DNA from: a virus
Length of the DNA stretch: 64,000 bases
IMG/VR virus record: IMGVR_UViG_3300032220_000699
Coordinates: 1-64,000 of that record
Direction: 5' to 3' (one strand)
Shown here: piece by piece, positions 1-64,000 of the stretch
Numbering within the stretch: position 1 is the first letter of the stretch
How the letters are laid out: every line of letters begins with the position of its first letter
Made by a program: the position numbers and the translations under genes
Notes under the pieces: model-generated
Told to the model about the DNA's origin: nothing
Seen by the model: the letters and a program-made list of their open reading frames with translations, nothing else
Database searches by the model: none

Positions 1-3000
1 CCTTATTCGACCACACCTAGCGGTTTCTTGAAGTGTAACGGCGCTGAAGTTGATAAGACGACTTACGCTAATCTTTATTCTGTTATTGGTGATACTTTCG
101 CAGGTGATTTAACTCCTGGTTGTGGTAAGCCATGGCAGTTACAATATGCTTTTAATAAAGCACAAACAGCTGATGTTTTAGGTTGGTCTATTGGAACGTC
201 TTTACCAAGTGTTTTATGTCACACAACAGCTATTGTTACTAAGAATCGTGTTTACGTTCTTGGTGGTTACAATGGTTCAGCTTACACATCTACGGTTTAT
301 ACTGCTCCGATTAATAGTGATGGTACTATCGGAACATGGGTAACTGGAACACCGTTACCTTTAGGATTGATTGCATCAAGTGGTTTTGTTATTAATAATA
401 AAATTTATCTTGTCGGCGGTGCAACAGGCATAGGAACATATTTAAGTAATGTTTACTATGCCACTATTAATAGTGATGGTACTATTGGTTCTTGGGTAAC
501 TGGTCCCTCATTACCTGGTTTATTGGGATATACAAAAGTTATTGTTACTAAAAAACGTGTTTATACGTTAGCCGGTAACAATGGTAGTATTGCTATTTCT
601 ACAATTTATACTGCTACCATTAATGACGATGGAACTCTTAATGCGTGGTCTGCATATGGATCATTGCCTTATTCAGGATATCTCTGTTATACTGCTGTTA
701 TTAAAGATCGCTTATATGTTATTGGTGGCTACAGTAGTGGTTATAGAAGAGACGTTTATTACGCTAATATTGATAGCGAAGGTCTTTTAGGGGCTTGGAT
801 TTCTGGTATTTTCTTGCCAAAGGGTATGTCTCATGGCGAGTGTTTTACTACAGAAAATAAAATTCATATTACTTTTGAAAATGAGGTTTACACAGCACCT
901 ATCTATTCAGACGGTAGTTTAGGTACATGGTATAAGAGTGCAACACTTCCTTATAACATGGGTGAAACTGAATGTGTTATTACTAGTAGTAAAATTTATT
1001 TGATTTCAGCAGCTGCCGGTACTTATAATGGTTATGTTATATACGCTGATTTTGCTGGTGGTGGTAATGATTATTCTGCTTATTATGGCGGTGCGGATGC
1101 AACTATTAATTATTTAATACCTGGTTGTGGTAAACCATGGCAGCAACAATATCAGATCAATAATACACAATCTGCCGATATCACTGGTTGGTCTACATCT
1201 GGCACTCTTCCAGACAGTGTTTTAGCACCACAGGCAATTGTTACCAAGAATCGTGTTTATTTGATTGGTGGAGATAATACAACTACAGCAGCTGGTGCTA
1301 TTTCTTCGGTATATACAGCACCTATCAATAGTGATGGCACACTTGGAACATGGTCAGCTGGTACAAGTCTACCTGGTGCTTTAAGTAGAAGCACTAATGT
1401 TATTACCAAGAATCGCATATATATCATTGGTGGTTGGAATGGAACATCTGCTGTTTCTAGTATTTATACTGCTGTTATTAACGCAGATGGCACATTAGGT
1501 GCATGGTCAACAACTACTTCTTTTCCTATAGCTATCTACTGGACTAATTGTGTAGCTATTAAAAATAAACTTTATACTTTTGGCGGGATTAATGGTAGTT
1601 CGGTATCAGTTTCAAGCATTTATAGCGCGACTATTAATTCTGATGGAACTATTGGTGCTTGGTCTAATGTTTCGTCTTTGCCTGTTGCTGTTAATTCAAC
1701 ATCTATAGCTTTAACTAAAAATAAAATATATTTAATTGGTGGTCACACAGGAAGCACTTATTTAAATAATGTTTATGTGGCTTCTATAAATTCCGATGGA
1801 ACTTTAGGCGCCTGGAGTTCTAGTTATTCTTTACCTACTGTTGTTTCTACAAGTCAAGTTTTCGTGACTAAAAATACAATTTATTTGTTAGGAGGTAGCG
1901 CTAATAGTTCTACTCCAACTACGATAGTTTATAAAACTTCTATTAGTTCTGATGGTTCAATAGGCGCATGGGCGGCAAGCACATCATTGTCATCTGCTTT
2001 GTCAGGATCACAAGTTATTGGGACTAATAATCGTGTGTATTTGCTTGGTGGTAGTCTAAACACATGGTCAAATCCAACAAATACTATCATTAGTGCACCA
2101 ATTTCAGGTGGTCTTAATGACTACTCGTCTTATTATGACGGGACATATTCTTTAGATGGCGTAGGTATTAATTACATGATGCCTGGTTCTGGTAAACCAT
2201 GGCAGCAACAATATCAGATCAATGAAACACAGTCTGCCGATATCACTGGCTGGGTGACTGAAACCCCCTTATCATTTAATATTTGCGCACAAGGATGTAT
2301 AGTCACTAAGAATCGTGTTTATTTTATTGGTGGTTGGAATGGTAGTATAAATAGTGCTATCTCTACAGTTTATACTGCTCCTATAAATTCTGATGGAACT
2401 TTAGGTGCTTGGACAACTGGCACCAGTTTACCAGGAGCTATAAGTTTCACACAAACTATCACAACTAAAAATAGAGTATATGTATTAGGTGGATCAACTA
2501 CCGTTGCACATGTTTCTACAGTTTATACTGCGCCTATTAATTCTGACGGTACACTTGGCACTTGGTCTACTGGAAATAGTTTGCCAGGAAATCTTTCCTC
2601 GTCTTCAGCTGTTATAACCAAGAATCGTATATATCTAATTGGTGGTCACAATGGTTCTGCTTCAGTGTCTACTGTTTATACTACAGTAATTAACTCTGAC
2701 GGTACTATCGGCACTTGGACTACTGGTACATCTTTACCCAGTCCTGTTGGTAATTCTGTAACTATTGTCACTAAGAATCGTGTCTATTTATTAGGTGGAA
2801 GCAATTCTGGAACTTATATCTCTACAGTTTACACAGCACCTATTAATACTGACGGAACTTTAGGTGCTTGGACAACTGGTACCAGTTTACCTATTGCACC
2901 TCATTCGCATAATGTGTTTGTTACAAAAAATACAGTTTATCTTTTTGGTGGATTTAATGGTGTTGCTCTTCTTTCTAGCGTTTATCGGGCATCTATTAAT

Positions 3001-4365
3001 GCTGATGGTACATTAGGCAGTTGGTCAATAGCTACTTCTTTGCCTTCTTATAGCAATAATGCTTCTGTTATAGCCACTAAAAATCGTATCTATCTGATGG
3101 GTAACTGGAATGCAAATCAAACTACTTCAGGTACTGTTTATTCTGCGGCAATTCTTGAAGGTTTGAATGACTATTCTCCATACTACGATGGAACATATAT
3201 TACACCTGATACGACAGTTAATTACATGATGCCTGGTTCTGGTAAACCTTGGCAGCAACAATATCAAATTAACCAAACACAGATTGAAAATAATTTAGCT
3301 TGGTCAGCCGGAACAGCTCTTCCTTCGGTGCTTTCTAGCACACAAACAGTTGTAACTAAGAATCGTGTTTATCTAATTGGCGGAACTACCAATGGCAGTA
3401 ATGCTGTTTCCACTGTTTATACTGCTCCTATCAATGTCGATGGAACTTTAGGTACTTGGGTTACAGATACATCTATTCCTGGTGTTTTAAGTAATTCTCA
3501 GGCGATAGTAACTAAGAATCGTGTATACCTTTTAGGAGGCACGACCACTTCTTCAGCGTATACTTCTGTAGTTTATACAGCACCTATCAATAGTGACGGA
3601 ACTTTAGGCAGTTGGTCAACTGCTACCAGTTTGCCGAGCAATTTTGCATACTCACAGGCAATAGTAACTAAGAATCGTGTATACCTTTTAGGTGGACATA
3701 ATGGTAGTGCGCATACTTCTACAGTCTATACTGCTCCTATTAATACTGACGGTACACTTGGTACTTGGACTACTAGTTCATCATTACCTGGTGTTTTAAC
3801 ATTTAGTTCAGTAGCTATAACTAAGAATCGTGTATACCTTTTAGGTGGTTTTAATGGTAGCGGTTGGTCGTCTACTGTTTATACCGCAGCCATTAACAGC
3901 GATGGCACTTTAGGCACTTGGTCAACTAGCACTTCTCTTCTTAATGTGTTAGGTCGATCTATATCTTTTGTTACCAAAGATCGTATTTGGTTGTTTGGCG
4001 GTGACATCAACCAACCAACATTTTCTGCAAATGTTTACACAGCGCCTATCAACACTGATGGTACAATTGGAACATGGGTTTCTAATTTAACACTAGTAGG
4101 CGGAGCTTTGCCTGGTGGATTAAGTTTTTCACAATTAGTTTGTGTTAAAAATTACCTATATCTTTTAGGTGGGTACACTGGATCAAGTACAGTTACATCT
4201 GTTGTTTATAAAGCTCCTGTGTTGTCCGATATACAAGATTATTCTCCGTACTATGACGGAACAATTCAACCTGTTTCAACAGTTTCTACTAAGTTTAAAT
4301 TGCCAGACTACACTCTTCTCGATAGAGAGTTTGGTGAATCTGTAACTAGTTATATCAAGTTTTAA
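1..4365 (+). CDS. Tail fibre/adhesin, 5'-truncated by the window: split tail-collar domain with 4 tandem six-bladed Kelch-like propeller modules
   Basis: Frame is open from base 1 (PYSTTPSGFLKCNGAEVDKTTYANLYSVIG, collar N-half). 24 repeats of about 51 aa (TKNRVYLLGG...VYTAPINSDGTLG.W). C-terminal KFKLPDY resembles the collar C-half. Confidence 0.85.
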   Translation, partial: PYSTTPSGFLKCNGAEVDKTTYANLYSVIGDTFAGDLTPGCGKPWQLQYAFNKAQTADVLGWSIGTSLPSVLCHTTAIVTKNRVYVLGGYNGSAYTSTVYTAPINSDGTIGTWVTGTPLPLGLIASSGFVINNKIYLVGGATGIGTYLSNVYYATINSDGTIGSWVTGPSLPGLLGYTKVIVTKKRVYTLAGNNGSIAISTIYTATINDDGTLNAWSAYGSLPYSGYLCYTAVIKDRLYVIGGYSSGYRRDVYYANIDSEGLLGAWISGIFLPKGMSHGECFTTENKIHITFENEVYTAPIYSDGSLGTWYKSATLPYNMGETECVITSSKIYLISAAAGTYNGYVIYADFAGGGNDYSAYYGGADATINYLIPGCGKPWQQQYQINNTQSADITGWSTSGTLPDSVLAPQAIVTKNRVYLIGGDNTTTAAGAISSVYTAPINSDGTLGTWSAGTSLPGALSRSTNVITKNRIYIIGGWNGTSAVSSIYTAVINADGTLGAWSTTTSFPIAIYWTNCVAIKNKLYTFGGINGSSVSVSSIYSATINSDGTIGAWSNVSSLPVAVNSTSIALTKNKIYLIGGHTGSTYLNNVYVASINSDGTLGAWSSSYSLPTVVSTSQVFVTKNTIYLLGGSANSSTPTTIVYKTSISSDGSIGAWAASTSLSSALSGSQVIGTNNRVYLLGGSLNTWSNPTNTIISAPISGGLNDYSSYYDGTYSLDGVGINYMMPGSGKPWQQQYQINETQSADITGWVTETPLSFNICAQGCIVTKNRVYFIGGWNGSINSAISTVYTAPINSDGTLGAWTTGTSLPGAISFTQTITTKNRVYVLGGSTTVAHVSTVYTAPINSDGTLGTWSTGNSLPGNLSSSSAVITKNRIYLIGGHNGSASVSTVYTTVINSDGTIGTWTTGTSLPSPVGNSVTIVTKNRVYLLGGSNSGTYISTVYTAPINTDGTLGAWTTGTSLPIAPHSHNVFVTKNTVYLFGGFNGVALLSSVYRASINADGTLGSWSIATSLPSYSNNASVIATKNRIYLMGNWNANQTTSGTVYSAAILEGLNDYSPYYDGTYITPDTTVNYMMPGSGKPWQQQYQINQTQIENNLAWSAGTALPSVLSSTQTVVTKNRVYLIGGTTNGSNAVSTVYTAPINVDGTLGTWVTDTSIPGVLSNSQAIVTKNRVYLLGGTTTSSAYTSVVYTAPINSDGTLGSWSTATSLPSNFAYSQAIVTKNRVYLLGGHNGSAHTSTVYTAPINTDGTLGTWTTSSSLPGVLTFSSVAITKNRVYLLGGFNGSGWSSTVYTAAINSDGTLGTWSTSTSLLNVLGRSISFVTKDRIWLFGGDINQPTFSANVYTAPINTDGTIGTWVSNLTLVGGALPGGLSFSQLVCVKNYLYLLGGYTGSSTVTSVVYKAPVLSDIQDYSPYYDGTIQPVSTVSTKFKLPDYTLLDREFGESVTSYIKF

Positions 4366-4375
4366 TCATAAAAGA

Positions 4376-4403
4376 CACCAAGAGGGAGTAATCCCTCTTG
4401 GTG
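4376..4403. terminator. Intrinsic terminator between convergent genes
   Basis: 12-bp perfect stem CACCAAGAGGGA/TCCCTCTTGGTG, GTAA loop, flanked by A and T tracts. Confidence 0.85.
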
Positions 4404-4414
4404 ATCTTCTTTTT

Positions 4415-5098
4415 TTATCGACGAACTAAGTTTTCCAACTGTGTTGGTTCTTTTTCTTTCTGAACCAAAGCTGAAGTCAAACCTTCTGTAAAGTAATTAC
4501 CTGCTACTTTATTCAATGTACTTAATGCCGAGAAATAGACATTTGTCAGATCAACAAACTCGGGAGTAGCGCTAGGATCTTGTCTTAAAAAGACAGACTT
4601 ATCTTTCTTTGTTCTAGCAATAAAACTGGTAACCAACTCAGCGGCTACAAAGTTATCACCAAGGTTACTACCAGAATAAGGCTGTAAATTATCCATAACC
4701 TTAATCAAGTCCTCATAACCCATAAACCAAGGACCCTTAGCATAGATAAAATAATTTTCAAAGAAGTTATAGCTAAGAAGATCTTTCTTAACAACATTCA
4801 CATTGTTAATGATGCAGTCATCTTTACCATAGATCAACTGAATATAAGTTTCACCATCACGATCAACCTCACCAATAATAATCGGAGAAGTGTTAATCAA
4901 TGTAGGCACAACTGATACACTATAACTGTCGCCAATGATGATAGCAAATACACCATAAAGATAAGTCACATCCTGAATATCCAGAAGTTCTTTATTAGCA
5001 TACCACTTTGGAAACTCGATGATTGTCTTTTCTTTTGTAAAGACTTTGTTGTCTTTGATATACAGCTTTGATTCGATAAGTGCTTTATCTCGTTTCAC
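4415..5098 (-). CDS. Probable C-terminal beta' fragment of the virion RNA polymerase (phiKZ gp176-like)
   Basis: 227 aa, GTG start with AAGGAG RBS. The C-terminal NVYFSALSTLNKVAGNYFTEGLTSALV resembles the beta' terminal region. Assignment is from memory. Confidence 0.55.
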   Translation of the reverse strand: MKRDKALIESKLYIKDNKVFTKEKTIIEFPKWYANKELLDIQDVTYLYGVFAIIIGDSYSVSVVPTLINTSPIIIGEVDRDGETYIQLIYGKDDCIINNVNVVKKDLLSYNFFENYFIYAKGPWFMGYEDLIKVMDNLQPYSGSNLGDNFVAAELVTSFIARTKKDKSVFLRQDPSATPEFVDLTNVYFSALSTLNKVAGNYFTEGLTSALVQKEKEPTQLENLVRR

Positions 5099-5099
5099 T

Positions 5100-5807
5100 C
5101 TATTGCTCCTTAACTATAAAGTAAGATTTGCTATACTTGGGAATATTATTATGGAAAACATCTTCGACATGATGTCTATTGATGTCACAAGCAGAACGTG
5201 TCCCGTATAACACTTTCTTACTCTTAAGACAATACTTCTCTACATTATTGAACCAGATATTAGGATTACAATTACTGGATAACCCACAGGCTCTTCGTTC
5301 TTTAAGAACTCCACCTAATCCACCGTTATAAGCAGCATCAACCATCTGCATACGGTTTTCTTTATTCTCAATAGTAAAGAGTTTCTTGTAATCGTCTCTT
5401 AACATTAAGATCATAATTCTTAATTGAATATCAGGGCGCTGATAAATAGTTTCCCATTTAGCTTCTCTGAGTTCTACTTTATAACGTTTAGCCATTTCAC
5501 CTAAAGTATCAAAACGAACTGAGCCATCAGGATTAAAAGCTCTTGTTACCTGACCTAAACCAGCTCCTTCTTCTCTAGCTGTTTTAAGTCTTGATAAACT
5601 ATTCCAACACTTTTTATGTTTAAGTGTTATACAACTTTCATGTTCTATCAACGATGGAACATAGTTGTAGTTATAAAGATCAGAAAAGTTATTATCTAAT
5701 TCCGTCTTAATAGTGTCACGATAAGTAAAGGCTTGAGGAGGAATAATATCAACCTCAGCAAATACCATAGTACTCACTAGAAGTAATAACCAAACTAACT
5801 TTTTCAT
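5100..5807 (-). CDS. Lytic transglycosylase (SLT-like) endolysin with N-terminal signal peptide
   Basis: MKKLVWLLLLVSTMVFA|EVD signal. SLT motifs: LIEHES (catalytic Glu), GLGQ, AAYNGG. Confidence 0.8.
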   Translation of the reverse strand: MKKLVWLLLLVSTMVFAEVDIIPPQAFTYRDTIKTELDNNFSDLYNYNYVPSLIEHESCITLKHKKCWNSLSRLKTAREEGAGLGQVTRAFNPDGSVRFDTLGEMAKRYKVELREAKWETIYQRPDIQLRIMILMLRDDYKKLFTIENKENRMQMVDAAYNGGLGGVLKERRACGLSSNCNPNIWFNNVEKYCLKSKKVLYGTRSACDINRHHVEDVFHNNIPKYSKSYFIVKEQ

Positions 5808-5809
5808 TT

Positions 5810-6109
5810 TTAACTCCTTAATCCAATTTGTTTAACTTCTTCTATTGTTTGTTTTGATTTTTTAAAGAACTCATGTTCTTGTTCAGTTATTTCATCTGGA
5901 CAATATTTTAATTTAAGTTCATAAATTTCAATTTGTTTTTCATCGTGTTTAATAGCTGTTAATTTAGCCATAGTTGACATCACACTAAGATGATGTTCTG
6001 TCAGCATTAACTTTTGTTTCAGGTGATCAACTTCACGATTAGCTTTAGCTATTGCTGCTCGTTTACGAGATGAACTCATTTTAAATCCTTTATCGTATGA
6101 AACTTCCAA
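5810..6109 (-). CDS. Hypothetical protein
   Basis: Packed directly upstream of the endolysin. Probable start is MSSSRKR after an AAGGA RBS. Confidence 0.65.
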   Translation of the reverse strand: MEVSYDKGFKMSSSRKRAAIAKANREVDHLKQKLMLTEHHLSVMSTMAKLTAIKHDEKQIEIYELKLKYCPDEITEQEHEFFKKSKQTIEEVKQIGLRS

Positions 6110-6141
6110 AATTCTTTGATTAACCTTGAAAGGATAACAAA

Positions 6142-6681
6142 ATGTCAGTCCGATATTCAGATATCAGAGACAGTTTGAGGACAGGAGATCTTGTGTCTTG
6201 GAAAGCTGGGAAAGTTAATTCTTTCTTTACAGCAGTTTTAAAGATCTATCAAAAAATTCTCAAGCCTAAATCTGTTCATGTAGGTATTGTGTTTGTAATT
6301 GGTGGGCGTATATTTGTTGTTGAAGCTCGTCCTCCAGCGATTCGTATTTATCCATTATCACAGATGGAAGATTTTTATCTTATTCGAACCAATATTCCTG
6401 ATGAGAAAGCTAATGTCGATTTCTTATTACAAGAAGTTGGTGTTGAATATGGAATTTTAGATTTGGTTAGAGGTTTGCTTTTTGCAGACGGTAAAAATAA
6501 TAAACAACAATATTGCTCTGAGCTTGGATCTCTTTATTATGAAGTTGTTGGTCTACTTGACTCTTCCAAATACGATGAAGCCTGGAGAACTCCAGACAAC
6601 CTAATTGAGGCTATGTGTGAGATCACAGGGTCTGATCCTATTCATGTTAAAATTGATAGAGGTAATTTAAATGCCGTTTAA
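6142..6681 (+). CDS. Permuted papain-like amidase (YiiX/YaeF-type NlpC/P60)
   Basis: LRTGDLV...HVGIV...YCSEL with His before Cys; AAGGA RBS. Confidence 0.75.
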   Translation: MSVRYSDIRDSLRTGDLVSWKAGKVNSFFTAVLKIYQKILKPKSVHVGIVFVIGGRIFVVEARPPAIRIYPLSQMEDFYLIRTNIPDEKANVDFLLQEVGVEYGILDLVRGLLFADGKNNKQQYCSELGSLYYEVVGLLDSSKYDEAWRTPDNLIEAMCEITGSDPIHVKIDRGNLNAV

Positions 6682-7759
6682 TGTCCCTGTTCTCGATCTA
6701 GATATTACGGGTTTAAACCCTAATAACAGAATTTCTGATGAACCACACACTTTATCAAATAGACCTGTTAGAAGTATTGCTACTAATCTTGGTCCCTTTT
6801 TTGGTGAAAGTGTTGTTATTAAGAATGGTGCTGCTACTCTTTCTCGTGGTAGCGACTATCAAATTGTTGAATTACATCAAGAAGCAACGCTTAAATATGG
6901 TAAGGAAATTGCTTCAGTTATTCTTATTATTAATGCTAACGTTCCGTCTGATGTAACAGTTACTTACCAAGCTTTGGGTGGTCATTATACTTATAATGAC
7001 AATGCTATTGGTAATATGTACCAATCGGTTATGAATGATAATCGTCCTGTTGACTGGACAAATATCTTCAATAAACCAACAGAATTTAATCCAGCTATTC
7101 ACAGACACCTTTTAGAAGATGTCTATGGTTTTGAACCTATCGTCGATTATCTTGAACGAATCAAGAGGGCAATTACTCTTGGTCAAACAACGGTTGTTCT
7201 TGAAATTGTTAATTCTCTTTTGTCTAAGTTTAAGTGTGGTGAACTTCCGAAGTGTTTGCCTAGCAATAAACTTATTCAATATGACGCTATGTTATATTTC
7301 CTTAGTAGAAGGAAAATTCTTAATAATATTTGGGTTGATAAGAAAGATTGTATCTGGTATAAAGGCGACAGTGCTGTTGTTCAGATTGATACGTCTGGTT
7401 ATCCTATCGGAACAACACTGTTCTGGGAACTCTATAAACCTGAAATGAATATCGGGACATTCGGCGCTAAGAGTGGTTCCTTTAAAACTAACGGTGCTAT
7501 TAAAGAAATTCAGATTTATGTACCTGCTGACACAGGAACAGTTGAGTATCCTTTATATCTTGGTGTTAAGGAATCTCCTGTCGATGTGGATTACAAAGCT
7601 GTTACCTATCTGATTGATATTCGTGAACATATTAGTACGGACTACATTTATCCGTATCTTCTTAATAATGCTCTTGAATTTAATGATACCAACGCAATGC
7701 TTGCTATGATTGCTGATGACGATGAACGTCGTTTGTATTACACACTTTCGAACTATTAA
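6671..7759 (+). CDS. phiKZ-type virion structural (tail/fibre-base) protein
   Basis: N-terminal LDITGLNPNNRI..E.H / YQALGG / W..I.N.P..F.P..H domain shared with 14238..15263; overlaps the upstream stop codon. Confidence 0.7.
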   Translation: MPFNVPVLDLDITGLNPNNRISDEPHTLSNRPVRSIATNLGPFFGESVVIKNGAATLSRGSDYQIVELHQEATLKYGKEIASVILIINANVPSDVTVTYQALGGHYTYNDNAIGNMYQSVMNDNRPVDWTNIFNKPTEFNPAIHRHLLEDVYGFEPIVDYLERIKRAITLGQTTVVLEIVNSLLSKFKCGELPKCLPSNKLIQYDAMLYFLSRRKILNNIWVDKKDCIWYKGDSAVVQIDTSGYPIGTTLFWELYKPEMNIGTFGAKSGSFKTNGAIKEIQIYVPADTGTVEYPLYLGVKESPVDVDYKAVTYLIDIREHISTDYIYPYLLNNALEFNDTNAMLAMIADDDERRLYYTLSNY

Positions 7760-7765
7760 TTATGG

Positions 7766-7791
7766 ATCTCTCCTGGGTGACCGGGAGAGAT
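7766..7791 (+). terminator. Intrinsic terminator
   Basis: ATCTCTCCTGG-GTGA-CCGGGAGAGAT followed by T-rich sequence. Confidence 0.75.
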
Positions 7792-7843
7792 TTATTATCC
7801 TTTAAAAATAGTGTGACATACTACCAATTAAGGATATTTCACC

Positions 7844-8707
7844 ATGAAATTATTTTCAAATAAAGACCAAATTGCGTTGAATTTTTCAATGGAAGAATTC
7901 CGTGGTCACTACCAAACAGCTAAGGTTATATCGGCTGAATCATTGACTGATTACTTCTACAAAGTTAAAGATGTTTTCTCCACTGTCTTTAACAACCTGA
8001 GTGGCGCTGTTAATGATAAGATTGTTATCGATACCACCTCTACTCGTTTTGAAACATTAGCACGCATTAAACGTGTTAAGTTTATTGATATGAAAGACTA
8101 TATTACATCGAAGCCTGAAAACTTCCATGGTAAATATGTCGACTATACTCTTGACCTGCTGAATGCTTCTAAGGTTTTAGTTGAGAATACTGAATCTACT
8201 CTGAATAATCTTAAACTAGCTATCAGTTCTTTTGTGAATGAATATTCCGAGAACAAGGTTGCTACGCTTTACGGTGCTGTTTATTTCAAAGAAGCCGAAA
8301 AGCTCGTTGAAGAAAATCGTAAAGATATTTCTAAATATTTCGTTGGTAGTAATGGTTCAACAAAGGCTTACATTCGTGATGTCCTTAAGACCACTAACGA
8401 TGTTGAAACACTTTATAAGAACATAGAAGTTCTTGACTCGACACTGAATCTTTCTAAGATCGAATATATCGCTAAGCTCACAAATGAATGTGTGAGTTTA
8501 ATTGATACTCTGATCGATCAAAATACCAAATCAGATATGCTGTCTAAGAATGACAGTATTAAAAAGGAACTCATTTCTGCTATTCATATCTCGGCTCGTG
8601 AAGTCGAGTTCTTAAACTATCTTTATGCTAACGCTGTTACGTTCTATGGCTGTTTTAAGAGCCTCACAGACGACATGAATAAAGCAGTTGATACCATTGA
8701 AGCCTAA
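7844..8707 (+). CDS. Probable head/inner-body virion protein
   Basis: 287 aa, AAGGA RBS, early S-M-E motif matching the S/A/G-x-E cleavage consensus of phiKZ-type prohead proteases. Confidence 0.6.
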   Translation: MKLFSNKDQIALNFSMEEFRGHYQTAKVISAESLTDYFYKVKDVFSTVFNNLSGAVNDKIVIDTTSTRFETLARIKRVKFIDMKDYITSKPENFHGKYVDYTLDLLNASKVLVENTESTLNNLKLAISSFVNEYSENKVATLYGAVYFKEAEKLVEENRKDISKYFVGSNGSTKAYIRDVLKTTNDVETLYKNIEVLDSTLNLSKIEYIAKLTNECVSLIDTLIDQNTKSDMLSKNDSIKKELISAIHISAREVEFLNYLYANAVTFYGCFKSLTDDMNKAVDTIEA

Positions 8708-8721
8708 CTAAAAAATAATTG

Positions 8722-8812
8722 CTCCAAGGGCCTGAAAATGGCCTTTGGAGTTATTATTACTTTGTACCTAATAAAGATAAAAGAACACCACGGATTTCTC
8801 CGTGGTGTTCTT
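8722..8812. terminator. Two back-to-back terminators between convergent genes
   Basis: Hairpins at 8722-8750 and 8781-8812; the second is a 14-bp perfect stem with a GAAA loop on the minus strand. Confidence 0.8.
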
Positions 8813-8820
8813 CTTAATTA

Positions 8821-11800
8821 TTACACACGAGACATGATGTACAGATGCAGTTCACGGATCTGAGCTTGCAGATCAGCAACCAGGGCATCCACTTCAGTCT
8901 TGGTATAGACGTCTTGAATTCCGAGATCAGCAATAGCGGTCGGATTCTGACCAGCAGTTGCACGACCCTTAGCATCAAAGGTTGTCTTGGTATAGGTACC
9001 AGCAGTGATACCAGAATCAGCAAGTGTTGAAACCAGAGCCACATTACCAGTACCGTCAAAGTTGACAGCCGGAGCAGTTGCGTCACCAGTCATAGAGAAC
9101 TGACGAACATTCTGGAGAGCAGTTGCTGTAGAAGCATTACCGTTAAGAGCGCCAGTGATGATATTGGCAGAGAAATTGCCACTCGAATCACGGCTAACCA
9201 GCGTATTAGCATTGGCGTCAGACGTAGCGTTAGAAATAACAACGATGTTACCAGAGGTAGCACCATCACCGTTTGTCACGGTCAGACCAATACCAGAAGC
9301 AATAACGCTCTTAGTTACAAAGCTATCAGTAGAATCACGAACAATAATACCAGCCGTCGTCACGCCAGAAACGGAAGTCAGGTTAGCATTCAGCGGCTGA
9401 GCATCTGTGATGCCGTAACCAGCGATTGTGTTCGGATTCGAACCAGCAGTAATACGACCATAACCATCGGTAGTAACCTTGGTGTAGGAACCAGGTGTAA
9501 CACCAGTTGTAGCCAGATCGATATTATCAGAGTTAATAACAATACGACCAGGGTTAGCTGTATTGATATCGATTGTGTTACCAGTCAGGGTCAGACCGTT
9601 GCCGGCGATGATAGAACCTTGACCAGAGAACTGATTGATAGCGATAGCATCGGTACCAATAGCAAATGTAACCGGATCAGAAACAGTCATGACCCAGCCA
9701 GTACCCTTCAGTGTGTTACCGTCGAACACATAGAAGTAGCTACCGGAGATTTCCGAAGACTCGTCAACCGTATTGATACGCTTGAGGATGAACGGTGTAC
9801 CAGCATCACCAACTTGCTGAACAGCGTAATCACCATTTTCAAGACCGTTAGTTTGCAGACGAACAAGAATACGATCGCCGACGTTCGGGGTCTTACCGTC
9901 AACAGACAGAGCACCATTAGAGGTACCAGTCAGTGTGGAATTAACACCAAACGAACCATTGTTATAAGTAGCAGCCAGATTGCCGGTTGTAGCCAAACGC
10001 ACTGAAGGCTTGGTAACCAGACCTTGTGCAACAGCGTCAACATACTGCTTGGAAGCAGGATGCATAGCTTGCTGCGGATCAGCATGCAGTGTGACATAAC
10101 CAGTCATTGTACCACCAGCCAACGGGAGCTTAGTAGAATCCTGAGCATCCACATAGGACTTGGTAACCGGATCACTATTCAGAGAACCAACGGTTGACTG
10201 GAGTGAAGTGATTTGTGTTTGAAGAGCCGTATCGGCATTGTCAATATAGGTCTTCTGCGTAGCATCCTTGCTGTCGACGTACTGCTTAGGAGCAGCTTCG
10301 AGGTTAGCAGTCGGATCACCCGGCAGAACAAGAGCACCAGTCATCGTGTCACCAGACTTGGAGACCTTCAGAGCGTCTTGTGTATCGATGTAAGTAGCCT
10401 GAGCAGCGTCCTTGTCATCGACATACTTCTTAGTAGCAGCTTGCAGGTCAGCAGTCGGAGCACCAGACAGAACCAGAGCGCCTGTCATTGTATCACCGGC
10501 CTTAGAGACCTTAAGAGCATCTTGACTATCTGTATACTGCTTCGTAGCAGCTTGCAGACCTGTTGTCGGATCAGCAGACAGTGTCAGCAGACCAGTCATT
10601 GTACCACCAGAGAGATTAACCTTAGAGTCAATCTGATCTTGAACATTACTAGCAATGCCAGTAAGTTGGTTAATATCACTGAAAGAAACAGTGATACCAT
10701 CGATTAAGGTATTCTGATCAACAGTTAAGTGCTTAGCTTCGTCAGAAGCATGTGTTGTAACAGTTGTATCAACATAGTTCTTCGTAGCAGAATGCATGCT
10801 AGATGTCGGGTTAGCTGACAGAGTCAGGAAACCAGTCATCGTGTCACCAGCCTTGTTCACCTTAAGGGCGTCGGCGGCATCAGTGTACTGCTTAGTAGCC
10901 GGTTGCAGAGGAGCAGCAGGATCAGCAGACAGTTCAATTGCGCCAGTCATCGTGCCGCCAGCTAAAGGCAGCTTAGCGTCAAGTTGGGTCTGAACAGCAG
11001 AAGTTGTACCTTGCAGGTAATTGACTTCAGTTGACGTGACAGTCAAACCGTCCAGGAAAGTATTCTGACCAGCGGTCAGGTGAAGTGAGGCATCTGACGT
11101 GTGACCAGACAAACCACCATCAACATACTGCTTGGTAGCGGCATGAAGAACAGCTGTCGGATCAGCGTGCAGTGTCAGGAAACCAGTCATTGTGTCGCCG
11201 GCTTTGGCAACCTTCAATGCATCCTGAGTATCAATATAGGTAGCCTGAGCAGCATCCTTATCATCGACATACTTCTTAGTAGAAGCATGCAAATCGGCAG
11301 TAGGAGCACCAGACAGAACCAGAGCACCAGTCATGGTGTCGCCGGCCTTATTAACCTTCAGAGCATCAGCTGCATCAGTGTACTGCTTAGTAGCCGGTTG
11401 CAGACTAGCAACAGGATCAGCAGCAAGTGTGATAGCACCAGTCATTGTACCGCCAGCTAAAGGCAGCTTAGAGGCCAGTTGAGTCTGAACGTTATCAGTG
11501 ATACCAGTCAGTTGGTTGATATCAGTAAATGTGACAGTGATACCATCCAGCAGCGTGTTTTGTGCTGAAGTAACGTGCAGTGACGCATCGTTGGCATGTG
11601 TCGAGATATTGGAATCAACATACTGCTTAGTAGCAGCGTGGAGATTAGAAGTAGGATTAGCTGACAGAGTCAGGAAACCAGTCATTGTGTCGCCGGCCTT
11701 AGCAACCTTAGTTGCGTCTTGGTCATCGACATAAGTCTTTGTAACAGGATCTGTGTTCAGGGTAGCGACCGTGCCTTGCAGCGTGGTAACTTGACCTTGA

Positions 11801-14160
11801 ATATTAGCATCGGCTGCATCAACATAACCCTTGTTAACTGCATCGGCAGCAACAGCAGGAATAGTGTTAAGACGCAGAGAACCAGCTGTTTCAACAGTAA
11901 CATTACCTGTAACAGTGCTAGATCCAGTCTTAGAAACCTTATCAGCGATATCAGCGATAACAGTGTCAGAAACCTTAACACCATTACCAGAAGAAGTCAG
12001 TGTAGTTCCATCAAGATTAACTTGGATCTTACCACCAGCGATTTCAAGGCCGCCAGCTGCTTCCAGGTTAACTTCAAGAACATCAGCATTAACAGCAAGA
12101 CCATTGCCGTAATTAACATTAAGAATATTGCCTGCCAGAGACAGAGCATCACCAGCTGTCAGGTTAACTGATGTATTAGTCGGAGTCCAGTTACCTTCAT
12201 CAGTACGGGTGTAAGAAACACCAAACTTAGAAGATTCCGGATCAAAGACCAGAGTTGTCGAACCAGCTTCAACTGCGTCAGCAACATACTGAATAGCACC
12301 AGCAGTAGCATTCGTGATGGTAACAATCTTGTTATCATGAGCGGTCAGGGTTGCGCCGACCACGGTAGCCGAGGTCAGAGAAACACCGAAACGATCACCA
12401 ACAGCAACGGCACGAGCTTGCAGGAATACCCATTCTGTACCATTGTGGAAAGTAGCATAACCAGCCTTACCAGCCCATGCAGCTGTCGGAGCAGCACCAA
12501 CAATGTAAACATCGTTAGCAACAGGAGAGGCAGGCGGTGTATTGAGATCATCAGCAACCAGGTTAATATCGGTAACCGGATCTTGCCACTTCTGACCAGC
12601 GATCAATGAATCAACATAGGTCTTGTTAACAACTTCAGTTCCAGTAGCAGGAACCTTAGAAACAAAAATTGTCTTACCAGCGTCAAGAGTAACATCACCA
12701 GTAATTGTGCCACCGGCCTTGTCAAACTTAGCATCGATCTGTGCCTGAACACCAGAAGTAACACCAGCCAAACGGTTAATTTCTGTAGAAGAAACCGTAA
12801 TACCGTCAAGAAGAGTATTCTGAGCAGATGTCAGGTGAACTGTGTCATCAGAAGCGTGTGTAGAGACAGTCGTATCAACATACTGTTTCGGAGCAGCTTC
12901 AAGATTAGCAGTCGGGTTACCTGGAAGAACCAGAGCACCAGTCATGGTGTCGCCGGCCTTATTGACCTTCAGAGCATCAGCTGCATCGGTATATTGCTTG
13001 GTCGCCGGTTGCATTGCAGTAGCCGGATCAGCAGCCAACGTGACGGCACCAGTCAACGTACCACCAGCAAGAGCTAACTTAGAATCAAGTTGTGACTGAA
13101 CGTTAGAAGAAACACCAGAAAGTTGGTTAACTTCTGCAGACGAAACAGTGATACCGTCGATAAAAGTATTCTGAGCAGATGTCAAGTGCAGAGAAGCATC
13201 GGTTGCGTGACCGCTAAGACCACCGTCGACATATTGCTTAGTAGCAGCTTGCATTGCAGAGACAGGATCGGCAGACAGAACCAAAGGTCCAGTCATTGTG
13301 TCACCAGCCTTAGCAACCTTCAGCGCGTCTTGCGTGTCGATATAAGTAGCTTGTGCAGCATCCTTGTCGTCAACATACTTCTTGGTCGAGGCGTGCAGAT
13401 CAGCAGTAGGAGCACCAGACAGAACCAAAGCGCCTGTCATCGTGTCGCCGGCCTTAGCAACCTTTAACGCATCAGCTGCGTCGGTATATTGCTTGGTCGC
13501 CGGTTGCATTGCAGCAGTCGGGTCAGCAGCAAGAACCAATGTTCCGGTCAGTGTACCACCAGCCAGTGCCAGCTTAGAATCAATCTGAGTTTGGACATTA
13601 GCAGAAACACCAGCCAGTTGGTTAACTTCACCTGAAGAAACTGTAACAGCGTCTAGGAAAGTATTCTGAGCAGATGTCAGGTGCAGTGATGTATCGGAAG
13701 CATGTGACAGAATTTCTGAATCAACGTACTGTTTAGGAGTAGCATGCAAAGCCGACGATGGATTTGCATTAAGGGTCAAGAACCCTGTCATTGTATCGCC
13801 GGCTTTATTCACCTTAAGGGCGTCAGCGGCGTCGGTATATTGCTTCGTCGAAGCTTCGAGATTAGTAGAAGGGTTACCGGCAAGAGTCAGAGCACCGGTC
13901 ATCGTTCCACCAGCAAGAGCCAGCTTAGAATCCAGTTGTGACTGAATACCACTTGTAACACCTGACACATAGTTGAGTTCGGTGGCCGTAGCGGTCAACG
14001 AGTCAAGTAACGTGTTTTGTGCAGTTGTGAGGTGCAGACTAACATTATTAGCATGTGCAAGAATACTGTTATCAACATAATTCTTGTTCGCGGCTTCCAT
14101 CGGGAGCTGCGGATCGCGCGGCGTGATGATAGGCTGATTACCATATACACTAAGTTTCAT
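8821..14160 (-). CDS. Long repetitive tail fibre protein (1779 aa)
   Basis: Many KV.KAGDTMTG.L.L..DP....AATKQYVD and H..D.SLHLT.AQNT.LDG repeats; a central DUF2793-like segment (DVYIVGAAPTAAWAG); C-terminal fibre modules (VRLATT..GDRILV..QT..ENG; GVTPGSYTKVT.D..GR). AAAGGAG RBS. Confidence 0.85.
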   Translation of the reverse strand: MKLSVYGNQPIITPRDPQLPMEAANKNYVDNSILAHANNVSLHLTTAQNTLLDSLTATATELNYVSGVTSGIQSQLDSKLALAGGTMTGALTLAGNPSTNLEASTKQYTDAADALKVNKAGDTMTGFLTLNANPSSALHATPKQYVDSEILSHASDTSLHLTSAQNTFLDAVTVSSGEVNQLAGVSANVQTQIDSKLALAGGTLTGTLVLAADPTAAMQPATKQYTDAADALKVAKAGDTMTGALVLSGAPTADLHASTKKYVDDKDAAQATYIDTQDALKVAKAGDTMTGPLVLSADPVSAMQAATKQYVDGGLSGHATDASLHLTSAQNTFIDGITVSSAEVNQLSGVSSNVQSQLDSKLALAGGTLTGAVTLAADPATAMQPATKQYTDAADALKVNKAGDTMTGALVLPGNPTANLEAAPKQYVDTTVSTHASDDTVHLTSAQNTLLDGITVSSTEINRLAGVTSGVQAQIDAKFDKAGGTITGDVTLDAGKTIFVSKVPATGTEVVNKTYVDSLIAGQKWQDPVTDINLVADDLNTPPASPVANDVYIVGAAPTAAWAGKAGYATFHNGTEWVFLQARAVAVGDRFGVSLTSATVVGATLTAHDNKIVTITNATAGAIQYVADAVEAGSTTLVFDPESSKFGVSYTRTDEGNWTPTNTSVNLTAGDALSLAGNILNVNYGNGLAVNADVLEVNLEAAGGLEIAGGKIQVNLDGTTLTSSGNGVKVSDTVIADIADKVSKTGSSTVTGNVTVETAGSLRLNTIPAVAADAVNKGYVDAADANIQGQVTTLQGTVATLNTDPVTKTYVDDQDATKVAKAGDTMTGFLTLSANPTSNLHAATKQYVDSNISTHANDASLHVTSAQNTLLDGITVTFTDINQLTGITDNVQTQLASKLPLAGGTMTGAITLAADPVASLQPATKQYTDAADALKVNKAGDTMTGALVLSGAPTADLHASTKKYVDDKDAAQATYIDTQDALKVAKAGDTMTGFLTLHADPTAVLHAATKQYVDGGLSGHTSDASLHLTAGQNTFLDGLTVTSTEVNYLQGTTSAVQTQLDAKLPLAGGTMTGAIELSADPAAPLQPATKQYTDAADALKVNKAGDTMTGFLTLSANPTSSMHSATKNYVDTTVTTHASDEAKHLTVDQNTLIDGITVSFSDINQLTGIASNVQDQIDSKVNLSGGTMTGLLTLSADPTTGLQAATKQYTDSQDALKVSKAGDTMTGALVLSGAPTADLQAATKKYVDDKDAAQATYIDTQDALKVSKSGDTMTGALVLPGDPTANLEAAPKQYVDSKDATQKTYIDNADTALQTQITSLQSTVGSLNSDPVTKSYVDAQDSTKLPLAGGTMTGYVTLHADPQQAMHPASKQYVDAVAQGLVTKPSVRLATTGNLAATYNNGSFGVNSTLTGTSNGALSVDGKTPNVGDRILVRLQTNGLENGDYAVQQVGDAGTPFILKRINTVDESSEISGSYFYVFDGNTLKGTGWVMTVSDPVTFAIGTDAIAINQFSGQGSIIAGNGLTLTGNTIDINTANPGRIVINSDNIDLATTGVTPGSYTKVTTDGYGRITAGSNPNTIAGYGITDAQPLNANLTSVSGVTTAGIIVRDSTDSFVTKSVIASGIGLTVTNGDGATSGNIVVISNATSDANANTLVSRDSSGNFSANIITGALNGNASTATALQNVRQFSMTGDATAPAVNFDGTGNVALVSTLADSGITAGTYTKTTFDAKGRATAGQNPTAIADLGIQDVYTKTEVDALVADLQAQIRELHLYIMSRV

Positions 14161-14237
14161 TTTAGCTCCTTTAATTCACTAAAAAAAGAAAAAACTACCT
14201 GATTCCTTCATTCTATTTAAAAAAAACAGGTTGGTGG

Positions 14238-15263
14238 TTAGATGCCTCTTGGTGAATGCAAGTGGGCGGTGAGCATTGCCATTAGTTCGTTAAACTTATC
14301 ATCAACATAAGTCTTTGTAACAGGATCAAGTTGTGTCTGTGTAATCTGTCCTTGCATTGTGTCAAGTTGCAGTTGAAGATTTTGCTGACCTGCATCCACA
14401 TATTGTTTTGTAGCAGCATGAGCCGGTTGAATTGGATCTTGATTGAGTGTAAGAGGGCCACTCATCACATCACCAGCTTTATTAACCTTTGTATTAAGTT
14501 GTTGATTGACATATGTTGTCTGCGGATAATTAGACAACATTGATGTAATCTGAGAATTATTAACTAATAAACCATCTACATATTGTTTTGTAGCAGCATG
14601 AAAAGGATCAAGAGGATTTGCAGCTAATGTTAAAGGACCTTCCATCGTATCACCGGACTTCTTGACGTATGAAGTCAATGTGCCGGTATTTAACAACTGG
14701 AAGAAACTTTGAATTTCTTGTTGGGTCAAAGATGAGTTGGTAACAATAGCGTCACGAATTTGACCAAGCATTTGAACAAGTTCTTCTTGACCAAAGAACT
14801 GATCATAATCCTGATAATGAGGACTAGGCGGTAATGAATTAGGAACATTCGTAAGAATATCCCAAACAGTAGTTCTTGGGTTGTAAGCTTTGTCAGCTAA
14901 TGTAGTAAGAACAAGAAGTCTATCAGCAATTTGATCTCCACCGATAGTCTGATAATTCATCAGAAGGATACCGTTCAGATTCAGGTTATGCAATGTGACA
15001 GCGCCATACATTGCTTTGCCAGAAACACGAGTACCGGTAACATATTGAAGTGCAAATGAATAATCAACATCCTCTTGAAGAGGTGTGATAGTTCCATTAA
15101 TAGAAATAGAAAGAGAAAAGTTATCTACATAAAACGGAGCAAATTCAGGGACAATAAAATAATAGTCCTTAAAATGTGACTCTGAAACAGTATGGAGTTC
15201 ACCTTGAATTAGATTCGCCGGGTTATTGCCGGACATATCTAAAGGATATGTAACAGTTGGCAT
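14238..15263 (-). CDS. Virion structural protein: fibre-base domain plus fibre repeats
   Basis: N-terminus is paralogous to 6671..7759; C-terminus carries the KAGD.M.GPLTL..DP...HAATKQYVD repeats of the 1779-aa fibre. Confidence 0.75.
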   Translation of the reverse strand: MPTVTYPLDMSGNNPANLIQGELHTVSESHFKDYYFIVPEFAPFYVDNFSLSISINGTITPLQEDVDYSFALQYVTGTRVSGKAMYGAVTLHNLNLNGILLMNYQTIGGDQIADRLLVLTTLADKAYNPRTTVWDILTNVPNSLPPSPHYQDYDQFFGQEELVQMLGQIRDAIVTNSSLTQQEIQSFFQLLNTGTLTSYVKKSGDTMEGPLTLAANPLDPFHAATKQYVDGLLVNNSQITSMLSNYPQTTYVNQQLNTKVNKAGDVMSGPLTLNQDPIQPAHAATKQYVDAGQQNLQLQLDTMQGQITQTQLDPVTKTYVDDKFNELMAMLTAHLHSPRGI

Positions 15264-15322
15264 TTTGAGTCCTTTTTCAATAAATCAAAAAATTCTCTAT
15301 AAGGCTTCAAGTTAAAAATAAA

Positions 15323-15348
15323 AAGACCTAGGATTTCTCCTAGGTCTT
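15323..15348 (-). terminator. Intrinsic terminator
   Basis: 11-bp perfect stem with GAAA loop and U-tract on the minus strand, just after the RNAP beta stop. Confidence 0.8.
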
Positions 15349-15352
15349 CTTT

Positions 15353-18300
15353 TTATTTACCAAAATAAATATCTGCTACTTGTTTAGAAACATGTTTAAG
15401 AAGTCTATTTGTTGTACCGATTAGAATAGGAGAATTCACAATACGGTTCAACATCCCACGATAACTGAATACAGCGTCAACTCGTTCACCTGACTCAGTC
15501 GTAATACTATTTGTATAGACATCAGAAATAACTGACTTCATCTGGTTAGCAAAGACACCCTTGTCACCGATAGCCTGTGTAAGACGAACACGAATGTAGA
15601 CTTTGAGTTCTAACGTATCCATATTCAAATTCTTACCACCAACTCGATATTCAGATGTCACTGAACCATTTGCATTTTCAATAGCGGTTCCTTTTGTTTC
15701 GTCATAAAGTTCTCTATCTAAACGAGAAGCTAGTTTACGCAACGAAGGAGACATATCCGACAATTCACCATTGTAACGGATTTCATATTTATCAATCTTG
15801 CCTTTAACCTTTGCCTTAGGTGACAAAGAGGCAAGAGACTGTAACATCTCAATAGTAGATTCAGATAGATTATTGTAGTCTGTGTTCTCATCCAGAACTG
15901 TGAACAGAATGTCATTCGGTTCAACTTCAGATCCTTCAGGAATAAGACCAGTAATATTTTTATTAAACTCAATGATGAAAGATTTCTCTTTCACAATGAT
16001 AGTTGACATATCTTCACTAAGTTCTGTAGAAATCGCTGAAGAGTCTTCAAAGACTTCATTAGTCATAGTTAGTGCTACTTTAACAGTCCTACCAAACTTC
16101 ATGACAAGCTTAGAAGTATCTAACCAATCAGGTTCAAAGAACCCAGTATTATAAACGAGGTAATCATTTTTCTTAAACTTATTACCGACTTGAAGTTTAG
16201 TAGCAAGTTCATGCGGATAAACAGAACCTTCCATTCGTCCATAACGATTACCTAACTGAATGCTTTCAGTTTCACCGTTCTTATATTTCACAGTGAGAAG
16301 TTTATCAGTCTTAGCGGTTACCGAACCATCGTCTTTAGCAACAGAACAATAAAGCTTACCGACCTTAAACGGCATCATATATTCGTAACCAGTTCTCAGT
16401 AAAGGTTGCATATAACCTTCGGACATGATTGTATGTCCGTTCTGAATGTTCACGAAGTTAATACGCTTCGGATCATCTTGATCAGAACCAGGTGATAGCA
16501 ACACGGAGGTAGAGAACAGTTTAGATTTGTTTTCAATATGTTCTTGATTATCCATATCAATCAAACCACGGACATCCTTAAATCTTGCATAAGGAGTAAG
16601 ATAAGTATTTAGAGCAACATCACCAGAGTCAACAGTAGCTTCAGAAATAAAACCAGTGTCATTTTTATGGAAACGTCTCATGTATAAAGGAGTTGCGTCT
16701 TTGTTAAGACCATCCATCCCGGAGAAAGTAACTGCTTCAATTTCTTTCGTATCGGTGATAGGATTATTATCTTCAGTAATTTTGACAGTGTTATCTTGAG
16801 TGACATAGTTCCACACTTTGTATGGATCAAGTTCAATCTTAGATCTACCACCACCTTTAAATTTATATGTGCGAATACTTTCGGCAAGTGCTCTATACAT
16901 TAAACCAGGCATACGATCATAACCACGAATACGACAATACTTAGGATCGTTGATATCTGGATAAGCAAAATCTTTCAGAAGTTCATTTGCTCTAAATAAA
17001 AGCTTAAAGAAATCAGTCGGTTCACTCATACTCGCAAGAACGTCGACTGTAATCGGATCAAGAAAGAGTTCCTCGAGTAGATTGATCTCTTTAATATGAA
17101 TAAGTGATAAGTTACGATGTTCAAGCAAAGCAAGATAGATTTCTTTATAATCAAAATCTTTCAAACTGTGTTGCTTAATAACATCCTTGAAATAGAAGAA
17201 ACCATTAAACAGAAGTTGTTGTTCTGGTTTTGTGGTTTTAATAATAAGTTTATAGTCAGCAAACTTAAGAACAATTTCATCCTTAGTTGGCTTATACTGT
17301 TTATTTGATTCTAATAATTGATGTTCAACACCAGTCACAGAAATCAAATTAGAGATACCCAAGTAATAAGACATGACAACGCCTAACGGAATAGCGTCGC
17401 CAAGAATATTGATCATTGTGAAAGACTTAGGAAGCTTAGTGCGATCCAATTCAAGTAGATCAACTAAGTCACCCATCTCTTCCATGTTCTTTGTATAGTT
17501 AAAGATATTATCCTGATAATCTGTAACCAGAATGTTCTTTGATTTGTCATAACCAACAAACACTAAATCCTTGGCAGCAAGTTCCTTGACCACATTCTGA
17601 TCAATATAGTCTGTCATGTGTTTATGGTTAAAGATGAATTTATATTTATCTGTTTCAACACTACCAAAATGCATGGACATATTCGTGTACATGTTTGGGA
17701 GTAGAATAAGATTAGAATAGAAGTTACCTGGTTGAATCTTAATGATGTTACCATCACCAGCTATATAAGTTTCTTTGATATGATCAACAATATAAGCAAA
17801 ACTATCGAAACTCTTACGTTCTGTTCTGAAAACAAACAGTTTGCTATAGTTACTTGTTAAAGCAACACGAGTTGGTGAGATCTTACGAATAGGTAGATCT
17901 GTTCTTTGTTTACGCATACGGTAACGAATACCAGAGGCAGTAAACTCACCCTCATCATCAATCTTCGGAAGTCGGAAATAAACAGTAGACTCTTTACCGT
18001 GCAAAGGTTTAAGAGTTAGTTTATGAACTTCATATTGTCCTAACACAGAAGAATTATCTTCTACTGTGTAGTCTTTAATAATGACACCGGCTTTTTCAAT
18101 GTTAGTGATACAAGCGCTGATGTCTTTCTTCATTACTGTGTTTAGATATTTACGATCAAGGTTAAGAATAACCTCTTTCTTTAAATTGTCAGTAACTAAT
18201 GGATTATCAATATCAAGTACAGTATCTTCCTTAGTCAGCTTTGTTTGACCAGGTTGAATTTTGCTAAAGTTATCAATAGTTGAATTAGGATCGTAAGGAG

Positions 18301-19699
18301 ATTTCAATCCTTGTCTTGCTTCGAATGTTTTTCTTAACGTTCTGATCTCTTGTGAAGTTAGGAGTTTAAATTCCATAACTTCTTTCAGATAGTTATCAAA
18401 CTTATCTTGTAAAGTCTTATCCTTAAGAATCTTTTCCAGATGTTCAGGATCAGTATTAACAACAATAGGTGATTTATTTTCTTCTTCAGTTTCTGCGTCA
18501 ATCTGAAGAATAGAATCTTCGAAGATGCGATCTGTTTCCGAAGCATCATTTTGTTTAAGTTCTTCATCAAGCAACTGATTAAGACTAGCAATATTCGTAT
18601 CAACTGCGTTAGCGATACGATCATCAAAAGCTTTATCAACTTGAGCTAAACTAACAGGTTTATTTGCTTCTGGTGTTATACCAGAAATTTCAGGTAGTTC
18701 TGTGTCATGCGTGATGTTAAAATCTTCATTATGATCTTCATCATCCTCATGTTTAATTTGTTCACCAATTTCTTCTGGTGTTTCATCAATAAGTGTGCTA
18801 TCTTCACCTTGTTGATCGAGTTCAAGAATAGCGTTAATCTTGTTCTGGATCTTATAAAGTGTAAGGATAAATAACTTCTTAGTTTTAAGTGGTGAAATCT
18901 TAGAATTGTTTTCAATCTTAGACTCATCGCAAACACTACGAATAACAAACAAAGGCATAAAAGAACTATAACCTTTGTAATTAAATTCAATAATAATTCG
19001 TTTAGAGTCGTCGTCTGAAATATTCTTCAGAGTAGAGTTTTCACGAGTTTCATTAATCAACCATTTATAGAGATCAATAACTTGTGCAAGACGAACATCG
19101 TTAACAATACGAGCAAACTTAATCGGATTGAATTTTAAAATTACATCAAGCACATTGACATTCGGAATAACATTCGGAAGTTCAATCTTGATAAATTGAT
19201 AAGACTCATTCTCTTTACTAATAGCATGTTTAACATAATGCCAAACTGTGCTATGTAAATTAAGGTATTTGAAATGAGAAGATAGAAGTGATGATTTATA
19301 CTTATAAAGATCCTTAAGAAGATTATAGTTGTAAACTGAAACAACATTAACATCTTCATTAGGGATTTCTGCAAGATTAATATTCTTGAATTCTTTTGTA
19401 TTCTCTTGTCCCCATTTACGAACTTCCTGACCTACTGTCTTATTCAACAGCATTGAAGTTTCATCTTTGGACACTAAATCCAAAACGTGGTAAATAGGAA
19501 TACGTTTATTCTTACCAACTTGGCTAAAATAAGGTAACTCACGATTAGGAAAATGACTTTCCACACTGTGATCTAGATAGTGAAGAATAGAAAGACGTGG
19601 AAGATTAATTTCTTCTTGCTTAATCACAGCTGGATTAAGTAAGTAAATTGGACTTCTTATAGCTTCTTTTAAAAGAAACTGATTGAACATTAATAACAT
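15353..19699 (-). CDS. Virion RNA polymerase beta subunit (phiKZ gp178-like)
   Basis: About 1450 aa with beta motifs (YRMRKQR, GRMEG, EDS, GDKGVFANQMKS). Start moved to the ATG at 19699, which has an AAAAGGA RBS. Confidence 0.85.
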   Translation of the reverse strand: MLLMFNQFLLKEAIRSPIYLLNPAVIKQEEINLPRLSILHYLDHSVESHFPNRELPYFSQVGKNKRIPIYHVLDLVSKDETSMLLNKTVGQEVRKWGQENTKEFKNINLAEIPNEDVNVVSVYNYNLLKDLYKYKSSLLSSHFKYLNLHSTVWHYVKHAISKENESYQFIKIELPNVIPNVNVLDVILKFNPIKFARIVNDVRLAQVIDLYKWLINETRENSTLKNISDDDSKRIIIEFNYKGYSSFMPLFVIRSVCDESKIENNSKISPLKTKKLFILTLYKIQNKINAILELDQQGEDSTLIDETPEEIGEQIKHEDDEDHNEDFNITHDTELPEISGITPEANKPVSLAQVDKAFDDRIANAVDTNIASLNQLLDEELKQNDASETDRIFEDSILQIDAETEEENKSPIVVNTDPEHLEKILKDKTLQDKFDNYLKEVMEFKLLTSQEIRTLRKTFEARQGLKSPYDPNSTIDNFSKIQPGQTKLTKEDTVLDIDNPLVTDNLKKEVILNLDRKYLNTVMKKDISACITNIEKAGVIIKDYTVEDNSSVLGQYEVHKLTLKPLHGKESTVYFRLPKIDDEGEFTASGIRYRMRKQRTDLPIRKISPTRVALTSNYSKLFVFRTERKSFDSFAYIVDHIKETYIAGDGNIIKIQPGNFYSNLILLPNMYTNMSMHFGSVETDKYKFIFNHKHMTDYIDQNVVKELAAKDLVFVGYDKSKNILVTDYQDNIFNYTKNMEEMGDLVDLLELDRTKLPKSFTMINILGDAIPLGVVMSYYLGISNLISVTGVEHQLLESNKQYKPTKDEIVLKFADYKLIIKTTKPEQQLLFNGFFYFKDVIKQHSLKDFDYKEIYLALLEHRNLSLIHIKEINLLEELFLDPITVDVLASMSEPTDFFKLLFRANELLKDFAYPDINDPKYCRIRGYDRMPGLMYRALAESIRTYKFKGGGRSKIELDPYKVWNYVTQDNTVKITEDNNPITDTKEIEAVTFSGMDGLNKDATPLYMRRFHKNDTGFISEATVDSGDVALNTYLTPYARFKDVRGLIDMDNQEHIENKSKLFSTSVLLSPGSDQDDPKRINFVNIQNGHTIMSEGYMQPLLRTGYEYMMPFKVGKLYCSVAKDDGSVTAKTDKLLTVKYKNGETESIQLGNRYGRMEGSVYPHELATKLQVGNKFKKNDYLVYNTGFFEPDWLDTSKLVMKFGRTVKVALTMTNEVFEDSSAISTELSEDMSTIIVKEKSFIIEFNKNITGLIPEGSEVEPNDILFTVLDENTDYNNLSESTIEMLQSLASLSPKAKVKGKIDKYEIRYNGELSDMSPSLRKLASRLDRELYDETKGTAIENANGSVTSEYRVGGKNLNMDTLELKVYIRVRLTQAIGDKGVFANQMKSVISDVYTNSITTESGERVDAVFSYRGMLNRIVNSPILIGTTNRLLKHVSKQVADIYFGK

Positions 19700-19811
19700 A
19701 ATCTGTCCTTTTGGCTTGATCACAAAATTCGTAGTTACATCTTTTTTAATTTAGCTGTTTTGTTAGAAGAATTCTGTGAACCATATTTCTAGGCTAACTG
19801 AAGGAGTTATT

Positions 19812-22601
19812 ATGAGAGTCAACATGGGTAGAGAAGGCCGCACTTCTTCGTCTTTGAGTGCTAACGGCGGCTCGATGCTTGGTGCTTTGATCCTGGCGAA
19901 CGGACCATCGCAACCTTTAGAGGCGGCTACTAAATATTACGTCGATTCGACATTTGCAAGTTTGAATGCAAATAACGTGCTTGATGGTGTTCTTCCTATT
20001 TCTAGTCTTCCTGGATTCACCGGGGACGCTACATCTCCACAAGGATCTAATGTTATTACTTTAACTAATCTTGGTGTCACACCTGGTTCTTATGCTAAGA
20101 TTATTGTTGATGCTAAGGGTCGTGTTACTGGCAATGACATTCTTACTGAATCTGATATCCCGAATATTGGATGGGATAAAGTTCAAAATAAACCTAATAC
20201 TCTTGAAGGTTATGGTATCACAGACGCGTTAAGTGTTACTGGTGGTGTTTTTGGTGGACAAATGTCTGTTGTCCCTCCGACAAATCCATTATCATCTGTA
20301 AGTAAACAGTATGTTGATTCTGCTCTTAGCGGTAACTCAGCTGTTGTAGGTGACATTATTCGTAAACCTTACGCTAGTACTCCGACAGGTTTCTTACGTT
20401 GTAATGGTGGTGTTGTTGATAAAGTAATGTATTCTGATCTTTATTCAGTTATCGGTGATACATTTAGTGTTAATACACTTGCTGGGTCAGGACAGCCATG
20501 GCAACAACAATATCAGATTAACGATTTACAGTCTGGTAATTTAACAAATTGGGTTCAAAATACAAATACACCTTACGCTGTTTTATATCATAAATGTGTT
20601 GTCACTAAACATCGCATCTATCTGATAGGTGGAGGAAACTCATCAACTAGATGGGGTACTATTTATACCGCTCCAATTCAGTCAGATGGTGTTATAGGTG
20701 TTTGGAGTGCTGCTGCTTCATTACCTGGTGAATTTGCTTATTTTCAAGCATTTGTAACTAAAAATAGACTTTATCTGATTGGTGGTGGTGGAAACACTAT
20801 AACCTCATTTGACACGATTTACACAGCTCCCATTGGAAGTGATGGTGCATTAGGCACATGGACAACTAGTGGAAATTTCCCTGTCGCTGTCAATGGTGTT
20901 CAAGTCGTTGTTTTGAAAGATAGAGTTTACGCATTTGGAGGCGGAAATTCCTCTGGTGCACTTAATTCTATTTATAAAGCAAACATAAATACTGATGGTA
21001 CTTTAGGTGCTTGGTCTTTATATGGAAATTTACCCACTAATTTAATTGCTGGTAATGTGGCTGTTACCAAAAATAGAATTTATCTGATCGGTGGAGGTAC
21101 AACTGCTTCTGCTTTTGTTAACACTGTTTATTCAACAACTATTAATTCGGATGGTACATTAGGTACATGGTCTTTATATGGAACAATTCCTTTAAATTTA
21201 ACTGTTGGTTGTATTTATGTTACTAAAAATTGTATTTATCTGTTAGGCGGAGCTTATGCATTAAACACATATACGTCTAATATTTATAAAGCTAATATAA
21301 ATTTAGACGGCACTTTAAGTGGTTGGGAAATGATTGGCAATATGCCTTATACTTTAGGTTATAGCACATGTGTGGCTGTAAAAAATAAATTGCATGTTAT
21401 AGCTGGTTATATTGGTGGTAGTGTTTCTAATGCGATTATGACAGCCACTATTAATAATGTTATACAAGATTATTCTCCTTATTACGGTGTAGATAATGAT
21501 TTAAACTATTTATTGGCTGGTTCAGGTAAACCATGGCAACAGCAGTATCAGATTAACAACACACAAACTAATGATATTACTAATTGGTCAATTTCTACTA
21601 GTTTACCAGTTGCACTGACTGACACATTTACAGTTGTTACTAAGAATCGTGTTTATCTCTTAGGTGGCACTAAAAATGGTAATATCCATAGTGGAATTTA
21701 TAGTGCCACGATTAATAGTGATGGCACATTAGGAACATGGGCTCCAGACGGAAACATACCAGAAGCTAATTTTTATGGTCAATCAATCGTAACTAAGAAC
21801 CGTGTTTATTTATTAGGCGGTGCCTATAATGCGATTGTTAACACAGCTCCTATTAATGCCGATGGTACATTAGGTACTTGGGTTGCATCTGCAAGTTTAC
21901 CTGGTGCTGTTGGTGTGGCGCAAGCCTTTGTTACTAAGAATCGTGTATATCTTTATGGTGGTAATAATGGTGGTGGTATTTTATCGTCAGGATATACTGC
22001 TGTAATTAATAGTGACGGCACCTTAGGCGCTTGGTCATCTGCACCATCTTTGCCTATCGGGTTAAGTCATTCCTCTGTTATTTTGACAAAGAATCGTGTA
22101 TATCTTTGCGGAGGTTATAATGGTTCATATACTAATGCTGTTTACAGTGCTATAGTTTATAGTAATGGTACTATAGGTTCATGGGGTATCGATACTTCTT
22201 TGCCTGGTGTTAAAGCTATGGCTCAGTCTTTTGTAACTAGTGATAGAGTTTATTTATTTGGTGGATTTAATGGTAGTGCTTATACCAATGTTGTTTATAC
22301 CGCACCTATTAATGCCGATGGTACATTAGGTACTTGGACAACAGGGACTTCTATACCAGGTATTATGGCAGAGGCTACTATAGTTGCAACCAAAGATCAT
22401 ATATACATGATAGGTGGTTATAATGGTGGATATATGGATGCTGTCTATATGGCCACTATTTCTGGTGGTTTAAATGACTATTCATCTTACTATGATGGTT
22501 CAATTTCTGCTTTAGAGCCTATCGATCAAACACCATTTTTCGCTTTGCCTGATTTCTCAGCTCGTGAAAAGAATGGCATTAATCTTTATATCAAGTACTA
22601 A
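19812..22601 (+). CDS. Tail fibre/adhesin: split collar domain with 2 six-bladed Kelch-like modules
   Basis: ATG at 19812 after AAGGAG. Fibre repeats, then GFLRCNGG..YSDLYSVIG, 12 Kelch-like blades and C-terminal FALPDF. Paralogue of 1..4365. Confidence 0.85.
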   Translation: MRVNMGREGRTSSSLSANGGSMLGALILANGPSQPLEAATKYYVDSTFASLNANNVLDGVLPISSLPGFTGDATSPQGSNVITLTNLGVTPGSYAKIIVDAKGRVTGNDILTESDIPNIGWDKVQNKPNTLEGYGITDALSVTGGVFGGQMSVVPPTNPLSSVSKQYVDSALSGNSAVVGDIIRKPYASTPTGFLRCNGGVVDKVMYSDLYSVIGDTFSVNTLAGSGQPWQQQYQINDLQSGNLTNWVQNTNTPYAVLYHKCVVTKHRIYLIGGGNSSTRWGTIYTAPIQSDGVIGVWSAAASLPGEFAYFQAFVTKNRLYLIGGGGNTITSFDTIYTAPIGSDGALGTWTTSGNFPVAVNGVQVVVLKDRVYAFGGGNSSGALNSIYKANINTDGTLGAWSLYGNLPTNLIAGNVAVTKNRIYLIGGGTTASAFVNTVYSTTINSDGTLGTWSLYGTIPLNLTVGCIYVTKNCIYLLGGAYALNTYTSNIYKANINLDGTLSGWEMIGNMPYTLGYSTCVAVKNKLHVIAGYIGGSVSNAIMTATINNVIQDYSPYYGVDNDLNYLLAGSGKPWQQQYQINNTQTNDITNWSISTSLPVALTDTFTVVTKNRVYLLGGTKNGNIHSGIYSATINSDGTLGTWAPDGNIPEANFYGQSIVTKNRVYLLGGAYNAIVNTAPINADGTLGTWVASASLPGAVGVAQAFVTKNRVYLYGGNNGGGILSSGYTAVINSDGTLGAWSSAPSLPIGLSHSSVILTKNRVYLCGGYNGSYTNAVYSAIVYSNGTIGSWGIDTSLPGVKAMAQSFVTSDRVYLFGGFNGSAYTNVVYTAPINADGTLGTWTTGTSIPGIMAEATIVATKDHIYMIGGYNGGYMDAVYMATISGGLNDYSSYYDGSISALEPIDQTPFFALPDFSAREKNGINLYIKY

Positions 22602-22610
22602 ATCATAATA

Positions 22611-22640
22611 ACTTAGAGAGAGGTTCGCCTCTCTCTAGGT
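22611..22640 (+). terminator. Intrinsic terminator
   Basis: Long stem with TTCG tetraloop, followed by a T-tract. Confidence 0.8.
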
Positions 22641-22693
22641 ATATTTTTTTAAATATGCTCAGAATGATATGACATAATTCCCAAGGAATCAGC

Positions 22694-24838
22694 ATGATTC
22701 TGTTTAAAGACGACTGGCAAAAGTATCCAAATGCTATTATTCATTATGAAACAAAAAATCTAACTTTTCTAAGGTTAGCTGAAATTTATTATAAGATGGG
22801 TGTGAAGAATAATGCTTTCCATTTATCTTTGTTAGATCCTAGTTTAAAAGATATAGATCCTCATAACCCTGATCTTCCTATTCAAATTAAAAGCAGAATT
22901 GTTCAAGAATGTAAATTGAACCCATGGTACGTCTTTAGAGAGGTTTTACGTATTCCGATACCTGGTAGCCTTGTACCAACTAAATTTCGAGCTGATAGAG
23001 CGAATATAGCCCTTTACTGGTTATTCTTTAACCATGTCATGACTCTCATTGTTATTCTACGTCAGACTGGTAAGACAACATCACTCATGGGTCTTGTTAC
23101 AGGTATTCTAAACTTCTGGTCGTCGAATACATTTATTAACCTTCTAACTAAATCAGAAGGTCTTAAAGCTGAAACTTTGGCTAAGGTTAAAGCTTTATTT
23201 GAAGAGTTACCTGACTATCTTAATTTCTCAGATAAAAAAGATATCTTTAACAGCGACGAAGTTCGTATGCGAGACTTCGATAATGTATTTAAAGGTAACT
23301 TATCTTCTTCTTCTCCTAAGCAAGCCGAAAAGGTAGGTCGGGGTTTTACCTCTCCTATTAATATTATCGACGAAGCAGCCTTTATCGAAAACATTGCTAT
23401 CGCTATGGGCGCTATGCTCATGTCGGGTAACGCTGCCCGTGAGTTCGCACGTGAATTAAAGAAGATGTTTGGAACAATTCTCGCTACAACGGCTGGTAAT
23501 ATTGATGACCGTGATGGTAGCTATGTTTACAATCTTGCTATGAATGGCACATTCTGGGATGAACATCTCTTCGATTGTAAAGATGAAAAAGATCTGAATG
23601 AAACTATTCTTAAGAATTCTAATGCTTCTAAGATTCAAGCCAAAAGACCTATCGTTAATATTACAATGAGTTATCGTCAATTAGGTTATGATGATGAATG
23701 GCTTGCTCGTAGACTTGCAGAAAACATTTCGACACCTGAGAACATCGGTCGAGACATTTTCAACCAGTGGCTATCTGGTTCTAATCTTTCTCCTATACCT
23801 AAACAGTATCTGGATCTAATTAAAGAAAATATCATCGAGCAGCCTCGTGTTGAGTTTTATGCTCCTTATAACTATTTGTTAAGATGGTATGTAACTGAAG
23901 AGGATATGAATGTTCGTATTGCCAATGGTAATAGTTTTACAGTTGGTATTGATACTTCAGATGCTGTTGGTCGAGATGATATTGCTTTTGTAATGAGAGA
24001 TCATACCAGTGGGCAAGTTCTCTGTACTGCTGTCTTTAATGATCTTAACTTGATTACTCTTGCAGACTTTTTTGTATCCTTCTTGATGAAGTATGAAAAA
24101 GCTGTTATGATTATTGAACGTCGTAGTAGCGCTGCGACTATTATTGATTACATTATTCAGAAACTCTTATTAAATGAAATTAATCCCTTCACTCGACTCT
24201 ATAATACAATCTTTCAAGAACGTGAAAGATATGAGAAAGAGTTTGAAGAAATTACTAAGGCTAAGTACTATAACGATGAGATCTTCATTAAGTATAAGAA
24301 GCATATTGGTTTTGTTACTTCTGGATCTGGTGTAACATCTCGAGCTGAACTATATAGCTCAACACTCATTAGCATGCTCAAATACACAGGTAACTGTATA
24401 TATGACCAGAAAATGATCGGTCAAATTTCTGCATTGATTATTAAGAACAATCGTATCGATCACCCTGAGGGTGGTAATGACGATATGGTTATTTCTGGAT
24501 TGTTGTCTTATTGGCTTCTCACACATGGTAAGAATCTTAATCTTTATGGTATAGATACTACTTCTTTGTTGAAGCATAACAAGGTTTACTTGGCTGAAAA
24601 ATATGCTGTTGTAGAAGACGACTACACTGATCAAGAAGTTATGGAGCTTGAACATGAGTTCAATGAACTCATTGATCAATACAAAAAAGAAAGCAATGAC
24701 ATTATAGCTAGACAAATTGAAATACGTATTAAGAAACTGGCTTCAGAACTTAAGGTACTGAACCATGTGATCTCTGTTGAAGATCTTCTTGAGAGTATTA
24801 GTAGAGAACGTAAGCTTAAAGCAAGACGACTTGTGTAA
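22694..24838 (+). CDS. terL: Terminase large subunit
   Basis: Walker A RQTGKTT, Walker B IIDEAAF, nuclease domain GIDTS..DD..IERRSS..DDMVI; size typical of phiKZ-like TerL. Confidence 0.93.
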   Translation: MILFKDDWQKYPNAIIHYETKNLTFLRLAEIYYKMGVKNNAFHLSLLDPSLKDIDPHNPDLPIQIKSRIVQECKLNPWYVFREVLRIPIPGSLVPTKFRADRANIALYWLFFNHVMTLIVILRQTGKTTSLMGLVTGILNFWSSNTFINLLTKSEGLKAETLAKVKALFEELPDYLNFSDKKDIFNSDEVRMRDFDNVFKGNLSSSSPKQAEKVGRGFTSPINIIDEAAFIENIAIAMGAMLMSGNAAREFARELKKMFGTILATTAGNIDDRDGSYVYNLAMNGTFWDEHLFDCKDEKDLNETILKNSNASKIQAKRPIVNITMSYRQLGYDDEWLARRLAENISTPENIGRDIFNQWLSGSNLSPIPKQYLDLIKENIIEQPRVEFYAPYNYLLRWYVTEEDMNVRIANGNSFTVGIDTSDAVGRDDIAFVMRDHTSGQVLCTAVFNDLNLITLADFFVSFLMKYEKAVMIIERRSSAATIIDYIIQKLLLNEINPFTRLYNTIFQERERYEKEFEEITKAKYYNDEIFIKYKKHIGFVTSGSGVTSRAELYSSTLISMLKYTGNCIYDQKMIGQISALIIKNNRIDHPEGGNDDMVISGLLSYWLLTHGKNLNLYGIDTTSLLKHNKVYLAEKYAVVEDDYTDQEVMELEHEFNELIDQYKKESNDIIARQIEIRIKKLASELKVLNHVISVEDLLESISRERKLKARRLV

Positions 24839-24840
24839 AA

Positions 24841-24870
24841 GATACAGGAGAGGTTTCCCTCTCCTGTATC
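24841..24870. terminator. Terminator between convergent genes
   Basis: 13-bp perfect stem GATACAGGAGAGG/CCTCTCCTGTATC. Confidence 0.8.
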
Positions 24871-24877
24871 TCTATGT

Positions 24878-25297
24878 TTACTCAATTGTAGATGAAGTAG
24901 TTCTTGGATTACTTTTGATAAAAGTAAATATAGTATCGATATAAAGATCTAACAATACTTCTGAAAGAATTTCATAATTAATTTTAAATAGCACAAGTTT
25001 AATAACAATGATAACTTTGTCATTTAAGTCCTCACGATTAAGTTTAATATCGTCAGGAACTTTTAACTCAATTAAGAAACTATTTAGAAGCAGGACATTA
25101 TCTAACTTACGCTTCCTTTTGCGTCTATCTTCTTTAAAGATAAACCTAATTGGACCTAAGTTACTAATAAGTTCATATTCGCAAAATGTTTTAAGTTTGT
25201 CGTAAGTAACAAAGTTATTACGATCGATAACTATAACTTTAAAGATAAATAACCGATAGAAATATTTAAGAATATTTTTTATTAAGGATGCGAACAT
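24878..25297 (-). CDS. Hypothetical protein
   Basis: 139 aa, very AT-rich, starts 2 nt after the stop of the upstream gene. Confidence 0.55.
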   Translation of the reverse strand: MFASLIKNILKYFYRLFIFKVIVIDRNNFVTYDKLKTFCEYELISNLGPIRFIFKEDRRKRKRKLDNVLLLNSFLIELKVPDDIKLNREDLNDKVIIVIKLVLFKINYEILSEVLLDLYIDTIFTFIKSNPRTTSSTIE

Positions 25298-25299
25298 AG

Positions 25300-26952
25300 T
25301 TATCTCACAGTCAAGGATGCCACACTTAATTTAAGATAACCAGATACGGTCTCCTTGAGGAAGATAATGTCTACGTTGCTATAAAGACCAACACCTGTGT
25401 TGAAAGTAAAGATATCGTCGAACTGAGAGATCGGTACGATAATACCTTCATTCAGGTATTTAACTTCAATGTGCGTAGGTTCAGGTGCCTCAAGTTCCGT
25501 CATAGGGTTGTATAACGGAATAGTCTGTCTGTAAAGTTTAGTGATAAACTCTTCAACAGTTTCGATATCGTAACTGATACTAACTTTGGTATTTACAAGA
25601 GCATCTCTTGTTGCTCTTAAATTTGTACCATAGACAGGGGTAGTTGAAGGAACTTGTGTTCCTACTTCCCAGATATTTGTATTACTTGCTTCATTAGCAG
25701 GACCACGAAGAATAATATCAACAGTCTGAACATGCAGATAGTTGTTATAGATACCAGAGACATTAGACAGATTGACACTAAAGATCAAACGCTGTGTAAC
25801 GCCGTAAGCTGTAGGATTAAATGTCGGAGAATTAGTAGCAAGACTAACTAATGTAGTAACGTCAAACAAGACATTACGATCCAAATTCATCATATAAACT
25901 TTATAGTTATAACCGTTTACAGCGCTAACCCAAATAGGGAAAACAAACAGTTTAACATTATAACTGGTATTAGGATTACTAACCTTCAGTGTGTAAGGAC
26001 GAGTGATGTAGAAGTTATCGCTTTCAACACTAGCAAGAGCAGCTTCATCTTCATTCATACGGTAGCTAAGGACCAATGGAACCTTATGACCAATAATTGT
26101 ACTAACGAACTGATCAAGACCATAAAGTCTAAACTTATCACCATCAACTGGATATTCAATCTGACTACCATCGTTATACTGAACAACACCAATTGGGTTG
26201 AACGAAGCTAATGGAAGGTTAACAGGATAGTTAATATCTTCAGGTTGTGAAGTATTAATAAACGCACTCTTCATAAAGATCTGCGTGATGTATTTTTGTT
26301 CAGAATAAGCCTGAGCAACAAATGTTGTTTCTTCAATAATGCAACTAACTTTCGTAAGAACCTTACCAGCTGCATCAAAAACAACAACTGTACAAAGTTC
26401 ACCATCGGCTAAGTCTGCATTTGTGTTACAAGCAGGAATGCTCTTGATGGCATAGTTGTCATGAGTATTCATAGCTACAATTTGTAGCGGAATATCATGT
26501 CCAATAAAGTTACCACCATTGTCAAAGCGTCTGGAAATAATCTTTGTGTCGTCAATGAAAGCACCCTTATAAATTCTAGCAACCGTAGCAGTACTAGAAT
26601 AAACACGCATGAAACCATCGACATTCAATGTAAACGGAGAGATAGACTTATCGTAATAAATACGATAGTTATCATTCGTCGAAGAAATAATCTCATCAGT
26701 CGAAGCTGTCTGAGAAATATTGATAGGTGAAAGCTCAGGAATAAAGGTAATGTTATTCAAATCAGAAACACGGTAGGTAACACCAGTTTCTGGTTCAATA
26801 ACGTAATCATTTACCTTTGGAATATATTTGTTCTGACCTGCATTGCCCATGTAGATCTCGTGGATACTCCACATATTCCACCTTGCGTCAGGTGAATAAA
26901 TAGGAGCAAACCCATCTGATCCGACAATGCCAGTAGCGTTATTATCAGGCAT
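25300..26952 (-). CDS. Conserved virion structural protein (phiKZ gp26-like)
   Basis: 550 aa, convergent with terL as in phiKZ-like synteny; AAGGAG RBS and the putative late motif upstream. Confidence 0.65.
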   Translation of the reverse strand: MPDNNATGIVGSDGFAPIYSPDARWNMWSIHEIYMGNAGQNKYIPKVNDYVIEPETGVTYRVSDLNNITFIPELSPINISQTASTDEIISSTNDNYRIYYDKSISPFTLNVDGFMRVYSSTATVARIYKGAFIDDTKIISRRFDNGGNFIGHDIPLQIVAMNTHDNYAIKSIPACNTNADLADGELCTVVVFDAAGKVLTKVSCIIEETTFVAQAYSEQKYITQIFMKSAFINTSQPEDINYPVNLPLASFNPIGVVQYNDGSQIEYPVDGDKFRLYGLDQFVSTIIGHKVPLVLSYRMNEDEAALASVESDNFYITRPYTLKVSNPNTSYNVKLFVFPIWVSAVNGYNYKVYMMNLDRNVLFDVTTLVSLATNSPTFNPTAYGVTQRLIFSVNLSNVSGIYNNYLHVQTVDIILRGPANEASNTNIWEVGTQVPSTTPVYGTNLRATRDALVNTKVSISYDIETVEEFITKLYRQTIPLYNPMTELEAPEPTHIEVKYLNEGIIVPISQFDDIFTFNTGVGLYSNVDIIFLKETVSGYLKLSVASLTVR

Positions 26953-27016
26953 TTAGAACTCCTTAAAAAAACCAATCTCTAAAATTCAAAAAATTACCTT
27001 TCTCAACAGACAAAAT

Positions 27017-27048
27017 AGATAAGACGCAGATTTCTCTGCGTCTTATCT
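27017..27048 (-). terminator. Intrinsic terminator
   Basis: 14-bp perfect stem with GAAA loop on the minus strand. Confidence 0.8.
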
Positions 27049-27050
27049 TA

Positions 27051-27605
27051 TTAAATTTCAAACATATCGTCTTCAGGATTACTACCAGAAGTCTGACCAA
27101 GTTGTTGTGTCGGTTGAATGACATTGTATCTAGTCAGAATCTGATACCACTTTTGATTAACTTCATCAAAGCTTAAGTTATGGAGTAACTCCTGGTTCTT
27201 ACTATTCAAAGCTTCCAACAAGAAACCTAATCCACGAGAGGGTGTGTTGTTGTTAATCTGATCATAACGACCAAATATATCACCAAGATCACCGGCTTGT
27301 TTATGGAGATAAAGATTATTGGAATTTAATAGACTTGGGACAGTGAATAAAAATTCACGAGTCGTGTCGCTAAAAACACCTACTTCTGACATAGGAGTAC
27401 CTGCAATAGAAATCCATTCCATTACCCAATTGGGATTGGTAGGATTACCCATAAAGCAAGGTAAGAAATAATTAACAAATAATGACTCAGGAATAGAGTT
27501 CAAAGGACCTGCATTAAGTAAGCCGTCAAAGACAACTGTTCTAGACTTATCAATCTCAGCCATCAACATGTCTCTAACAGCATTTGCTTGGTTTTCAATA
27601 GACAT
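27051..27605 (-). CDS. Hypothetical protein (probably conserved in phiKZ-like phages)
   Basis: 184 aa with a GGAG RBS. Confidence 0.7.
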   Translation of the reverse strand: MSIENQANAVRDMLMAEIDKSRTVVFDGLLNAGPLNSIPESLFVNYFLPCFMGNPTNPNWVMEWISIAGTPMSEVGVFSDTTREFLFTVPSLLNSNNLYLHKQAGDLGDIFGRYDQINNNTPSRGLGFLLEALNSKNQELLHNLSFDEVNQKWYQILTRYNVIQPTQQLGQTSGSNPEDDMFEI

Positions 27606-27659
27606 ATTGGTCTCCGTGAATTGCCGTTACGATCATATTATCTTTGATCATAGTGAAAA

Positions 27660-28091
27660 TTAAATAGAGGTAAGATAATTTACGGCATCGCCGTAATTAT
27701 TCATTTCAATAATGTTACGAATACCAGCAGAATTAGCTTCTGTGATACGTGTTAATTCGTGCTTGATGTTATCTTTATCAATAACAGAAGCATAGATCAA
27801 AATAGCAAACTGTTTTGTTGACAATTCTTTAACTTCGGTGACAACGTCAGTTGATATAAAATAACGTCCAAGCAAACGTTCTAGATCAGACTTAATGCCT
27901 GACGCCATACCATCTGGATCATTAATATACTTATAATAAGTTTCCGGAAGATTAATTACATTCCCTTTATAGGCAATAGACTGCATTGCGTCAGAGAGAA
28001 TGTAATGTGCAATTGCATATGTCAGGGTGTCTTTACTAGAAGTAATCCACCCTTCTTCAGTTAAGCTCGGAATAATCCCAGTCGTGGCCAT
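27660..28091 (-). CDS. Conserved hypothetical or virion protein
   Basis: 143 aa, AAGGAAG RBS; the IPSLTEEGW..Y.LSD..QS motif is recalled from phiKZ-like structural proteins. Confidence 0.65.
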   Translation of the reverse strand: MATTGIIPSLTEEGWITSSKDTLTYAIAHYILSDAMQSIAYKGNVINLPETYYKYINDPDGMASGIKSDLERLLGRYFISTDVVTEVKELSTKQFAILIYASVIDKDNIKHELTRITEANSAGIRNIIEMNNYGDAVNYLTSI

Positions 28092-29152
28092 TTAATCTTC
28101 CTTAATAACTTTGTTAAGAACCCAAAATCAGGTTCAGCTGTAACCAGAATATATTTATTCTTAATGATATCATTCAGTTCTTTAAAAGGAATACTAAAGC
28201 CGGATGCTTGTGCGTGTCCACCACCGCCATACATTAGACTAAGTGGTGATGAATCCAAACCTTTCTTAGAACGAAGACTACAACCAACAACACACTTGTT
28301 ATCAATATTGTAAGCAATAGCTACATCATAACCTTTTTCAACGATCAAATGACTACAAAGATCAGAAGCAATATCAAGGTAAGAGTTAACCAAGACACCT
28401 TTGTAATCTCGACCAGCAATCTTTACACAAATTTCAATTTCATTGGCTTTGGCAATTTTAGCATTACGTTCAGCTAAAACCTTTTCATATTTACCACCTT
28501 CAACAATGATATTGTTCTTGAAAGAATTCAAGAGTGTTTCAATCATGTTAAATGTACTAAGATCTTGTAACTTCAGACCATAGTAGAACTTACGAGAATT
28601 CTCTAGTTTAAATGTCCAGAGATCACGATCACTGATAAGTTCAATGTAGTCAGGAACTTCGTTATATCCACCGTGGAAATACATCCATGATAGCTTAGCA
28701 CCACTTTCAGCGTGAGAGAAAACAATCTGACAATTATCAGAAGGACGGATAAACAGCCAGCCAAATCCACCTTCTTTTACTTCATAACGTTCAGTATATT
28801 CATCGATAGCTGTTTTATGATGATCAAGAACAAGAATAGATTTAAACACACTAATGTATTCTTGTAGATGTCGAACAGGAAAAGAATAGTCTACGACATA
28901 AAGTTCCATCTCAGACATATCTTCAAGAGAAACTTTATTATCTTTGAACTGATAATTGACAGGGTTAAGTGTCGATGGATTTTTAATATAACCATTAAAG
29001 ATATAGTCCAATGCTTCCATTGGTTTCATATCCTGAATAGGTTTGTAATTTACTTCGATAAAGATGGTATCTTTGGAACCAAACTTTTTCCAGAAGCTAA
29101 AAGCGGAGAACAATCCATCGTGACAGTTCTTGTGAAAGAGAACGACTTTCAT
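28061..29152 (-). CDS. DHH/DHHA1-family phosphoesterase (copy 1)
   Basis: HKNCHDG, VVDYS, LDHH, SDRDLW, SLRS and GGGH motifs; ATG at 29152 with AAGGA. Confidence 0.88.
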   Translation of the reverse strand: MKVVLFHKNCHDGLFSAFSFWKKFGSKDTIFIEVNYKPIQDMKPMEALDYIFNGYIKNPSTLNPVNYQFKDNKVSLEDMSEMELYVVDYSFPVRHLQEYISVFKSILVLDHHKTAIDEYTERYEVKEGGFGWLFIRPSDNCQIVFSHAESGAKLSWMYFHGGYNEVPDYIELISDRDLWTFKLENSRKFYYGLKLQDLSTFNMIETLLNSFKNNIIVEGGKYEKVLAERNAKIAKANEIEICVKIAGRDYKGVLVNSYLDIASDLCSHLIVEKGYDVAIAYNIDNKCVVGCSLRSKKGLDSSPLSLMYGGGGHAQASGFSIPFKELNDIIKNKYILVTAEPDFGFLTKLLRKIKWPRLGLFRA

Positions 29153-29180
29153 TTTATAATCCTTATGCAAAACAATGGTA

Positions 29181-30143
29181 TCATTCAATTATAAGAAAAT
29201 TATTATTTAAAATATCAAAAAGATCTTTTAAATCAATACCAAACCCACCTGAAGTTTTATGCCCGCCACCTTTAAATTTCTCTGAGATAATAAGAGAATT
29301 AAATTTATGAGTTGATCTAATACTACAGTGAGCTACTTGATTATTTTTGATATTATACAATAAACAAAAATCATGTTCTTTTATACAGAATAAAATATAG
29401 TTAGCTACATCAGATGCATTACTAAGATCTGTATTTACAATAGCACCTTTATGATAATCATTACCATGTTTAAGTTCAATTGTTACCAAATTAGAAGCTA
29501 TTTCTTTTACAACACTTAGTCTATTTCTTTCAACAAGTTCACCTAAAGCAATTATATCTTTAAAATCTGTTTCTACTAAATAATCGATACAAGTAAATTC
29601 ATAAGGCTTGTACAATGTTATACCGTGATAAAATTTATTAGTATCCTGAAAATAGTTTTTACCTAAATCCCGATCACTAACTAATTCAATATACCAGGGA
29701 ACATCACTATCTGTATAAAAATGTTTATAAACTAGTTTAGCTGAACTTTCTTCTGTGGAGAAAAAAACTTCTAAATTTTCTGCTGGTTTAAAATAAAACC
29801 ATCCTTTATCGTTTACAATGTAAGAATAATCTTGTCTTAGTTCTTCAAAGGACGTTTGGTGATGATCAAGTATAATTATAGATTTAAAAAGATCTTTATA
29901 AACAGATAGAAAATTCGGAGGGAAACAGAAATCAAACACATAGAGTGTTGCTTCTTTACAATCATTTATACTTATTTGTTTTTGTTTAAGAATATAACCT
30001 AATGCTTCGATAGGATCAAGATCAAGCACAGGTCTGTGACTAACAGAAATAAATTTAGCATCACAATCTTTAAACTTTTTCCAAGCTAAATACGCGCTAA
30101 AGAAACCGTCTTGACAATGATCGTGATACAGGACAATTTTCAT
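29181..30143 (-). CDS. DHH/DHHA1-family phosphoesterase (copy 2)
   Basis: HDHCQDG, VFDFC, LDHH, SDRDL, SIRS and GGGH motifs; ATG at 30143 with AAAGGAG. Confidence 0.85.
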   Translation of the reverse strand: MKIVLYHDHCQDGFFSAYLAWKKFKDCDAKFISVSHRPVLDLDPIEALGYILKQKQISINDCKEATLYVFDFCFPPNFLSVYKDLFKSIIILDHHQTSFEELRQDYSYIVNDKGWFYFKPAENLEVFFSTEESSAKLVYKHFYTDSDVPWYIELVSDRDLGKNYFQDTNKFYHGITLYKPYEFTCIDYLVETDFKDIIALGELVERNRLSVVKEIASNLVTIELKHGNDYHKGAIVNTDLSNASDVANYILFCIKEHDFCLLYNIKNNQVAHCSIRSTHKFNSLIISEKFKGGGHKTSGGFGIDLKDLFDILNNNFLIIE

Positions 30144-30198
30144 AAACATCTCCTTTAAATAGGTCACCCTATTAAAAATTGCACTAAAAGAAAAAAAA

Positions 30199-30224
30199 AA
30201 GAAGAGACCCTGAGGTCTCTTCTT
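30199..30224 (-). terminator. Intrinsic terminator
   Basis: 11-bp perfect stem with a long U-tract on the minus strand. Confidence 0.8.
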
Positions 30225-30232
30225 CTTGTTGT

Positions 30233-30433
30233 TTAAGCCATGGCTTTAACCTTCATACCCAGTAGACTCTTCAACCGATCACTGATGTTCGGGTTACGAA
30301 TCATAATGTTACGCTGAAGCCATTGGTAATTATTACCACTAGCCGTTACAGAACGACGAAATTCCGGAATGTCAATCTTCTTATCGCCCAAGAGGGTGTT
30401 CAGTTCTTCCAATTCCGCAGCGTTAAGTTTCAC
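30233..30433 (-). CDS. Small hypothetical protein
   Basis: 66 aa, GTG start with AAGGAG RBS, coupled to the upstream stop. Confidence 0.7.
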   Translation of the reverse strand: MKLNAAELEELNTLLGDKKIDIPEFRRSVTASGNNYQWLQRNIMIRNPNISDRLKSLLGMKVKAMA

Positions 30434-30435
30434 TT

Positions 30436-31065
30436 TTACTCCTTGTTAAACTTCACAGGTTGGTCTGACTTCAAGGTAAAATCGAAATCGCATGTCTTAA
30501 GGAACCAATCCATTGCGTCCCAAGTGTTTCTAATCTGAGACTTCTTGAAATGATCTAACTCTTGATCACCTATTTGGAGATCTTCGAGATAATGCTTAAC
30601 AGTCCAACCATCTTCAGTTGGAATCAAAGCACCGTCCATAACTCTTCGATAATTATAATCAGCTTCCCCGACAGTCTTGCCAGAGATATTTACATAACTT
30701 CCAGAATAACCATCAAGATTCTGATCAATGTACATCTGCTTGATTTGCGGATGTGCCATAACCCAACGTTGCATTGTCAGGTTAGCATTCTGAAGCTGTT
30801 GAAAACTCAGAAGCTCTTGATAGTAGTTGTCGATAACAACTAACCCACTATCCTGAAGTTTATTCAGAATACCGTATTGAGTTAATTTGTCATTGATGTA
30901 ATTATAACTTGTACTCATAGCGTTATAAACACGCTGGCTAAATTCATTAAATGCTTGCGGCATCGCTTGCATTTGATTATATAGATAATTACTTATGACG
31001 TTGGATTTATCCCCGTAGAGGACGAGATCCAAACCTGCTTCTGGAACGTTAACAACTATTCCCAC
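30436..31065 (-). CDS. Conserved Chimalliviridae-type protein (possibly phiKZ gp59-like)
   Basis: 209 aa, GGAGGTGA RBS, LTMQRWVMAHP...Y..VMDG motif, located downstream of nvRNAP beta'. Orthology is recalled, not searched. Confidence 0.6.
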   Translation of the reverse strand: MGIVVNVPEAGLDLVLYGDKSNVISNYLYNQMQAMPQAFNEFSQRVYNAMSTSYNYINDKLTQYGILNKLQDSGLVVIDNYYQELLSFQQLQNANLTMQRWVMAHPQIKQMYIDQNLDGYSGSYVNISGKTVGEADYNYRRVMDGALIPTEDGWTVKHYLEDLQIGDQELDHFKKSQIRNTWDAMDWFLKTCDFDFTLKSDQPVKFNKE

Positions 31066-31105
31066 AGAGTATCACCTCCTTTAAATGTTGAGTGACAAGG
31101 GACAG

Positions 31106-31120
31106 GTAATATATATGTAC
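31106..31120 (-). promoter_or_regulatory. Putative early promoter motif (GTACATATATATTAC)
   Basis: One of six or seven copies of G.(T/C/A)ACATATATA.TA upstream of minus-strand genes; contains TATTAC, the phiKZ early motif. Confidence 0.6.
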
Positions 31121-31153
31121 TCAAAACAATTCCTGTTGAAATATAAAATAACT

Positions 31154-31179
31154 AGAGACCCGCATTGCTACGGGTCTCT
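31154..31179 (-). terminator. Intrinsic terminator
   Basis: AGAGACCCG stem with GCAA loop on the minus strand, right after the nvRNAP stop. Confidence 0.75.
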
Positions 31180-31183
31180 TATA

Positions 31184-32614
31184 TCAACTATTCATCCAAT
31201 TGGATAAAGTACTGATAATAGTCTTTGGTAACTTGATGTTACTACTGAATTCATTCGGACCACCAAGGGTCAGGATGTTATGGTGCGGTTCGAAGTTATG
31301 CAGATTCCTCAAAACCTTTTCAGTTAATACCAAAGACAAATTCAATTCGTCACCATCATAATCCGAGTTAAAGCTGGGACCAATAAGGTAACTCATACTG
31401 ATCGTATTGTCGCCTGTGTCAATCTTGACACGGGTGATTCGAACACTTTGAATAGAACCACGATGCAGAGACGGATTACGGTTAAACAGACAACGAAGTC
31501 CATTACCAGATGCCGCAATGATCTCATGGAAGATTTCATCAAGAACAGGAGTATAAATCCTGTTATGATATTGTAAGAAGTTCGTTGCTTGCTTGTAAGT
31601 ATACTTACGAACATACAGACGATTCAGAATGTGTTCACGGAGAAGCGTGCAAGCAATACTCCATGGAATATAGATCTCATCATAGTCATGGGGACCAGAG
31701 ATACTACTAATCACAGCTCGAGCTGTGAAATGACAACGAGTCGACGCGATATGCTGACGATTAAGTCCAGGTTTGCTGAACATAACGTTCTTCATATAGG
31801 ACGCATAGAACTCAGACAAGTCGATTAGACTGTTTGCGACCTTAGCTTGTTTAACAACAGAAGGCTTTGTATAGAGATCGATACCAGTTAACCGACGAAT
31901 AACGTTAATTGGGTTCAACAGACTCTTGTCAATAAACTTACCTAACTCATTACTCTCCATCGCAAAGATGATGCGATTAGGAAACGGTAGATAGTTACTA
32001 AAGATACGATCTCGATTTCTCATCAAGAACTCATAGAAGTTAAACTCGTCAATGCTTGGTTTCTCTTTGACGAATTCGGTCTCAAGAATCTCAATGATCT
32101 TGAAGAAGTTTTGTACGAAGCTATTATAGCCACGTTTGATATTATTTTGTTCGAGCAGGAAATCTAGTTTTTCTAGCTGATCAATATTCTTACGATTCAT
32201 ACGTTTATCGAACTTAAAGTTCGGAAGCATGATATACTTGATCAACTGTACATTTGGTTTTGTGATCTTGTAACGATTCAGAAGAATGTTCAAGACTTGT
32301 GGCGAGATAAACTGTTCAACTTCTTGTGGCTTAGCAGCCCAAAGCAAGAAGGATATGTTGTCATCCAGATTAGATGAGACGTGTGTACCACACTTATGGC
32401 AAACTTCACCAATATAATAAGCACCCTTCAGGTCACCACAGTTACATGACGGGATAATAGATAGATTGTCTTCCGAATAATTCTTAAGAATGATCGAGTC
32501 AAGCTTTTCTTTGTTTTCGGTATTGAAAACATCCTCATGGTTAATAAGGATCTTAGGTGACTTGATTCGATTATAGATTGTATCAAAGTTTATCAACTTG
32601 AGTGTAACTGGCAC
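31184..32614 (-). CDS. Non-virion RNA polymerase beta' N-terminal subunit (phiKZ gp55-like)
   Basis: Zn-binding C.CG..C..C, RAVIS, NRNPSLHR and catalytic NSDYDGD; lies next to chimallin. Confidence 0.88.
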   Translation of the reverse strand: MPVTLKLINFDTIYNRIKSPKILINHEDVFNTENKEKLDSIILKNYSEDNLSIIPSCNCGDLKGAYYIGEVCHKCGTHVSSNLDDNISFLLWAAKPQEVEQFISPQVLNILLNRYKITKPNVQLIKYIMLPNFKFDKRMNRKNIDQLEKLDFLLEQNNIKRGYNSFVQNFFKIIEILETEFVKEKPSIDEFNFYEFLMRNRDRIFSNYLPFPNRIIFAMESNELGKFIDKSLLNPINVIRRLTGIDLYTKPSVVKQAKVANSLIDLSEFYASYMKNVMFSKPGLNRQHIASTRCHFTARAVISSISGPHDYDEIYIPWSIACTLLREHILNRLYVRKYTYKQATNFLQYHNRIYTPVLDEIFHEIIAASGNGLRCLFNRNPSLHRGSIQSVRITRVKIDTGDNTISMSYLIGPSFNSDYDGDELNLSLVLTEKVLRNLHNFEPHHNILTLGGPNEFSSNIKLPKTIISTLSNWMNS

Positions 32615-32668
32615 AGATCACTCCTTTCTGAAAATCACGATATTCACCTATCCAGTTTTTTATTAATA

Positions 32669-32923
32669 TTAATCATTGCCAAGAATAATGTTACTTATCT
32701 TCTTTAACCAATCTGGAAATTGTTCCAGTTCAGTGATATTAGTTATATGTTCATTAGCTATAGAGTTTATTTCATCCTGAAGTCTTGACCAGTGTATATG
32801 ATCAAGCTCAGGTGCAGAAAACTGTTTGGATGAAATAATAGAGTCTAACTCTTTGGTGGATAAACCTTGTTCCTCAAAGATAGGTTTTAATTTATTAATT
32901 ACATCAATGACATTACGACCCAT
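32669..32923 (-). CDS. Hypothetical protein
   Basis: 84 aa, AAGGAG RBS, putative early motif at 32948-32962. Confidence 0.7.
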   Translation of the reverse strand: MGRNVIDVINKLKPIFEEQGLSTKELDSIISSKQFSAPELDHIHWSRLQDEINSIANEHITNITELEQFPDWLKKISNIILGND

Positions 32924-33020
32924 AGAAATCTCCTTATATGCTACACATACTATATATGTGACTGTTTTAATTCTGGATGCAATAATAAGACTACCTACGA
33001 TTTACGTAGGTAGTCAATAT

Positions 33021-33197
33021 TTATTGTGTTTTTTTGTTACGATAATCGTACCGCATTTTGAGAATTATACATGAAGCACCCATTAAAATAGCTCCAGAGA
33101 AAAATCCTAACCAAAATGCTTCTAACCTCATTGCTTCTAGCCCAATAAGAGCGAGTCCATAAGGTTTTGATTCATACATCCAACCAGGTAATTCCAT
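33021..33197 (-). CDS. Small membrane protein (58 aa), below the ORF-track cut-off
   Basis: Translated by hand: MELPGWMYESKPYGLALIGLEAMRLEAFWLGFFSGAILMGASCIILKMRYDYRNKKTQ; strong GGGAGG RBS. Confidence 0.7.
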   Translation of the reverse strand: MELPGWMYESKPYGLALIGLEAMRLEAFWLGFFSGAILMGASCIILKMRYDYRNKKTQ

Positions 33198-33239
33198 GTT
33201 ACCTCCCTTTCCAATACCTCAATATATGAAAAAAGAAAA

Positions 33240-33259
33240 GCAGACCCCGAAGGGTCTGC
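33240..33259 (-). terminator. Intrinsic terminator after phuZ
   Basis: GCAGACCC stem with TTCG loop and U-tract on the minus strand. Confidence 0.8.
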
Positions 33260-33267
33260 GTATCTTT

Positions 33268-34185
33268 TTACAGAACTACATCATCAGAATTGGAATTACT
33301 AACTTCCAGTTCCTTAAACTTGTTGATCTTCTTGTTGTCTTGAAGATCCTTGATTTCGCGTTCCATTTCTTCAACGATAATAGACAGCTTACCAAGGATA
33401 TTGTCAACACGAATATCTTCATTCTTGTATTGCGGATCGGTGACAACACAAGTAGACAGGTATTCCGGAACAACCGGCTTAATGGTCGAATGCTTATCGG
33501 TCGTCAGCAAAATACTGCTAACAATCGTTGTATTCTTTTCCGGATTAATAGTTTCGTTTTCATTGACTTCAAGGATCGAAACGGTTGGGGAATTATCCGT
33601 AACACGATCGAAGTTAATGAAATTAGTAAGATCAGTCGTATCGAATTCTTCTGTATGCTGCTTATTCACCAGCAGGGAAAGAAGATTGATGAACCAGACA
33701 GCCTTGTTATCGCTTTCTTTGCGATTGCTGTTTTCGATATAGAAAATGCTGATGGCTTTCTTGATACCATCGGAGATAGACTTGTAAGTCTTGAAAGTCT
33801 TAATCGTGTTGTCCAGTTCCTTAACGGAGTGCTTGGAATCGATTGCGATAACGATCGTATTGTGACCTTGACGAATCAATTCTTTTGCAACCAGCGGAGC
33901 GATAATGCTACCAGAACCACCGGACAACGAAGACACGACAACGTTCAGAGAAGGAGAAGGTTTGAATTTGATAACGACATCACCAGCGATGTCTTTGAAA
34001 TGTTCATAGGTCTTAGAACGATCTTTGCCTGCGCCGTCGATATTTTCGAGGACGAAGATATTGTCAGACTTCACACCCTTGAGGTTAGAGGTCGACGTGT
34101 CGATATAGTTGACTTCGATATCGAGGTCAGAAATTTGTTTTGCAATGTTACTACCACAACCGCCACAAGCGAATACAGAGATCAT
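33268..34185 (-). CDS. phuZ: Phage tubulin PhuZ
   Basis: VFACGGCGSNI, YIDTS, GAGKDR, SLSGGSGS (tubulin signature) and D..D.TNF; short acidic tail ending DDVVL; 305 aa. Confidence 0.92.
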   Translation of the reverse strand: MISVFACGGCGSNIAKQISDLDIEVNYIDTSTSNLKGVKSDNIFVLENIDGAGKDRSKTYEHFKDIAGDVVIKFKPSPSLNVVVSSLSGGSGSIIAPLVAKELIRQGHNTIVIAIDSKHSVKELDNTIKTFKTYKSISDGIKKAISIFYIENSNRKESDNKAVWFINLLSLLVNKQHTEEFDTTDLTNFINFDRVTDNSPTVSILEVNENETINPEKNTTIVSSILLTTDKHSTIKPVVPEYLSTCVVTDPQYKNEDIRVDNILGKLSIIVEEMEREIKDLQDNKKINKFKELEVSNSNSDDVVL

Positions 34186-34251
34186 CTAAAGCTCCTGAGG
34201 AAAAAGGTTCTCACCTAATGTTTGTTTTAACCAAGACCAAAAATAAAAACA

Positions 34252-34275
34252 ACCGGAGAGGAAATCCCCTCCGGT
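34252..34275 (-). terminator. Intrinsic terminator between chmA and phuZ
   Basis: ACCGGAG..CTCCGGT stem followed by a U-tract on the minus strand. Confidence 0.75.
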
Positions 34276-34292
34276 CATTTTGATAACGCCTA

Positions 34293-36137
34293 TTAGTACT
34301 GACGGTTGTAACCCTGCGGCATACCGAAGAAGCTGCCGTACATGTTGGAAGCACCCAGAACGCGAGCATCCTGGCCAAGCATAGCGCCAGTGAAGTCTGC
34401 AGTCGAACGACGCTGGAACATATCGTTCGTGGCACCCATGTTGCTGAACAGCGGGCTGAAGCCGACATTACGCAGAGCACCCAGCAGTTGCATCAGGAAC
34501 GGCGAGCTGAAGATCAGGCGGTCATAGTACTGCTTGTAGACGGCCGACTTGTTGCTCATTTCGTCCAGATACTTCTTACGCTCGGCGCAACGCAGCTCGT
34601 TCGGAATGCTGGTGTTGTACAGAGTGTTGGTGTACTGAGCGATCAGTGCAGGCGACTGATTGGTATCAGCGATAAAGTTTGCAAAGCCCAGGTAGGAATT
34701 CAGGTGACGAATATCCTTGTAACCACCGTTTGCCGACTTGTAGAAACCACCGTGGATCTTGTTGGTGATGCTGTCGAACATCTGGAAGTTACCGCCCTGG
34801 AAGGAACCATTGGTCATGGTGTTGATGTAATCCATCACACGACCGAAAGCATCCTTGGAGTTGCGGAACTTGATATAGGGCAGAGCGGACATGAACCAGG
34901 TTTCCGGACCAGCCTTGGGGACATCGATCGACACCAGGATGTTCGGACGAACCAAACGCTGGATGTAGTTGTTCAGATCGATCACGGAGAAGGTCTTGTC
35001 CTTCGTGTTGATCTTCTTGCCGAAACCAGTCTGGTTCAGCTCGATGTTGCCTTCGACGTTCAGGCCGCCGATATCGTTGAAGTCGATTTCATTCTTCTTA
35101 CCCGGAGTCGGACGGAAAGCCTGCATCCAGTTCATATCTTCATTCAGCGCGAAGACAGAAGCCACGCCGAGGAACATGATATCCGGAGTCGGAGCAACCT
35201 TGGATTCGATGTGGGTAATAACGAAGTTCGGAACAAACTTCTGGCTACCAACCATGCCGTTGACCATCGTCGGCGACCATTCGAAATCGATGTAACCATA
35301 GGTCTTCACGATGTCGAAAGCGTCATCACCTTGATTGATGGAACGCTGGTTCTGGCTGGTGTTCATCTTGTACGACAGAGCGATACACACGTCTTGACGA
35401 ACCGGCATACCGGTCTGGTCGAAGAACTGAGCATCTTCCTGGTTGAAGTACATGTTGATGAAGAACTTGCCATTGCGATTGTTGTTGATCAGCTCAGCCA
35501 GATTAACACCCTTGTAGTCATTCACACGGATGTTGATTTCCGAGTGCGTGGCGTTGAAGGTATTCTGGATCAGATCGTTCACCATAGCTTCGCTGGTGAC
35601 ATCGAATTCGTTCGGCACCAGGGTACCGTCGGTAACGATGACGGTGGACACATCAACCTTGAGGGCGTCAGCGACCGCAGCAGCAGCTTGAGAAACATAC
35701 TTGTCGTCGAGTGCGTCTGCCGGAGTACGAGTGATTTCGTAACGAGTACCGGCAACGGTTTCGATGAGCTTTTCCGGATAATCACCGGTCTTTTCGACCA
35801 TGAGGATATGTGCAGCAGTAACGCCGTTAAACGTTTCGGCGATAACGATTGCAGAGTAGTTCAGACCAGCATTCTGCTTCAGAAGCTTGACGGCAGCATA
35901 GGTTTCTTCCGTTTTGACTTCTTCATTCAGGAACTTGATCTTCTTGGAGATGTTTTCGTACAGCTTTTCGAACTGCTCACCGCCGGAACCAAATGCCGAC
36001 AGACGAGTTTGAAGACCGAATACCGGCATGAAAGCAGCGCCGGCTTGTTGAGTGGGTTGTGCAGCAGCAGCCGGAGCAGCGGATTGTTGTGCAGCGGCAG
36101 CCTTCTTGGTACCGGTGGAAGTAGCGTTAACGCTCAT
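34293..36137 (-). CDS. chmA: Chimallin, phage nuclear shell protein
   Basis: 614 aa with extreme high-expression codon bias, a disordered Ala/Gln N-tail, and LNYSAIV, YG(Y/F)IDF, FVPNFVIT, RP and PETW motifs; positioned between a gp52-like gene and nvRNAP beta'. Confidence 0.85.
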   Translation of the reverse strand: MSVNATSTGTKKAAAAQQSAAPAAAAQPTQQAGAAFMPVFGLQTRLSAFGSGGEQFEKLYENISKKIKFLNEEVKTEETYAAVKLLKQNAGLNYSAIVIAETFNGVTAAHILMVEKTGDYPEKLIETVAGTRYEITRTPADALDDKYVSQAAAAVADALKVDVSTVIVTDGTLVPNEFDVTSEAMVNDLIQNTFNATHSEINIRVNDYKGVNLAELINNNRNGKFFINMYFNQEDAQFFDQTGMPVRQDVCIALSYKMNTSQNQRSINQGDDAFDIVKTYGYIDFEWSPTMVNGMVGSQKFVPNFVITHIESKVAPTPDIMFLGVASVFALNEDMNWMQAFRPTPGKKNEIDFNDIGGLNVEGNIELNQTGFGKKINTKDKTFSVIDLNNYIQRLVRPNILVSIDVPKAGPETWFMSALPYIKFRNSKDAFGRVMDYINTMTNGSFQGGNFQMFDSITNKIHGGFYKSANGGYKDIRHLNSYLGFANFIADTNQSPALIAQYTNTLYNTSIPNELRCAERKKYLDEMSNKSAVYKQYYDRLIFSSPFLMQLLGALRNVGFSPLFSNMGATNDMFQRRSTADFTGAMLGQDARVLGASNMYGSFFGMPQGYNRQY

Positions 36138-36261
36138 GTGAAACTCCTTCTTCTGTTTGATGGATGTGAAAAATTCGATGTCTCTAAGTCAGCTACAGGC
36201 GATCACCTGTAACTTTCTCACTCTATATGAATAATAGTAATTTTTTAATATTTGAAATTGA

Positions 36262-36744
36262 TTAATGCAGAAAAGGAATCAATCGTTTCAAACTGAATTT
36301 ACGAGCAATAAACTTGGTCTTTCTTTTATTGATGTAATCACGATAAGCTGAATTCACATGGATATGAACCGCCTCCAACCCAAATTTCTTCTTGAGATCC
36401 TCCGGGATATAAATGATACTACCGTTGAAGATAATGATTTTCCCCCGATGCGCTGCTGTGAGATTCACATAACGAATCAGAATGGACTTTTGTTCCTCGG
36501 CTAATTCAGCCGAAGACTTAATGATCACAAGATCATAATAATAATCAATCTTGCTATAACTCAGAATCTGTTTGATTTGAGTAATATAATCGATGTAAGT
36601 ACCGTTTTTAGTTCGAGCGATATTGCCGAACACAAATTCAGACAGCTGAGTAGACAACGTGTCTCCACGCATAAACTGCTCAGTTAAATTTTCTATATCC
36701 GAAACAACGGTATTGTTGGTTACTAATGCCTCCGGATAAAACAT
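36262..36744 (-). CDS. Hypothetical protein upstream of chmA
   Basis: 160 aa, AAAGGAG RBS, putative early motif at 36777-36791. Confidence 0.7.
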   Translation of the reverse strand: MFYPEALVTNNTVVSDIENLTEQFMRGDTLSTQLSEFVFGNIARTKNGTYIDYITQIKQILSYSKIDYYYDLVIIKSSAELAEEQKSILIRYVNLTAAHRGKIIIFNGSIIYIPEDLKKKFGLEAVHIHVNSAYRDYINKRKTKFIARKFSLKRLIPFLH

Positions 36745-36846
36745 GTTTAAAAGCTCCTTTGTAGTTTAACTACAGATACTATATATGCGGTTATTTCTCT
36801 TTCCAATGCAGATTTTATAAATAGTGTATTAAAATAAATATCTTCT

Positions 36847-36856
36847 ATTTTTTGAC
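36847..36856 (+). promoter_or_regulatory. Putative late promoter motif ATTTTTTGAC
   Basis: One of seven exact ATTTTTTGA copies 20-35 nt upstream of start codons. Confidence 0.55.
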
Positions 36857-36877
36857 TATGAATTAAGGAAAGATATA

Positions 36878-37984
36878 ATGCTATATCTGGATATCTTCAA
36901 CCGGGATTATATTAATCGAACTCCGATAACCGGTATCGTACATCCAACTGACCTAAGTTATTTACGTCGTTTGTACATTTTTAATAAAGATGCAATCGAG
37001 CGTTATTACCAAGAAAGGAATTTTGCTGTTAAGAACACCCATATTCTTAGCAGAATCCTAGAACACTTCCCTACCTATATTCAATACGATACATTCCGTT
37101 ATATTGACTACGCTTTAGATAAACTAAAGTACCTAGCCAAGCATTTTCAATTTACAAGCGATATTGAAAAAGGTACTGTACATCCTGGTAATTTCTTCGG
37201 GAATGAAAACGAAGAGATTATTATAGCAAGTTATGAACTATTTGATGTCAGTGAACTAACACGTAATTGGCAACAAGCTAAAACAGTTTATACGTTAACA
37301 CATAATCGGAACGACCATAAGTTACTACTTCCGTTAGGAACAGACGACGAAAGTAAATCAGGACTTTGCAGTCTAATGATTAATATACCTAAACTTGCAG
37401 TTCAGTATCGTGAGTTTAATAAGCAACAAGCCCGTCATGAAGCCGGACAAGTTGAAGATGGAAGTTTAGTTTTAAATAAGAATCACTTTGTTATTAAATA
37501 TGTGATTAGTAACATGATGGACGATGTTATTGATCATATGTTTCTGAATAAGATCATTGACAAGTTTTATGGTATTGAAACACAGCAGCCTAAGTTTAAG
37601 CATCGTTTCAAGATCTTTGAACCCAATCTTCAGATAGAACGTTATGTCGAACAAACACTTGATGTTATCACAAGTAAGAGTTTAGACTTTATAAATATCT
37701 TACATAATATCCATTTAATGTTTAAGATTGATGCAAGTGAATTACTTGCTCTTCCTAACATTGGTTATACAAATCAGATCAAGTGGGCACTTTTTATTAG
37801 TCGTCTTGATTACATGATATTCTTGTACGATGTAGCAAAGAATAAATCTGGCAATAAACATTATATTAATGACTGGAAACGTTTAGCTAAACGAATCGAA
37901 AGAGACGGTCGATTAAACGATATGTTCAGTTATGAAACTGAAAAAGATATTAAAGAGAAGTTGTATAGAATTTCACAAATGTAA
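36878..37984 (+). CDS. Conserved protein (phiKZ gp52-like)
   Basis: 368 aa, divergent from the chmA block; VKN.HIL.RIL motif recalled from phiKZ-like phages. Confidence 0.6.
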   Translation: MLYLDIFNRDYINRTPITGIVHPTDLSYLRRLYIFNKDAIERYYQERNFAVKNTHILSRILEHFPTYIQYDTFRYIDYALDKLKYLAKHFQFTSDIEKGTVHPGNFFGNENEEIIIASYELFDVSELTRNWQQAKTVYTLTHNRNDHKLLLPLGTDDESKSGLCSLMINIPKLAVQYREFNKQQARHEAGQVEDGSLVLNKNHFVIKYVISNMMDDVIDHMFLNKIIDKFYGIETQQPKFKHRFKIFEPNLQIERYVEQTLDVITSKSLDFINILHNIHLMFKIDASELLALPNIGYTNQIKWALFISRLDYMIFLYDVAKNKSGNKHYINDWKRLAKRIERDGRLNDMFSYETEKDIKEKLYRISQM

Positions 37985-38016
37985 CTATCTGGCTACCTGT
38001 TTGGTAGCCAGATAGT
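37984..38016. terminator. Terminator between convergent genes
   Basis: 14-bp perfect stem. Confidence 0.8.
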
Positions 38017-38199
38017 TTATCTTACAACAATCGGATCTTTTCTTTGAAGAGTAGTCGTCATCTTTTTACGATGGGTCTCTTCTTTATAATCTTTACTTTC
38101 CTGGATGAATTTCTTTCTAGGACAATCTTTACAGTTTTCTTTGCAATCTTCTAAAGAACAATTAAAACATACTCTATCTGCGGCTGGTAAGTTACACAT
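38017..38199 (-). CDS. Small Cys-rich protein
   Basis: 60 aa with six Cys (C..C....C...C..C) and an AGGGG RBS. Confidence 0.55.
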   Translation of the reverse strand: MCNLPAADRVCFNCSLEDCKENCKDCPRKKFIQESKDYKEETHRKKMTTTLQRKDPIVVR

Positions 38200-38239
38200 T
38201 GCGAAAAGTCCCCTATTGGAAAATTGGATCTATGTCCAA

Positions 38240-38608
38240 TTAATTTCCATTTAAAATAGTCGCTAGTGCTCTTGCTTGATTAACTTTAGAGGTCGCAAAC
38301 ATATCTGTTAAAGTAAAATCGTACTTTGGTAGCAGACTTCTTAATTCCTCAATAAGCTCTGGATTATGAATAGCCCATTCTTTCCAAAGCTTTAGATACT
38401 CTTCCCAAAGATCCACAGATTCATTAAGAGGTGGTTTACCTTTACCTTCACTAATAGAAGGATAGCCCTTCACACCAACTTGATAATGATATTCTATTGA
38501 TTTACCATCGGGCAGTCTTGCAAAGAATGCAGAAAACCTTTTGTCACCTTTGGATGATACTTCATATCCAGGACGATGGAATCTACCCCAGTTAACAATT
38601 ACGCTCAT
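38240..38608 (-). CDS. Widespread phage hypothetical protein
   Basis: YEVSSKGDKRFSA..A.L.DG.SIE..YQ..VKGY motif recalled from other phages; function unknown. Confidence 0.65.
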   Translation of the reverse strand: MSVIVNWGRFHRPGYEVSSKGDKRFSAFFARLPDGKSIEYHYQVGVKGYPSISEGKGKPPLNESVDLWEEYLKLWKEWAIHNPELIEELRSLLPKYDFTLTDMFATSKVNQARALATILNGN

Positions 38609-38879
38609 GTTTGCCAGTCACCGTGATAATCTCTGAGATATAAGAATTGAACTTGTACTGAAAATCTTCAACCCAGCACTTAGGTTTAGTTTCATCAAAG
38701 ACCTTCAGGATGACTTTGATATCTTTACCATTTTGTTCAACACCGATTGCTAAAAATTGTTCTTCTGACAATGAATGTGAAAGTTTATCTACTTTCTTAA
38801 TAATATCATTAACAATATTTTTAGTTATAAACAAATTAATAAGATATTCTGTAAGGCTGGTAATAGTCCATTCACCCAT
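38592..38879 (-). CDS. Hypothetical protein
   Basis: 95 aa, coupled to neighbouring genes. Confidence 0.6.
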   Translation of the reverse strand: MGEWTITSLTEYLINLFITKNIVNDIIKKVDKLSHSLSEEQFLAIGVEQNGKDIKVILKVFDETKPKCWVEDFQYKFNSYISEIITVTGKHERNC

Positions 38880-38880
38880 T

Positions 38881-39069
38881 TTATTCTTTCTTTATATCGC
38901 CTGTCTTCACATCGACACGGTGCCAGTTATCAGTGCCGACTAGTTTCATTTCGAAAGTATCGTCTCTCATACAAACGGCTAACTGATTACCTTCTGCTGT
39001 TTCAAGTATAACACTGTTGAAAATTTCCTTCAATACTATATTTCGGTCTTGATCAACTGATACTTTCAT
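38881..39069 (-). CDS. Hypothetical protein
   Basis: Probable start MKVSVDQ after a GGAG RBS. Confidence 0.6.
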   Translation of the reverse strand: MKVSVDQDRNIVLKEIFNSVILETAEGNQLAVCMRDDTFEMKLVGTDNWHRVDVKTGDIKKE

Positions 39070-39149
39070 TTTGTGCTCCAATGTAAACGTTATCAAACTA
39101 ATTAAAGACAGAATTAAAAAATTGTTTGACTTTATCGAAAGGATTTGAA

Positions 39150-39587
39150 ATGCCTACCTTCTTATTGAAAAAATACGACTCTGCTCCCACGGAAAACGTT
39201 AATCAAGAAAATCCGGAACAACCTTCTGAAAAGAAAGAAGAACAAGTTCCTGAGACAATGACTATCACTGTGTCTGGTTCTATCTCTCAGATTGTCGCTA
39301 CTGCTCTAAATAAAGTTCTTGAGAATACAGATGTTCAAGTAGAACAAACTGATTCTGAAGATCAGAACGCTGACGTGAAAGCTATTTCCACTGAAAATAT
39401 CAATGAAGAACCAGTTGATACACTCAGAAATATTCACGATAATGACTTTGTGTTTATTCACACACAAGGGTTTACAACTGCACAGGAAGAATGGTTCTTG
39501 ACAAATATGGCTAATAAAACCAACAAGGTTGTTTATACGTTGGAAAGCTTTATTAACCATGTTAAAGCACACTTTAAGCTGGGTTAA
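39150..39587 (+). CDS. Probable head protein with acidic propeptide
   Basis: ATG at 39150 after AAAGGA; acidic region ending at an S-T-E motif (prohead-protease-like site). Confidence 0.6.
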   Translation: MPTFLLKKYDSAPTENVNQENPEQPSEKKEEQVPETMTITVSGSISQIVATALNKVLENTDVQVEQTDSEDQNADVKAISTENINEEPVDTLRNIHDNDFVFIHTQGFTTAQEEWFLTNMANKTNKVVYTLESFINHVKAHFKLG

Positions 39588-39590
39588 ACC

Positions 39591-40811
39591 ATGCACGTCA
39601 AAGAGGCTTTTGATAAGCTATTCGAAGGAGTTCGCTTCGACACTAGCTTTTACAAAAAGATCGTAGTTAACAATATTCAGTTTATTACTAGAAACACAGA
39701 GTTTAAGAATCTGTTTGGTTCTAAACTTATTGGAAATCATCTTGTTAAATACACTATGTATGACAAGGATATTTTCTATGATAATCTGTTCGGCATAACT
39801 GCTTCGGATGTTATTGAAACAATTGATAAGATTACTACTATTAACAAGAACTTCAAGATTGCTCGTGATGACGTCAACCTTGTTTGTTTTTATATAGCGC
39901 ATCGTTTCCTTTCGAATAAAGATCTTCCTAAAGAAAAAGCTGAAGAGTATGCTAGAGAGATTCTAGATTACTTTAATTATAGAACATTGGTTCTTATTTC
40001 AAGCAACTACTTTGTTTATCCTATTTCTGAAGAAAAAGCATTAACACTGATTGAACGCTTGAATAACAAATACATTATTAAGAAACTTAAGAACTGGAAT
40101 GAATATTGTCAGTATCGTAGTCAAGAGTATATCGATAGTAAGTTTCGTGATCTGTTAGTTAAGTTTAATCGTGATCCTGAACTTCCTAACGCTATTACTG
40201 ACTTATTTAATAGAACAAAAGACACAATCAAAAATATCTATAGTGAATTTATGGATATGGTTGAAAATGATGACATTATTAAGAGTCGAAAGAATATTAT
40301 CAATGACGTAGAAGGTGCTGAAGTTATTGTTGATAAACTAGATACTCCGGAAAAATACTTTATTAAGATTGAAAATATCTTAGTTGAGAAAAATACTTTT
40401 GTTAAAAAAGACTATATTAATGTTGTAACAGACATTATCAATAGTGTTTCTTATAAACAAGTGGAAGAAACACTAAGTTTAATTTGTGATTATAACTTCT
40501 CTACTCGTGAAAATAATCAAAAGGTTCTTGCTTTTGTTAACAGTGTTCTTGTTAATACAATTGATTACCTGAATAAGAATAATCTTTTCTTACATAATAA
40601 ATCTGACATTATTGATGTCATGAATACTATTGTCGGTAATGTTTTATATGCCCGTGGTACAGATATTGAAATCAATAAGGTAAAAGATCAAGGTGATAAG
40701 TTAATTAAAGAAATTTACAAATCACATAAAAAATACATTACGGATCGCAACATCAAGAATATTCGTAATGCTGTTTATATTTATATTGTATTACGAGCTG
40801 TAATCGATTAA
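39591..40811 (+). CDS. Conserved virion structural protein
   Basis: 406 aa, coupled to the upstream gene; resembles phiKZ-like head/neck proteins (from memory). Confidence 0.65.
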   Translation: MHVKEAFDKLFEGVRFDTSFYKKIVVNNIQFITRNTEFKNLFGSKLIGNHLVKYTMYDKDIFYDNLFGITASDVIETIDKITTINKNFKIARDDVNLVCFYIAHRFLSNKDLPKEKAEEYAREILDYFNYRTLVLISSNYFVYPISEEKALTLIERLNNKYIIKKLKNWNEYCQYRSQEYIDSKFRDLLVKFNRDPELPNAITDLFNRTKDTIKNIYSEFMDMVENDDIIKSRKNIINDVEGAEVIVDKLDTPEKYFIKIENILVEKNTFVKKDYINVVTDIINSVSYKQVEETLSLICDYNFSTRENNQKVLAFVNSVLVNTIDYLNKNNLFLHNKSDIIDVMNTIVGNVLYARGTDIEINKVKDQGDKLIKEIYKSHKKYITDRNIKNIRNAVYIYIVLRAVID

Positions 40812-40815
40812 AAGA

Positions 40816-40844
40816 ACACCAGAGGGGAGTTACCCCTCTGGTGT
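40816..40844. terminator. Terminator between convergent genes
   Basis: 12-bp perfect stem. Confidence 0.8.
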
Positions 40845-40849
40845 CTTAT

Positions 40850-43800
40850 TTATGCTTCTACGCTCTTTCTGGATAGGTTTACACCACCCTTAGGAATAGA
40901 TTTATCAGGCGCTGGCGGAGGAGTCTGTTGAGACTTTCCGGCGGCTAACTGTTTAAATGTATCAGCGTCAAATTTACCATCGATAGATGTAAGAATCTTA
41001 GCGATGAGATTTAACGCATCTAATTGATCTGTCATTAGTTTTTCTGAGTTCTTCGGATTCATAACTGAACTTTGTTGAGGCGCTGGTGCTTGTGCTGGTG
41101 CACTTGCTGGTGACGCTGTATCAACTGTTTTATACAAAGAACCTGATGATGTTTCAGGTTTATAAACGGCTTTATTAAGTTGTGCAACTTGAGATGAGTT
41201 AGAATTATTTTGTTGTTTAGGTGCATCGTTAGACGCAACTGTAATAGAAGGTTGTTTAGAAGTATCAGTAGAAGCAACTGTTGGTTTTGTTTCTGTAGCA
41301 GTAGTGTTACCTGCTGCATTTCCACCTCCACCTGCGGCTGCAATTTTCCCACTAACTTTCTGGACATATCCTTGAACACTAGCATCACCGATACCAGCTT
41401 TATTAGCAGCATAAGCATCACCACTAACAGCATTCTTCATCGGAGTATTTGGATCTTTCTTCAAGAAGTCGATAATCTTTCTTGCACCCGATGCACCGTA
41501 ATGATGTGCTAAGTAAATAGCTGTTGCTTCATCAATACCAGCAGACTGGTAATCTTTAAGACCTGCTAAGTTTTCCTTAGCGTATTCCATCGCCATTAAA
41601 GCATTGTAGTAATTATTATCCGGCTTAGCATCCGGAGGTAGACCATATTTAGGTCCATATTTTTTAACAAGTGCTTTCCATGTACCACCAACAATCTGGA
41701 AAAGACCTGTCGCAGAACTATTCTTGTTCTTAATGCTACCACCTTTACCGCTCGATTCCATTTGAGCGTAAGCTTTCATTGTTGCTTCATTCATTCCGGT
41801 CATCTTAGCTGCTTGTGTTATAGCGGCATCAGGACCAAGTTCAGCATACTTACCAACATCAGTAGCTGGGTTAGCCGGAGCAACATTTTCAGATTTCTCT
41901 AAAGGTTTATTAGAAGAATTAATTGTAGGTTTAGCTTCTGCGTCAGGATTACCACTACCTGTTGCTATGCTTCCAGCACTTCCGCCAGTTGTTGCAGCTT
42001 TAGCGTCAGTATTTGATTGTGTAGCTGTAGGAGAAGCAGCTCCGGTTATCTTTGGCTTATCACCGGGTGTTTCGCCAGGTTTACCACCCATACCAGGTTT
42101 AGGTTCTAAGTTAGGAGCTGGGCTATTCTTAATTGCCTTAGCAGGATCAATAGTTTCTCCACCAGCTTTGTTGTAAACAGAAAGTTGATATTGTACATCA
42201 CGTTTTTTAAGCGTAGAGTTATCTAAAGCACCATAACCGTCACCACCTTTACCAGGAGAAGACTGAATAGCACTAAATCTATAGTTTTGATCTTTCTTAG
42301 CTCTATTTGGGTCAAGAGAAACACCGATAGGTTCGATGTGCCACTTTTCACCACCGATAGGTCTAGTGAAACCATACTTACGCATTAAACCAAGTTTGTC
42401 AAGTTCATCAGCTTCTTTCGAGTTAATGTCAAGAGCCAAACCAAATTCATGTGTAGAATTACCAGGCTTAGCAGCTTTGCCAGGCATCTTAGCATAAAGT
42501 GCTGCTTGATCTTCGTATGATCTAAATGCTTCATTAACAGGAATTGTTTTACCAGTTAATGCGTTATATTCCTTAGCCATACCGGTAAAGAGTTCACGAA
42601 CATTAGGATCAAGATTATATATCTTTTCTTTTGCGAGCTTTGTACTAATACCTTCAAGAGAAGTAGTACCTGGATAAATTTCACCAGAAGCTTTAGTTAA
42701 CTTAGCAGCAGCCTTTGTTTCTGTCTTTTCACCAACACCAGTTTCAGTTTTTCCAGGAGGACTATCAGCTTCACCAGGAGACTGTTCTAAAGGTGGTTGT
42801 TTTGCAGGAGGAGGCGCTGGTTTAGTTTCTTCAGCTTTCTTCTGTTCTGGCTGTTGCTTTTGCGCAACTGCGGATTGCTTTGCTTTATTTTCAGCTTCGA
42901 TCTTCTTAGCCGTGTTAGGATCTTTTTGATTAGCTTGATCTTTACATTGATTAGTGATGTTTGTTAACATAGAGTCAACTTCATCTTTAGTTGAATAAAC
43001 CTTAGGATCATCAAAAGTCGGAACTTCTTGAATATCGTAAATAACCGTAGGAACACTGATACGTGTTACAAAGTTATAAACATCCAGAGGTTTCATCTTG
43101 TCAATTTCGTCAAGATAAATACTGTTATTAACACTATACAATGCTTGCATGAAAGCCTTATAAGCAGGCATAAATCTCTTAACAAACCATGTGTTAAGAA
43201 TCTTATATTTATCCTTTTCTTCGCGTTTTACCTTGAAGATATCTAGGATCTTATCAATATCATCGTTGTTAAGTTTATCTACTGTGACCTTATAGTCTTT
43301 AAACTTAACATAATCTTTCATCATCATTTCAAGATCGAAGACCTTGGAATAATGTTCTTTCTTCACATCGTTGAAACCATACATCAATAATCTTAAACGT
43401 GTTAACTTACCGCCAAGATCATCAGCCACATTGTTTCTTGTGAGATATTTATAAAGTTTATAACCGGCGTAAGCTGCTGTTGCGGCAGCTGCAATCCAGC
43501 CAACAGGACCTGTTGCTAGTGTTAAAGCGGCACGGCCTGCTAATTTTAAAGCTCCGCCAGCCATAGGTAACATAGCTCGGCCAGCGGTCTTAGCACCCTC
43601 CATAGCTACAGTTCCTATGGCTTTTAATCCACCACCAACTAACTTAGATGTTAATTTGGCTATAGTTGAACCAAGGGCTGGAACAAGACTCATCATGGTT
43701 TTGCCTAGGCCTTTAACAACAAAACCACCTAAATAACCAATTGACTTACCAAAGCCCTTTAAAAGAAAACCGCCGAGACCGCCTAGTGCTTTACCAATCA

Positions 43801-44398
43801 AACCACCAACAGCACCAACTGCTCCAAGAATTTTTCCAAGCCAAGAACTTTTTTCTTTCTTTTTGGAATTTTCTTGAACAGCCTTCTTTTCTTCCTCGAT
43901 CTCTTTCTTTCGCCTTTCGGCGCGTTCGTTTGTTTTACTGAACATTTTACTAAATGCAGATTCTTTCTTTTCAGATTTAGCTTCTGCATTAGCATTGTTC
44001 ATTTCTGTCTGGCTCTTTTCCTGCTCTGTTCTAGATTCTTCAGGAGGACTTACACCAGTTTCATTTTCCTTCTTAAATAGATTTGTAAGCTTAGATTGAA
44101 TATCTGTTGCCTTGGCTTTAGCTGTTTCTAAAAAGCCTTTTTGTTTGGATTCTTCTTTAAAGTTTTTAGCCTTTTCTAAAAACTCTTTTCCTTTTCCTTT
44201 TACATTTTCAATACTTGCACCAACGTCAATATTTCTTTTCTTAAGCATTTTATCAAGAGCATTAAAAATATTTTCAGCTCTTTCAATACTCTGTTTAATG
44301 AATATAACAACGTTTGAATCTTTGTGTTTTTTAAACACAGATTTGGTTGCACCTCTAAAGGCTGCATTCAAATCTTCAAATAAGCTTTTCTCAGCCAT
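40850..44398 (-). CDS. Tail-associated peptidoglycan hydrolase (M15 peptidase plus SLT domain); C-half of a gp181-like protein
   Basis: M15B/VanY motifs NEAFRS..Q..AKPG.STHE.GLALD..EKWH (about 42330-42545); SLT motifs AQMES..SATGLFQ..TW..YLAHHYG (about 41470-41815). Confidence 0.85.
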   Translation of the reverse strand: MAEKSLFEDLNAAFRGATKSVFKKHKDSNVVIFIKQSIERAENIFNALDKMLKKRNIDVGASIENVKGKGKEFLEKAKNFKEESKQKGFLETAKAKATDIQSKLTNLFKKENETGVSPPEESRTEQEKSQTEMNNANAEAKSEKKESAFSKMFSKTNERAERRKKEIEEEKKAVQENSKKKEKSSWLGKILGAVGAVGGLIGKALGGLGGFLLKGFGKSIGYLGGFVVKGLGKTMMSLVPALGSTIAKLTSKLVGGGLKAIGTVAMEGAKTAGRAMLPMAGGALKLAGRAALTLATGPVGWIAAAATAAYAGYKLYKYLTRNNVADDLGGKLTRLRLLMYGFNDVKKEHYSKVFDLEMMMKDYVKFKDYKVTVDKLNNDDIDKILDIFKVKREEKDKYKILNTWFVKRFMPAYKAFMQALYSVNNSIYLDEIDKMKPLDVYNFVTRISVPTVIYDIQEVPTFDDPKVYSTKDEVDSMLTNITNQCKDQANQKDPNTAKKIEAENKAKQSAVAQKQQPEQKKAEETKPAPPPAKQPPLEQSPGEADSPPGKTETGVGEKTETKAAAKLTKASGEIYPGTTSLEGISTKLAKEKIYNLDPNVRELFTGMAKEYNALTGKTIPVNEAFRSYEDQAALYAKMPGKAAKPGNSTHEFGLALDINSKEADELDKLGLMRKYGFTRPIGGEKWHIEPIGVSLDPNRAKKDQNYRFSAIQSSPGKGGDGYGALDNSTLKKRDVQYQLSVYNKAGGETIDPAKAIKNSPAPNLEPKPGMGGKPGETPGDKPKITGAASPTATQSNTDAKAATTGGSAGSIATGSGNPDAEAKPTINSSNKPLEKSENVAPANPATDVGKYAELGPDAAITQAAKMTGMNEATMKAYAQMESSGKGGSIKNKNSSATGLFQIVGGTWKALVKKYGPKYGLPPDAKPDNNYYNALMAMEYAKENLAGLKDYQSAGIDEATAIYLAHHYGASGARKIIDFLKKDPNTPMKNAVSGDAYAANKAGIGDASVQGYVQKVSGKIAAAGGGGNAAGNTTATETKPTVASTDTSKQPSITVASNDAPKQQNNSNSSQVAQLNKAVYKPETSSGSLYKTVDTASPASAPAQAPAPQQSSVMNPKNSEKLMTDQLDALNLIAKILTSIDGKFDADTFKQLAAGKSQQTPPPAPDKSIPKGGVNLSRKSVEA

Positions 44399-44417
44399 GG
44401 TAATCCTTTTCAGTAAT

Positions 44418-44452
44418 AAGTGTACTGGGTCAAAAAATGACCCAGTACACTT
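44418..44452 (-). promoter_or_regulatory. Perfect 15-bp inverted repeat containing the ATTTTTTGAC motif
   Basis: AAGTGTACTGGGTCA-AAAAA-TGACCCAGTACACTT between the two tail genes. Confidence 0.7.
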
Positions 44453-44457
44453 TATGT

Positions 44458-47400
44458 TTAAATAGTAGCTGCTTCAGCTGCCTTAACTTCATCCTCAAAT
44501 TCTTTAAGGGTCGCTTTAGCCTTAGCGATAAATGTTCTAAATGGTTGAATAGCTTGTTGGCTAAACTCAGTCATTGTCTGTACATTTGTATCGATATTAG
44601 CTATACCATTTCTACTTTCATGAAGAGTTCCTTTGAATTTCTTCAATAAGGCAATTTCTTTTTTCTTTGCCTGAACCATTGTTTTCGTACCTTCACGCAT
44701 AACACTATCTAGAGAATTCTCACTAACATTTTCTCTAACACTTGCTGCAAGTTCGCTTAGTTTAGCTTCTTCTTCTCGAAGAGTAGCTTCTTCAGCTGCA
44801 ATTAGTGAATCAATTTTTCTAATATAGTTGTCAGCCATTTCTAGCATTTTCTTTTTGGCGTTCTCTTTAACACCAGGACCATCTTTTTTAATTAGGTCAT
44901 CAATTTGTTTTTGTAATCCATTAAGAGACTTAGTCACATTCTTATAAGCTTCTTTAGCTGATTCTTGAGATTGTTCTGAAACAGATTTAAGCATAGATTT
45001 AACAGCACTCTTCATGCCATCGAAACCTTCAGCTTCATTAATATCTTTACTAAACTTTGATCCTATATCAGTAAACTTACTTAAATGTTTACCAAACGCA
45101 CTTTTTTCTGTTATATCAATAATATCTAATTTTGATCTTGCTTCTAAAGCTTTTTTAACAGCTCTACTACCTCGCTTAGAAAGTGCTTTAAGTTCACCAG
45201 CGTCAACTAAAGCTTCATCTTTATTATCTTTACCTAACTTACCTTCAACTAAATTAGTTATACCTAATTGACCTGAATCTTGAAGATCAGAATCATAGTC
45301 GTGAAGTATTTGGAATGTATCTGGATTAAATTCAAAACTATTAAATAAACTTTCATTAACCATTGAAATGAAAAGTGTTATTTGTGAATTTTTATATGTG
45401 TCGTCTTCAGCTTGAATTTGACGACACTGCGGAATAAATACTTCAAGATAAGGGAAACAAACGGACTTATCTTTTTCTGGTATAAAAGCAAAACATGTTG
45501 CATCACATATACTGCTTAAAGTTATTGGTTTATTTCTTCCGTGCATGTAAGCAACTAAAGCTTTAGAAATTAAGTTAGCTGCATCACCCTTTACATTATT
45601 AAGAGTTTTACTACCAACTAATCTGGAAGCTTCTCGGAATAATTCTATCACACCGAGAGTAGGATAAATTCTTCTAGAATCTTTAACTCTTTCATTAAGA
45701 TTAGAATTCTTTTTGGAAAGATTAAGGGATTGCAATGTTTCTACATATTGTTTTAGTTTTGGATTCTTTTCAACAATTGCTTTTAATCCTGGGTCTTTAT
45801 CTATATTTGTAACAACATTGTCATAATTGAAGTCTTTGGCATCTATCTTTGTACTTGCCATAGACATAAATTCTTGAAAGGATTTTTGATTTCCTTTATT
45901 AGAAAGGATTTTATATGCTTCTTTATCTGTCTTTTTATCGACAGAAGATAGAGCTAATGAATTAATATTATCAGCTGCAGAAGTAATCTTCTTAGATTCT
46001 TTACCAGTGTCTTTAAAAACAGCCTGATCTACAGCAGCTTTAAATTCAGCCTTTGTTGAAAGTTTTCTATCAACATAGTTATAGACTTGTTCTTCTTTGT
46101 CAGAAAAGTTTTTAAGTTTACCTAAGTTAACAGTTTTATACATTAATCTTAAATTAGTATTTTCACTTAAGATTTTAGCAAGATACATCGGTATAACTTC
46201 TGTGATACTACGATGAACCTTATTATCAAATATAGCAGGTTTATTATGGTCAAGTATATTTTTCTTCTTAACCTCAAATCTCTGCATGTTAGGATCAGTT
46301 GCGCTTAAGAGTTCATCGGCGCCGCCTAACAATTTACTAGCAAGGAAACGTAACGGTGTTCCTTCATCCTGATAATTTTCTTTAGCTGATTGTGTTTTAC
46401 CACGAAGCATAGAAAAGAAAGTTCTCGGAGAATTAGCCATCATGTTAAGATAGTTTCCACCTGCCTTAACATATTTATTATCTTTGGTCTTAGATCCAAG
46501 TTTATCGCCTAACCAGTTGCCGGCCTTTTCACCAAGAATACCGCCACCCATGCCAGACATAATACCACCGAGTACACGACCACCGCCGCCACTCATTTCA
46601 CCAGCCTGATTAATGCCTGATAAAGCATCAGTGACATTATCAACATTATCTGTTATACTACTAATTTTTTCATTAATAATATTAGTCATTCTCTTCTTTA
46701 CATTCTGCATATACTCAGAATTAGAAAAGAGTTGTTTGTATGTATTTTGAATGAACTGTGTTCTCATTAATTCAGAGACACGTTCAGATGTTTGAAGTTT
46801 AACAAAATCAGGAAGGGCTGTGTTCTTCTTAATTTCTTCAAACTGAATAGAGAAACCTTTGTAATAGTCTCTCATGTCTTTAAGCATATCTGCTTGAACA
46901 AAATAACTCTTGTATTGAAGTTCAAGTGACTTACGATAATATTCTTTACTAATCTGTAAAGTGAAAGCTGTTTGATTAGAAAGATTATTGTCAATACTAG
47001 TAAGAACATCTAGATTGACTTTACTAATTGCTAGATTTTGTTTTCTATCAGCTTGATCTTCTGCACTTCTCTTAGATTCAATAGCCTTGGTAATTTCAAG
47101 TTGCTTATCAAAGATAGAACTAAGATTAGATTGAATATTACCTTCACGAATTTGCTCTTCTGTCTGAGACTTAAATGCCTCAAAATCACTTTCATATTTC
47201 TGTAAAAAATTATCAAGCATCTTGGACTGGAATGGAAGAATCTTCTTAACTTCCTTACCAAGACTATAAAGGCTTTTATTAATTTTACCCTTACTTGCTT
47301 GAAATGTTTCTTTAGCAAAATCAGCATATTCTACTGCTGTATAATAATTATCTTTATAAGAATCCGGGAGTGCTTTCTCAGCAGCTTTTCTGGCGGTTGA

Positions 47401-47586
47401 GTCTAAGAAACCTTGACCAGCTTCTTTTGCCATTTCTTTGGCAATTTCACTAGTTGAAGGTTTTCTAGAAGACATATCAACATCTTCTAATCCTCCAAAA
47501 TCCATACCACCATCTGCTTCGAGATCGTCTAAATCTCCGAAATCTAAATCATTATCTAGATCTTTATTGCCTGACTTCTTCTTCAT
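44458..47586 (-). CDS. Large helical tail protein; probable N-half of a gp181-like (tape-measure-like) protein
   Basis: Acidic DLDFGDLDD start, YYRKSLELQY..KNTALPDFVK motif and Gly-rich segment; ATG at 47586 after AAGGA; lies next to the gp180-like gene. Confidence 0.65.
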   Translation of the reverse strand: MKKKSGNKDLDNDLDFGDLDDLEADGGMDFGGLEDVDMSSRKPSTSEIAKEMAKEAGQGFLDSTARKAAEKALPDSYKDNYYTAVEYADFAKETFQASKGKINKSLYSLGKEVKKILPFQSKMLDNFLQKYESDFEAFKSQTEEQIREGNIQSNLSSIFDKQLEITKAIESKRSAEDQADRKQNLAISKVNLDVLTSIDNNLSNQTAFTLQISKEYYRKSLELQYKSYFVQADMLKDMRDYYKGFSIQFEEIKKNTALPDFVKLQTSERVSELMRTQFIQNTYKQLFSNSEYMQNVKKRMTNIINEKISSITDNVDNVTDALSGINQAGEMSGGGGRVLGGIMSGMGGGILGEKAGNWLGDKLGSKTKDNKYVKAGGNYLNMMANSPRTFFSMLRGKTQSAKENYQDEGTPLRFLASKLLGGADELLSATDPNMQRFEVKKKNILDHNKPAIFDNKVHRSITEVIPMYLAKILSENTNLRLMYKTVNLGKLKNFSDKEEQVYNYVDRKLSTKAEFKAAVDQAVFKDTGKESKKITSAADNINSLALSSVDKKTDKEAYKILSNKGNQKSFQEFMSMASTKIDAKDFNYDNVVTNIDKDPGLKAIVEKNPKLKQYVETLQSLNLSKKNSNLNERVKDSRRIYPTLGVIELFREASRLVGSKTLNNVKGDAANLISKALVAYMHGRNKPITLSSICDATCFAFIPEKDKSVCFPYLEVFIPQCRQIQAEDDTYKNSQITLFISMVNESLFNSFEFNPDTFQILHDYDSDLQDSGQLGITNLVEGKLGKDNKDEALVDAGELKALSKRGSRAVKKALEARSKLDIIDITEKSAFGKHLSKFTDIGSKFSKDINEAEGFDGMKSAVKSMLKSVSEQSQESAKEAYKNVTKSLNGLQKQIDDLIKKDGPGVKENAKKKMLEMADNYIRKIDSLIAAEEATLREEEAKLSELAASVRENVSENSLDSVMREGTKTMVQAKKKEIALLKKFKGTLHESRNGIANIDTNVQTMTEFSQQAIQPFRTFIAKAKATLKEFEDEVKAAEAATI

Positions 47587-47639
47587 GACAATCCTTAATT
47601 TCATTGGTCAAACGATAAAACAAAAAAAGAAAAAAAAAA

Positions 47640-47660
47640 ACACCAGTGGCAAGCTGGTGT
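47640..47660 (-). terminator. Intrinsic terminator
   Basis: ACACCAG stem with a long U-tract on the minus strand. Confidence 0.7.
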
Positions 47661-47671
47661 CCTTTAAACTG

Positions 47672-48121
47672 TTACCTCAGTTTCTTCAAAGCGTAGTTTT
47701 CCCAATACTCACGGTACTTACCACCTTTATCGGCAACAATCTTTTCCAGTTTCTTTTGGACTTCATTCCCACGACGCCACACAGACCCGTCATCAGAATA
47801 GTCATAATGCCAATCGTGGGCGAGACAGATGCGACGAAATTCATCAAACTCGTCGTCACCTGTTGCGAAAGCACGATCAGAAACTTGTTGCAAATGTTCA
47901 CGCTGATTATCAAGAGCTTTCTGAACAGCGTTGTTGATAACCGCACCCATTCGGTACTTCATGGTATGCAGAAAAATGTTGATGAAGTGAATACCACCAT
48001 GTTTGGCTTCAGTAAAGAGCTTATAAAACTCTTCAATATAAGCAAACAACGTATAGTAGCTGTCAGCTTCATGAGGCATCCTGCTTTGATTCATACGAGA
48101 GATAAAAGTATCACGGTCCAT
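47672..48121 (-). CDS. Hypothetical early protein
   Basis: 149 aa, GAGGAG RBS, HDWHYDYSDD..VWRRG motif, early motif at 48191-48205. Confidence 0.7.
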   Translation of the reverse strand: MDRDTFISRMNQSRMPHEADSYYTLFAYIEEFYKLFTEAKHGGIHFINIFLHTMKYRMGAVINNAVQKALDNQREHLQQVSDRAFATGDDEFDEFRRICLAHDWHYDYSDDGSVWRRGNEVQKKLEKIVADKGGKYREYWENYALKKLR

Positions 48122-48257
48122 TTGTACTACTCCTCGGCTCTAGGGATAAGAATTCTTAGCTGAGAGCCATGACTAAGAATTAAGTTCAATAAGTATATAT
48201 GTAACTATAAAAAATTCAAAATGTGGTCATTTTTTGACTGAATAAAAGGATCTAAAT

Positions 48258-49892
48258 ATGGATGCCACATCTTTAAAGAAATTGCCTGTCAACTTAGACT
48301 TACTTATGGTTACAGAGCAAGACAAAGTACGAGTCGGTGAAGTCACCGATATGCAAATTTTTGACAACACAAATAACTTTCACCCTCAAGGATTATTTAG
48401 TACAACTATTTTCGGTAACATCGGAACTGAATTTAGAAATAGAACATTTGGTTATATTGACTTAAAGACAGAAGTTCTTCATCCATTAATCTATTTTGCA
48501 GTTATCTCGTTAAAGGCTTTTTACAAGCAAATACTAGACGGCACAACAACAGCTGAATGGGATGCTAAGACAAAGTCTTTTATTAAATCAAATTCAGACG
48601 AAGCAAGAACTGGTTATACTTTCTTTGTTGAACATATTGAACAACTTGTCTTTGAAAAGAATGAATCAGAAAAACGTTCTTTCTTAATTGATCTATTTAA
48701 TAAAGCGATTAAAGAACAAAAGTATAAGATGCGATATCTTCTTGTTCTTCCTGCTGGTATCCGTGATTATTCTGTTGATGATAACGGTAAACCACAAGAA
48801 GATGAAATTAATAAGTTTTATCGTAAGGTGTTATTCCAGTCAAGTATTATTGATCCTATTATTTCTAAGAAGTCTCCTGAGGTTTATGACAATATTCGTA
48901 ATAGCTTGCAGAAGATTACACTAGATCTATTTGATTATATTAAGAGTTTACTTGAAGGTAAACACAAACTTATTTTAGGTAAGTGGTTAACTCGTAAGAT
49001 CTTTAATTCAACTCGTAATGTTCTTTCCAATCCGATCGAACGTGCTAACAATATTAATGATCCTAATCGATTAGGTTATAATGAATCGTATATTGGTCTT
49101 CATCAATTCTTGAGAGCTATTGCTCCTAAGACTTTATACGAGATCAAAAACACATACATTAAAGATATCTTTATTGAAAATAATAGTTTTGCTTATTTAA
49201 CGAATGTTAAAACACTGAAGCGTGAAGAAGTAATGAACACGCATATTCAGAAAGACTATGACCTATGGACTTCGTTAGAAGGTCTTGAAAAAGTTATTGG
49301 TAACTTTGCTAACTTAGATCTTCGTCATTTACCTATTACATTGAATAAAGGTAAACACTACCTTGGTCTTGTTTATAAGGATGGTAAGTATTTTAAATTC
49401 TTGCAAGATATAGATTCTGTTCCTGAAGGATTTGATAAGTCTAAAGTTACACCTGTCACTATGGCAGAGTTTCTTTACATGTCTATTTATAGTTTATCAG
49501 GTAAGTATCCTGGTCTCATTACTCGTTATCCTATCACTGGTTATGGTTCTATCTATCCTTGTTTCCTTAAACTCAAAACAACCAACACTTCTGAAAGTTT
49601 AGAAGAGCTTGATTTTGAATGGAAACCTACAGGAAGACTTGCATCGTGTTTCCCTATTAGAGATAAAGATTTCTTTAATACAATTGCGGCACATACTTCT
49701 CACTATAAAGCTATGACGGCTGACGTAGACGGTGACGCTCTTTCTATTATTGGCTTGACAACTGATGAAGCTATTCAAGAAGTTCAAGATTACTTAACAA
49801 GGAAGGAATACTACATTTCTTCTGACAATCGTTTCCACTTTAGTATTAGTCAAGACACTATTGACGCAGTACTGAACTATATGACAGCCTAA
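48258..49892 (+). CDS. Virion RNA polymerase beta' N-terminal subunit (phiKZ gp180-like)
   Basis: FHPQGLFS..IFG, FGYIDL, VLPAGIRD, TRYPI and catalytic ADVDGD. Confidence 0.88.
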   Translation: MDATSLKKLPVNLDLLMVTEQDKVRVGEVTDMQIFDNTNNFHPQGLFSTTIFGNIGTEFRNRTFGYIDLKTEVLHPLIYFAVISLKAFYKQILDGTTTAEWDAKTKSFIKSNSDEARTGYTFFVEHIEQLVFEKNESEKRSFLIDLFNKAIKEQKYKMRYLLVLPAGIRDYSVDDNGKPQEDEINKFYRKVLFQSSIIDPIISKKSPEVYDNIRNSLQKITLDLFDYIKSLLEGKHKLILGKWLTRKIFNSTRNVLSNPIERANNINDPNRLGYNESYIGLHQFLRAIAPKTLYEIKNTYIKDIFIENNSFAYLTNVKTLKREEVMNTHIQKDYDLWTSLEGLEKVIGNFANLDLRHLPITLNKGKHYLGLVYKDGKYFKFLQDIDSVPEGFDKSKVTPVTMAEFLYMSIYSLSGKYPGLITRYPITGYGSIYPCFLKLKTTNTSESLEELDFEWKPTGRLASCFPIRDKDFFNTIAAHTSHYKAMTADVDGDALSIIGLTTDEAIQEVQDYLTRKEYYISSDNRFHFSISQDTIDAVLNYMTA

Positions 49893-49923
49893 AGAAGAGA
49901 GAGGGATATCCCTCTCTCTTCTT
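49892..49923. terminator. Terminator between convergent genes
   Basis: Purine/pyrimidine perfect stem of about 14 bp. Confidence 0.8.
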
Positions 49924-49927
49924 ATTT

Positions 49928-50158
49928 TTACAAATCAGGTTGTTTGTGTTCTGGGAGAGCATCCATCTTATCAGCATGCTCTCTAGCAATTCTTACAATC
50001 TCAGGATCACCACCGTCTTTTTCTACTTCATCTGCCCAGAATCGGACAGTTTTACTTGCATGTTTATCTTTACCTAAAAGAAGAAAGACTGGCATGTCCT
50101 CAGGAATCTTGTTCTCAGGATCTTGAATACGATTGTAGTCTTCACGAGCATGTAACAT
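49928..50158 (-). CDS. Hypothetical protein
   Basis: 76 aa, AAGGAG RBS, PVFLL..KD..A...VRFWA motif. Confidence 0.7.
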   Translation of the reverse strand: MLHAREDYNRIQDPENKIPEDMPVFLLLGKDKHASKTVRFWADEVEKDGGDPEIVRIAREHADKMDALPEHKQPDL

Positions 50159-50161
50159 GAC

Positions 50162-50359
50162 TTACTCCTTATCTTTTAAACTAGACTCATAGATAATTCG
50201 TTTACCTAATTGAATCAATTCTTCACCTAGTTCTTTTGGAGAAATTGTTTTTTTAACATTGATAGCACGCCACTGCTGATTATTGAACAAAACACGTAGA
50301 CTACTCATGTCGCCTGTCTTTACCACTTCAATATCTTCTACAACACTAATAGCAGTCAT
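50162..50359 (-). CDS. Hypothetical protein
   Basis: 65 aa with an AGGAG RBS. Confidence 0.65.
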   Translation of the reverse strand: MTAISVVEDIEVVKTGDMSSLRVLFNNQQWRAINVKKTISPKELGEELIQLGKRIIYESSLKDKE

Positions 50360-50399
50360 TGTAATCTCCTAGTTAATTTCATAAAGTTTAGAATAAAAT

Positions 50400-50565
50400 A
50401 AAAAAAGAAAAACACTACCTGAAACAGGCAGTGTGAGTGCTTTTCATGTATTTAATAATTTCAGGGTAACGCCCTAATTCAAATCAGCTTAGGACTGACG
50501 ACCAGTGTGGTGTGTGCTAACGAGTCAGAGACTCTACCGCACACACTTCTCTTCCTACCTTAGTA
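50400..50565 (-). ncRNA. Candidate structured RNA or attenuator leader
   Basis: Four hairpins, three with G-U pairs that work only on the minus strand, ending in a terminator (50413-50433) with a U-tract; no convincing ORF. Confidence 0.35.
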
Positions 50566-50681
50566 GTTATAATCTTTGAATACCAAAACATTTTATAACA
50601 GTTTAAAATTAATCAATAAATAATTAAATAATTAAAAAATTAATGAAAGTATGATTTGACTAATAAACTAAGGAAATTCAA

Positions 50682-52946
50682 ATGGCAATAGGCGACTTAA
50701 TAGGTAGTGCTAAATCAGCCATGGGTTCTGTACAAGGTGCAGTTAGCTCAGCACAAAATATGGTTGGATCAGCTACTTCAGGTTTAAATATTACATCAAA
50801 AACAGATCAGTCAAGAGCTATCGAATCAATCGACTCAACTTTTGACAGAGAATGGTTAAAGAGTACTTTTATTCTTAGAGACGAAGATATAGTTTTAGGT
50901 GATGAATACAGTAAGTGGGTGAGAAAGAATCGTTACATTTCTTCAGCTGACTTTAAGTATACATCTACAGCACCTGGTATGAATATGGCTGTTAATCCTA
51001 AGCCACAATTCACACGTTATGCAGATCCTCGTGTTAGAGGTAAACTTGAATCAAGACCAGAGTTTATTTCTGTGGCAACAACAGGACATCAACATGGTTT
51101 AGGTATGGGTCGTTATTATTCGGAAGCTTTCGATGATAATCAACAACGTATCTTTATGAGATTCGGTGTACCTAAATATATCCCTCTTCTTCTTTGGATA
51201 TATAAGTCATTCGACGTTGATAAAGTTGTTCTTCAGAATAGAGGTGTTATTACTTCTACACTTATTGAAACAGTTGGTCTTATTGCTAAGATGTTTGCTA
51301 TTGCAACAGCACCACTGTTAGCTTTTGGTATGTTTGCTGCGAATGTCATTACTCAGAGTAGTCGTTTCTATTCTGTTAAAGATACAATGTATACTTATTG
51401 GTGTACTGTTGAAAACATCCTTAACCAAATGGCTGCTCGTAGAACAATGATTCCCCATGTTCTTCAAGACTTTACATTCCGTTTAGATAGTCGTATTGGT
51501 ACAGAACAGAAACCAACAGAGAAATTCTTAACTGGGTTTAATGAGATTCTTCCTGATGTTATTAATCCAGAAACTGGACGTATCAGTGTTTTTGCTTTGG
51601 CTTTAAGAGCACAAGCTGCTTTTAACAAAATGAAGAAAGCTGATGTCGAGAAGAATGAATCTAAAACTATCTCGAGTGATTTTACAGGTTATCCTGAGAC
51701 AGGTAATACTTCCCACGATACCTATTTCACGAATAAAGAAGGTAAGGCAACTTTGTTCACAGAGTTGTTATTTAAACGTGCCTATGATTTATTAATCAAA
51801 GATGATAAGGATAACACCGTAAGTCTTGATCAAGATAACAGTACAAATCAAAGTGGTCTTATTGATTTTGATCCAACATGGACTGACGAGAATGGTAAGA
51901 TCCTTTCTCCTAAAGTAAATAAGGATAATCCTGAAGACTCTGTTGAAAAACAAGTCATGGAAAATGCTGAAAAGAAAAAGGATAAATGGGGTAAGTATAA
52001 AGAATACATGATGGCAGAGTTATCTGAAGGTGCTGCCTTTGCTGTATTTAATGTTGAGTATACCGGTTCTATTGGTGAGTCATTTAGCAACTCTTTCGGA
52101 TCTAATCCATTAGAGTCAACATTTAATTCTATCAGTTCAAAAGCACGTAACTTAACTGACTTAATGTCTTCAGCTGCTAATATTCCTGTCGTAGGCGATG
52201 CAATGAAATTTGCAGCAGATGCAGGTGCTAAGATTCTGAGTGAGGCTAGTTTTGGTCTTGCTAACCCACTTCTTGCACTGGCTTATGGTGTTAACATCAC
52301 TATGCCTAAGGTTTGGGAATCTAGTTCAGCCACACTACCTAGAGCGAGTTATAAGATGAAACTTATTTCTCCTTATGGTAATGCATACTCTCAGTTATTT
52401 AATATCTATCTTCCTATGGCTATGCTTCTTGCCGGTAGCCTTCCTAGGTCAACTGGTAATACTTCTTACACCTATCCATTTTTCTGTCAGCTCTTTGACA
52501 GAGGTAGAACAAATATTCAGCTTGGTATGATTGAGTCTGTATCATTTACTCGTGGTACATCTAATCTTGGTTTTAGTCGTGCTGGTCATCCTAATGCAAT
52601 TGATATTGATTTCTCTGTTGCTAATCTTGACGAAATGATAGCAGTTGATGTTTCACAATCTGGTGTACTTGGTAAAGCAATGGCTGCACTTAGTCCAGAC
52701 TTTAGTGACAGTCCTTTTGTTTCTTATCTTAACACAATTACTGCTGTTGATGTTTATACACAAATTTACCGTATACCTATGCTTAGACTTAAACTCGCTG
52801 AACGTATAGCGACATTAAAATCAGTAGTAAATCCAGATCCAGCAGCATTTGCCGCTATGACAGTTCAAAACTTCCCAGGACTTGGTTTTGCTAGAAATGT
52901 TCTTGGTGATAATCACCAAGCGTTACAAGATATAACAATGCGTTAA
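50682..52946 (+). CDS. Virion structural protein (phiKZ gp182-like)
   Basis: 754 aa, AAGGA RBS, syntenic with the gp180- and gp181-like genes. Confidence 0.6.
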   Translation: MAIGDLIGSAKSAMGSVQGAVSSAQNMVGSATSGLNITSKTDQSRAIESIDSTFDREWLKSTFILRDEDIVLGDEYSKWVRKNRYISSADFKYTSTAPGMNMAVNPKPQFTRYADPRVRGKLESRPEFISVATTGHQHGLGMGRYYSEAFDDNQQRIFMRFGVPKYIPLLLWIYKSFDVDKVVLQNRGVITSTLIETVGLIAKMFAIATAPLLAFGMFAANVITQSSRFYSVKDTMYTYWCTVENILNQMAARRTMIPHVLQDFTFRLDSRIGTEQKPTEKFLTGFNEILPDVINPETGRISVFALALRAQAAFNKMKKADVEKNESKTISSDFTGYPETGNTSHDTYFTNKEGKATLFTELLFKRAYDLLIKDDKDNTVSLDQDNSTNQSGLIDFDPTWTDENGKILSPKVNKDNPEDSVEKQVMENAEKKKDKWGKYKEYMMAELSEGAAFAVFNVEYTGSIGESFSNSFGSNPLESTFNSISSKARNLTDLMSSAANIPVVGDAMKFAADAGAKILSEASFGLANPLLALAYGVNITMPKVWESSSATLPRASYKMKLISPYGNAYSQLFNIYLPMAMLLAGSLPRSTGNTSYTYPFFCQLFDRGRTNIQLGMIESVSFTRGTSNLGFSRAGHPNAIDIDFSVANLDEMIAVDVSQSGVLGKAMAALSPDFSDSPFVSYLNTITAVDVYTQIYRIPMLRLKLAERIATLKSVVNPDPAAFAAMTVQNFPGLGFARNVLGDNHQALQDITMR

Positions 52947-53047
52947 TAGATAGCTCTAGAAGCTTCGTAATCGCTCTGTAAGCGATTTAAAACACTAACA
53001 TGATGAATGTTACTAGCAAGAAAAATAAACGCTTAAAACACGTAAGA

Positions 53048-53078
53048 AACATCCAGAGGGAATAACCCTCTGGATGTT
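53048..53078. terminator. Terminator
   Basis: 13-bp perfect stem with AATAA loop. Confidence 0.8.
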
Positions 53079-53091
53079 ATCTTTTCAGATA

Positions 53092-54024
53092 TTACTGTGC
53101 AGCTACTTCGGCCGGCGCTTCAGCCAGGGATGCGGCAGCAGCCAAATCAGGATTGTCAACAGTTGCCGGAACAATTGCATCATTAGCTTGACCTTCGGCA
53201 GCCTTCTGAGAAGCTTCAGCCTCACGAGCCTGTTGTTTCGCAACAGCAACGCGATACAGATCATCATAGTTTACATCACGCAGGATAACGAAGATTTCCT
53301 TACGAACGATGTAGTCAAACATACGAACAGACCAGTCTTCAAAACCATGCTGTTGAACCAGTTGGTTCATGATCTTGCCATTGGTAGCCGAGACATCCAT
53401 TTCTTCAACGATGTGACGGATATTGGCAGTCATCTTATCCAGAACTTCAATCTCTTCCGGAGCAACAACAGCATTCTGGAAGAACAGTGCAAACTGCTCT
53501 TCAGTCAGACGGACAGGCAGACCCAGACCGAGGTGAACTTGGTTGACCGGATCACGTTGATCACCCATGAAGAATGCGGCTTCTTCAAAGTTCAGATCAG
53601 CACCGACAGCACCAAGAATGTCGCAACCCAGTTCTTCGACGAGTTCACGCTTAGCAGCAGCCAGGCAGGTGTCAACCAGGTCTTGCTTGGTCATAACGAA
53701 ATGATCAGTGGTGTCTTCAGCAGTATGCCTGGATTGACACTTGATTTCGTCAGCATCATCAATGTGACCACCGAAACCGATAGAAACCTTAGACAGCAGA
53801 CGATCATCACCACCCTTAGCAGCACGCTTGTACTGAGCAAACAGAAGTTTACCTTCAGCATGCTTGGGCGTATAGAAAACAACATAAGGAACAACTTGCA
53901 GGAACTTATTGTTCGGGTCTTCGCAGATATCACGTGCGACCATACAGCTGTCGATGGTCTCAGCTTCACCACGGATCAGAGCACCGATTTCTTCCATCGA
54001 ATTGATACAGAGAGCGCGCTTCAT
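53092..54024 (-). CDS. Nudix-family hydrolase
   Basis: E.DP...QVVPY..Y.R..GG.D.RL..K.SIGFGGHID..A.KRELVEELG; ATG at 54024 after AGGAG. Confidence 0.8.
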   Translation of the reverse strand: MKRALCINSMEEIGALIRGEAETIDSCMVARDICEDPNNKFLQVVPYVVFYTPKHAEGKLLFAQYKRAAKGGDDRLLSKVSIGFGGHIDDADEIKCQSRHTAEDTTDHFVMTKQDLVDTCLAAAKRELVEELGCDILGAVGADLNFEEAAFFMGDQRDPVNQVHLGLGLPVRLTEEQFALFFQNAVVAPEEIEVLDKMTANIRHIVEEMDVSATNGKIMNQLVQQHGFEDWSVRMFDYIVRKEIFVILRDVNYDDLYRVAVAKQQAREAEASQKAAEGQANDAIVPATVDNPDLAAAASLAEAPAEVAAQ

Positions 54025-54096
54025 AAAAACTCCTAATTGACTTGTTTGGGAAATCCATACAATATAACTTGTCATTAAAAAATAAAAAAAAAAAAT

Positions 54097-54120
54097 ACAA
54101 CCACCGGTTAAGGTGGTTGT
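54097..54120 (-). terminator. Intrinsic terminator
   Basis: 9-bp perfect stem with a U-tract on the minus strand. Confidence 0.75.
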
Positions 54121-54137
54121 ACTTAACTTCGAGGATA

Positions 54138-54842
54138 TTAAACCTGAGCTACCTCTTCGACAACACCACTCTCAGTGTTTTCGATAACAGGTTCATCTTC
54201 ACCGTCGGGTTTGACTTTCTGTTGAGGTTTGTTCGGCTTGGTTTTCGGTTGAACCGGTTCCAGGTTAAAGTTCTTACGAACCACCTGGTCGATCCAGCCT
54301 TGAAGTTTCTTCAGTTCGAAACCAGGAATAATCTTCTCGGATTCGATTTTACCAAGCCCGGAATGATTACCGTGCTCGATGTTCAGTTTGACAAGAGCCT
54401 TGATAATGTCCGCATTCTTTTGATTCTGCGGAAATTCTTTAAGGCCGTTAGCGTGGATGCGATATTCTGCCCAGGGAAGATCAAGCAGATTCACACCACC
54501 TGCGGTCGACTGCTTAACCAGCGCTCCGTGCAACGAGGAAAGCTGATACCATTTAGCGAGATACAATGCTTGTTGGTAGAGCACCTGCGTGTCGCGGTCA
54601 AGGTAAGGCAGACGAGTCGGCTTACCAGAGTGACGTTGAGTTTCATCACCATAGTGGAGCCAAGAAACAAAACTTTGCGGAGAAAGGAATTCCCCCAACT
54701 GAGGGATGAAGAAAGCGCGACGCCAATTCATACTGGCGTATTTTCCGATCTTGGTTTCGCCAAAAGGAGCAAGCAAAACATGATCAACACCGTCTTGTTT
54801 GAATGCAACCTTAATCATAGCCTCTTTAATAGAGAGTGACAT
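54138..54842 (-). CDS. Hypothetical early protein
   Basis: 234 aa, GAGGA RBS, early-like motif at 54911-54925, high-expression codons. Confidence 0.75.
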   Translation of the reverse strand: MSLSIKEAMIKVAFKQDGVDHVLLAPFGETKIGKYASMNWRRAFFIPQLGEFLSPQSFVSWLHYGDETQRHSGKPTRLPYLDRDTQVLYQQALYLAKWYQLSSLHGALVKQSTAGGVNLLDLPWAEYRIHANGLKEFPQNQKNADIIKALVKLNIEHGNHSGLGKIESEKIIPGFELKKLQGWIDQVVRKNFNLEPVQPKTKPNKPQQKVKPDGEDEPVIENTESGVVEEVAQV

Positions 54843-54961
54843 TTTTATATCCTCATTAGCTCAGGTTGAAAAACTCCTAACGTAGAGCCATTGTTAAGAG
54901 TAGGGTCAAATATTAAATATGTAACTGATAATAATTCAGCTGCATATCTGGGAATCTTGGT

Positions 54962-54988
54962 GTCCATGGAGGATTAACCTCCATGGAC
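54962..54988 (-). terminator. Intrinsic terminator
   Basis: 11-bp perfect stem with ATTAA loop. Confidence 0.7.
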
Positions 54989-55005
54989 TTTATTTCTACC
55001 TTCCG

Positions 55006-55665
55006 TTAGTTAAGACTAAATGTCTCGAAGAAGGGTTTGATCATGGTTACGTTATCATTGGAGTCCATATACTGGATCTTACCAACAATGTAAATTTTCC
55101 CTTCGTCTACATCTGTATTGACTGAGAAAGGAACAATGTCGCCGTAATCAGAGTAGAGAGAATAGACCCTTTCAAGTTTATCATCCTCAATACTGACAAT
55201 AGCAAAAATATAGTTCTCGTATTCTTCATCATAACCAACAAGGAAGATACGATTTTTCTTTTGAATATAACTGAAAATGTCGATGGACTTAAGACAACTT
55301 AAACTATCAATAATGCCATCGGGTTGACGGTAAACAATCTGTTCAGTGTACTCGACTTCATCCTTATCAGTTATTTTGAATTTATAGGCTTTATCGTTAA
55401 ACTGGATAATTCCGATAAAGGTATATTCGTTGCCATTGTTGCAGAAGGGTTTAAAGAACTTAATACTGGTGAAGTTTTCAAAACCGTTAGGTGTCTTAAC
55501 TTCATCAATATTCTCGATCAGGAAAAACTTATCTGTGGTGATTTTGTAAAGCTTGTGTTCCTCACGATCAAAGAAGAAAAAGAAAATATTGAAACGATCA
55601 GAGTACACAAATAAATGTTCGCCGTTGAACTCAAGATCCGACAGCTTAATTTCTTTGTCTTGCAT
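55006..55665 (-). CDS. Hypothetical acidic protein
   Basis: 219 aa with a GGAGGT RBS. Confidence 0.75.
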   Translation of the reverse strand: MQDKEIKLSDLEFNGEHLFVYSDRFNIFFFFFDREEHKLYKITTDKFFLIENIDEVKTPNGFENFTSIKFFKPFCNNGNEYTFIGIIQFNDKAYKFKITDKDEVEYTEQIVYRQPDGIIDSLSCLKSIDIFSYIQKKNRIFLVGYDEEYENYIFAIVSIEDDKLERVYSLYSDYGDIVPFSVNTDVDEGKIYIVGKIQYMDSNDNVTMIKPFFETFSLN

Positions 55666-55689
55666 AACTACCTCCGTAATTAGTCCGAA

Positions 55690-55718
55690 ACTCTAGGGAG
55701 ATTAACTCCCCCTAGAGT
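55690..55718 (-). terminator. Hairpin/terminator
   Basis: ACTCTAGGG..CCCTAGAGT stem. Confidence 0.6.
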
Positions 55719-55729
55719 CGCGGCGCAAA

Positions 55730-56215
55730 TTACTTGCCGAACATGCCAGCAAATTCTTCCGACATGGAATCGCGGACAGCCTTCAGGCCGTTGCCCTTGA
55801 CAGAGGAAGAGGAGACGGTCGTCTGCATAACGAGATGCTTGACAACTTCCTTTTCATCCGGGTTCTTTGCCAGATGGTTCTGGAAAGTCTTGGTGCGAGC
55901 CACAGAAATATTGATGCTGTCATTCTTACCGAAGTAACCAACTTCAGCTTCAACAGCTTCAACAGCCTTGTCACCCTTGAAGATTTCGGCAGCCATTTCG
56001 CCGACAGCGATGTGCGTGGCGGTAACGAACTTACCGTTGTACTTCGACAGTTCTTCAACCGTATCAGCGGTGATACCTTCCGGCAGGTTTTCGACATAGG
56101 TCGAACGCGGCACAGTTTCCTTGATAGCGGAACCTTGGGCTACGAGACCACCCTTGATTTTTGCGGCGAGATCAGAATGCTTTTGCAGGTTTTCTGCTTT
56201 GAAATTGACGGACAT
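55730..56215 (-). CDS. Highly expressed hypothetical protein
   Basis: 161 aa, AAGGAG RBS, strong codon bias, early motif at 56373-56387. Confidence 0.8.
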   Translation of the reverse strand: MSVNFKAENLQKHSDLAAKIKGGLVAQGSAIKETVPRSTYVENLPEGITADTVEELSKYNGKFVTATHIAVGEMAAEIFKGDKAVEAVEAEVGYFGKNDSINISVARTKTFQNHLAKNPDEKEVVKHLVMQTTVSSSSVKGNGLKAVRDSMSEEFAGMFGK

Positions 56216-56484
56216 CTTTTAACTCCTTGTTGATATGATCTGATTGATCACGGGTCTAGGTAGGGAATCTATTACTGAGATTAGGCACTGGATCAAAAAC
56301 TGCTTGATAACCAGATAACCAATTGATAGTGTTAATCAATAAAAAAATAATAACATTGTACTTAGAGACACTTAATATATATGTTACTAATTTAGCTTCC
56401 AAAACACAAACCACTTATGAAAATTTAAATAAATATGAGAATCCTTTTACAACTTACTTCCAACTATTCATAAAGGTGGGTTAA

Positions 56485-56970
56485 ATGCAAACTTTAACAC
56501 CATGTTGTAACAACAACACATTGATGAACAAATTTTATAAGAATCTGACTTTGTTCTTATTCTTCGTTCTTCCTTCAAAGATCGCAAACATCTTCATCAA
56601 TCTTTCTATCTTGGCAATTATATACGATATTCGGAATATCAATTTTTGTACTGACAAGATAAACACCGATCGCATCCACTCTTTATTGAAAGTAACTGTT
56701 AGCGAAGAAATTTTACTATTACCCAATTACACCATTCATTGGTTTTGGGATGAAAATTTCCTTAACACAAAAACAACAATCAACAATCAAGAATACACTC
56801 TGAAACAGATCATTTATGATTCTGGACTGTTTTTCAGTCATATGAGATTGGTTATCGATATGTTCCTTAACCATCTTCCGAACACAATGAAAATGAAGTT
56901 AGGTGTGAGTGACGCAAGAAAGCGCATTGCTGTTAAGCACAATTTAATGAACATCCTTATTTATAGTTAA
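56485..56970 (+). CDS. Hypothetical protein
   Basis: 161 aa, AGGTGG RBS, followed by a terminator. Confidence 0.55.
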   Translation: MQTLTPCCNNNTLMNKFYKNLTLFLFFVLPSKIANIFINLSILAIIYDIRNINFCTDKINTDRIHSLLKVTVSEEILLLPNYTIHWFWDENFLNTKTTINNQEYTLKQIIYDSGLFFSHMRLVIDMFLNHLPNTMKMKLGVSDARKRIAVKHNLMNILIYS

Positions 56971-56977
56971 ACTGAAA

Positions 56978-57009
56978 ATACTAGAAGGAGCACTGGCTCC
57001 TTCTAGTAT
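56978..57009. terminator. Terminator between convergent genes
   Basis: 14-bp perfect stem. Confidence 0.8.
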
Positions 57010-57017
57010 CTTTATCT

Positions 57018-57413
57018 TTAATCAAATGTAGCAGCAAGAATAAACAGATTATCAAGTTGCTCATCTGTAAGACCAAACGCTGAAGCAATCTGACCAAGTA
57101 ATGGCGCATTACGTTTTACAGTGGCAGCGTATTCCCATTCAATTCGAGCAGCCTGTCCTTGGACCCCAGGCATGTTAGCAATGGCTGTATCAACTTGTTG
57201 AAGCAGACCATATTGAAGCAGAGCAAGCTTAGCTTGTCGCATGGTTACTTCTTGAGGGACATTTCCATTAGCTACAATATCAGGAATAGGTTCTAAAGAA
57301 CCAATATGAAGCTCTATAGTAGAATATTGATCAGTTGTTAACGGTAGTCTTTGTGTAAGAATACCGTCATCATATACTTCAAAGAAATCTTCAAATACTT
57401 TAACTTTTCTCAT
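57018..57413 (-). CDS. Probable tail-fibre-associated or assembly protein
   Basis: VPQEVTMRQAKLAL..G.L..V..A.IEWEYA..V.R..PL..GL..EQLD.LF motif, common beside phage fibre genes. Confidence 0.65.
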   Translation of the reverse strand: MRKVKVFEDFFEVYDDGILTQRLPLTTDQYSTIELHIGSLEPIPDIVANGNVPQEVTMRQAKLALLQYGLLQQVDTAIANMPGVQGQAARIEWEYAATVKRNAPLLGQIASAFGLTDEQLDNLFILAATFD

Positions 57414-57421
57414 ATGTCCTC

Positions 57422-58021
57422 TTATTCAGTAACGTAAACGGCTGGTATATTACCAGTGTTAATTGTAAAGTCTTTAGGTGCAACAGCAGGTAAAACAGAA
57501 TTTGTCAAATTTCTATACAAATGAGTATAGATAGCTGTTGAATTAGCGACTCTTCCTAAATAAGGATAAATTGATGCAGATGCAAGTGCTCTTAATGTTG
57601 GAGCGCCATAGCAGATAATACCAATCCAATATAACAAATCTTTATTAAAACTAAAATCAATAATGGCTTCTTTATCACCAGTCGATGTTGTAATCAATGT
57701 ATCTACAAAATCTAATAGATTGCCAGGATTATCACTTCCATTTACTAATTTTGTATTATCATAAATACCAACAGAACAACCACTATTACTAGCTTGTGAT
57801 GTTACTGATATTTTTACTTTATCTGCTTTAAATTGCCTTGGTGTCTGGAATGGAAAAACATATAAACGTTTGGTAACCATAGCTATAGTTCCCAAAGCTG
57901 TGCCATTCATATCACCTAACACACGAGAAGATTCTTTACGTGTTATAGATGCTAAAGCACCGATACCATTATTACCAAGCTGTTCTTTATTTGTTAACAT
58001 GCTACTTTTAGTAGTTCGCAT
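57422..58021 (-). CDS. Beta-rich fibre tip or decoration protein
   Basis: 199 aa; paralogous to the C-terminus of 58030..58725 (MVTKRLYVFPF..LYWIGI..PTLRA..NIPAVY). Confidence 0.65.
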   Translation of the reverse strand: MRTTKSSMLTNKEQLGNNGIGALASITRKESSRVLGDMNGTALGTIAMVTKRLYVFPFQTPRQFKADKVKISVTSQASNSGCSVGIYDNTKLVNGSDNPGNLLDFVDTLITTSTGDKEAIIDFSFNKDLLYWIGIICYGAPTLRALASASIYPYLGRVANSTAIYTHLYRNLTNSVLPAVAPKDFTINTGNIPAVYVTE

Positions 58022-58029
58022 AATTATCC

Positions 58030-58725
58030 TTACTCAACTAAATATATGGCAGGTATATTTGTTGTTCCGCTTAGTAAGTCAGTTGGACCTAAAGCAGGAA
58101 GACCAAATGTACCATAATCTTTATACAGATGACTTACACCTGTATTACTAGAAGGAACACGTCCTAACGATGAAGCAACAGAATAAATATTGACAGCTCT
58201 TAGTGTTGGAGCTGAACTACACATAATAGCAACCCAATAAAGTGTATTAGGCTGAAACACAAATGAGCTAGCAGAATCTTTATTGCCATTAGGTGCACCA
58301 GTCGACATTGTGACCGATGTCAGTAGTTGGTAAGGATTATCATTGCCGTTAGCAATCTTTATATTATTATAAACACCGATAGCAGCATTTCCTGCAGACT
58401 GACCAGTGACACTAATTCTAAAATTAGTTAAAGTTAATTCTCTCGGTGTGACAAAGGGAATAACATATAAACGTCTTGTAACCATAGCCTGTGTGGCTAA
58501 AGCATAAATATTATTATCTCCTACAATTTTAGGAGATTCTTTTCTAACAGGGAAAGGAATTAAATCACTACCTGTTCCTCCGCCTCCAGATAACTGAAGG
58601 GAGCTTATTCCGTCTTTGTCTGTTACGTGAACAGTTAAGATGCCAGCGGTGTTAACAAAATAAATGCTATCAGGTTCTAACACCGCTGGCAAACTGTTGA
58701 CTTTAAAGAACTTGATTGATGACAT
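58030..58725 (-). CDS. Chimeric virion protein
   Basis: N-terminus IKFFKV..LPA.LE shared with 58728..59291, then a Gly linker, then the domain shared with 57422..58021. Confidence 0.7.
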   Translation of the reverse strand: MSSIKFFKVNSLPAVLEPDSIYFVNTAGILTVHVTDKDGISSLQLSGGGGTGSDLIPFPVRKESPKIVGDNNIYALATQAMVTRRLYVIPFVTPRELTLTNFRISVTGQSAGNAAIGVYNNIKIANGNDNPYQLLTSVTMSTGAPNGNKDSASSFVFQPNTLYWVAIMCSSAPTLRAVNIYSVASSLGRVPSSNTGVSHLYKDYGTFGLPALGPTDLLSGTTNIPAIYLVE

Positions 58726-58727
58726 GC

Positions 58728-59291
58728 TTACCAGTCAGCTTGTTCTAAACGAGCACGCGGATGATTGCCAGCGTATTGCAGATCACCGTTAGCATCTTCA
58801 CCGATCTTATTCAGTTCGGTCATGTTAGCATGGGTGTGACGCTGAGCAACAGCAGAATCAATATCGGCAACAGAAGAAGCCGGCTTGTTCTGAATAGCAG
58901 CCCAGGTCAGTGTGACATCGAGTGACTCATATTCAGAAACCTTAACCCATGTGCTATTAGAAGAACGCCATGCATAGGTAGCAGCACCGCTAGCAACAGT
59001 TGCATCGCCAGTTGCATCCAGAACCAGAACAAACTTATTACCGGTTAAGGACAGAGCGTCACGAGCTGCAATATTATCAACGATTTCGAAAGCATTGCTA
59101 GCGGAAATCGAACTATTGATCATCGACTGGATGTCGTCGATGTTAACGATACGACGGACAACAGACGCATCAGCGCTGGTCACGTACATCTCAACGTGAT
59201 TAGGTTTGGCGACTGGTGCGACGTAGTAAACTGCGTGGCCTTCCAGGATTGCCGGAAGAGTCGTTACCTTGAAAAACTTAATAGCTGCCAT
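58728..59291 (-). CDS. Virion (fibre-associated) protein
   Basis: 187 aa, AAGGAG RBS, W..IQNKP.SS.ADID.AV...HTH.N motif, high-expression codons. Confidence 0.7.
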   Translation of the reverse strand: MAAIKFFKVTTLPAILEGHAVYYVAPVAKPNHVEMYVTSADASVVRRIVNIDDIQSMINSSISASNAFEIVDNIAARDALSLTGNKFVLVLDATGDATVASGAATYAWRSSNSTWVKVSEYESLDVTLTWAAIQNKPASSVADIDSAVAQRHTHANMTELNKIGEDANGDLQYAGNHPRARLEQADW

Positions 59292-59316
59292 GTTTGTACT
59301 CCTTGTGAAAAAAAGA

Positions 59317-59892
59317 TTACCAGTCCAAATTACCAGTGATTGCTACATTATCGAGAGTTGAGTCAAATTGTTGTTTGGTAACAGGATGCATAGGCTGCGT
59401 CGCGTTATCAGACAGAATCAGCTCACCATAAAGTATATCACCAAATTTACTTATTTTATTGCCTAGTTCATTGTCAACATATAACTTTGTTGCCAACAAA
59501 GAAGTATCTACTTGTCCTATTTCAGCAACTTTAGAATCAACATAAGTCTTAGTTGCTATAAGTGACAGATCTAGACCATTGATCTCCGCAATAAGATCAT
59601 TAACATATTGTTTTGTAACGACATGATTATTATCAATAGGTGTAGTAAGTAACGCAAGATTACCAAGCATACTATCGCCTGATTTACTAACCTTTGAAAG
59701 TAATCTATTATCTACATAAGTTTTTGTTGTGTAACTGGTATTAATAGCATTTAAAGTATTTTCAATACTATCTAATCTAGTAGCTACTTCTTCAATATTG
59801 AAGCTACCAAGACCAAGAACACCCTCTATATTTTTGATCTTTTTAAATAGATCAGTCTTATCAAAATAGAAAGGATCTGTAGGTGTGTCCAT
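59317..59892 (-). CDS. Short fibre-repeat protein
   Basis: KVSKSGDSM.G.L.L...P....VVTKQYV and ATK.YVD repeats of the same family as the 1779-aa fibre. Confidence 0.7.
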   Translation of the reverse strand: MDTPTDPFYFDKTDLFKKIKNIEGVLGLGSFNIEEVATRLDSIENTLNAINTSYTTKTYVDNRLLSKVSKSGDSMLGNLALLTTPIDNNHVVTKQYVNDLIAEINGLDLSLIATKTYVDSKVAEIGQVDTSLLATKLYVDNELGNKISKFGDILYGELILSDNATQPMHPVTKQQFDSTLDNVAITGNLDW

Positions 59893-59926
59893 TTTAACCT
59901 CAGTTTAATATATAAATTCAAAAAAT

Positions 59927-59960
59927 TCACTCTACCAGGTTATTAAGCCTGGTAGAGTGA
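59927..59960 (-). terminator. Terminator abutting a late motif
   Basis: 13-14-bp stem, with ATTTTTTGA immediately downstream at 59918-59926. Confidence 0.75.
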
Positions 59961-59965
59961 CTATT

Positions 59966-60955
59966 TTATGCAGGTAAAGCTGTCATCATATCAAGAAAAT
60001 ATGCTTGTGTTAAGCGGTATGTTGAACCGACAACACGATGATCGTTGTATAATTGAATGTCAGTAAATGACATATTAGAAATTAAGTGTTGATTGTAATA
60101 AGCATCTTGAAGATACACAGTCCATTTTGTATCATTATTTTTCTTTTTAAAGTATTCACCAATTTTACCATATCCAACAAGAATAGGCATTGTGGGTTCA
60201 ACTTCAGTTCTAAAGTTTCCCGGAACATTACTATGCTCTAGATATATTTTATTTAATGCAAGTCCATCAATTGGAAGACTAACTAAGAAAGAGTTAAAGC
60301 TAGTAAGAAATGCAATAACAGCTGCATCTGATCTAGCCATACCGGCATCAATGACAGAAGGATTATTAATCGATGTAGGAATATTCAGCTCAGTGAAAAT
60401 ATCTCTATAACGATTTAATTCATATAGCTTTTCAATATAATTAAGACGATCCAATCTTAAAGCAAAAGATCTATCTGAAACACGATAAAAGAACTCAGGA
60501 TTTTCAAACACCATATATCCACAAATCATAAGGATAGGTGATTGAATTTCTTCATCAAAAGTGATAATCGCTTTCTCGTAAAGAGTAAATGGTGCTTCAG
60601 GAGTCACCATGCTAATATTGATAGGTTTCTTAACCATAGGGTTATCTAACTTATTAAAGCTTATAATTCCGATATGATTGGAACGAGCTTTAAGCATAGA
60701 CTTAGTTGCGTTAGCAATAAATAATCTGTTATCAATAAGTTCAGTTGGATAAATATACCCATTGACACTTAATAAACATTTATTATGAAGATCAGCCATT
60801 TCCGTGAAGGTATTAGGACGAGTGATCTCAATGTCAGGGAAATTATCTTTATGGTAATAAGCTAACTCATCGTAATTGTTAAAACCAATCTTACAGATAT
60901 TAAACTTATAACCAGCTGTATTAGCAAGTTGGTAGTTAAAATGTTTTTGGGTCAT
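59966..60955 (-). CDS. Virion structural protein (phiKZ-type)
   Basis: 329 aa with a CLLSVNGY.YP motif recalled from phiKZ-like structural proteins. Confidence 0.6.
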   Translation of the reverse strand: MTQKHFNYQLANTAGYKFNICKIGFNNYDELAYYHKDNFPDIEITRPNTFTEMADLHNKCLLSVNGYIYPTELIDNRLFIANATKSMLKARSNHIGIISFNKLDNPMVKKPINISMVTPEAPFTLYEKAIITFDEEIQSPILMICGYMVFENPEFFYRVSDRSFALRLDRLNYIEKLYELNRYRDIFTELNIPTSINNPSVIDAGMARSDAAVIAFLTSFNSFLVSLPIDGLALNKIYLEHSNVPGNFRTEVEPTMPILVGYGKIGEYFKKKNNDTKWTVYLQDAYYNQHLISNMSFTDIQLYNDHRVVGSTYRLTQAYFLDMMTALPA

Positions 60956-60963
60956 GACAGATC

Positions 60964-61332
60964 CTAGAGAGCAAGAAGTTTGAGAACATTACCGAACATG
61001 GAAATGAGTCCATTCAGACTGTCATTAACCTTAAATAGAGCAGCAACCAATAGAACAATAACAACAGTCAAAAAGAAAACATAAGAAATAGTCTTCAGTT
61101 TGATGTTATGAATTTGAACAATATTATCAGGATCTGTGATCATATTACGATAGTGCATCTGTTCAAGAACAATCTTAAAAACAAACAACTGTTCTTCTTC
61201 AGAAAGAGTGTTCTTAAAAACACCCAATAATCTTTTCAAATACTTGCGCTCTTTATCAGGCATGTTCATGTATTTGACATTTTGTTCTGTAATTTCTTTA
61301 AATGTATCTTTAATTTTTTTACTAACAATCAT
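60964..61332 (-). CDS. Membrane protein, possible holin/antiholin
   Basis: C-terminal hydrophobic helix ISYVFFLTVVIVLLVAALF; near the spanins; late motif upstream. Confidence 0.45.
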   Translation of the reverse strand: MIVSKKIKDTFKEITEQNVKYMNMPDKERKYLKRLLGVFKNTLSEEEQLFVFKIVLEQMHYRNMITDPDNIVQIHNIKLKTISYVFFLTVVIVLLVAALFKVNDSLNGLISMFGNVLKLLAL

Positions 61333-61388
61333 GATGGGTTCTCCTTATATTAGTCAAAAAATGCTTTGGTTCAACTAAGGAGATTAAA

Positions 61389-61709
61389 ATGGAGCTTTTT
61401 AATTATAGCGGTAAGGTAGCTAAAGTTGTTGACGGTGATACAGTTGATGTTGTTCTGGATCTAGGTTTTGAAGTTTATAAGAAAGTTCGTTGTCGTTTAA
61501 ATGGAATTGATTCTCCTGAAACAAATACAGAAGCTGGTAAAATTGCTAAAACTTTTTTAACAACAGAACTTCCTGTTGATACTCCTGTTAAAGTAGCAAG
61601 CAGACTGTATGATAAATATGGTCGTTCTGTTGCAGATATTTATAAAGGAGATGTCAATATTAATCAGTTTATGATTGATTCAGGTCATGCGGTAGTTTAC
61701 AAAGCTTAA
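61389..61709 (+). CDS. Thermonuclease (SNase-like)
   Basis: KVVDGDTV..RCRLNGIDSPE..DKYGRSVA..N..MI..GHA. Confidence 0.88.
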   Translation: MELFNYSGKVAKVVDGDTVDVVLDLGFEVYKKVRCRLNGIDSPETNTEAGKIAKTFLTTELPVDTPVKVASRLYDKYGRSVADIYKGDVNINQFMIDSGHAVVYKA

Positions 61710-61710
61710 A

Positions 61711-61741
61711 AACATCACCAGGGAATAACCCTGGTGATGTT
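61711..61741. terminator. Terminator between convergent genes
   Basis: 13-bp perfect stem with AATAA loop. Confidence 0.8.
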
Positions 61742-61746
61742 CTCAT

Positions 61747-62052
61747 TTATTTTGTTTCACCAGCCACGGGAAGTTTCCTAATCTTCTCCATTCGACCATT
61801 ACACTCTTTGATTGTTCCTAACAGACTAACAGAATAGTCTGTCATAGCTGCTTCACGTTCATGTGGTTTAAGCTTTAAATACTCTTCCTTTACGGGTGGT
61901 TTCTTGGGCACACATGGTTCTGTCAATTCTTCAGGAACTCTTTGTGTGACAACTTTTGTGTCTGTGAATTCAAGTTTGTCGTATTTAGGTGTTGATCCAC
62001 AACCAACCAACACCAGACTGAACAAAATAGTTACGAACAATTGCTTAAGCAT
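61747..62052 (-). CDS. o-spanin (outer-membrane lipoprotein)
   Basis: Signal with lipobox LVLVG|C, Pro-rich C.P..P, and C-terminal I..CN; overlaps the end of the i-spanin. Confidence 0.8.
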   Translation of the reverse strand: MLKQLFVTILFSLVLVGCGSTPKYDKLEFTDTKVVTQRVPEELTEPCVPKKPPVKEEYLKLKPHEREAAMTDYSVSLLGTIKECNGRMEKIRKLPVAGETK

Positions 62053-62552
62053 TTAGGCTCCTTCAAATTTGGAAAGAAAGAATCAAAAACTTCATTAATG
62101 GTATCGGCGTTACTAGCAGATAGTTGGTCATACTCCGTAATAGGAATAGTGATCGTAGTATCTGTCACAACAGTCTTCTTGTTAAGTTGATCAATGGTTG
62201 CTTTATCTTTAGCTTCCTTTTTCTTCTTAGCTTCAATGATATCGTTCTGGATCTTTTCACGCTCTTTAGCAGAATCTACTAGAGCTTTGATCTCAGCTTT
62301 ATGACGAGTCTCTTGAGCAGCTAAGTCGCTTTGAAGATCTTTGTTAACACGTTGGGCTGTTTCAAGCTCGCCTTGCAAACGAGTAACTTCGGCTTTCAGA
62401 TTGGTAGCAGTTTCAAAACCAAACTTAGATAAAATGACACTGGAGTTAGAGAAGAGAAAAACACCGAAGATAATAGCAAAGATACCGATAAAGATACCGG
62501 TAGAACTCATTACTTTATCACCGAAGAAAGTCTTAATTGCTGTCCACCACAT
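62031..62552 (-). CDS. i-spanin
   Basis: N-terminal transmembrane helix followed by coiled coil; 22-nt overlap with the o-spanin. Confidence 0.75.
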   Translation of the reverse strand: MWWTAIKTFFGDKVMSSTGIFIGIFAIIFGVFLFSNSSVILSKFGFETATNLKAEVTRLQGELETAQRVNKDLQSDLAAQETRHKAEIKALVDSAKEREKIQNDIIEAKKKKEAKDKATIDQLNKKTVVTDTTITIPITEYDQLSASNADTINEVFDSFFPNLKEPKCLSNCS

Positions 62553-62573
62553 TCTAAACTCCTTAAAATTTGT

Positions 62574-63137
62574 TTAACTTGTCTTTTCTCCGTCAGCGGC
62601 ACGTTCTTCTAAGACTGACAGATAATGAACAAAACCGATTGCTATAGAATCAATTTCATGTTCAGACAAACCTTCTATTTCCTTAGTGATGATAATTTCT
62701 TTATCTTCACGCTTTTTGTACAAGAACTGCTTGATAACTTCTTTAGAAGCTAAATGTTGTTTAGCGAAAAGCTTTTTAACCAATAAAGGTTCTACAAGCT
62801 TCATTCCCAGTTGATTAGGAATAACAATAAGGTACTTAATCGAGAAGATAACTTCCAATAAAGAACCATATGCCATTGGAGTTAATGCATTATAAAATGG
62901 TGCTTCAATAATCAGAGCATCAATTTTAGGATATGTGGTTAAGATCTCTTTGATCTTATTGATAATCGCCATTACTTTAACTGTGCGATTACCGAAACGA
63001 GTTTCAACGACTTTCTCTTCGTCAGTGAACTTTCTGGCATTCTTAACAAGCCAGGTATCTTTTACTGTGAATTCTGCGTCTAAATCAAGAACGGATAAAC
63101 CGCAATTGTTTATGCCGGGGTCGATACTAAGAATCAT
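62574..63137 (-). CDS. RuvC-like Holliday junction resolvase
   Basis: ILSIDPG...G, IIE.PF and HEIDSIA acidic motifs of the RNase H fold. Confidence 0.8.
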   Translation of the reverse strand: MILSIDPGINNCGLSVLDLDAEFTVKDTWLVKNARKFTDEEKVVETRFGNRTVKVMAIINKIKEILTTYPKIDALIIEAPFYNALTPMAYGSLLEVIFSIKYLIVIPNQLGMKLVEPLLVKKLFAKQHLASKEVIKQFLYKKREDKEIIITKEIEGLSEHEIDSIAIGFVHYLSVLEERAADGEKTS

Positions 63138-63195
63138 TTTAGAAACCTATTTTGGTGTATTTATCAAACAATTTTAGCAAAAATGAAAAATGCCT

Positions 63196-63225
63196 AAGAG
63201 ACTAGGGATTTCTCCCTAGTCTCTT
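63196..63225 (-). terminator. Intrinsic terminator
   Basis: 13-bp perfect stem with GAAA loop on the minus strand. Confidence 0.8.
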
Positions 63226-63232
63226 TTAGTAT

Positions 63233-64000
63233 TTATACAGATTCATTAACCAATAAAGGCTCAACACTACCAATGTCAAGTTCAATCTGGACTTGAGTTG
63301 TATTAGCAGTAAGTGCATGGTATTGTGACAAGAAAGCAGCGACTTGTGCAGAGATAACGTCAGTATAATTACTAACGGTATTTCCAAAGTTACCTTGAAC
63401 TACTTTGTCAACACCATGAACCATAGCGATTTCATTAATAACAGCATAACGAGCATCACCGAACATAATGTCACAAGCTGTCAGAATTTCATTGATATCT
63501 TGTTGATTCAGTGTGAAAGTTGTCTTTGCTGTTGAGACAAGATAATCACCGTTTGGATTGTTCAGATCAACATTACTCAGATCTGGAGCAGTCGGAGAAA
63601 GATCAGACAGAGATGGTGAGAAAGAATTAGTAGTGATAACACCATCGTTGACATTACGCAGCTCAACAGCCGGAGAAATATCATCAATAGTGAGAGCACG
63701 CAGATAATAAGCAACGTACTGATTACCACCAATCGTAACAGGAACACGCAGACGATACTTCAGACGTTCTGTAGAACTCAGATCGTTAGCGATATCACGA
63801 ATCACAAAAGGAATAAAGTTATACAAGCTAGCGTGACGCGGAAGATGCGGAATAGGTGTGGTCAAAACAAAACCAGTTCCAGTTACATCGTAAGTCGCAC
63901 CTTTGTTACCGATACCGATATATCCCAGAACAGGGTATTCACCGACACCAGGAACTTCGCTTGCAAACAAGTTGAACTTCTGATTCAGCGTGCTGTTCGG
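63233..64000 (-). CDS. Virion structural protein, 5'-truncated by the window
   Basis: Frame is open to base 64000 (PNSTLNQKFNLFASE...); motifs recalled from phiKZ-type structural proteins. Confidence 0.6.
   Translation of the reverse strand, partial: PNSTLNQKFNLFASEVPGVGEYPVLGYIGIGNKGATYDVTGTGFVLTTPIPHLPRHASLYNFIPFVIRDIANDLSSTERLKYRLRVPVTIGGNQYVAYYLRALTIDDISPAVELRNVNDGVITTNSFSPSLSDLSPTAPDLSNVDLNNPNGDYLVSTAKTTFTLNQQDINEILTACDIMFGDARYAVINEIAMVHGVDKVVQGNFGNTVSNYTDVISAQVAAFLSQYHALTANTTQVQIELDIGSVEPLLVNESV

Follow-up and report, generated by a model that had tools for sequence, protein, structure and literature searches.

A tail-collar domain interrupted by serial Kelch propellers in a probable receptor-binding fibre of a phiKZ-like jumbo phage

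The window, a stretch of 64,000 nucleotides (positions 1 to 64,000 of the IMG/VR record IMGVR_UViG_3300032220_000699), begins with an open reading frame, hereafter gene A, that encodes in order the first two thirds of a tail-collar domain, four six-bladed Kelch propellers and the remaining third of the collar, followed by a stop codon. The phage is a nucleus-forming jumbo phage of the phiKZ type with a genome of 189 kb, and we consider it probable (roughly 70%) that its gene A encodes a modular receptor-binding fibre, in which the propellers are carried in a loop of the collar. Receptor-binding proteins decide the host choice of phages and are the phage part that is most often re-engineered. 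The relevant features of the window are the following:

1..4365, plus strand: fibre gene A, 5'-truncated at the contig end, 1454 codons and a stop
1..123 (residues 1-41), plus strand: N-terminal part of the collar, strand-strand-helix, GFLKCNG...YANLYSVIGD, matched by PF07484 and by the intact-collar HMM
118..1086 (residues 40-362), plus strand: Kelch propeller module 1, module HMM 1-334, the most degenerate of the four
1123..2136 (residues 375-712), plus strand: Kelch propeller module 2, module HMM 1-334
2185..3186 (residues 729-1062), plus strand: Kelch propeller module 3, module HMM 1-334, with the best Pfam Kelch stretch at 766-984
3235..4254 (residues 1079-1418), plus strand: Kelch propeller module 4, module HMM 1-334
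4279..4362 (residues 1427-1454), plus strand: C-terminal part of the collar, F.LPD strand, short turn and terminal YIKF strand
4415..5098, minus strand: context gene for a virion structural protein (phrog_2926, E 1.7e-47)
19812..22601, plus strand: complete paralogue B, with shaft (1-~175), collar N part (~178-228), two propellers and collar C part (907-929)

The sequence-only reading had overlooked that the contig end cuts the frame 1-4365. Frame 1 contains no stop from base 1 to the terminal stop codon, and window base 1 is also contig base 1, so that gene A is incomplete at its 5' end. When gene A is aligned with P0024, a complete orthologue, its residue 1 falls on residue 192, and about 191 N-terminal residues, corresponding to the fibre shaft, are missing. 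A location of this missing part at the opposite contig end was ruled out, as the final 900 bases contain no shaft-like sequence in any of the three plus-strand frames. The 4415..5098 gene is convergent with gene A, and this synteny is kept at the orthologous locus L018, where the gene following P0024 encodes a 97% identical product and the fibre has three modules vs four in gene A. The genes adjoining gene A are virion and tail-fibre genes.

The collar motifs lie as far apart as initially proposed (about 1400 residues), with GFLKCNG...YANLYSVIG at residues 8-30 (bases 22-90) and the continuation KFKLPDY at residues 1431-1437 (bases 4291-4311). The Pfam Collar family (PF07484) matches residues 2-41 over profile positions 8-47 of 57 (E 2.7e-10; 40.5 bits vs a cut-off of 24), and the remainder of the profile is found ~1400 residues downstream. 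The genome encodes five collar-Kelch paralogues, scattered over its length and carrying four (gene A), two, two, two and three propellers; four of them had escaped the sequence-only reading. In all five, PF07484 scores 35-45 bits, above the curated cut-off, with contiguous coverage of only about the first 40-47 of the 57 profile positions. When the two collar parts were joined, the Pfam score rose from 42.5 to 54.0 bits in gene A, the match widening from profile positions 7-41 to 7-53, and from 36.7 to 44.4 bits in paralogue B; the matches of the joined sequences reach positions 53-55. At the profile level, the terminal segments thus reassemble into a collar.

An HMM built from the intact collars of propeller-less homologues matched the N part of gene A at residues 3-35 (HMM positions 11-43, E 1.2e-14) and the C part at HMM positions 45-68, a match exactly complementary to that of the N part and weak when taken alone (6.3 bits, i-E 0.17). 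Every split protein is matched by this HMM as two complementary pieces, with the break at position ~45. The C-terminal tail of gene A, which ends in ...SYIKF before the stop codon, shares 86-92% identity with the corresponding tails in P0071, P0024 and P0025.

The propeller-less homologues are 12 proteins of 250-258 residues whose shaft is the same and whose collar is uninterrupted, Pfam Collar positions 1-55 being matched in one piece (e.g., residues 186-241 of P0133); a 127-kb phiKZ-like contig contains the complete gene for one of them. Because the rest of the collar is recovered on joining the halves and is contiguous in these homologues, we conclude from the profile matches that the collar is present but discontinuous in gene A, being split by the inserted propeller array. 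The unbroken collar of the propeller-less members directly demonstrates that the propellers are the insertion, in agreement with the earlier claim of a collar opened by a string of propellers. The AlphaFold model of a propeller-less homologue, made with an alignment of 12 sequences, has a pLDDT of 47 overall and 65-74 in the collar. This low-confidence unsplit collar retrieved only five of 48,161 PDB chains at Z>=2, all with weak scores (Z 2.3-3.5) and all of them collar-bearing fibre tips (the cyanophage A-1(L) fibre, T4 gp12 three times and T4 gp37). Its secondary-structure elements correspond one to one with those of the split collar in the model of paralogue B, and homology suggests that the two collar parts touch each other in the split protein. 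Against PDB sequences, the sole fibre match of the collar N part was a marginal one, to the short tail fibre 9cuy (E 0.053).

A 334-position module HMM aligns end to end with each of the four modules of gene A. Every module opens with G(C/S)GKPWQ(L/Q)QY; modules 1-3 end in NDYS.YY and module 4 in QDYSPYY, so the reported module count, length (~350 residues) and opening motif stand, whereas the closing motif does not extend to the last module. The six blades of ~51 residues per module were confirmed, with a blade period of 50-52 residues and, in each module, five DG(T/S)(L/I)G.W motifs in addition to a variant first blade. Among Pfam Kelch families, PF24681 scores 213.6 bits (cut-off 50) and PF01344 163.1 bits over 14 stretches, both above their cut-offs. 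Module 1 shares 98% identity with its counterpart, module 1, in P0071, a protein of two modules, and module 4 shares 82% with the final module of P0024, the orthologue that has three; no close relative of module 2 was found among 371 modules. Since the contig comes from a metagenome assembly, and some homologues with odd blade numbers (2-5 blades) could be collapsed repeats, the number of four modules might be an assembly artefact of a repetitive gene with a lower true count. We regard this as highly improbable, because protein identity between the modules is only 44-56%, far too low for mis-assembly, and other contigs encode complete proteins with four modules (P0006, P0008, P0032, P0155 and P0158).

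The AlphaFold model of paralogue B has a pLDDT of ~90 in both propellers and matches six-bladed Kelch structures at Z 30.3 (LZTR1), 29.6 (KLHDC10) and 29.0 (YjhT/NanM), with an rmsd of 2.5-2.8 Å over 278-287 residues (2.5 Å over 281 for LZTR1). By this model and the end-to-end matches of gene A to the module HMM, the modules are closed Kelch propellers of six four-stranded blades. The consensus blade in the 371 aligned modules, …VTKNRVYLlGG…stVYTAPINsDGTLGtW…LP…, contains the GG doublet and the conserved Tyr and Trp, and variability is concentrated in each blade in ~7 residues after 'LP' and ~8 residues after 'GG'. We take these to be the Kelch D-A and B-C loops, which form the ligand-binding face.

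The propellers could instead be enzymes, either sugar mutarotases or sialidase-like depolymerases, in which case the fibre would degrade or modify a surface polysaccharide. YjhT/NanM, one of the best structural matches, is a Kelch-type sialic-acid mutarotase, the Pfam NANM profile scores 110.9 bits, some homologues are named 'N-acetylneuraminic acid mutarotase' by JGI, and six-bladed sialidases match at Z 19-20. However, the non-enzymatic Kelch domains score equally high or higher (Z 30.3 and 29.6), the NANM match overlaps those of several generic Kelch families, and the 371 modules conserve the structural blade motif whereas their surface loops are hypervariable, with no conserved set of polar loop residues that would suggest an active site. 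NanM/YjhT shares the fold and the profile with gene A but is a free-standing periplasmic enzyme with conserved catalytic residues, whereas the propellers of gene A are fibre inserts with hypervariable loops. An enzymatic role is therefore quite unlikely, and receptor binding by the propellers remains the preferred interpretation.

A search of phage sequences for collar-split Kelch arrays revealed a large family with hundreds of metagenomic members. The fetched sample contained roughly 170 complete metagenomic members with one to four propellers; its members with zero, one, two, three and four propellers number 12, ~78, ~59, ~32 and ~6, respectively, and none with five or more was found among the best 150 representatives. 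Giant Kelch proteins of 5-7 thousand residues, which top the representative search, were rejected as family members, having neither the collar nor the module caps. Near-identical orthologues, in which the shaft and both collar halves are 90-100% identical, nevertheless carry two, three or four propellers that are 47-59% alike. For example, P0071 (two modules) and P0025 (three modules) share 96% identity in the shaft, 98% in the collar N part and 100% in the tail, vs 59% in the last module. Likewise, module 2 of paralogue C is 98% identical to that of P0077, whereas module 1 is only 47% identical. Taken together, the alignments document both a propeller copy-number series and cassette exchange on a constant scaffold.

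The closest cultured relative is the Bacillus phage vB_BspM_AgentSmith (MW749006), whose large terminase is 61% identical. It belongs to the same family and has the split collar, with a homologue 33% identical over 99% of paralogue B, and it likewise encodes several paralogues (gp3 and two others, with three Collar N-parts). In contrast to the window's phage, with its two, two, two, three and four propellers, each AgentSmith protein has a single propeller (frames of 596-641 residues). Its gp3 is annotated as a 'putative tail fiber protein', and its homologue adjoins baseplate genes; we found no paper on this phage.

The protein might alternatively decorate the capsid or neck, or lie outside the virion altogether, its Kelch domains binding intracellular host proteins as in poxvirus Kelch proteins. 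The strongest matches of the shaft are to tail-fibre PHROGs (phrog_7389, E 4e-19), but a part of it also matches a 'head decoration protein' (phrog_3018, E 3e-9); the five paralogues are dispersed in the genome, and jumbo-phage Kelch proteins are described as having no established function (PMC7760394). On the other hand, collars belong to the tips of tail fibres, gene A and the AgentSmith homologue are flanked by genes for virion, tail-fibre and baseplate proteins, host-range determinants usually vary by such cassette-like exchange on a constant scaffold, and mass spectrometry detected a Kelch protein of phage CBB in virions (PMC5259590). We thus consider a location away from the tail unlikely and favour the tail-fibre assignment. 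The known Kelch proteins of jumbo phages (e.g., CBB_552 and proteins of EL and phiR1-37) resemble the present ones as six-bladed Kelch propellers encoded by giant phages; however, they are free-standing or otherwise fused, and their reports mention neither a collar nor an insertion. Remote structural matches in BFVD are propeller 'virion structural proteins' of phiKZ-like phages, with an identity of only 10-21%.

A five-bladed propeller 'platform' is the receptor-binding site in siphophages that infect Gram-positive bacteria (Staphylococcus, Brochothrix NF5; PMC12917162). As proposed here, a beta-propeller on a trimeric fibre binds the receptor on Gram-positive hosts, but the platform is non-Kelch, in line with the stem and present once per chain, whereas the Kelch propellers are collar inserts.

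In canonical collars such as that of T4 gp37, the chain exits the domain and later re-enters it (PMC12609058); the collar of T4 gp12 comprises residues 342-397 (PMC3004832). The present family shares with gp12 and gp37 a small collar at the fibre end, which the chain quits to build the receptor-binding part and then completes on coming back, as well as the Pfam Collar match of the N part. The low-confidence unsplit model resembles, at weak Z, gp12, gp37 and the cyanophage fibre only. The terminal …YIK(Y/F) strand of gene A is also like that of the canonical Chromobacterium tail fibre P0148 (…CIKY). In contrast, the cargo here lies before the F.LPD strand, whereas theirs follows LPDLRG, the gp12/gp37-type insertion site (F.LPD to YIK(Y/F)) is here only 10-15 residues long, and the cargo consists of one to four self-contained Kelch propellers instead of an interwoven trimeric needle. 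The metal-binding needle of the T4 gp12/gp37 type was sought through its HxH motif, which is absent from the sequences of genes A and B; P0148 has both a needle insertion and HxH. Because T4 gp37-type collars are already domains that the chain leaves and re-enters, the principle is not new, and the family is a variant of the gp12/gp37 collar scaffold that is new only in the loop used and in its cargo. The term 'display scaffold' from the sequence-only reading is a fair description, but not of a new principle, as such an excursion from the collar is already in the literature. We found no description of the collar-Kelch insertion in the papers searched on tail collars and fibres, Kelch domains, propellers and jumbo phages, which agrees with the architecture being called undescribed, although AgentSmith's one-propeller members are in GenBank and metagenomes hold hundreds more.

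We propose that the constant scaffold would consist of the N-terminal shaft of ~190 residues and the small C-terminal tail-collar domain, and the variable cargo of Kelch propellers in the collar loop between the helix (…LY..IGD) and the next strand (F.LPD). The chain of gene A would exit the collar, form its four propellers in series and re-enter, the last 28 residues completing the collar. Since both ends of a propeller lie side by side, propellers can be added, removed or swapped in this loop without disturbing the scaffold. Such changes have occurred repeatedly in evolution, with recombination at the conserved linker (NDYS.YY … G.GKPWQQQY) as the probable mechanism. The variable blade loops would give each propeller a separate binding surface, and a single gene A fibre would bear 12 propellers, of four kinds, should its collar form trimers as other collars do. 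We infer that the protein is located in the virion, forms trimers and binds receptors, probably glycans, with a separate specificity for each module. Such multi-specific binding would fit the hypervariable blade loops and the cassette-like exchange of modules, and propeller swapping is likely a way of changing which bacteria the phage grips.

More tentatively, and at less than even odds, the helix-to-strand loop of the collar may be a general 'socket' for whole propellers, which are multiplied and exchanged between phages to give combinatorial host recognition. A gene A trimer would then present twelve propellers with four specificities and a virion carrying all five paralogues thirteen different propellers, which could explain broad or shifting host ranges of jumbo phages and could be reused as an engineering chassis. 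The family indicates that one collar loop tolerates from zero to four independently folding putative binding domains on a constant and easily recognised shaft and collar. It provides a sequence rule by which host-range cassettes can be located in metagenomes of jumbo phages, suggests a role for the Kelch proteins of giant phages that have so far had no explanation, and offers a natural template for multivalent fibre design; the cultured member AgentSmith makes the idea testable.

As to the expression of these genes, the candidate late-promoter motif TTTGACY was rejected, being absent upstream of paralogue B and not enriched in the window (22 matches vs 27 expected). Paralogue B is preceded by an AGGAG ribosome-binding site 7 nt before its ATG.

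Gene A, the fibre gene at positions 1-4365 on the plus strand, reads in frame 1 without a stop until the terminal one. It begins at the first base of its contig (linear, viral, 189,134 bp, estimated 94% complete) and is therefore truncated at its 5' end, with 1454 residues of the product present. Residues 2-41 match the Pfam tail-collar profile (PF07484) at positions 8-47 of 57 only (E 2.7e-10, above the cut-off). They are followed by four modules, i.e., six-bladed Kelch propellers, each matching the 334-position module HMM from end to end:

residues 40-362, plus strand, module 1
residues 375-712, plus strand, module 2
residues 729-1062, plus strand, module 3
residues 1079-1418, plus strand, module 4

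All four modules open with G(C/S)GKPWQ(L/Q)QY and have a blade period of 50-52 residues; modules 1-3 close with NDYS.YY and module 4 with QDYSPYY. Identity between them is 44-56%. KFKLPDY (1431-1437) lies within the final 28 residues, of which the last five are SYIKF. The sequence-only reading had proposed this layout of two collar pieces around four modules, which the frame, Pfam and module HMM bear out, but it missed the 5' truncation.

The collar domain is interrupted by propeller insertion, which we regard as proven. When the collar N part was joined to the C-terminal tail, the Pfam Collar score rose from 42.5 to 54.0 bits in gene A (profile 7-41 extended to 7-53) and from 36.7 to 44.4 bits in its paralogue, gene B (1-39 extended to 1-55). 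Searching for shorter relatives recovered 12 proteins, 250-258 residues long, that share the N-terminal shaft and have an unbroken collar, in the order GYLRCNGG, LYAVIGD, 6-12 residues, F.LPD, about 10 residues and a terminal YIKY. Their collar is a single Pfam match (e.g., residues 186-241 of P0133 against profile 1-55), and one is encoded by a complete gene, flanked by other genes on each side, within a 127-kb phiKZ-like contig. An HMM made from these intact collars matched each of the split proteins twice, in complementary pieces with the break at about HMM position 45, for example, residues 3-35 (HMM 11-43, E 1.2e-14) and 1427-1453 (HMM 45-68) of gene A, and the same pattern was found in a protein of Bacillus phage vB_BspM_AgentSmith. 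The second piece alone is weak (i-E from 3.5e-5 to 0.3), but it is in all cases extremely C-terminal and complementary to the first.

In AlphaFold models of split B and unsplit P0133, the collar has the same secondary structure: a pair of short strands precedes a helix, after which come one strand at F.LPD and another at the terminus. The model of P0133 is of low quality, with a pLDDT of 47 for the whole protein and 65-74 within the collar. Among 48,161 PDB chains, it matched five with Z>=2, all of them collar-bearing fibre tips: the cyanophage A-1(L) fibre (Z 3.5), T4 gp37 (Z 2.4) and three entries of T4 gp12 (Z 2.3-2.5; model residues 191-245 on gp12 residues within 348-519), the gp12 collar being residues 342-397 (PMC3004832). 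These matches of a predicted structure lend weak but specific support to the collar fold.

The genome carries five collar-Kelch fibre genes, the last three given in contig coordinates:

1-4365, plus strand, gene A, four propellers
19812-22601, plus strand, gene B, two propellers, within the window
66353-69163, minus strand, gene C, two propellers
143517-146339, minus strand, gene D, two propellers
160580-164416, minus strand, gene E, three propellers

The N-terminal shaft of the complete paralogues is about 175-190 residues long, bears KQYVD-type motifs and matches tail-fibre PHROGs (phrog_7389, E 4e-19). Next come the collar N part, then the propellers, and lastly a tail running from F.LPD to YIKY. 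The Pfam Collar match is confined to profile positions 1 to about 40-48 in all five genes. Together they encode 13 modules, twelve of which share at most 57% identity in pairwise comparison; the remaining one, the first module of D, has a tip of its own in the module tree.

Both propellers of the B model have pLDDT near 90, and its best matches are six-bladed Kelch domains, namely LZTR1 (Z 30.3), KLHDC10 (29.6) and YjhT/NanM (29.0), with an rmsd of 2.5-2.8 Å over 278-287 residues; sialidase-type propellers score lower (Z about 19-20). The blade consensus from 371 modules of family members contains VTKNRVYLlGG, a variable stretch of about 8 residues, stVYTAPINsDGTLGtW and, after LP, a second variable stretch of about 7 residues, both recurring in every blade. 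We take these stretches to be the B-C and D-A loops of Kelch blades, on the ligand-binding face.

Metagenomic homologues are numerous, with lengths clustering near 590, 940, 1280 and 1620 residues. Among fetched proteins possessing the shaft and both the N part and the C tail of the collar, counts of full propellers were zero in 12 members (collar unsplit), one in about 78, two in about 59, three in about 32 and four in about 6; an exhaustive search of representatives gave none with at least five among its 150 best hits. Sequence comparisons indicate exchange of cargo while the scaffold stays constant. For example, in an orthologous locus the gene downstream of the fibre is 97% identical to positions 4415-5098 of the window, and its fibre, P0024, has three modules. 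The first is 88% identical to module 1 of A and the last 82% to module 4, and the middle modules are unrelated (49-56%). P0071 has only two modules and shares module 1 (98%) and tail (91-92%) with A; compared with the three-module P0025, its shaft (96%), collar N part (98%) and tail (100%) are conserved and its last module is 59% identical. Paralogue C shares its second module with P0077 (98%; first module, 47%), and the pattern is reversed with P0063 (first, 83%; second, 49%). A has no orthologue among the other four-module proteins (30-57% identity); hence, arrays of four arose more than once.

Some homologues (P0131, P0128-P0130, P0127, P0135 and P0226) have an insert of just 2, 3, 4 or 5 blades flanked by the usual opening and closing caps, and near-identical consecutive blades occur in some of them. 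These could be repeats collapsed in short-read assemblies or, alternatively, real partial propellers completed across trimer chains (2 blades x 3 chains = 6). In P0218 (795 aa) and P0201 (1015 aa), the in-collar propeller is itself interrupted after the third blade by 240-470 residues made up of unrelated repeats, either Gly/Thr-rich or of the YNYALTSDG type, an insertion within an insertion. Giant proteins with many Kelch-like blades (P0154, P0156, P0157 and P0160; 5199-7024 aa) match these modules at 33-34% identity in up to 26 stretches, and lack the collar and module caps.

In T4 gp37-type tips, the chain exits the collar to make a needle and head before turning back into the collar (PMC12609058); the collar-Kelch chain likewise exits and returns. 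The canonical relative P0148 has the usual order of collar, LPELRG, H.H-containing insert and terminal CIKY. In the collar-Kelch family, by contrast, only 10-15 residues remain at this canonical insertion site, and the cargo, of another kind, is carried by a loop that precedes it. Kelch proteins of giant phages, including one in CBB virions, have been noted with their function called unknown (PMC5259590, PMC7760394), and siphophages of Gram-positive bacteria do use propellers as receptor-binding platforms (PMC12917162). AgentSmith has three one-propeller family members, and the annotation of one of them, gp3, goes no further than 'putative tail fiber protein'; we found no paper on this phage and none combining 'tail collar' with Kelch. 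The collar-Kelch architecture is real and well supported as a new form of collar-scaffold fibre tip with 0 to 4 modules, and is not a categorically new system.

We infer a virion location, trimer formation and binding for this fibre. Shaft and collar would form its constant part, and the collar helix-to-strand loop would be a permissive insertion site, where a propeller can sit because its N and C termini adjoin. The propeller series would fold back, the last propeller handing the chain back to the collar, and the variable loops may provide a separate binding surface per propeller. Module number and identity would change by recombination, for which the conserved inter-module linker is the probable site. 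Canonical collars trimerise; if that of fibre A does so, twelve propellers would be displayed.

The phage is a nucleus-forming jumbo phage. The window encodes a phiKZ-type multisubunit RNA polymerase beta subunit (15353-19750, minus strand; phrog_3148, 1186 bits), divergent from paralogue B and 61 bases from it, the PhuZ tubulin (33268-34185, minus strand; phrog_4733, E 3.7e-55) and the nuclear shell protein (34293-36188, minus strand; phrog_4795, E 1e-67). In the region of the shell gene, G+C is about 50%, and the plus strand carries a long open frame in antisense. The large terminase is 61% identical to that of AgentSmith and 36-39% to those of phiKZ-like phages; judging solely from this nearest cultured relative, the host is probably a Firmicute. 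G+C content is about 36%. Virion and tail-fibre genes adjoin gene A. The gene at 8821-14160 (minus strand) encodes a tail-fibre-like protein of 1779 residues that matches many tail-fibre entries of PHROG; its G+C is 42-48%, compared with about 36% elsewhere in the window.
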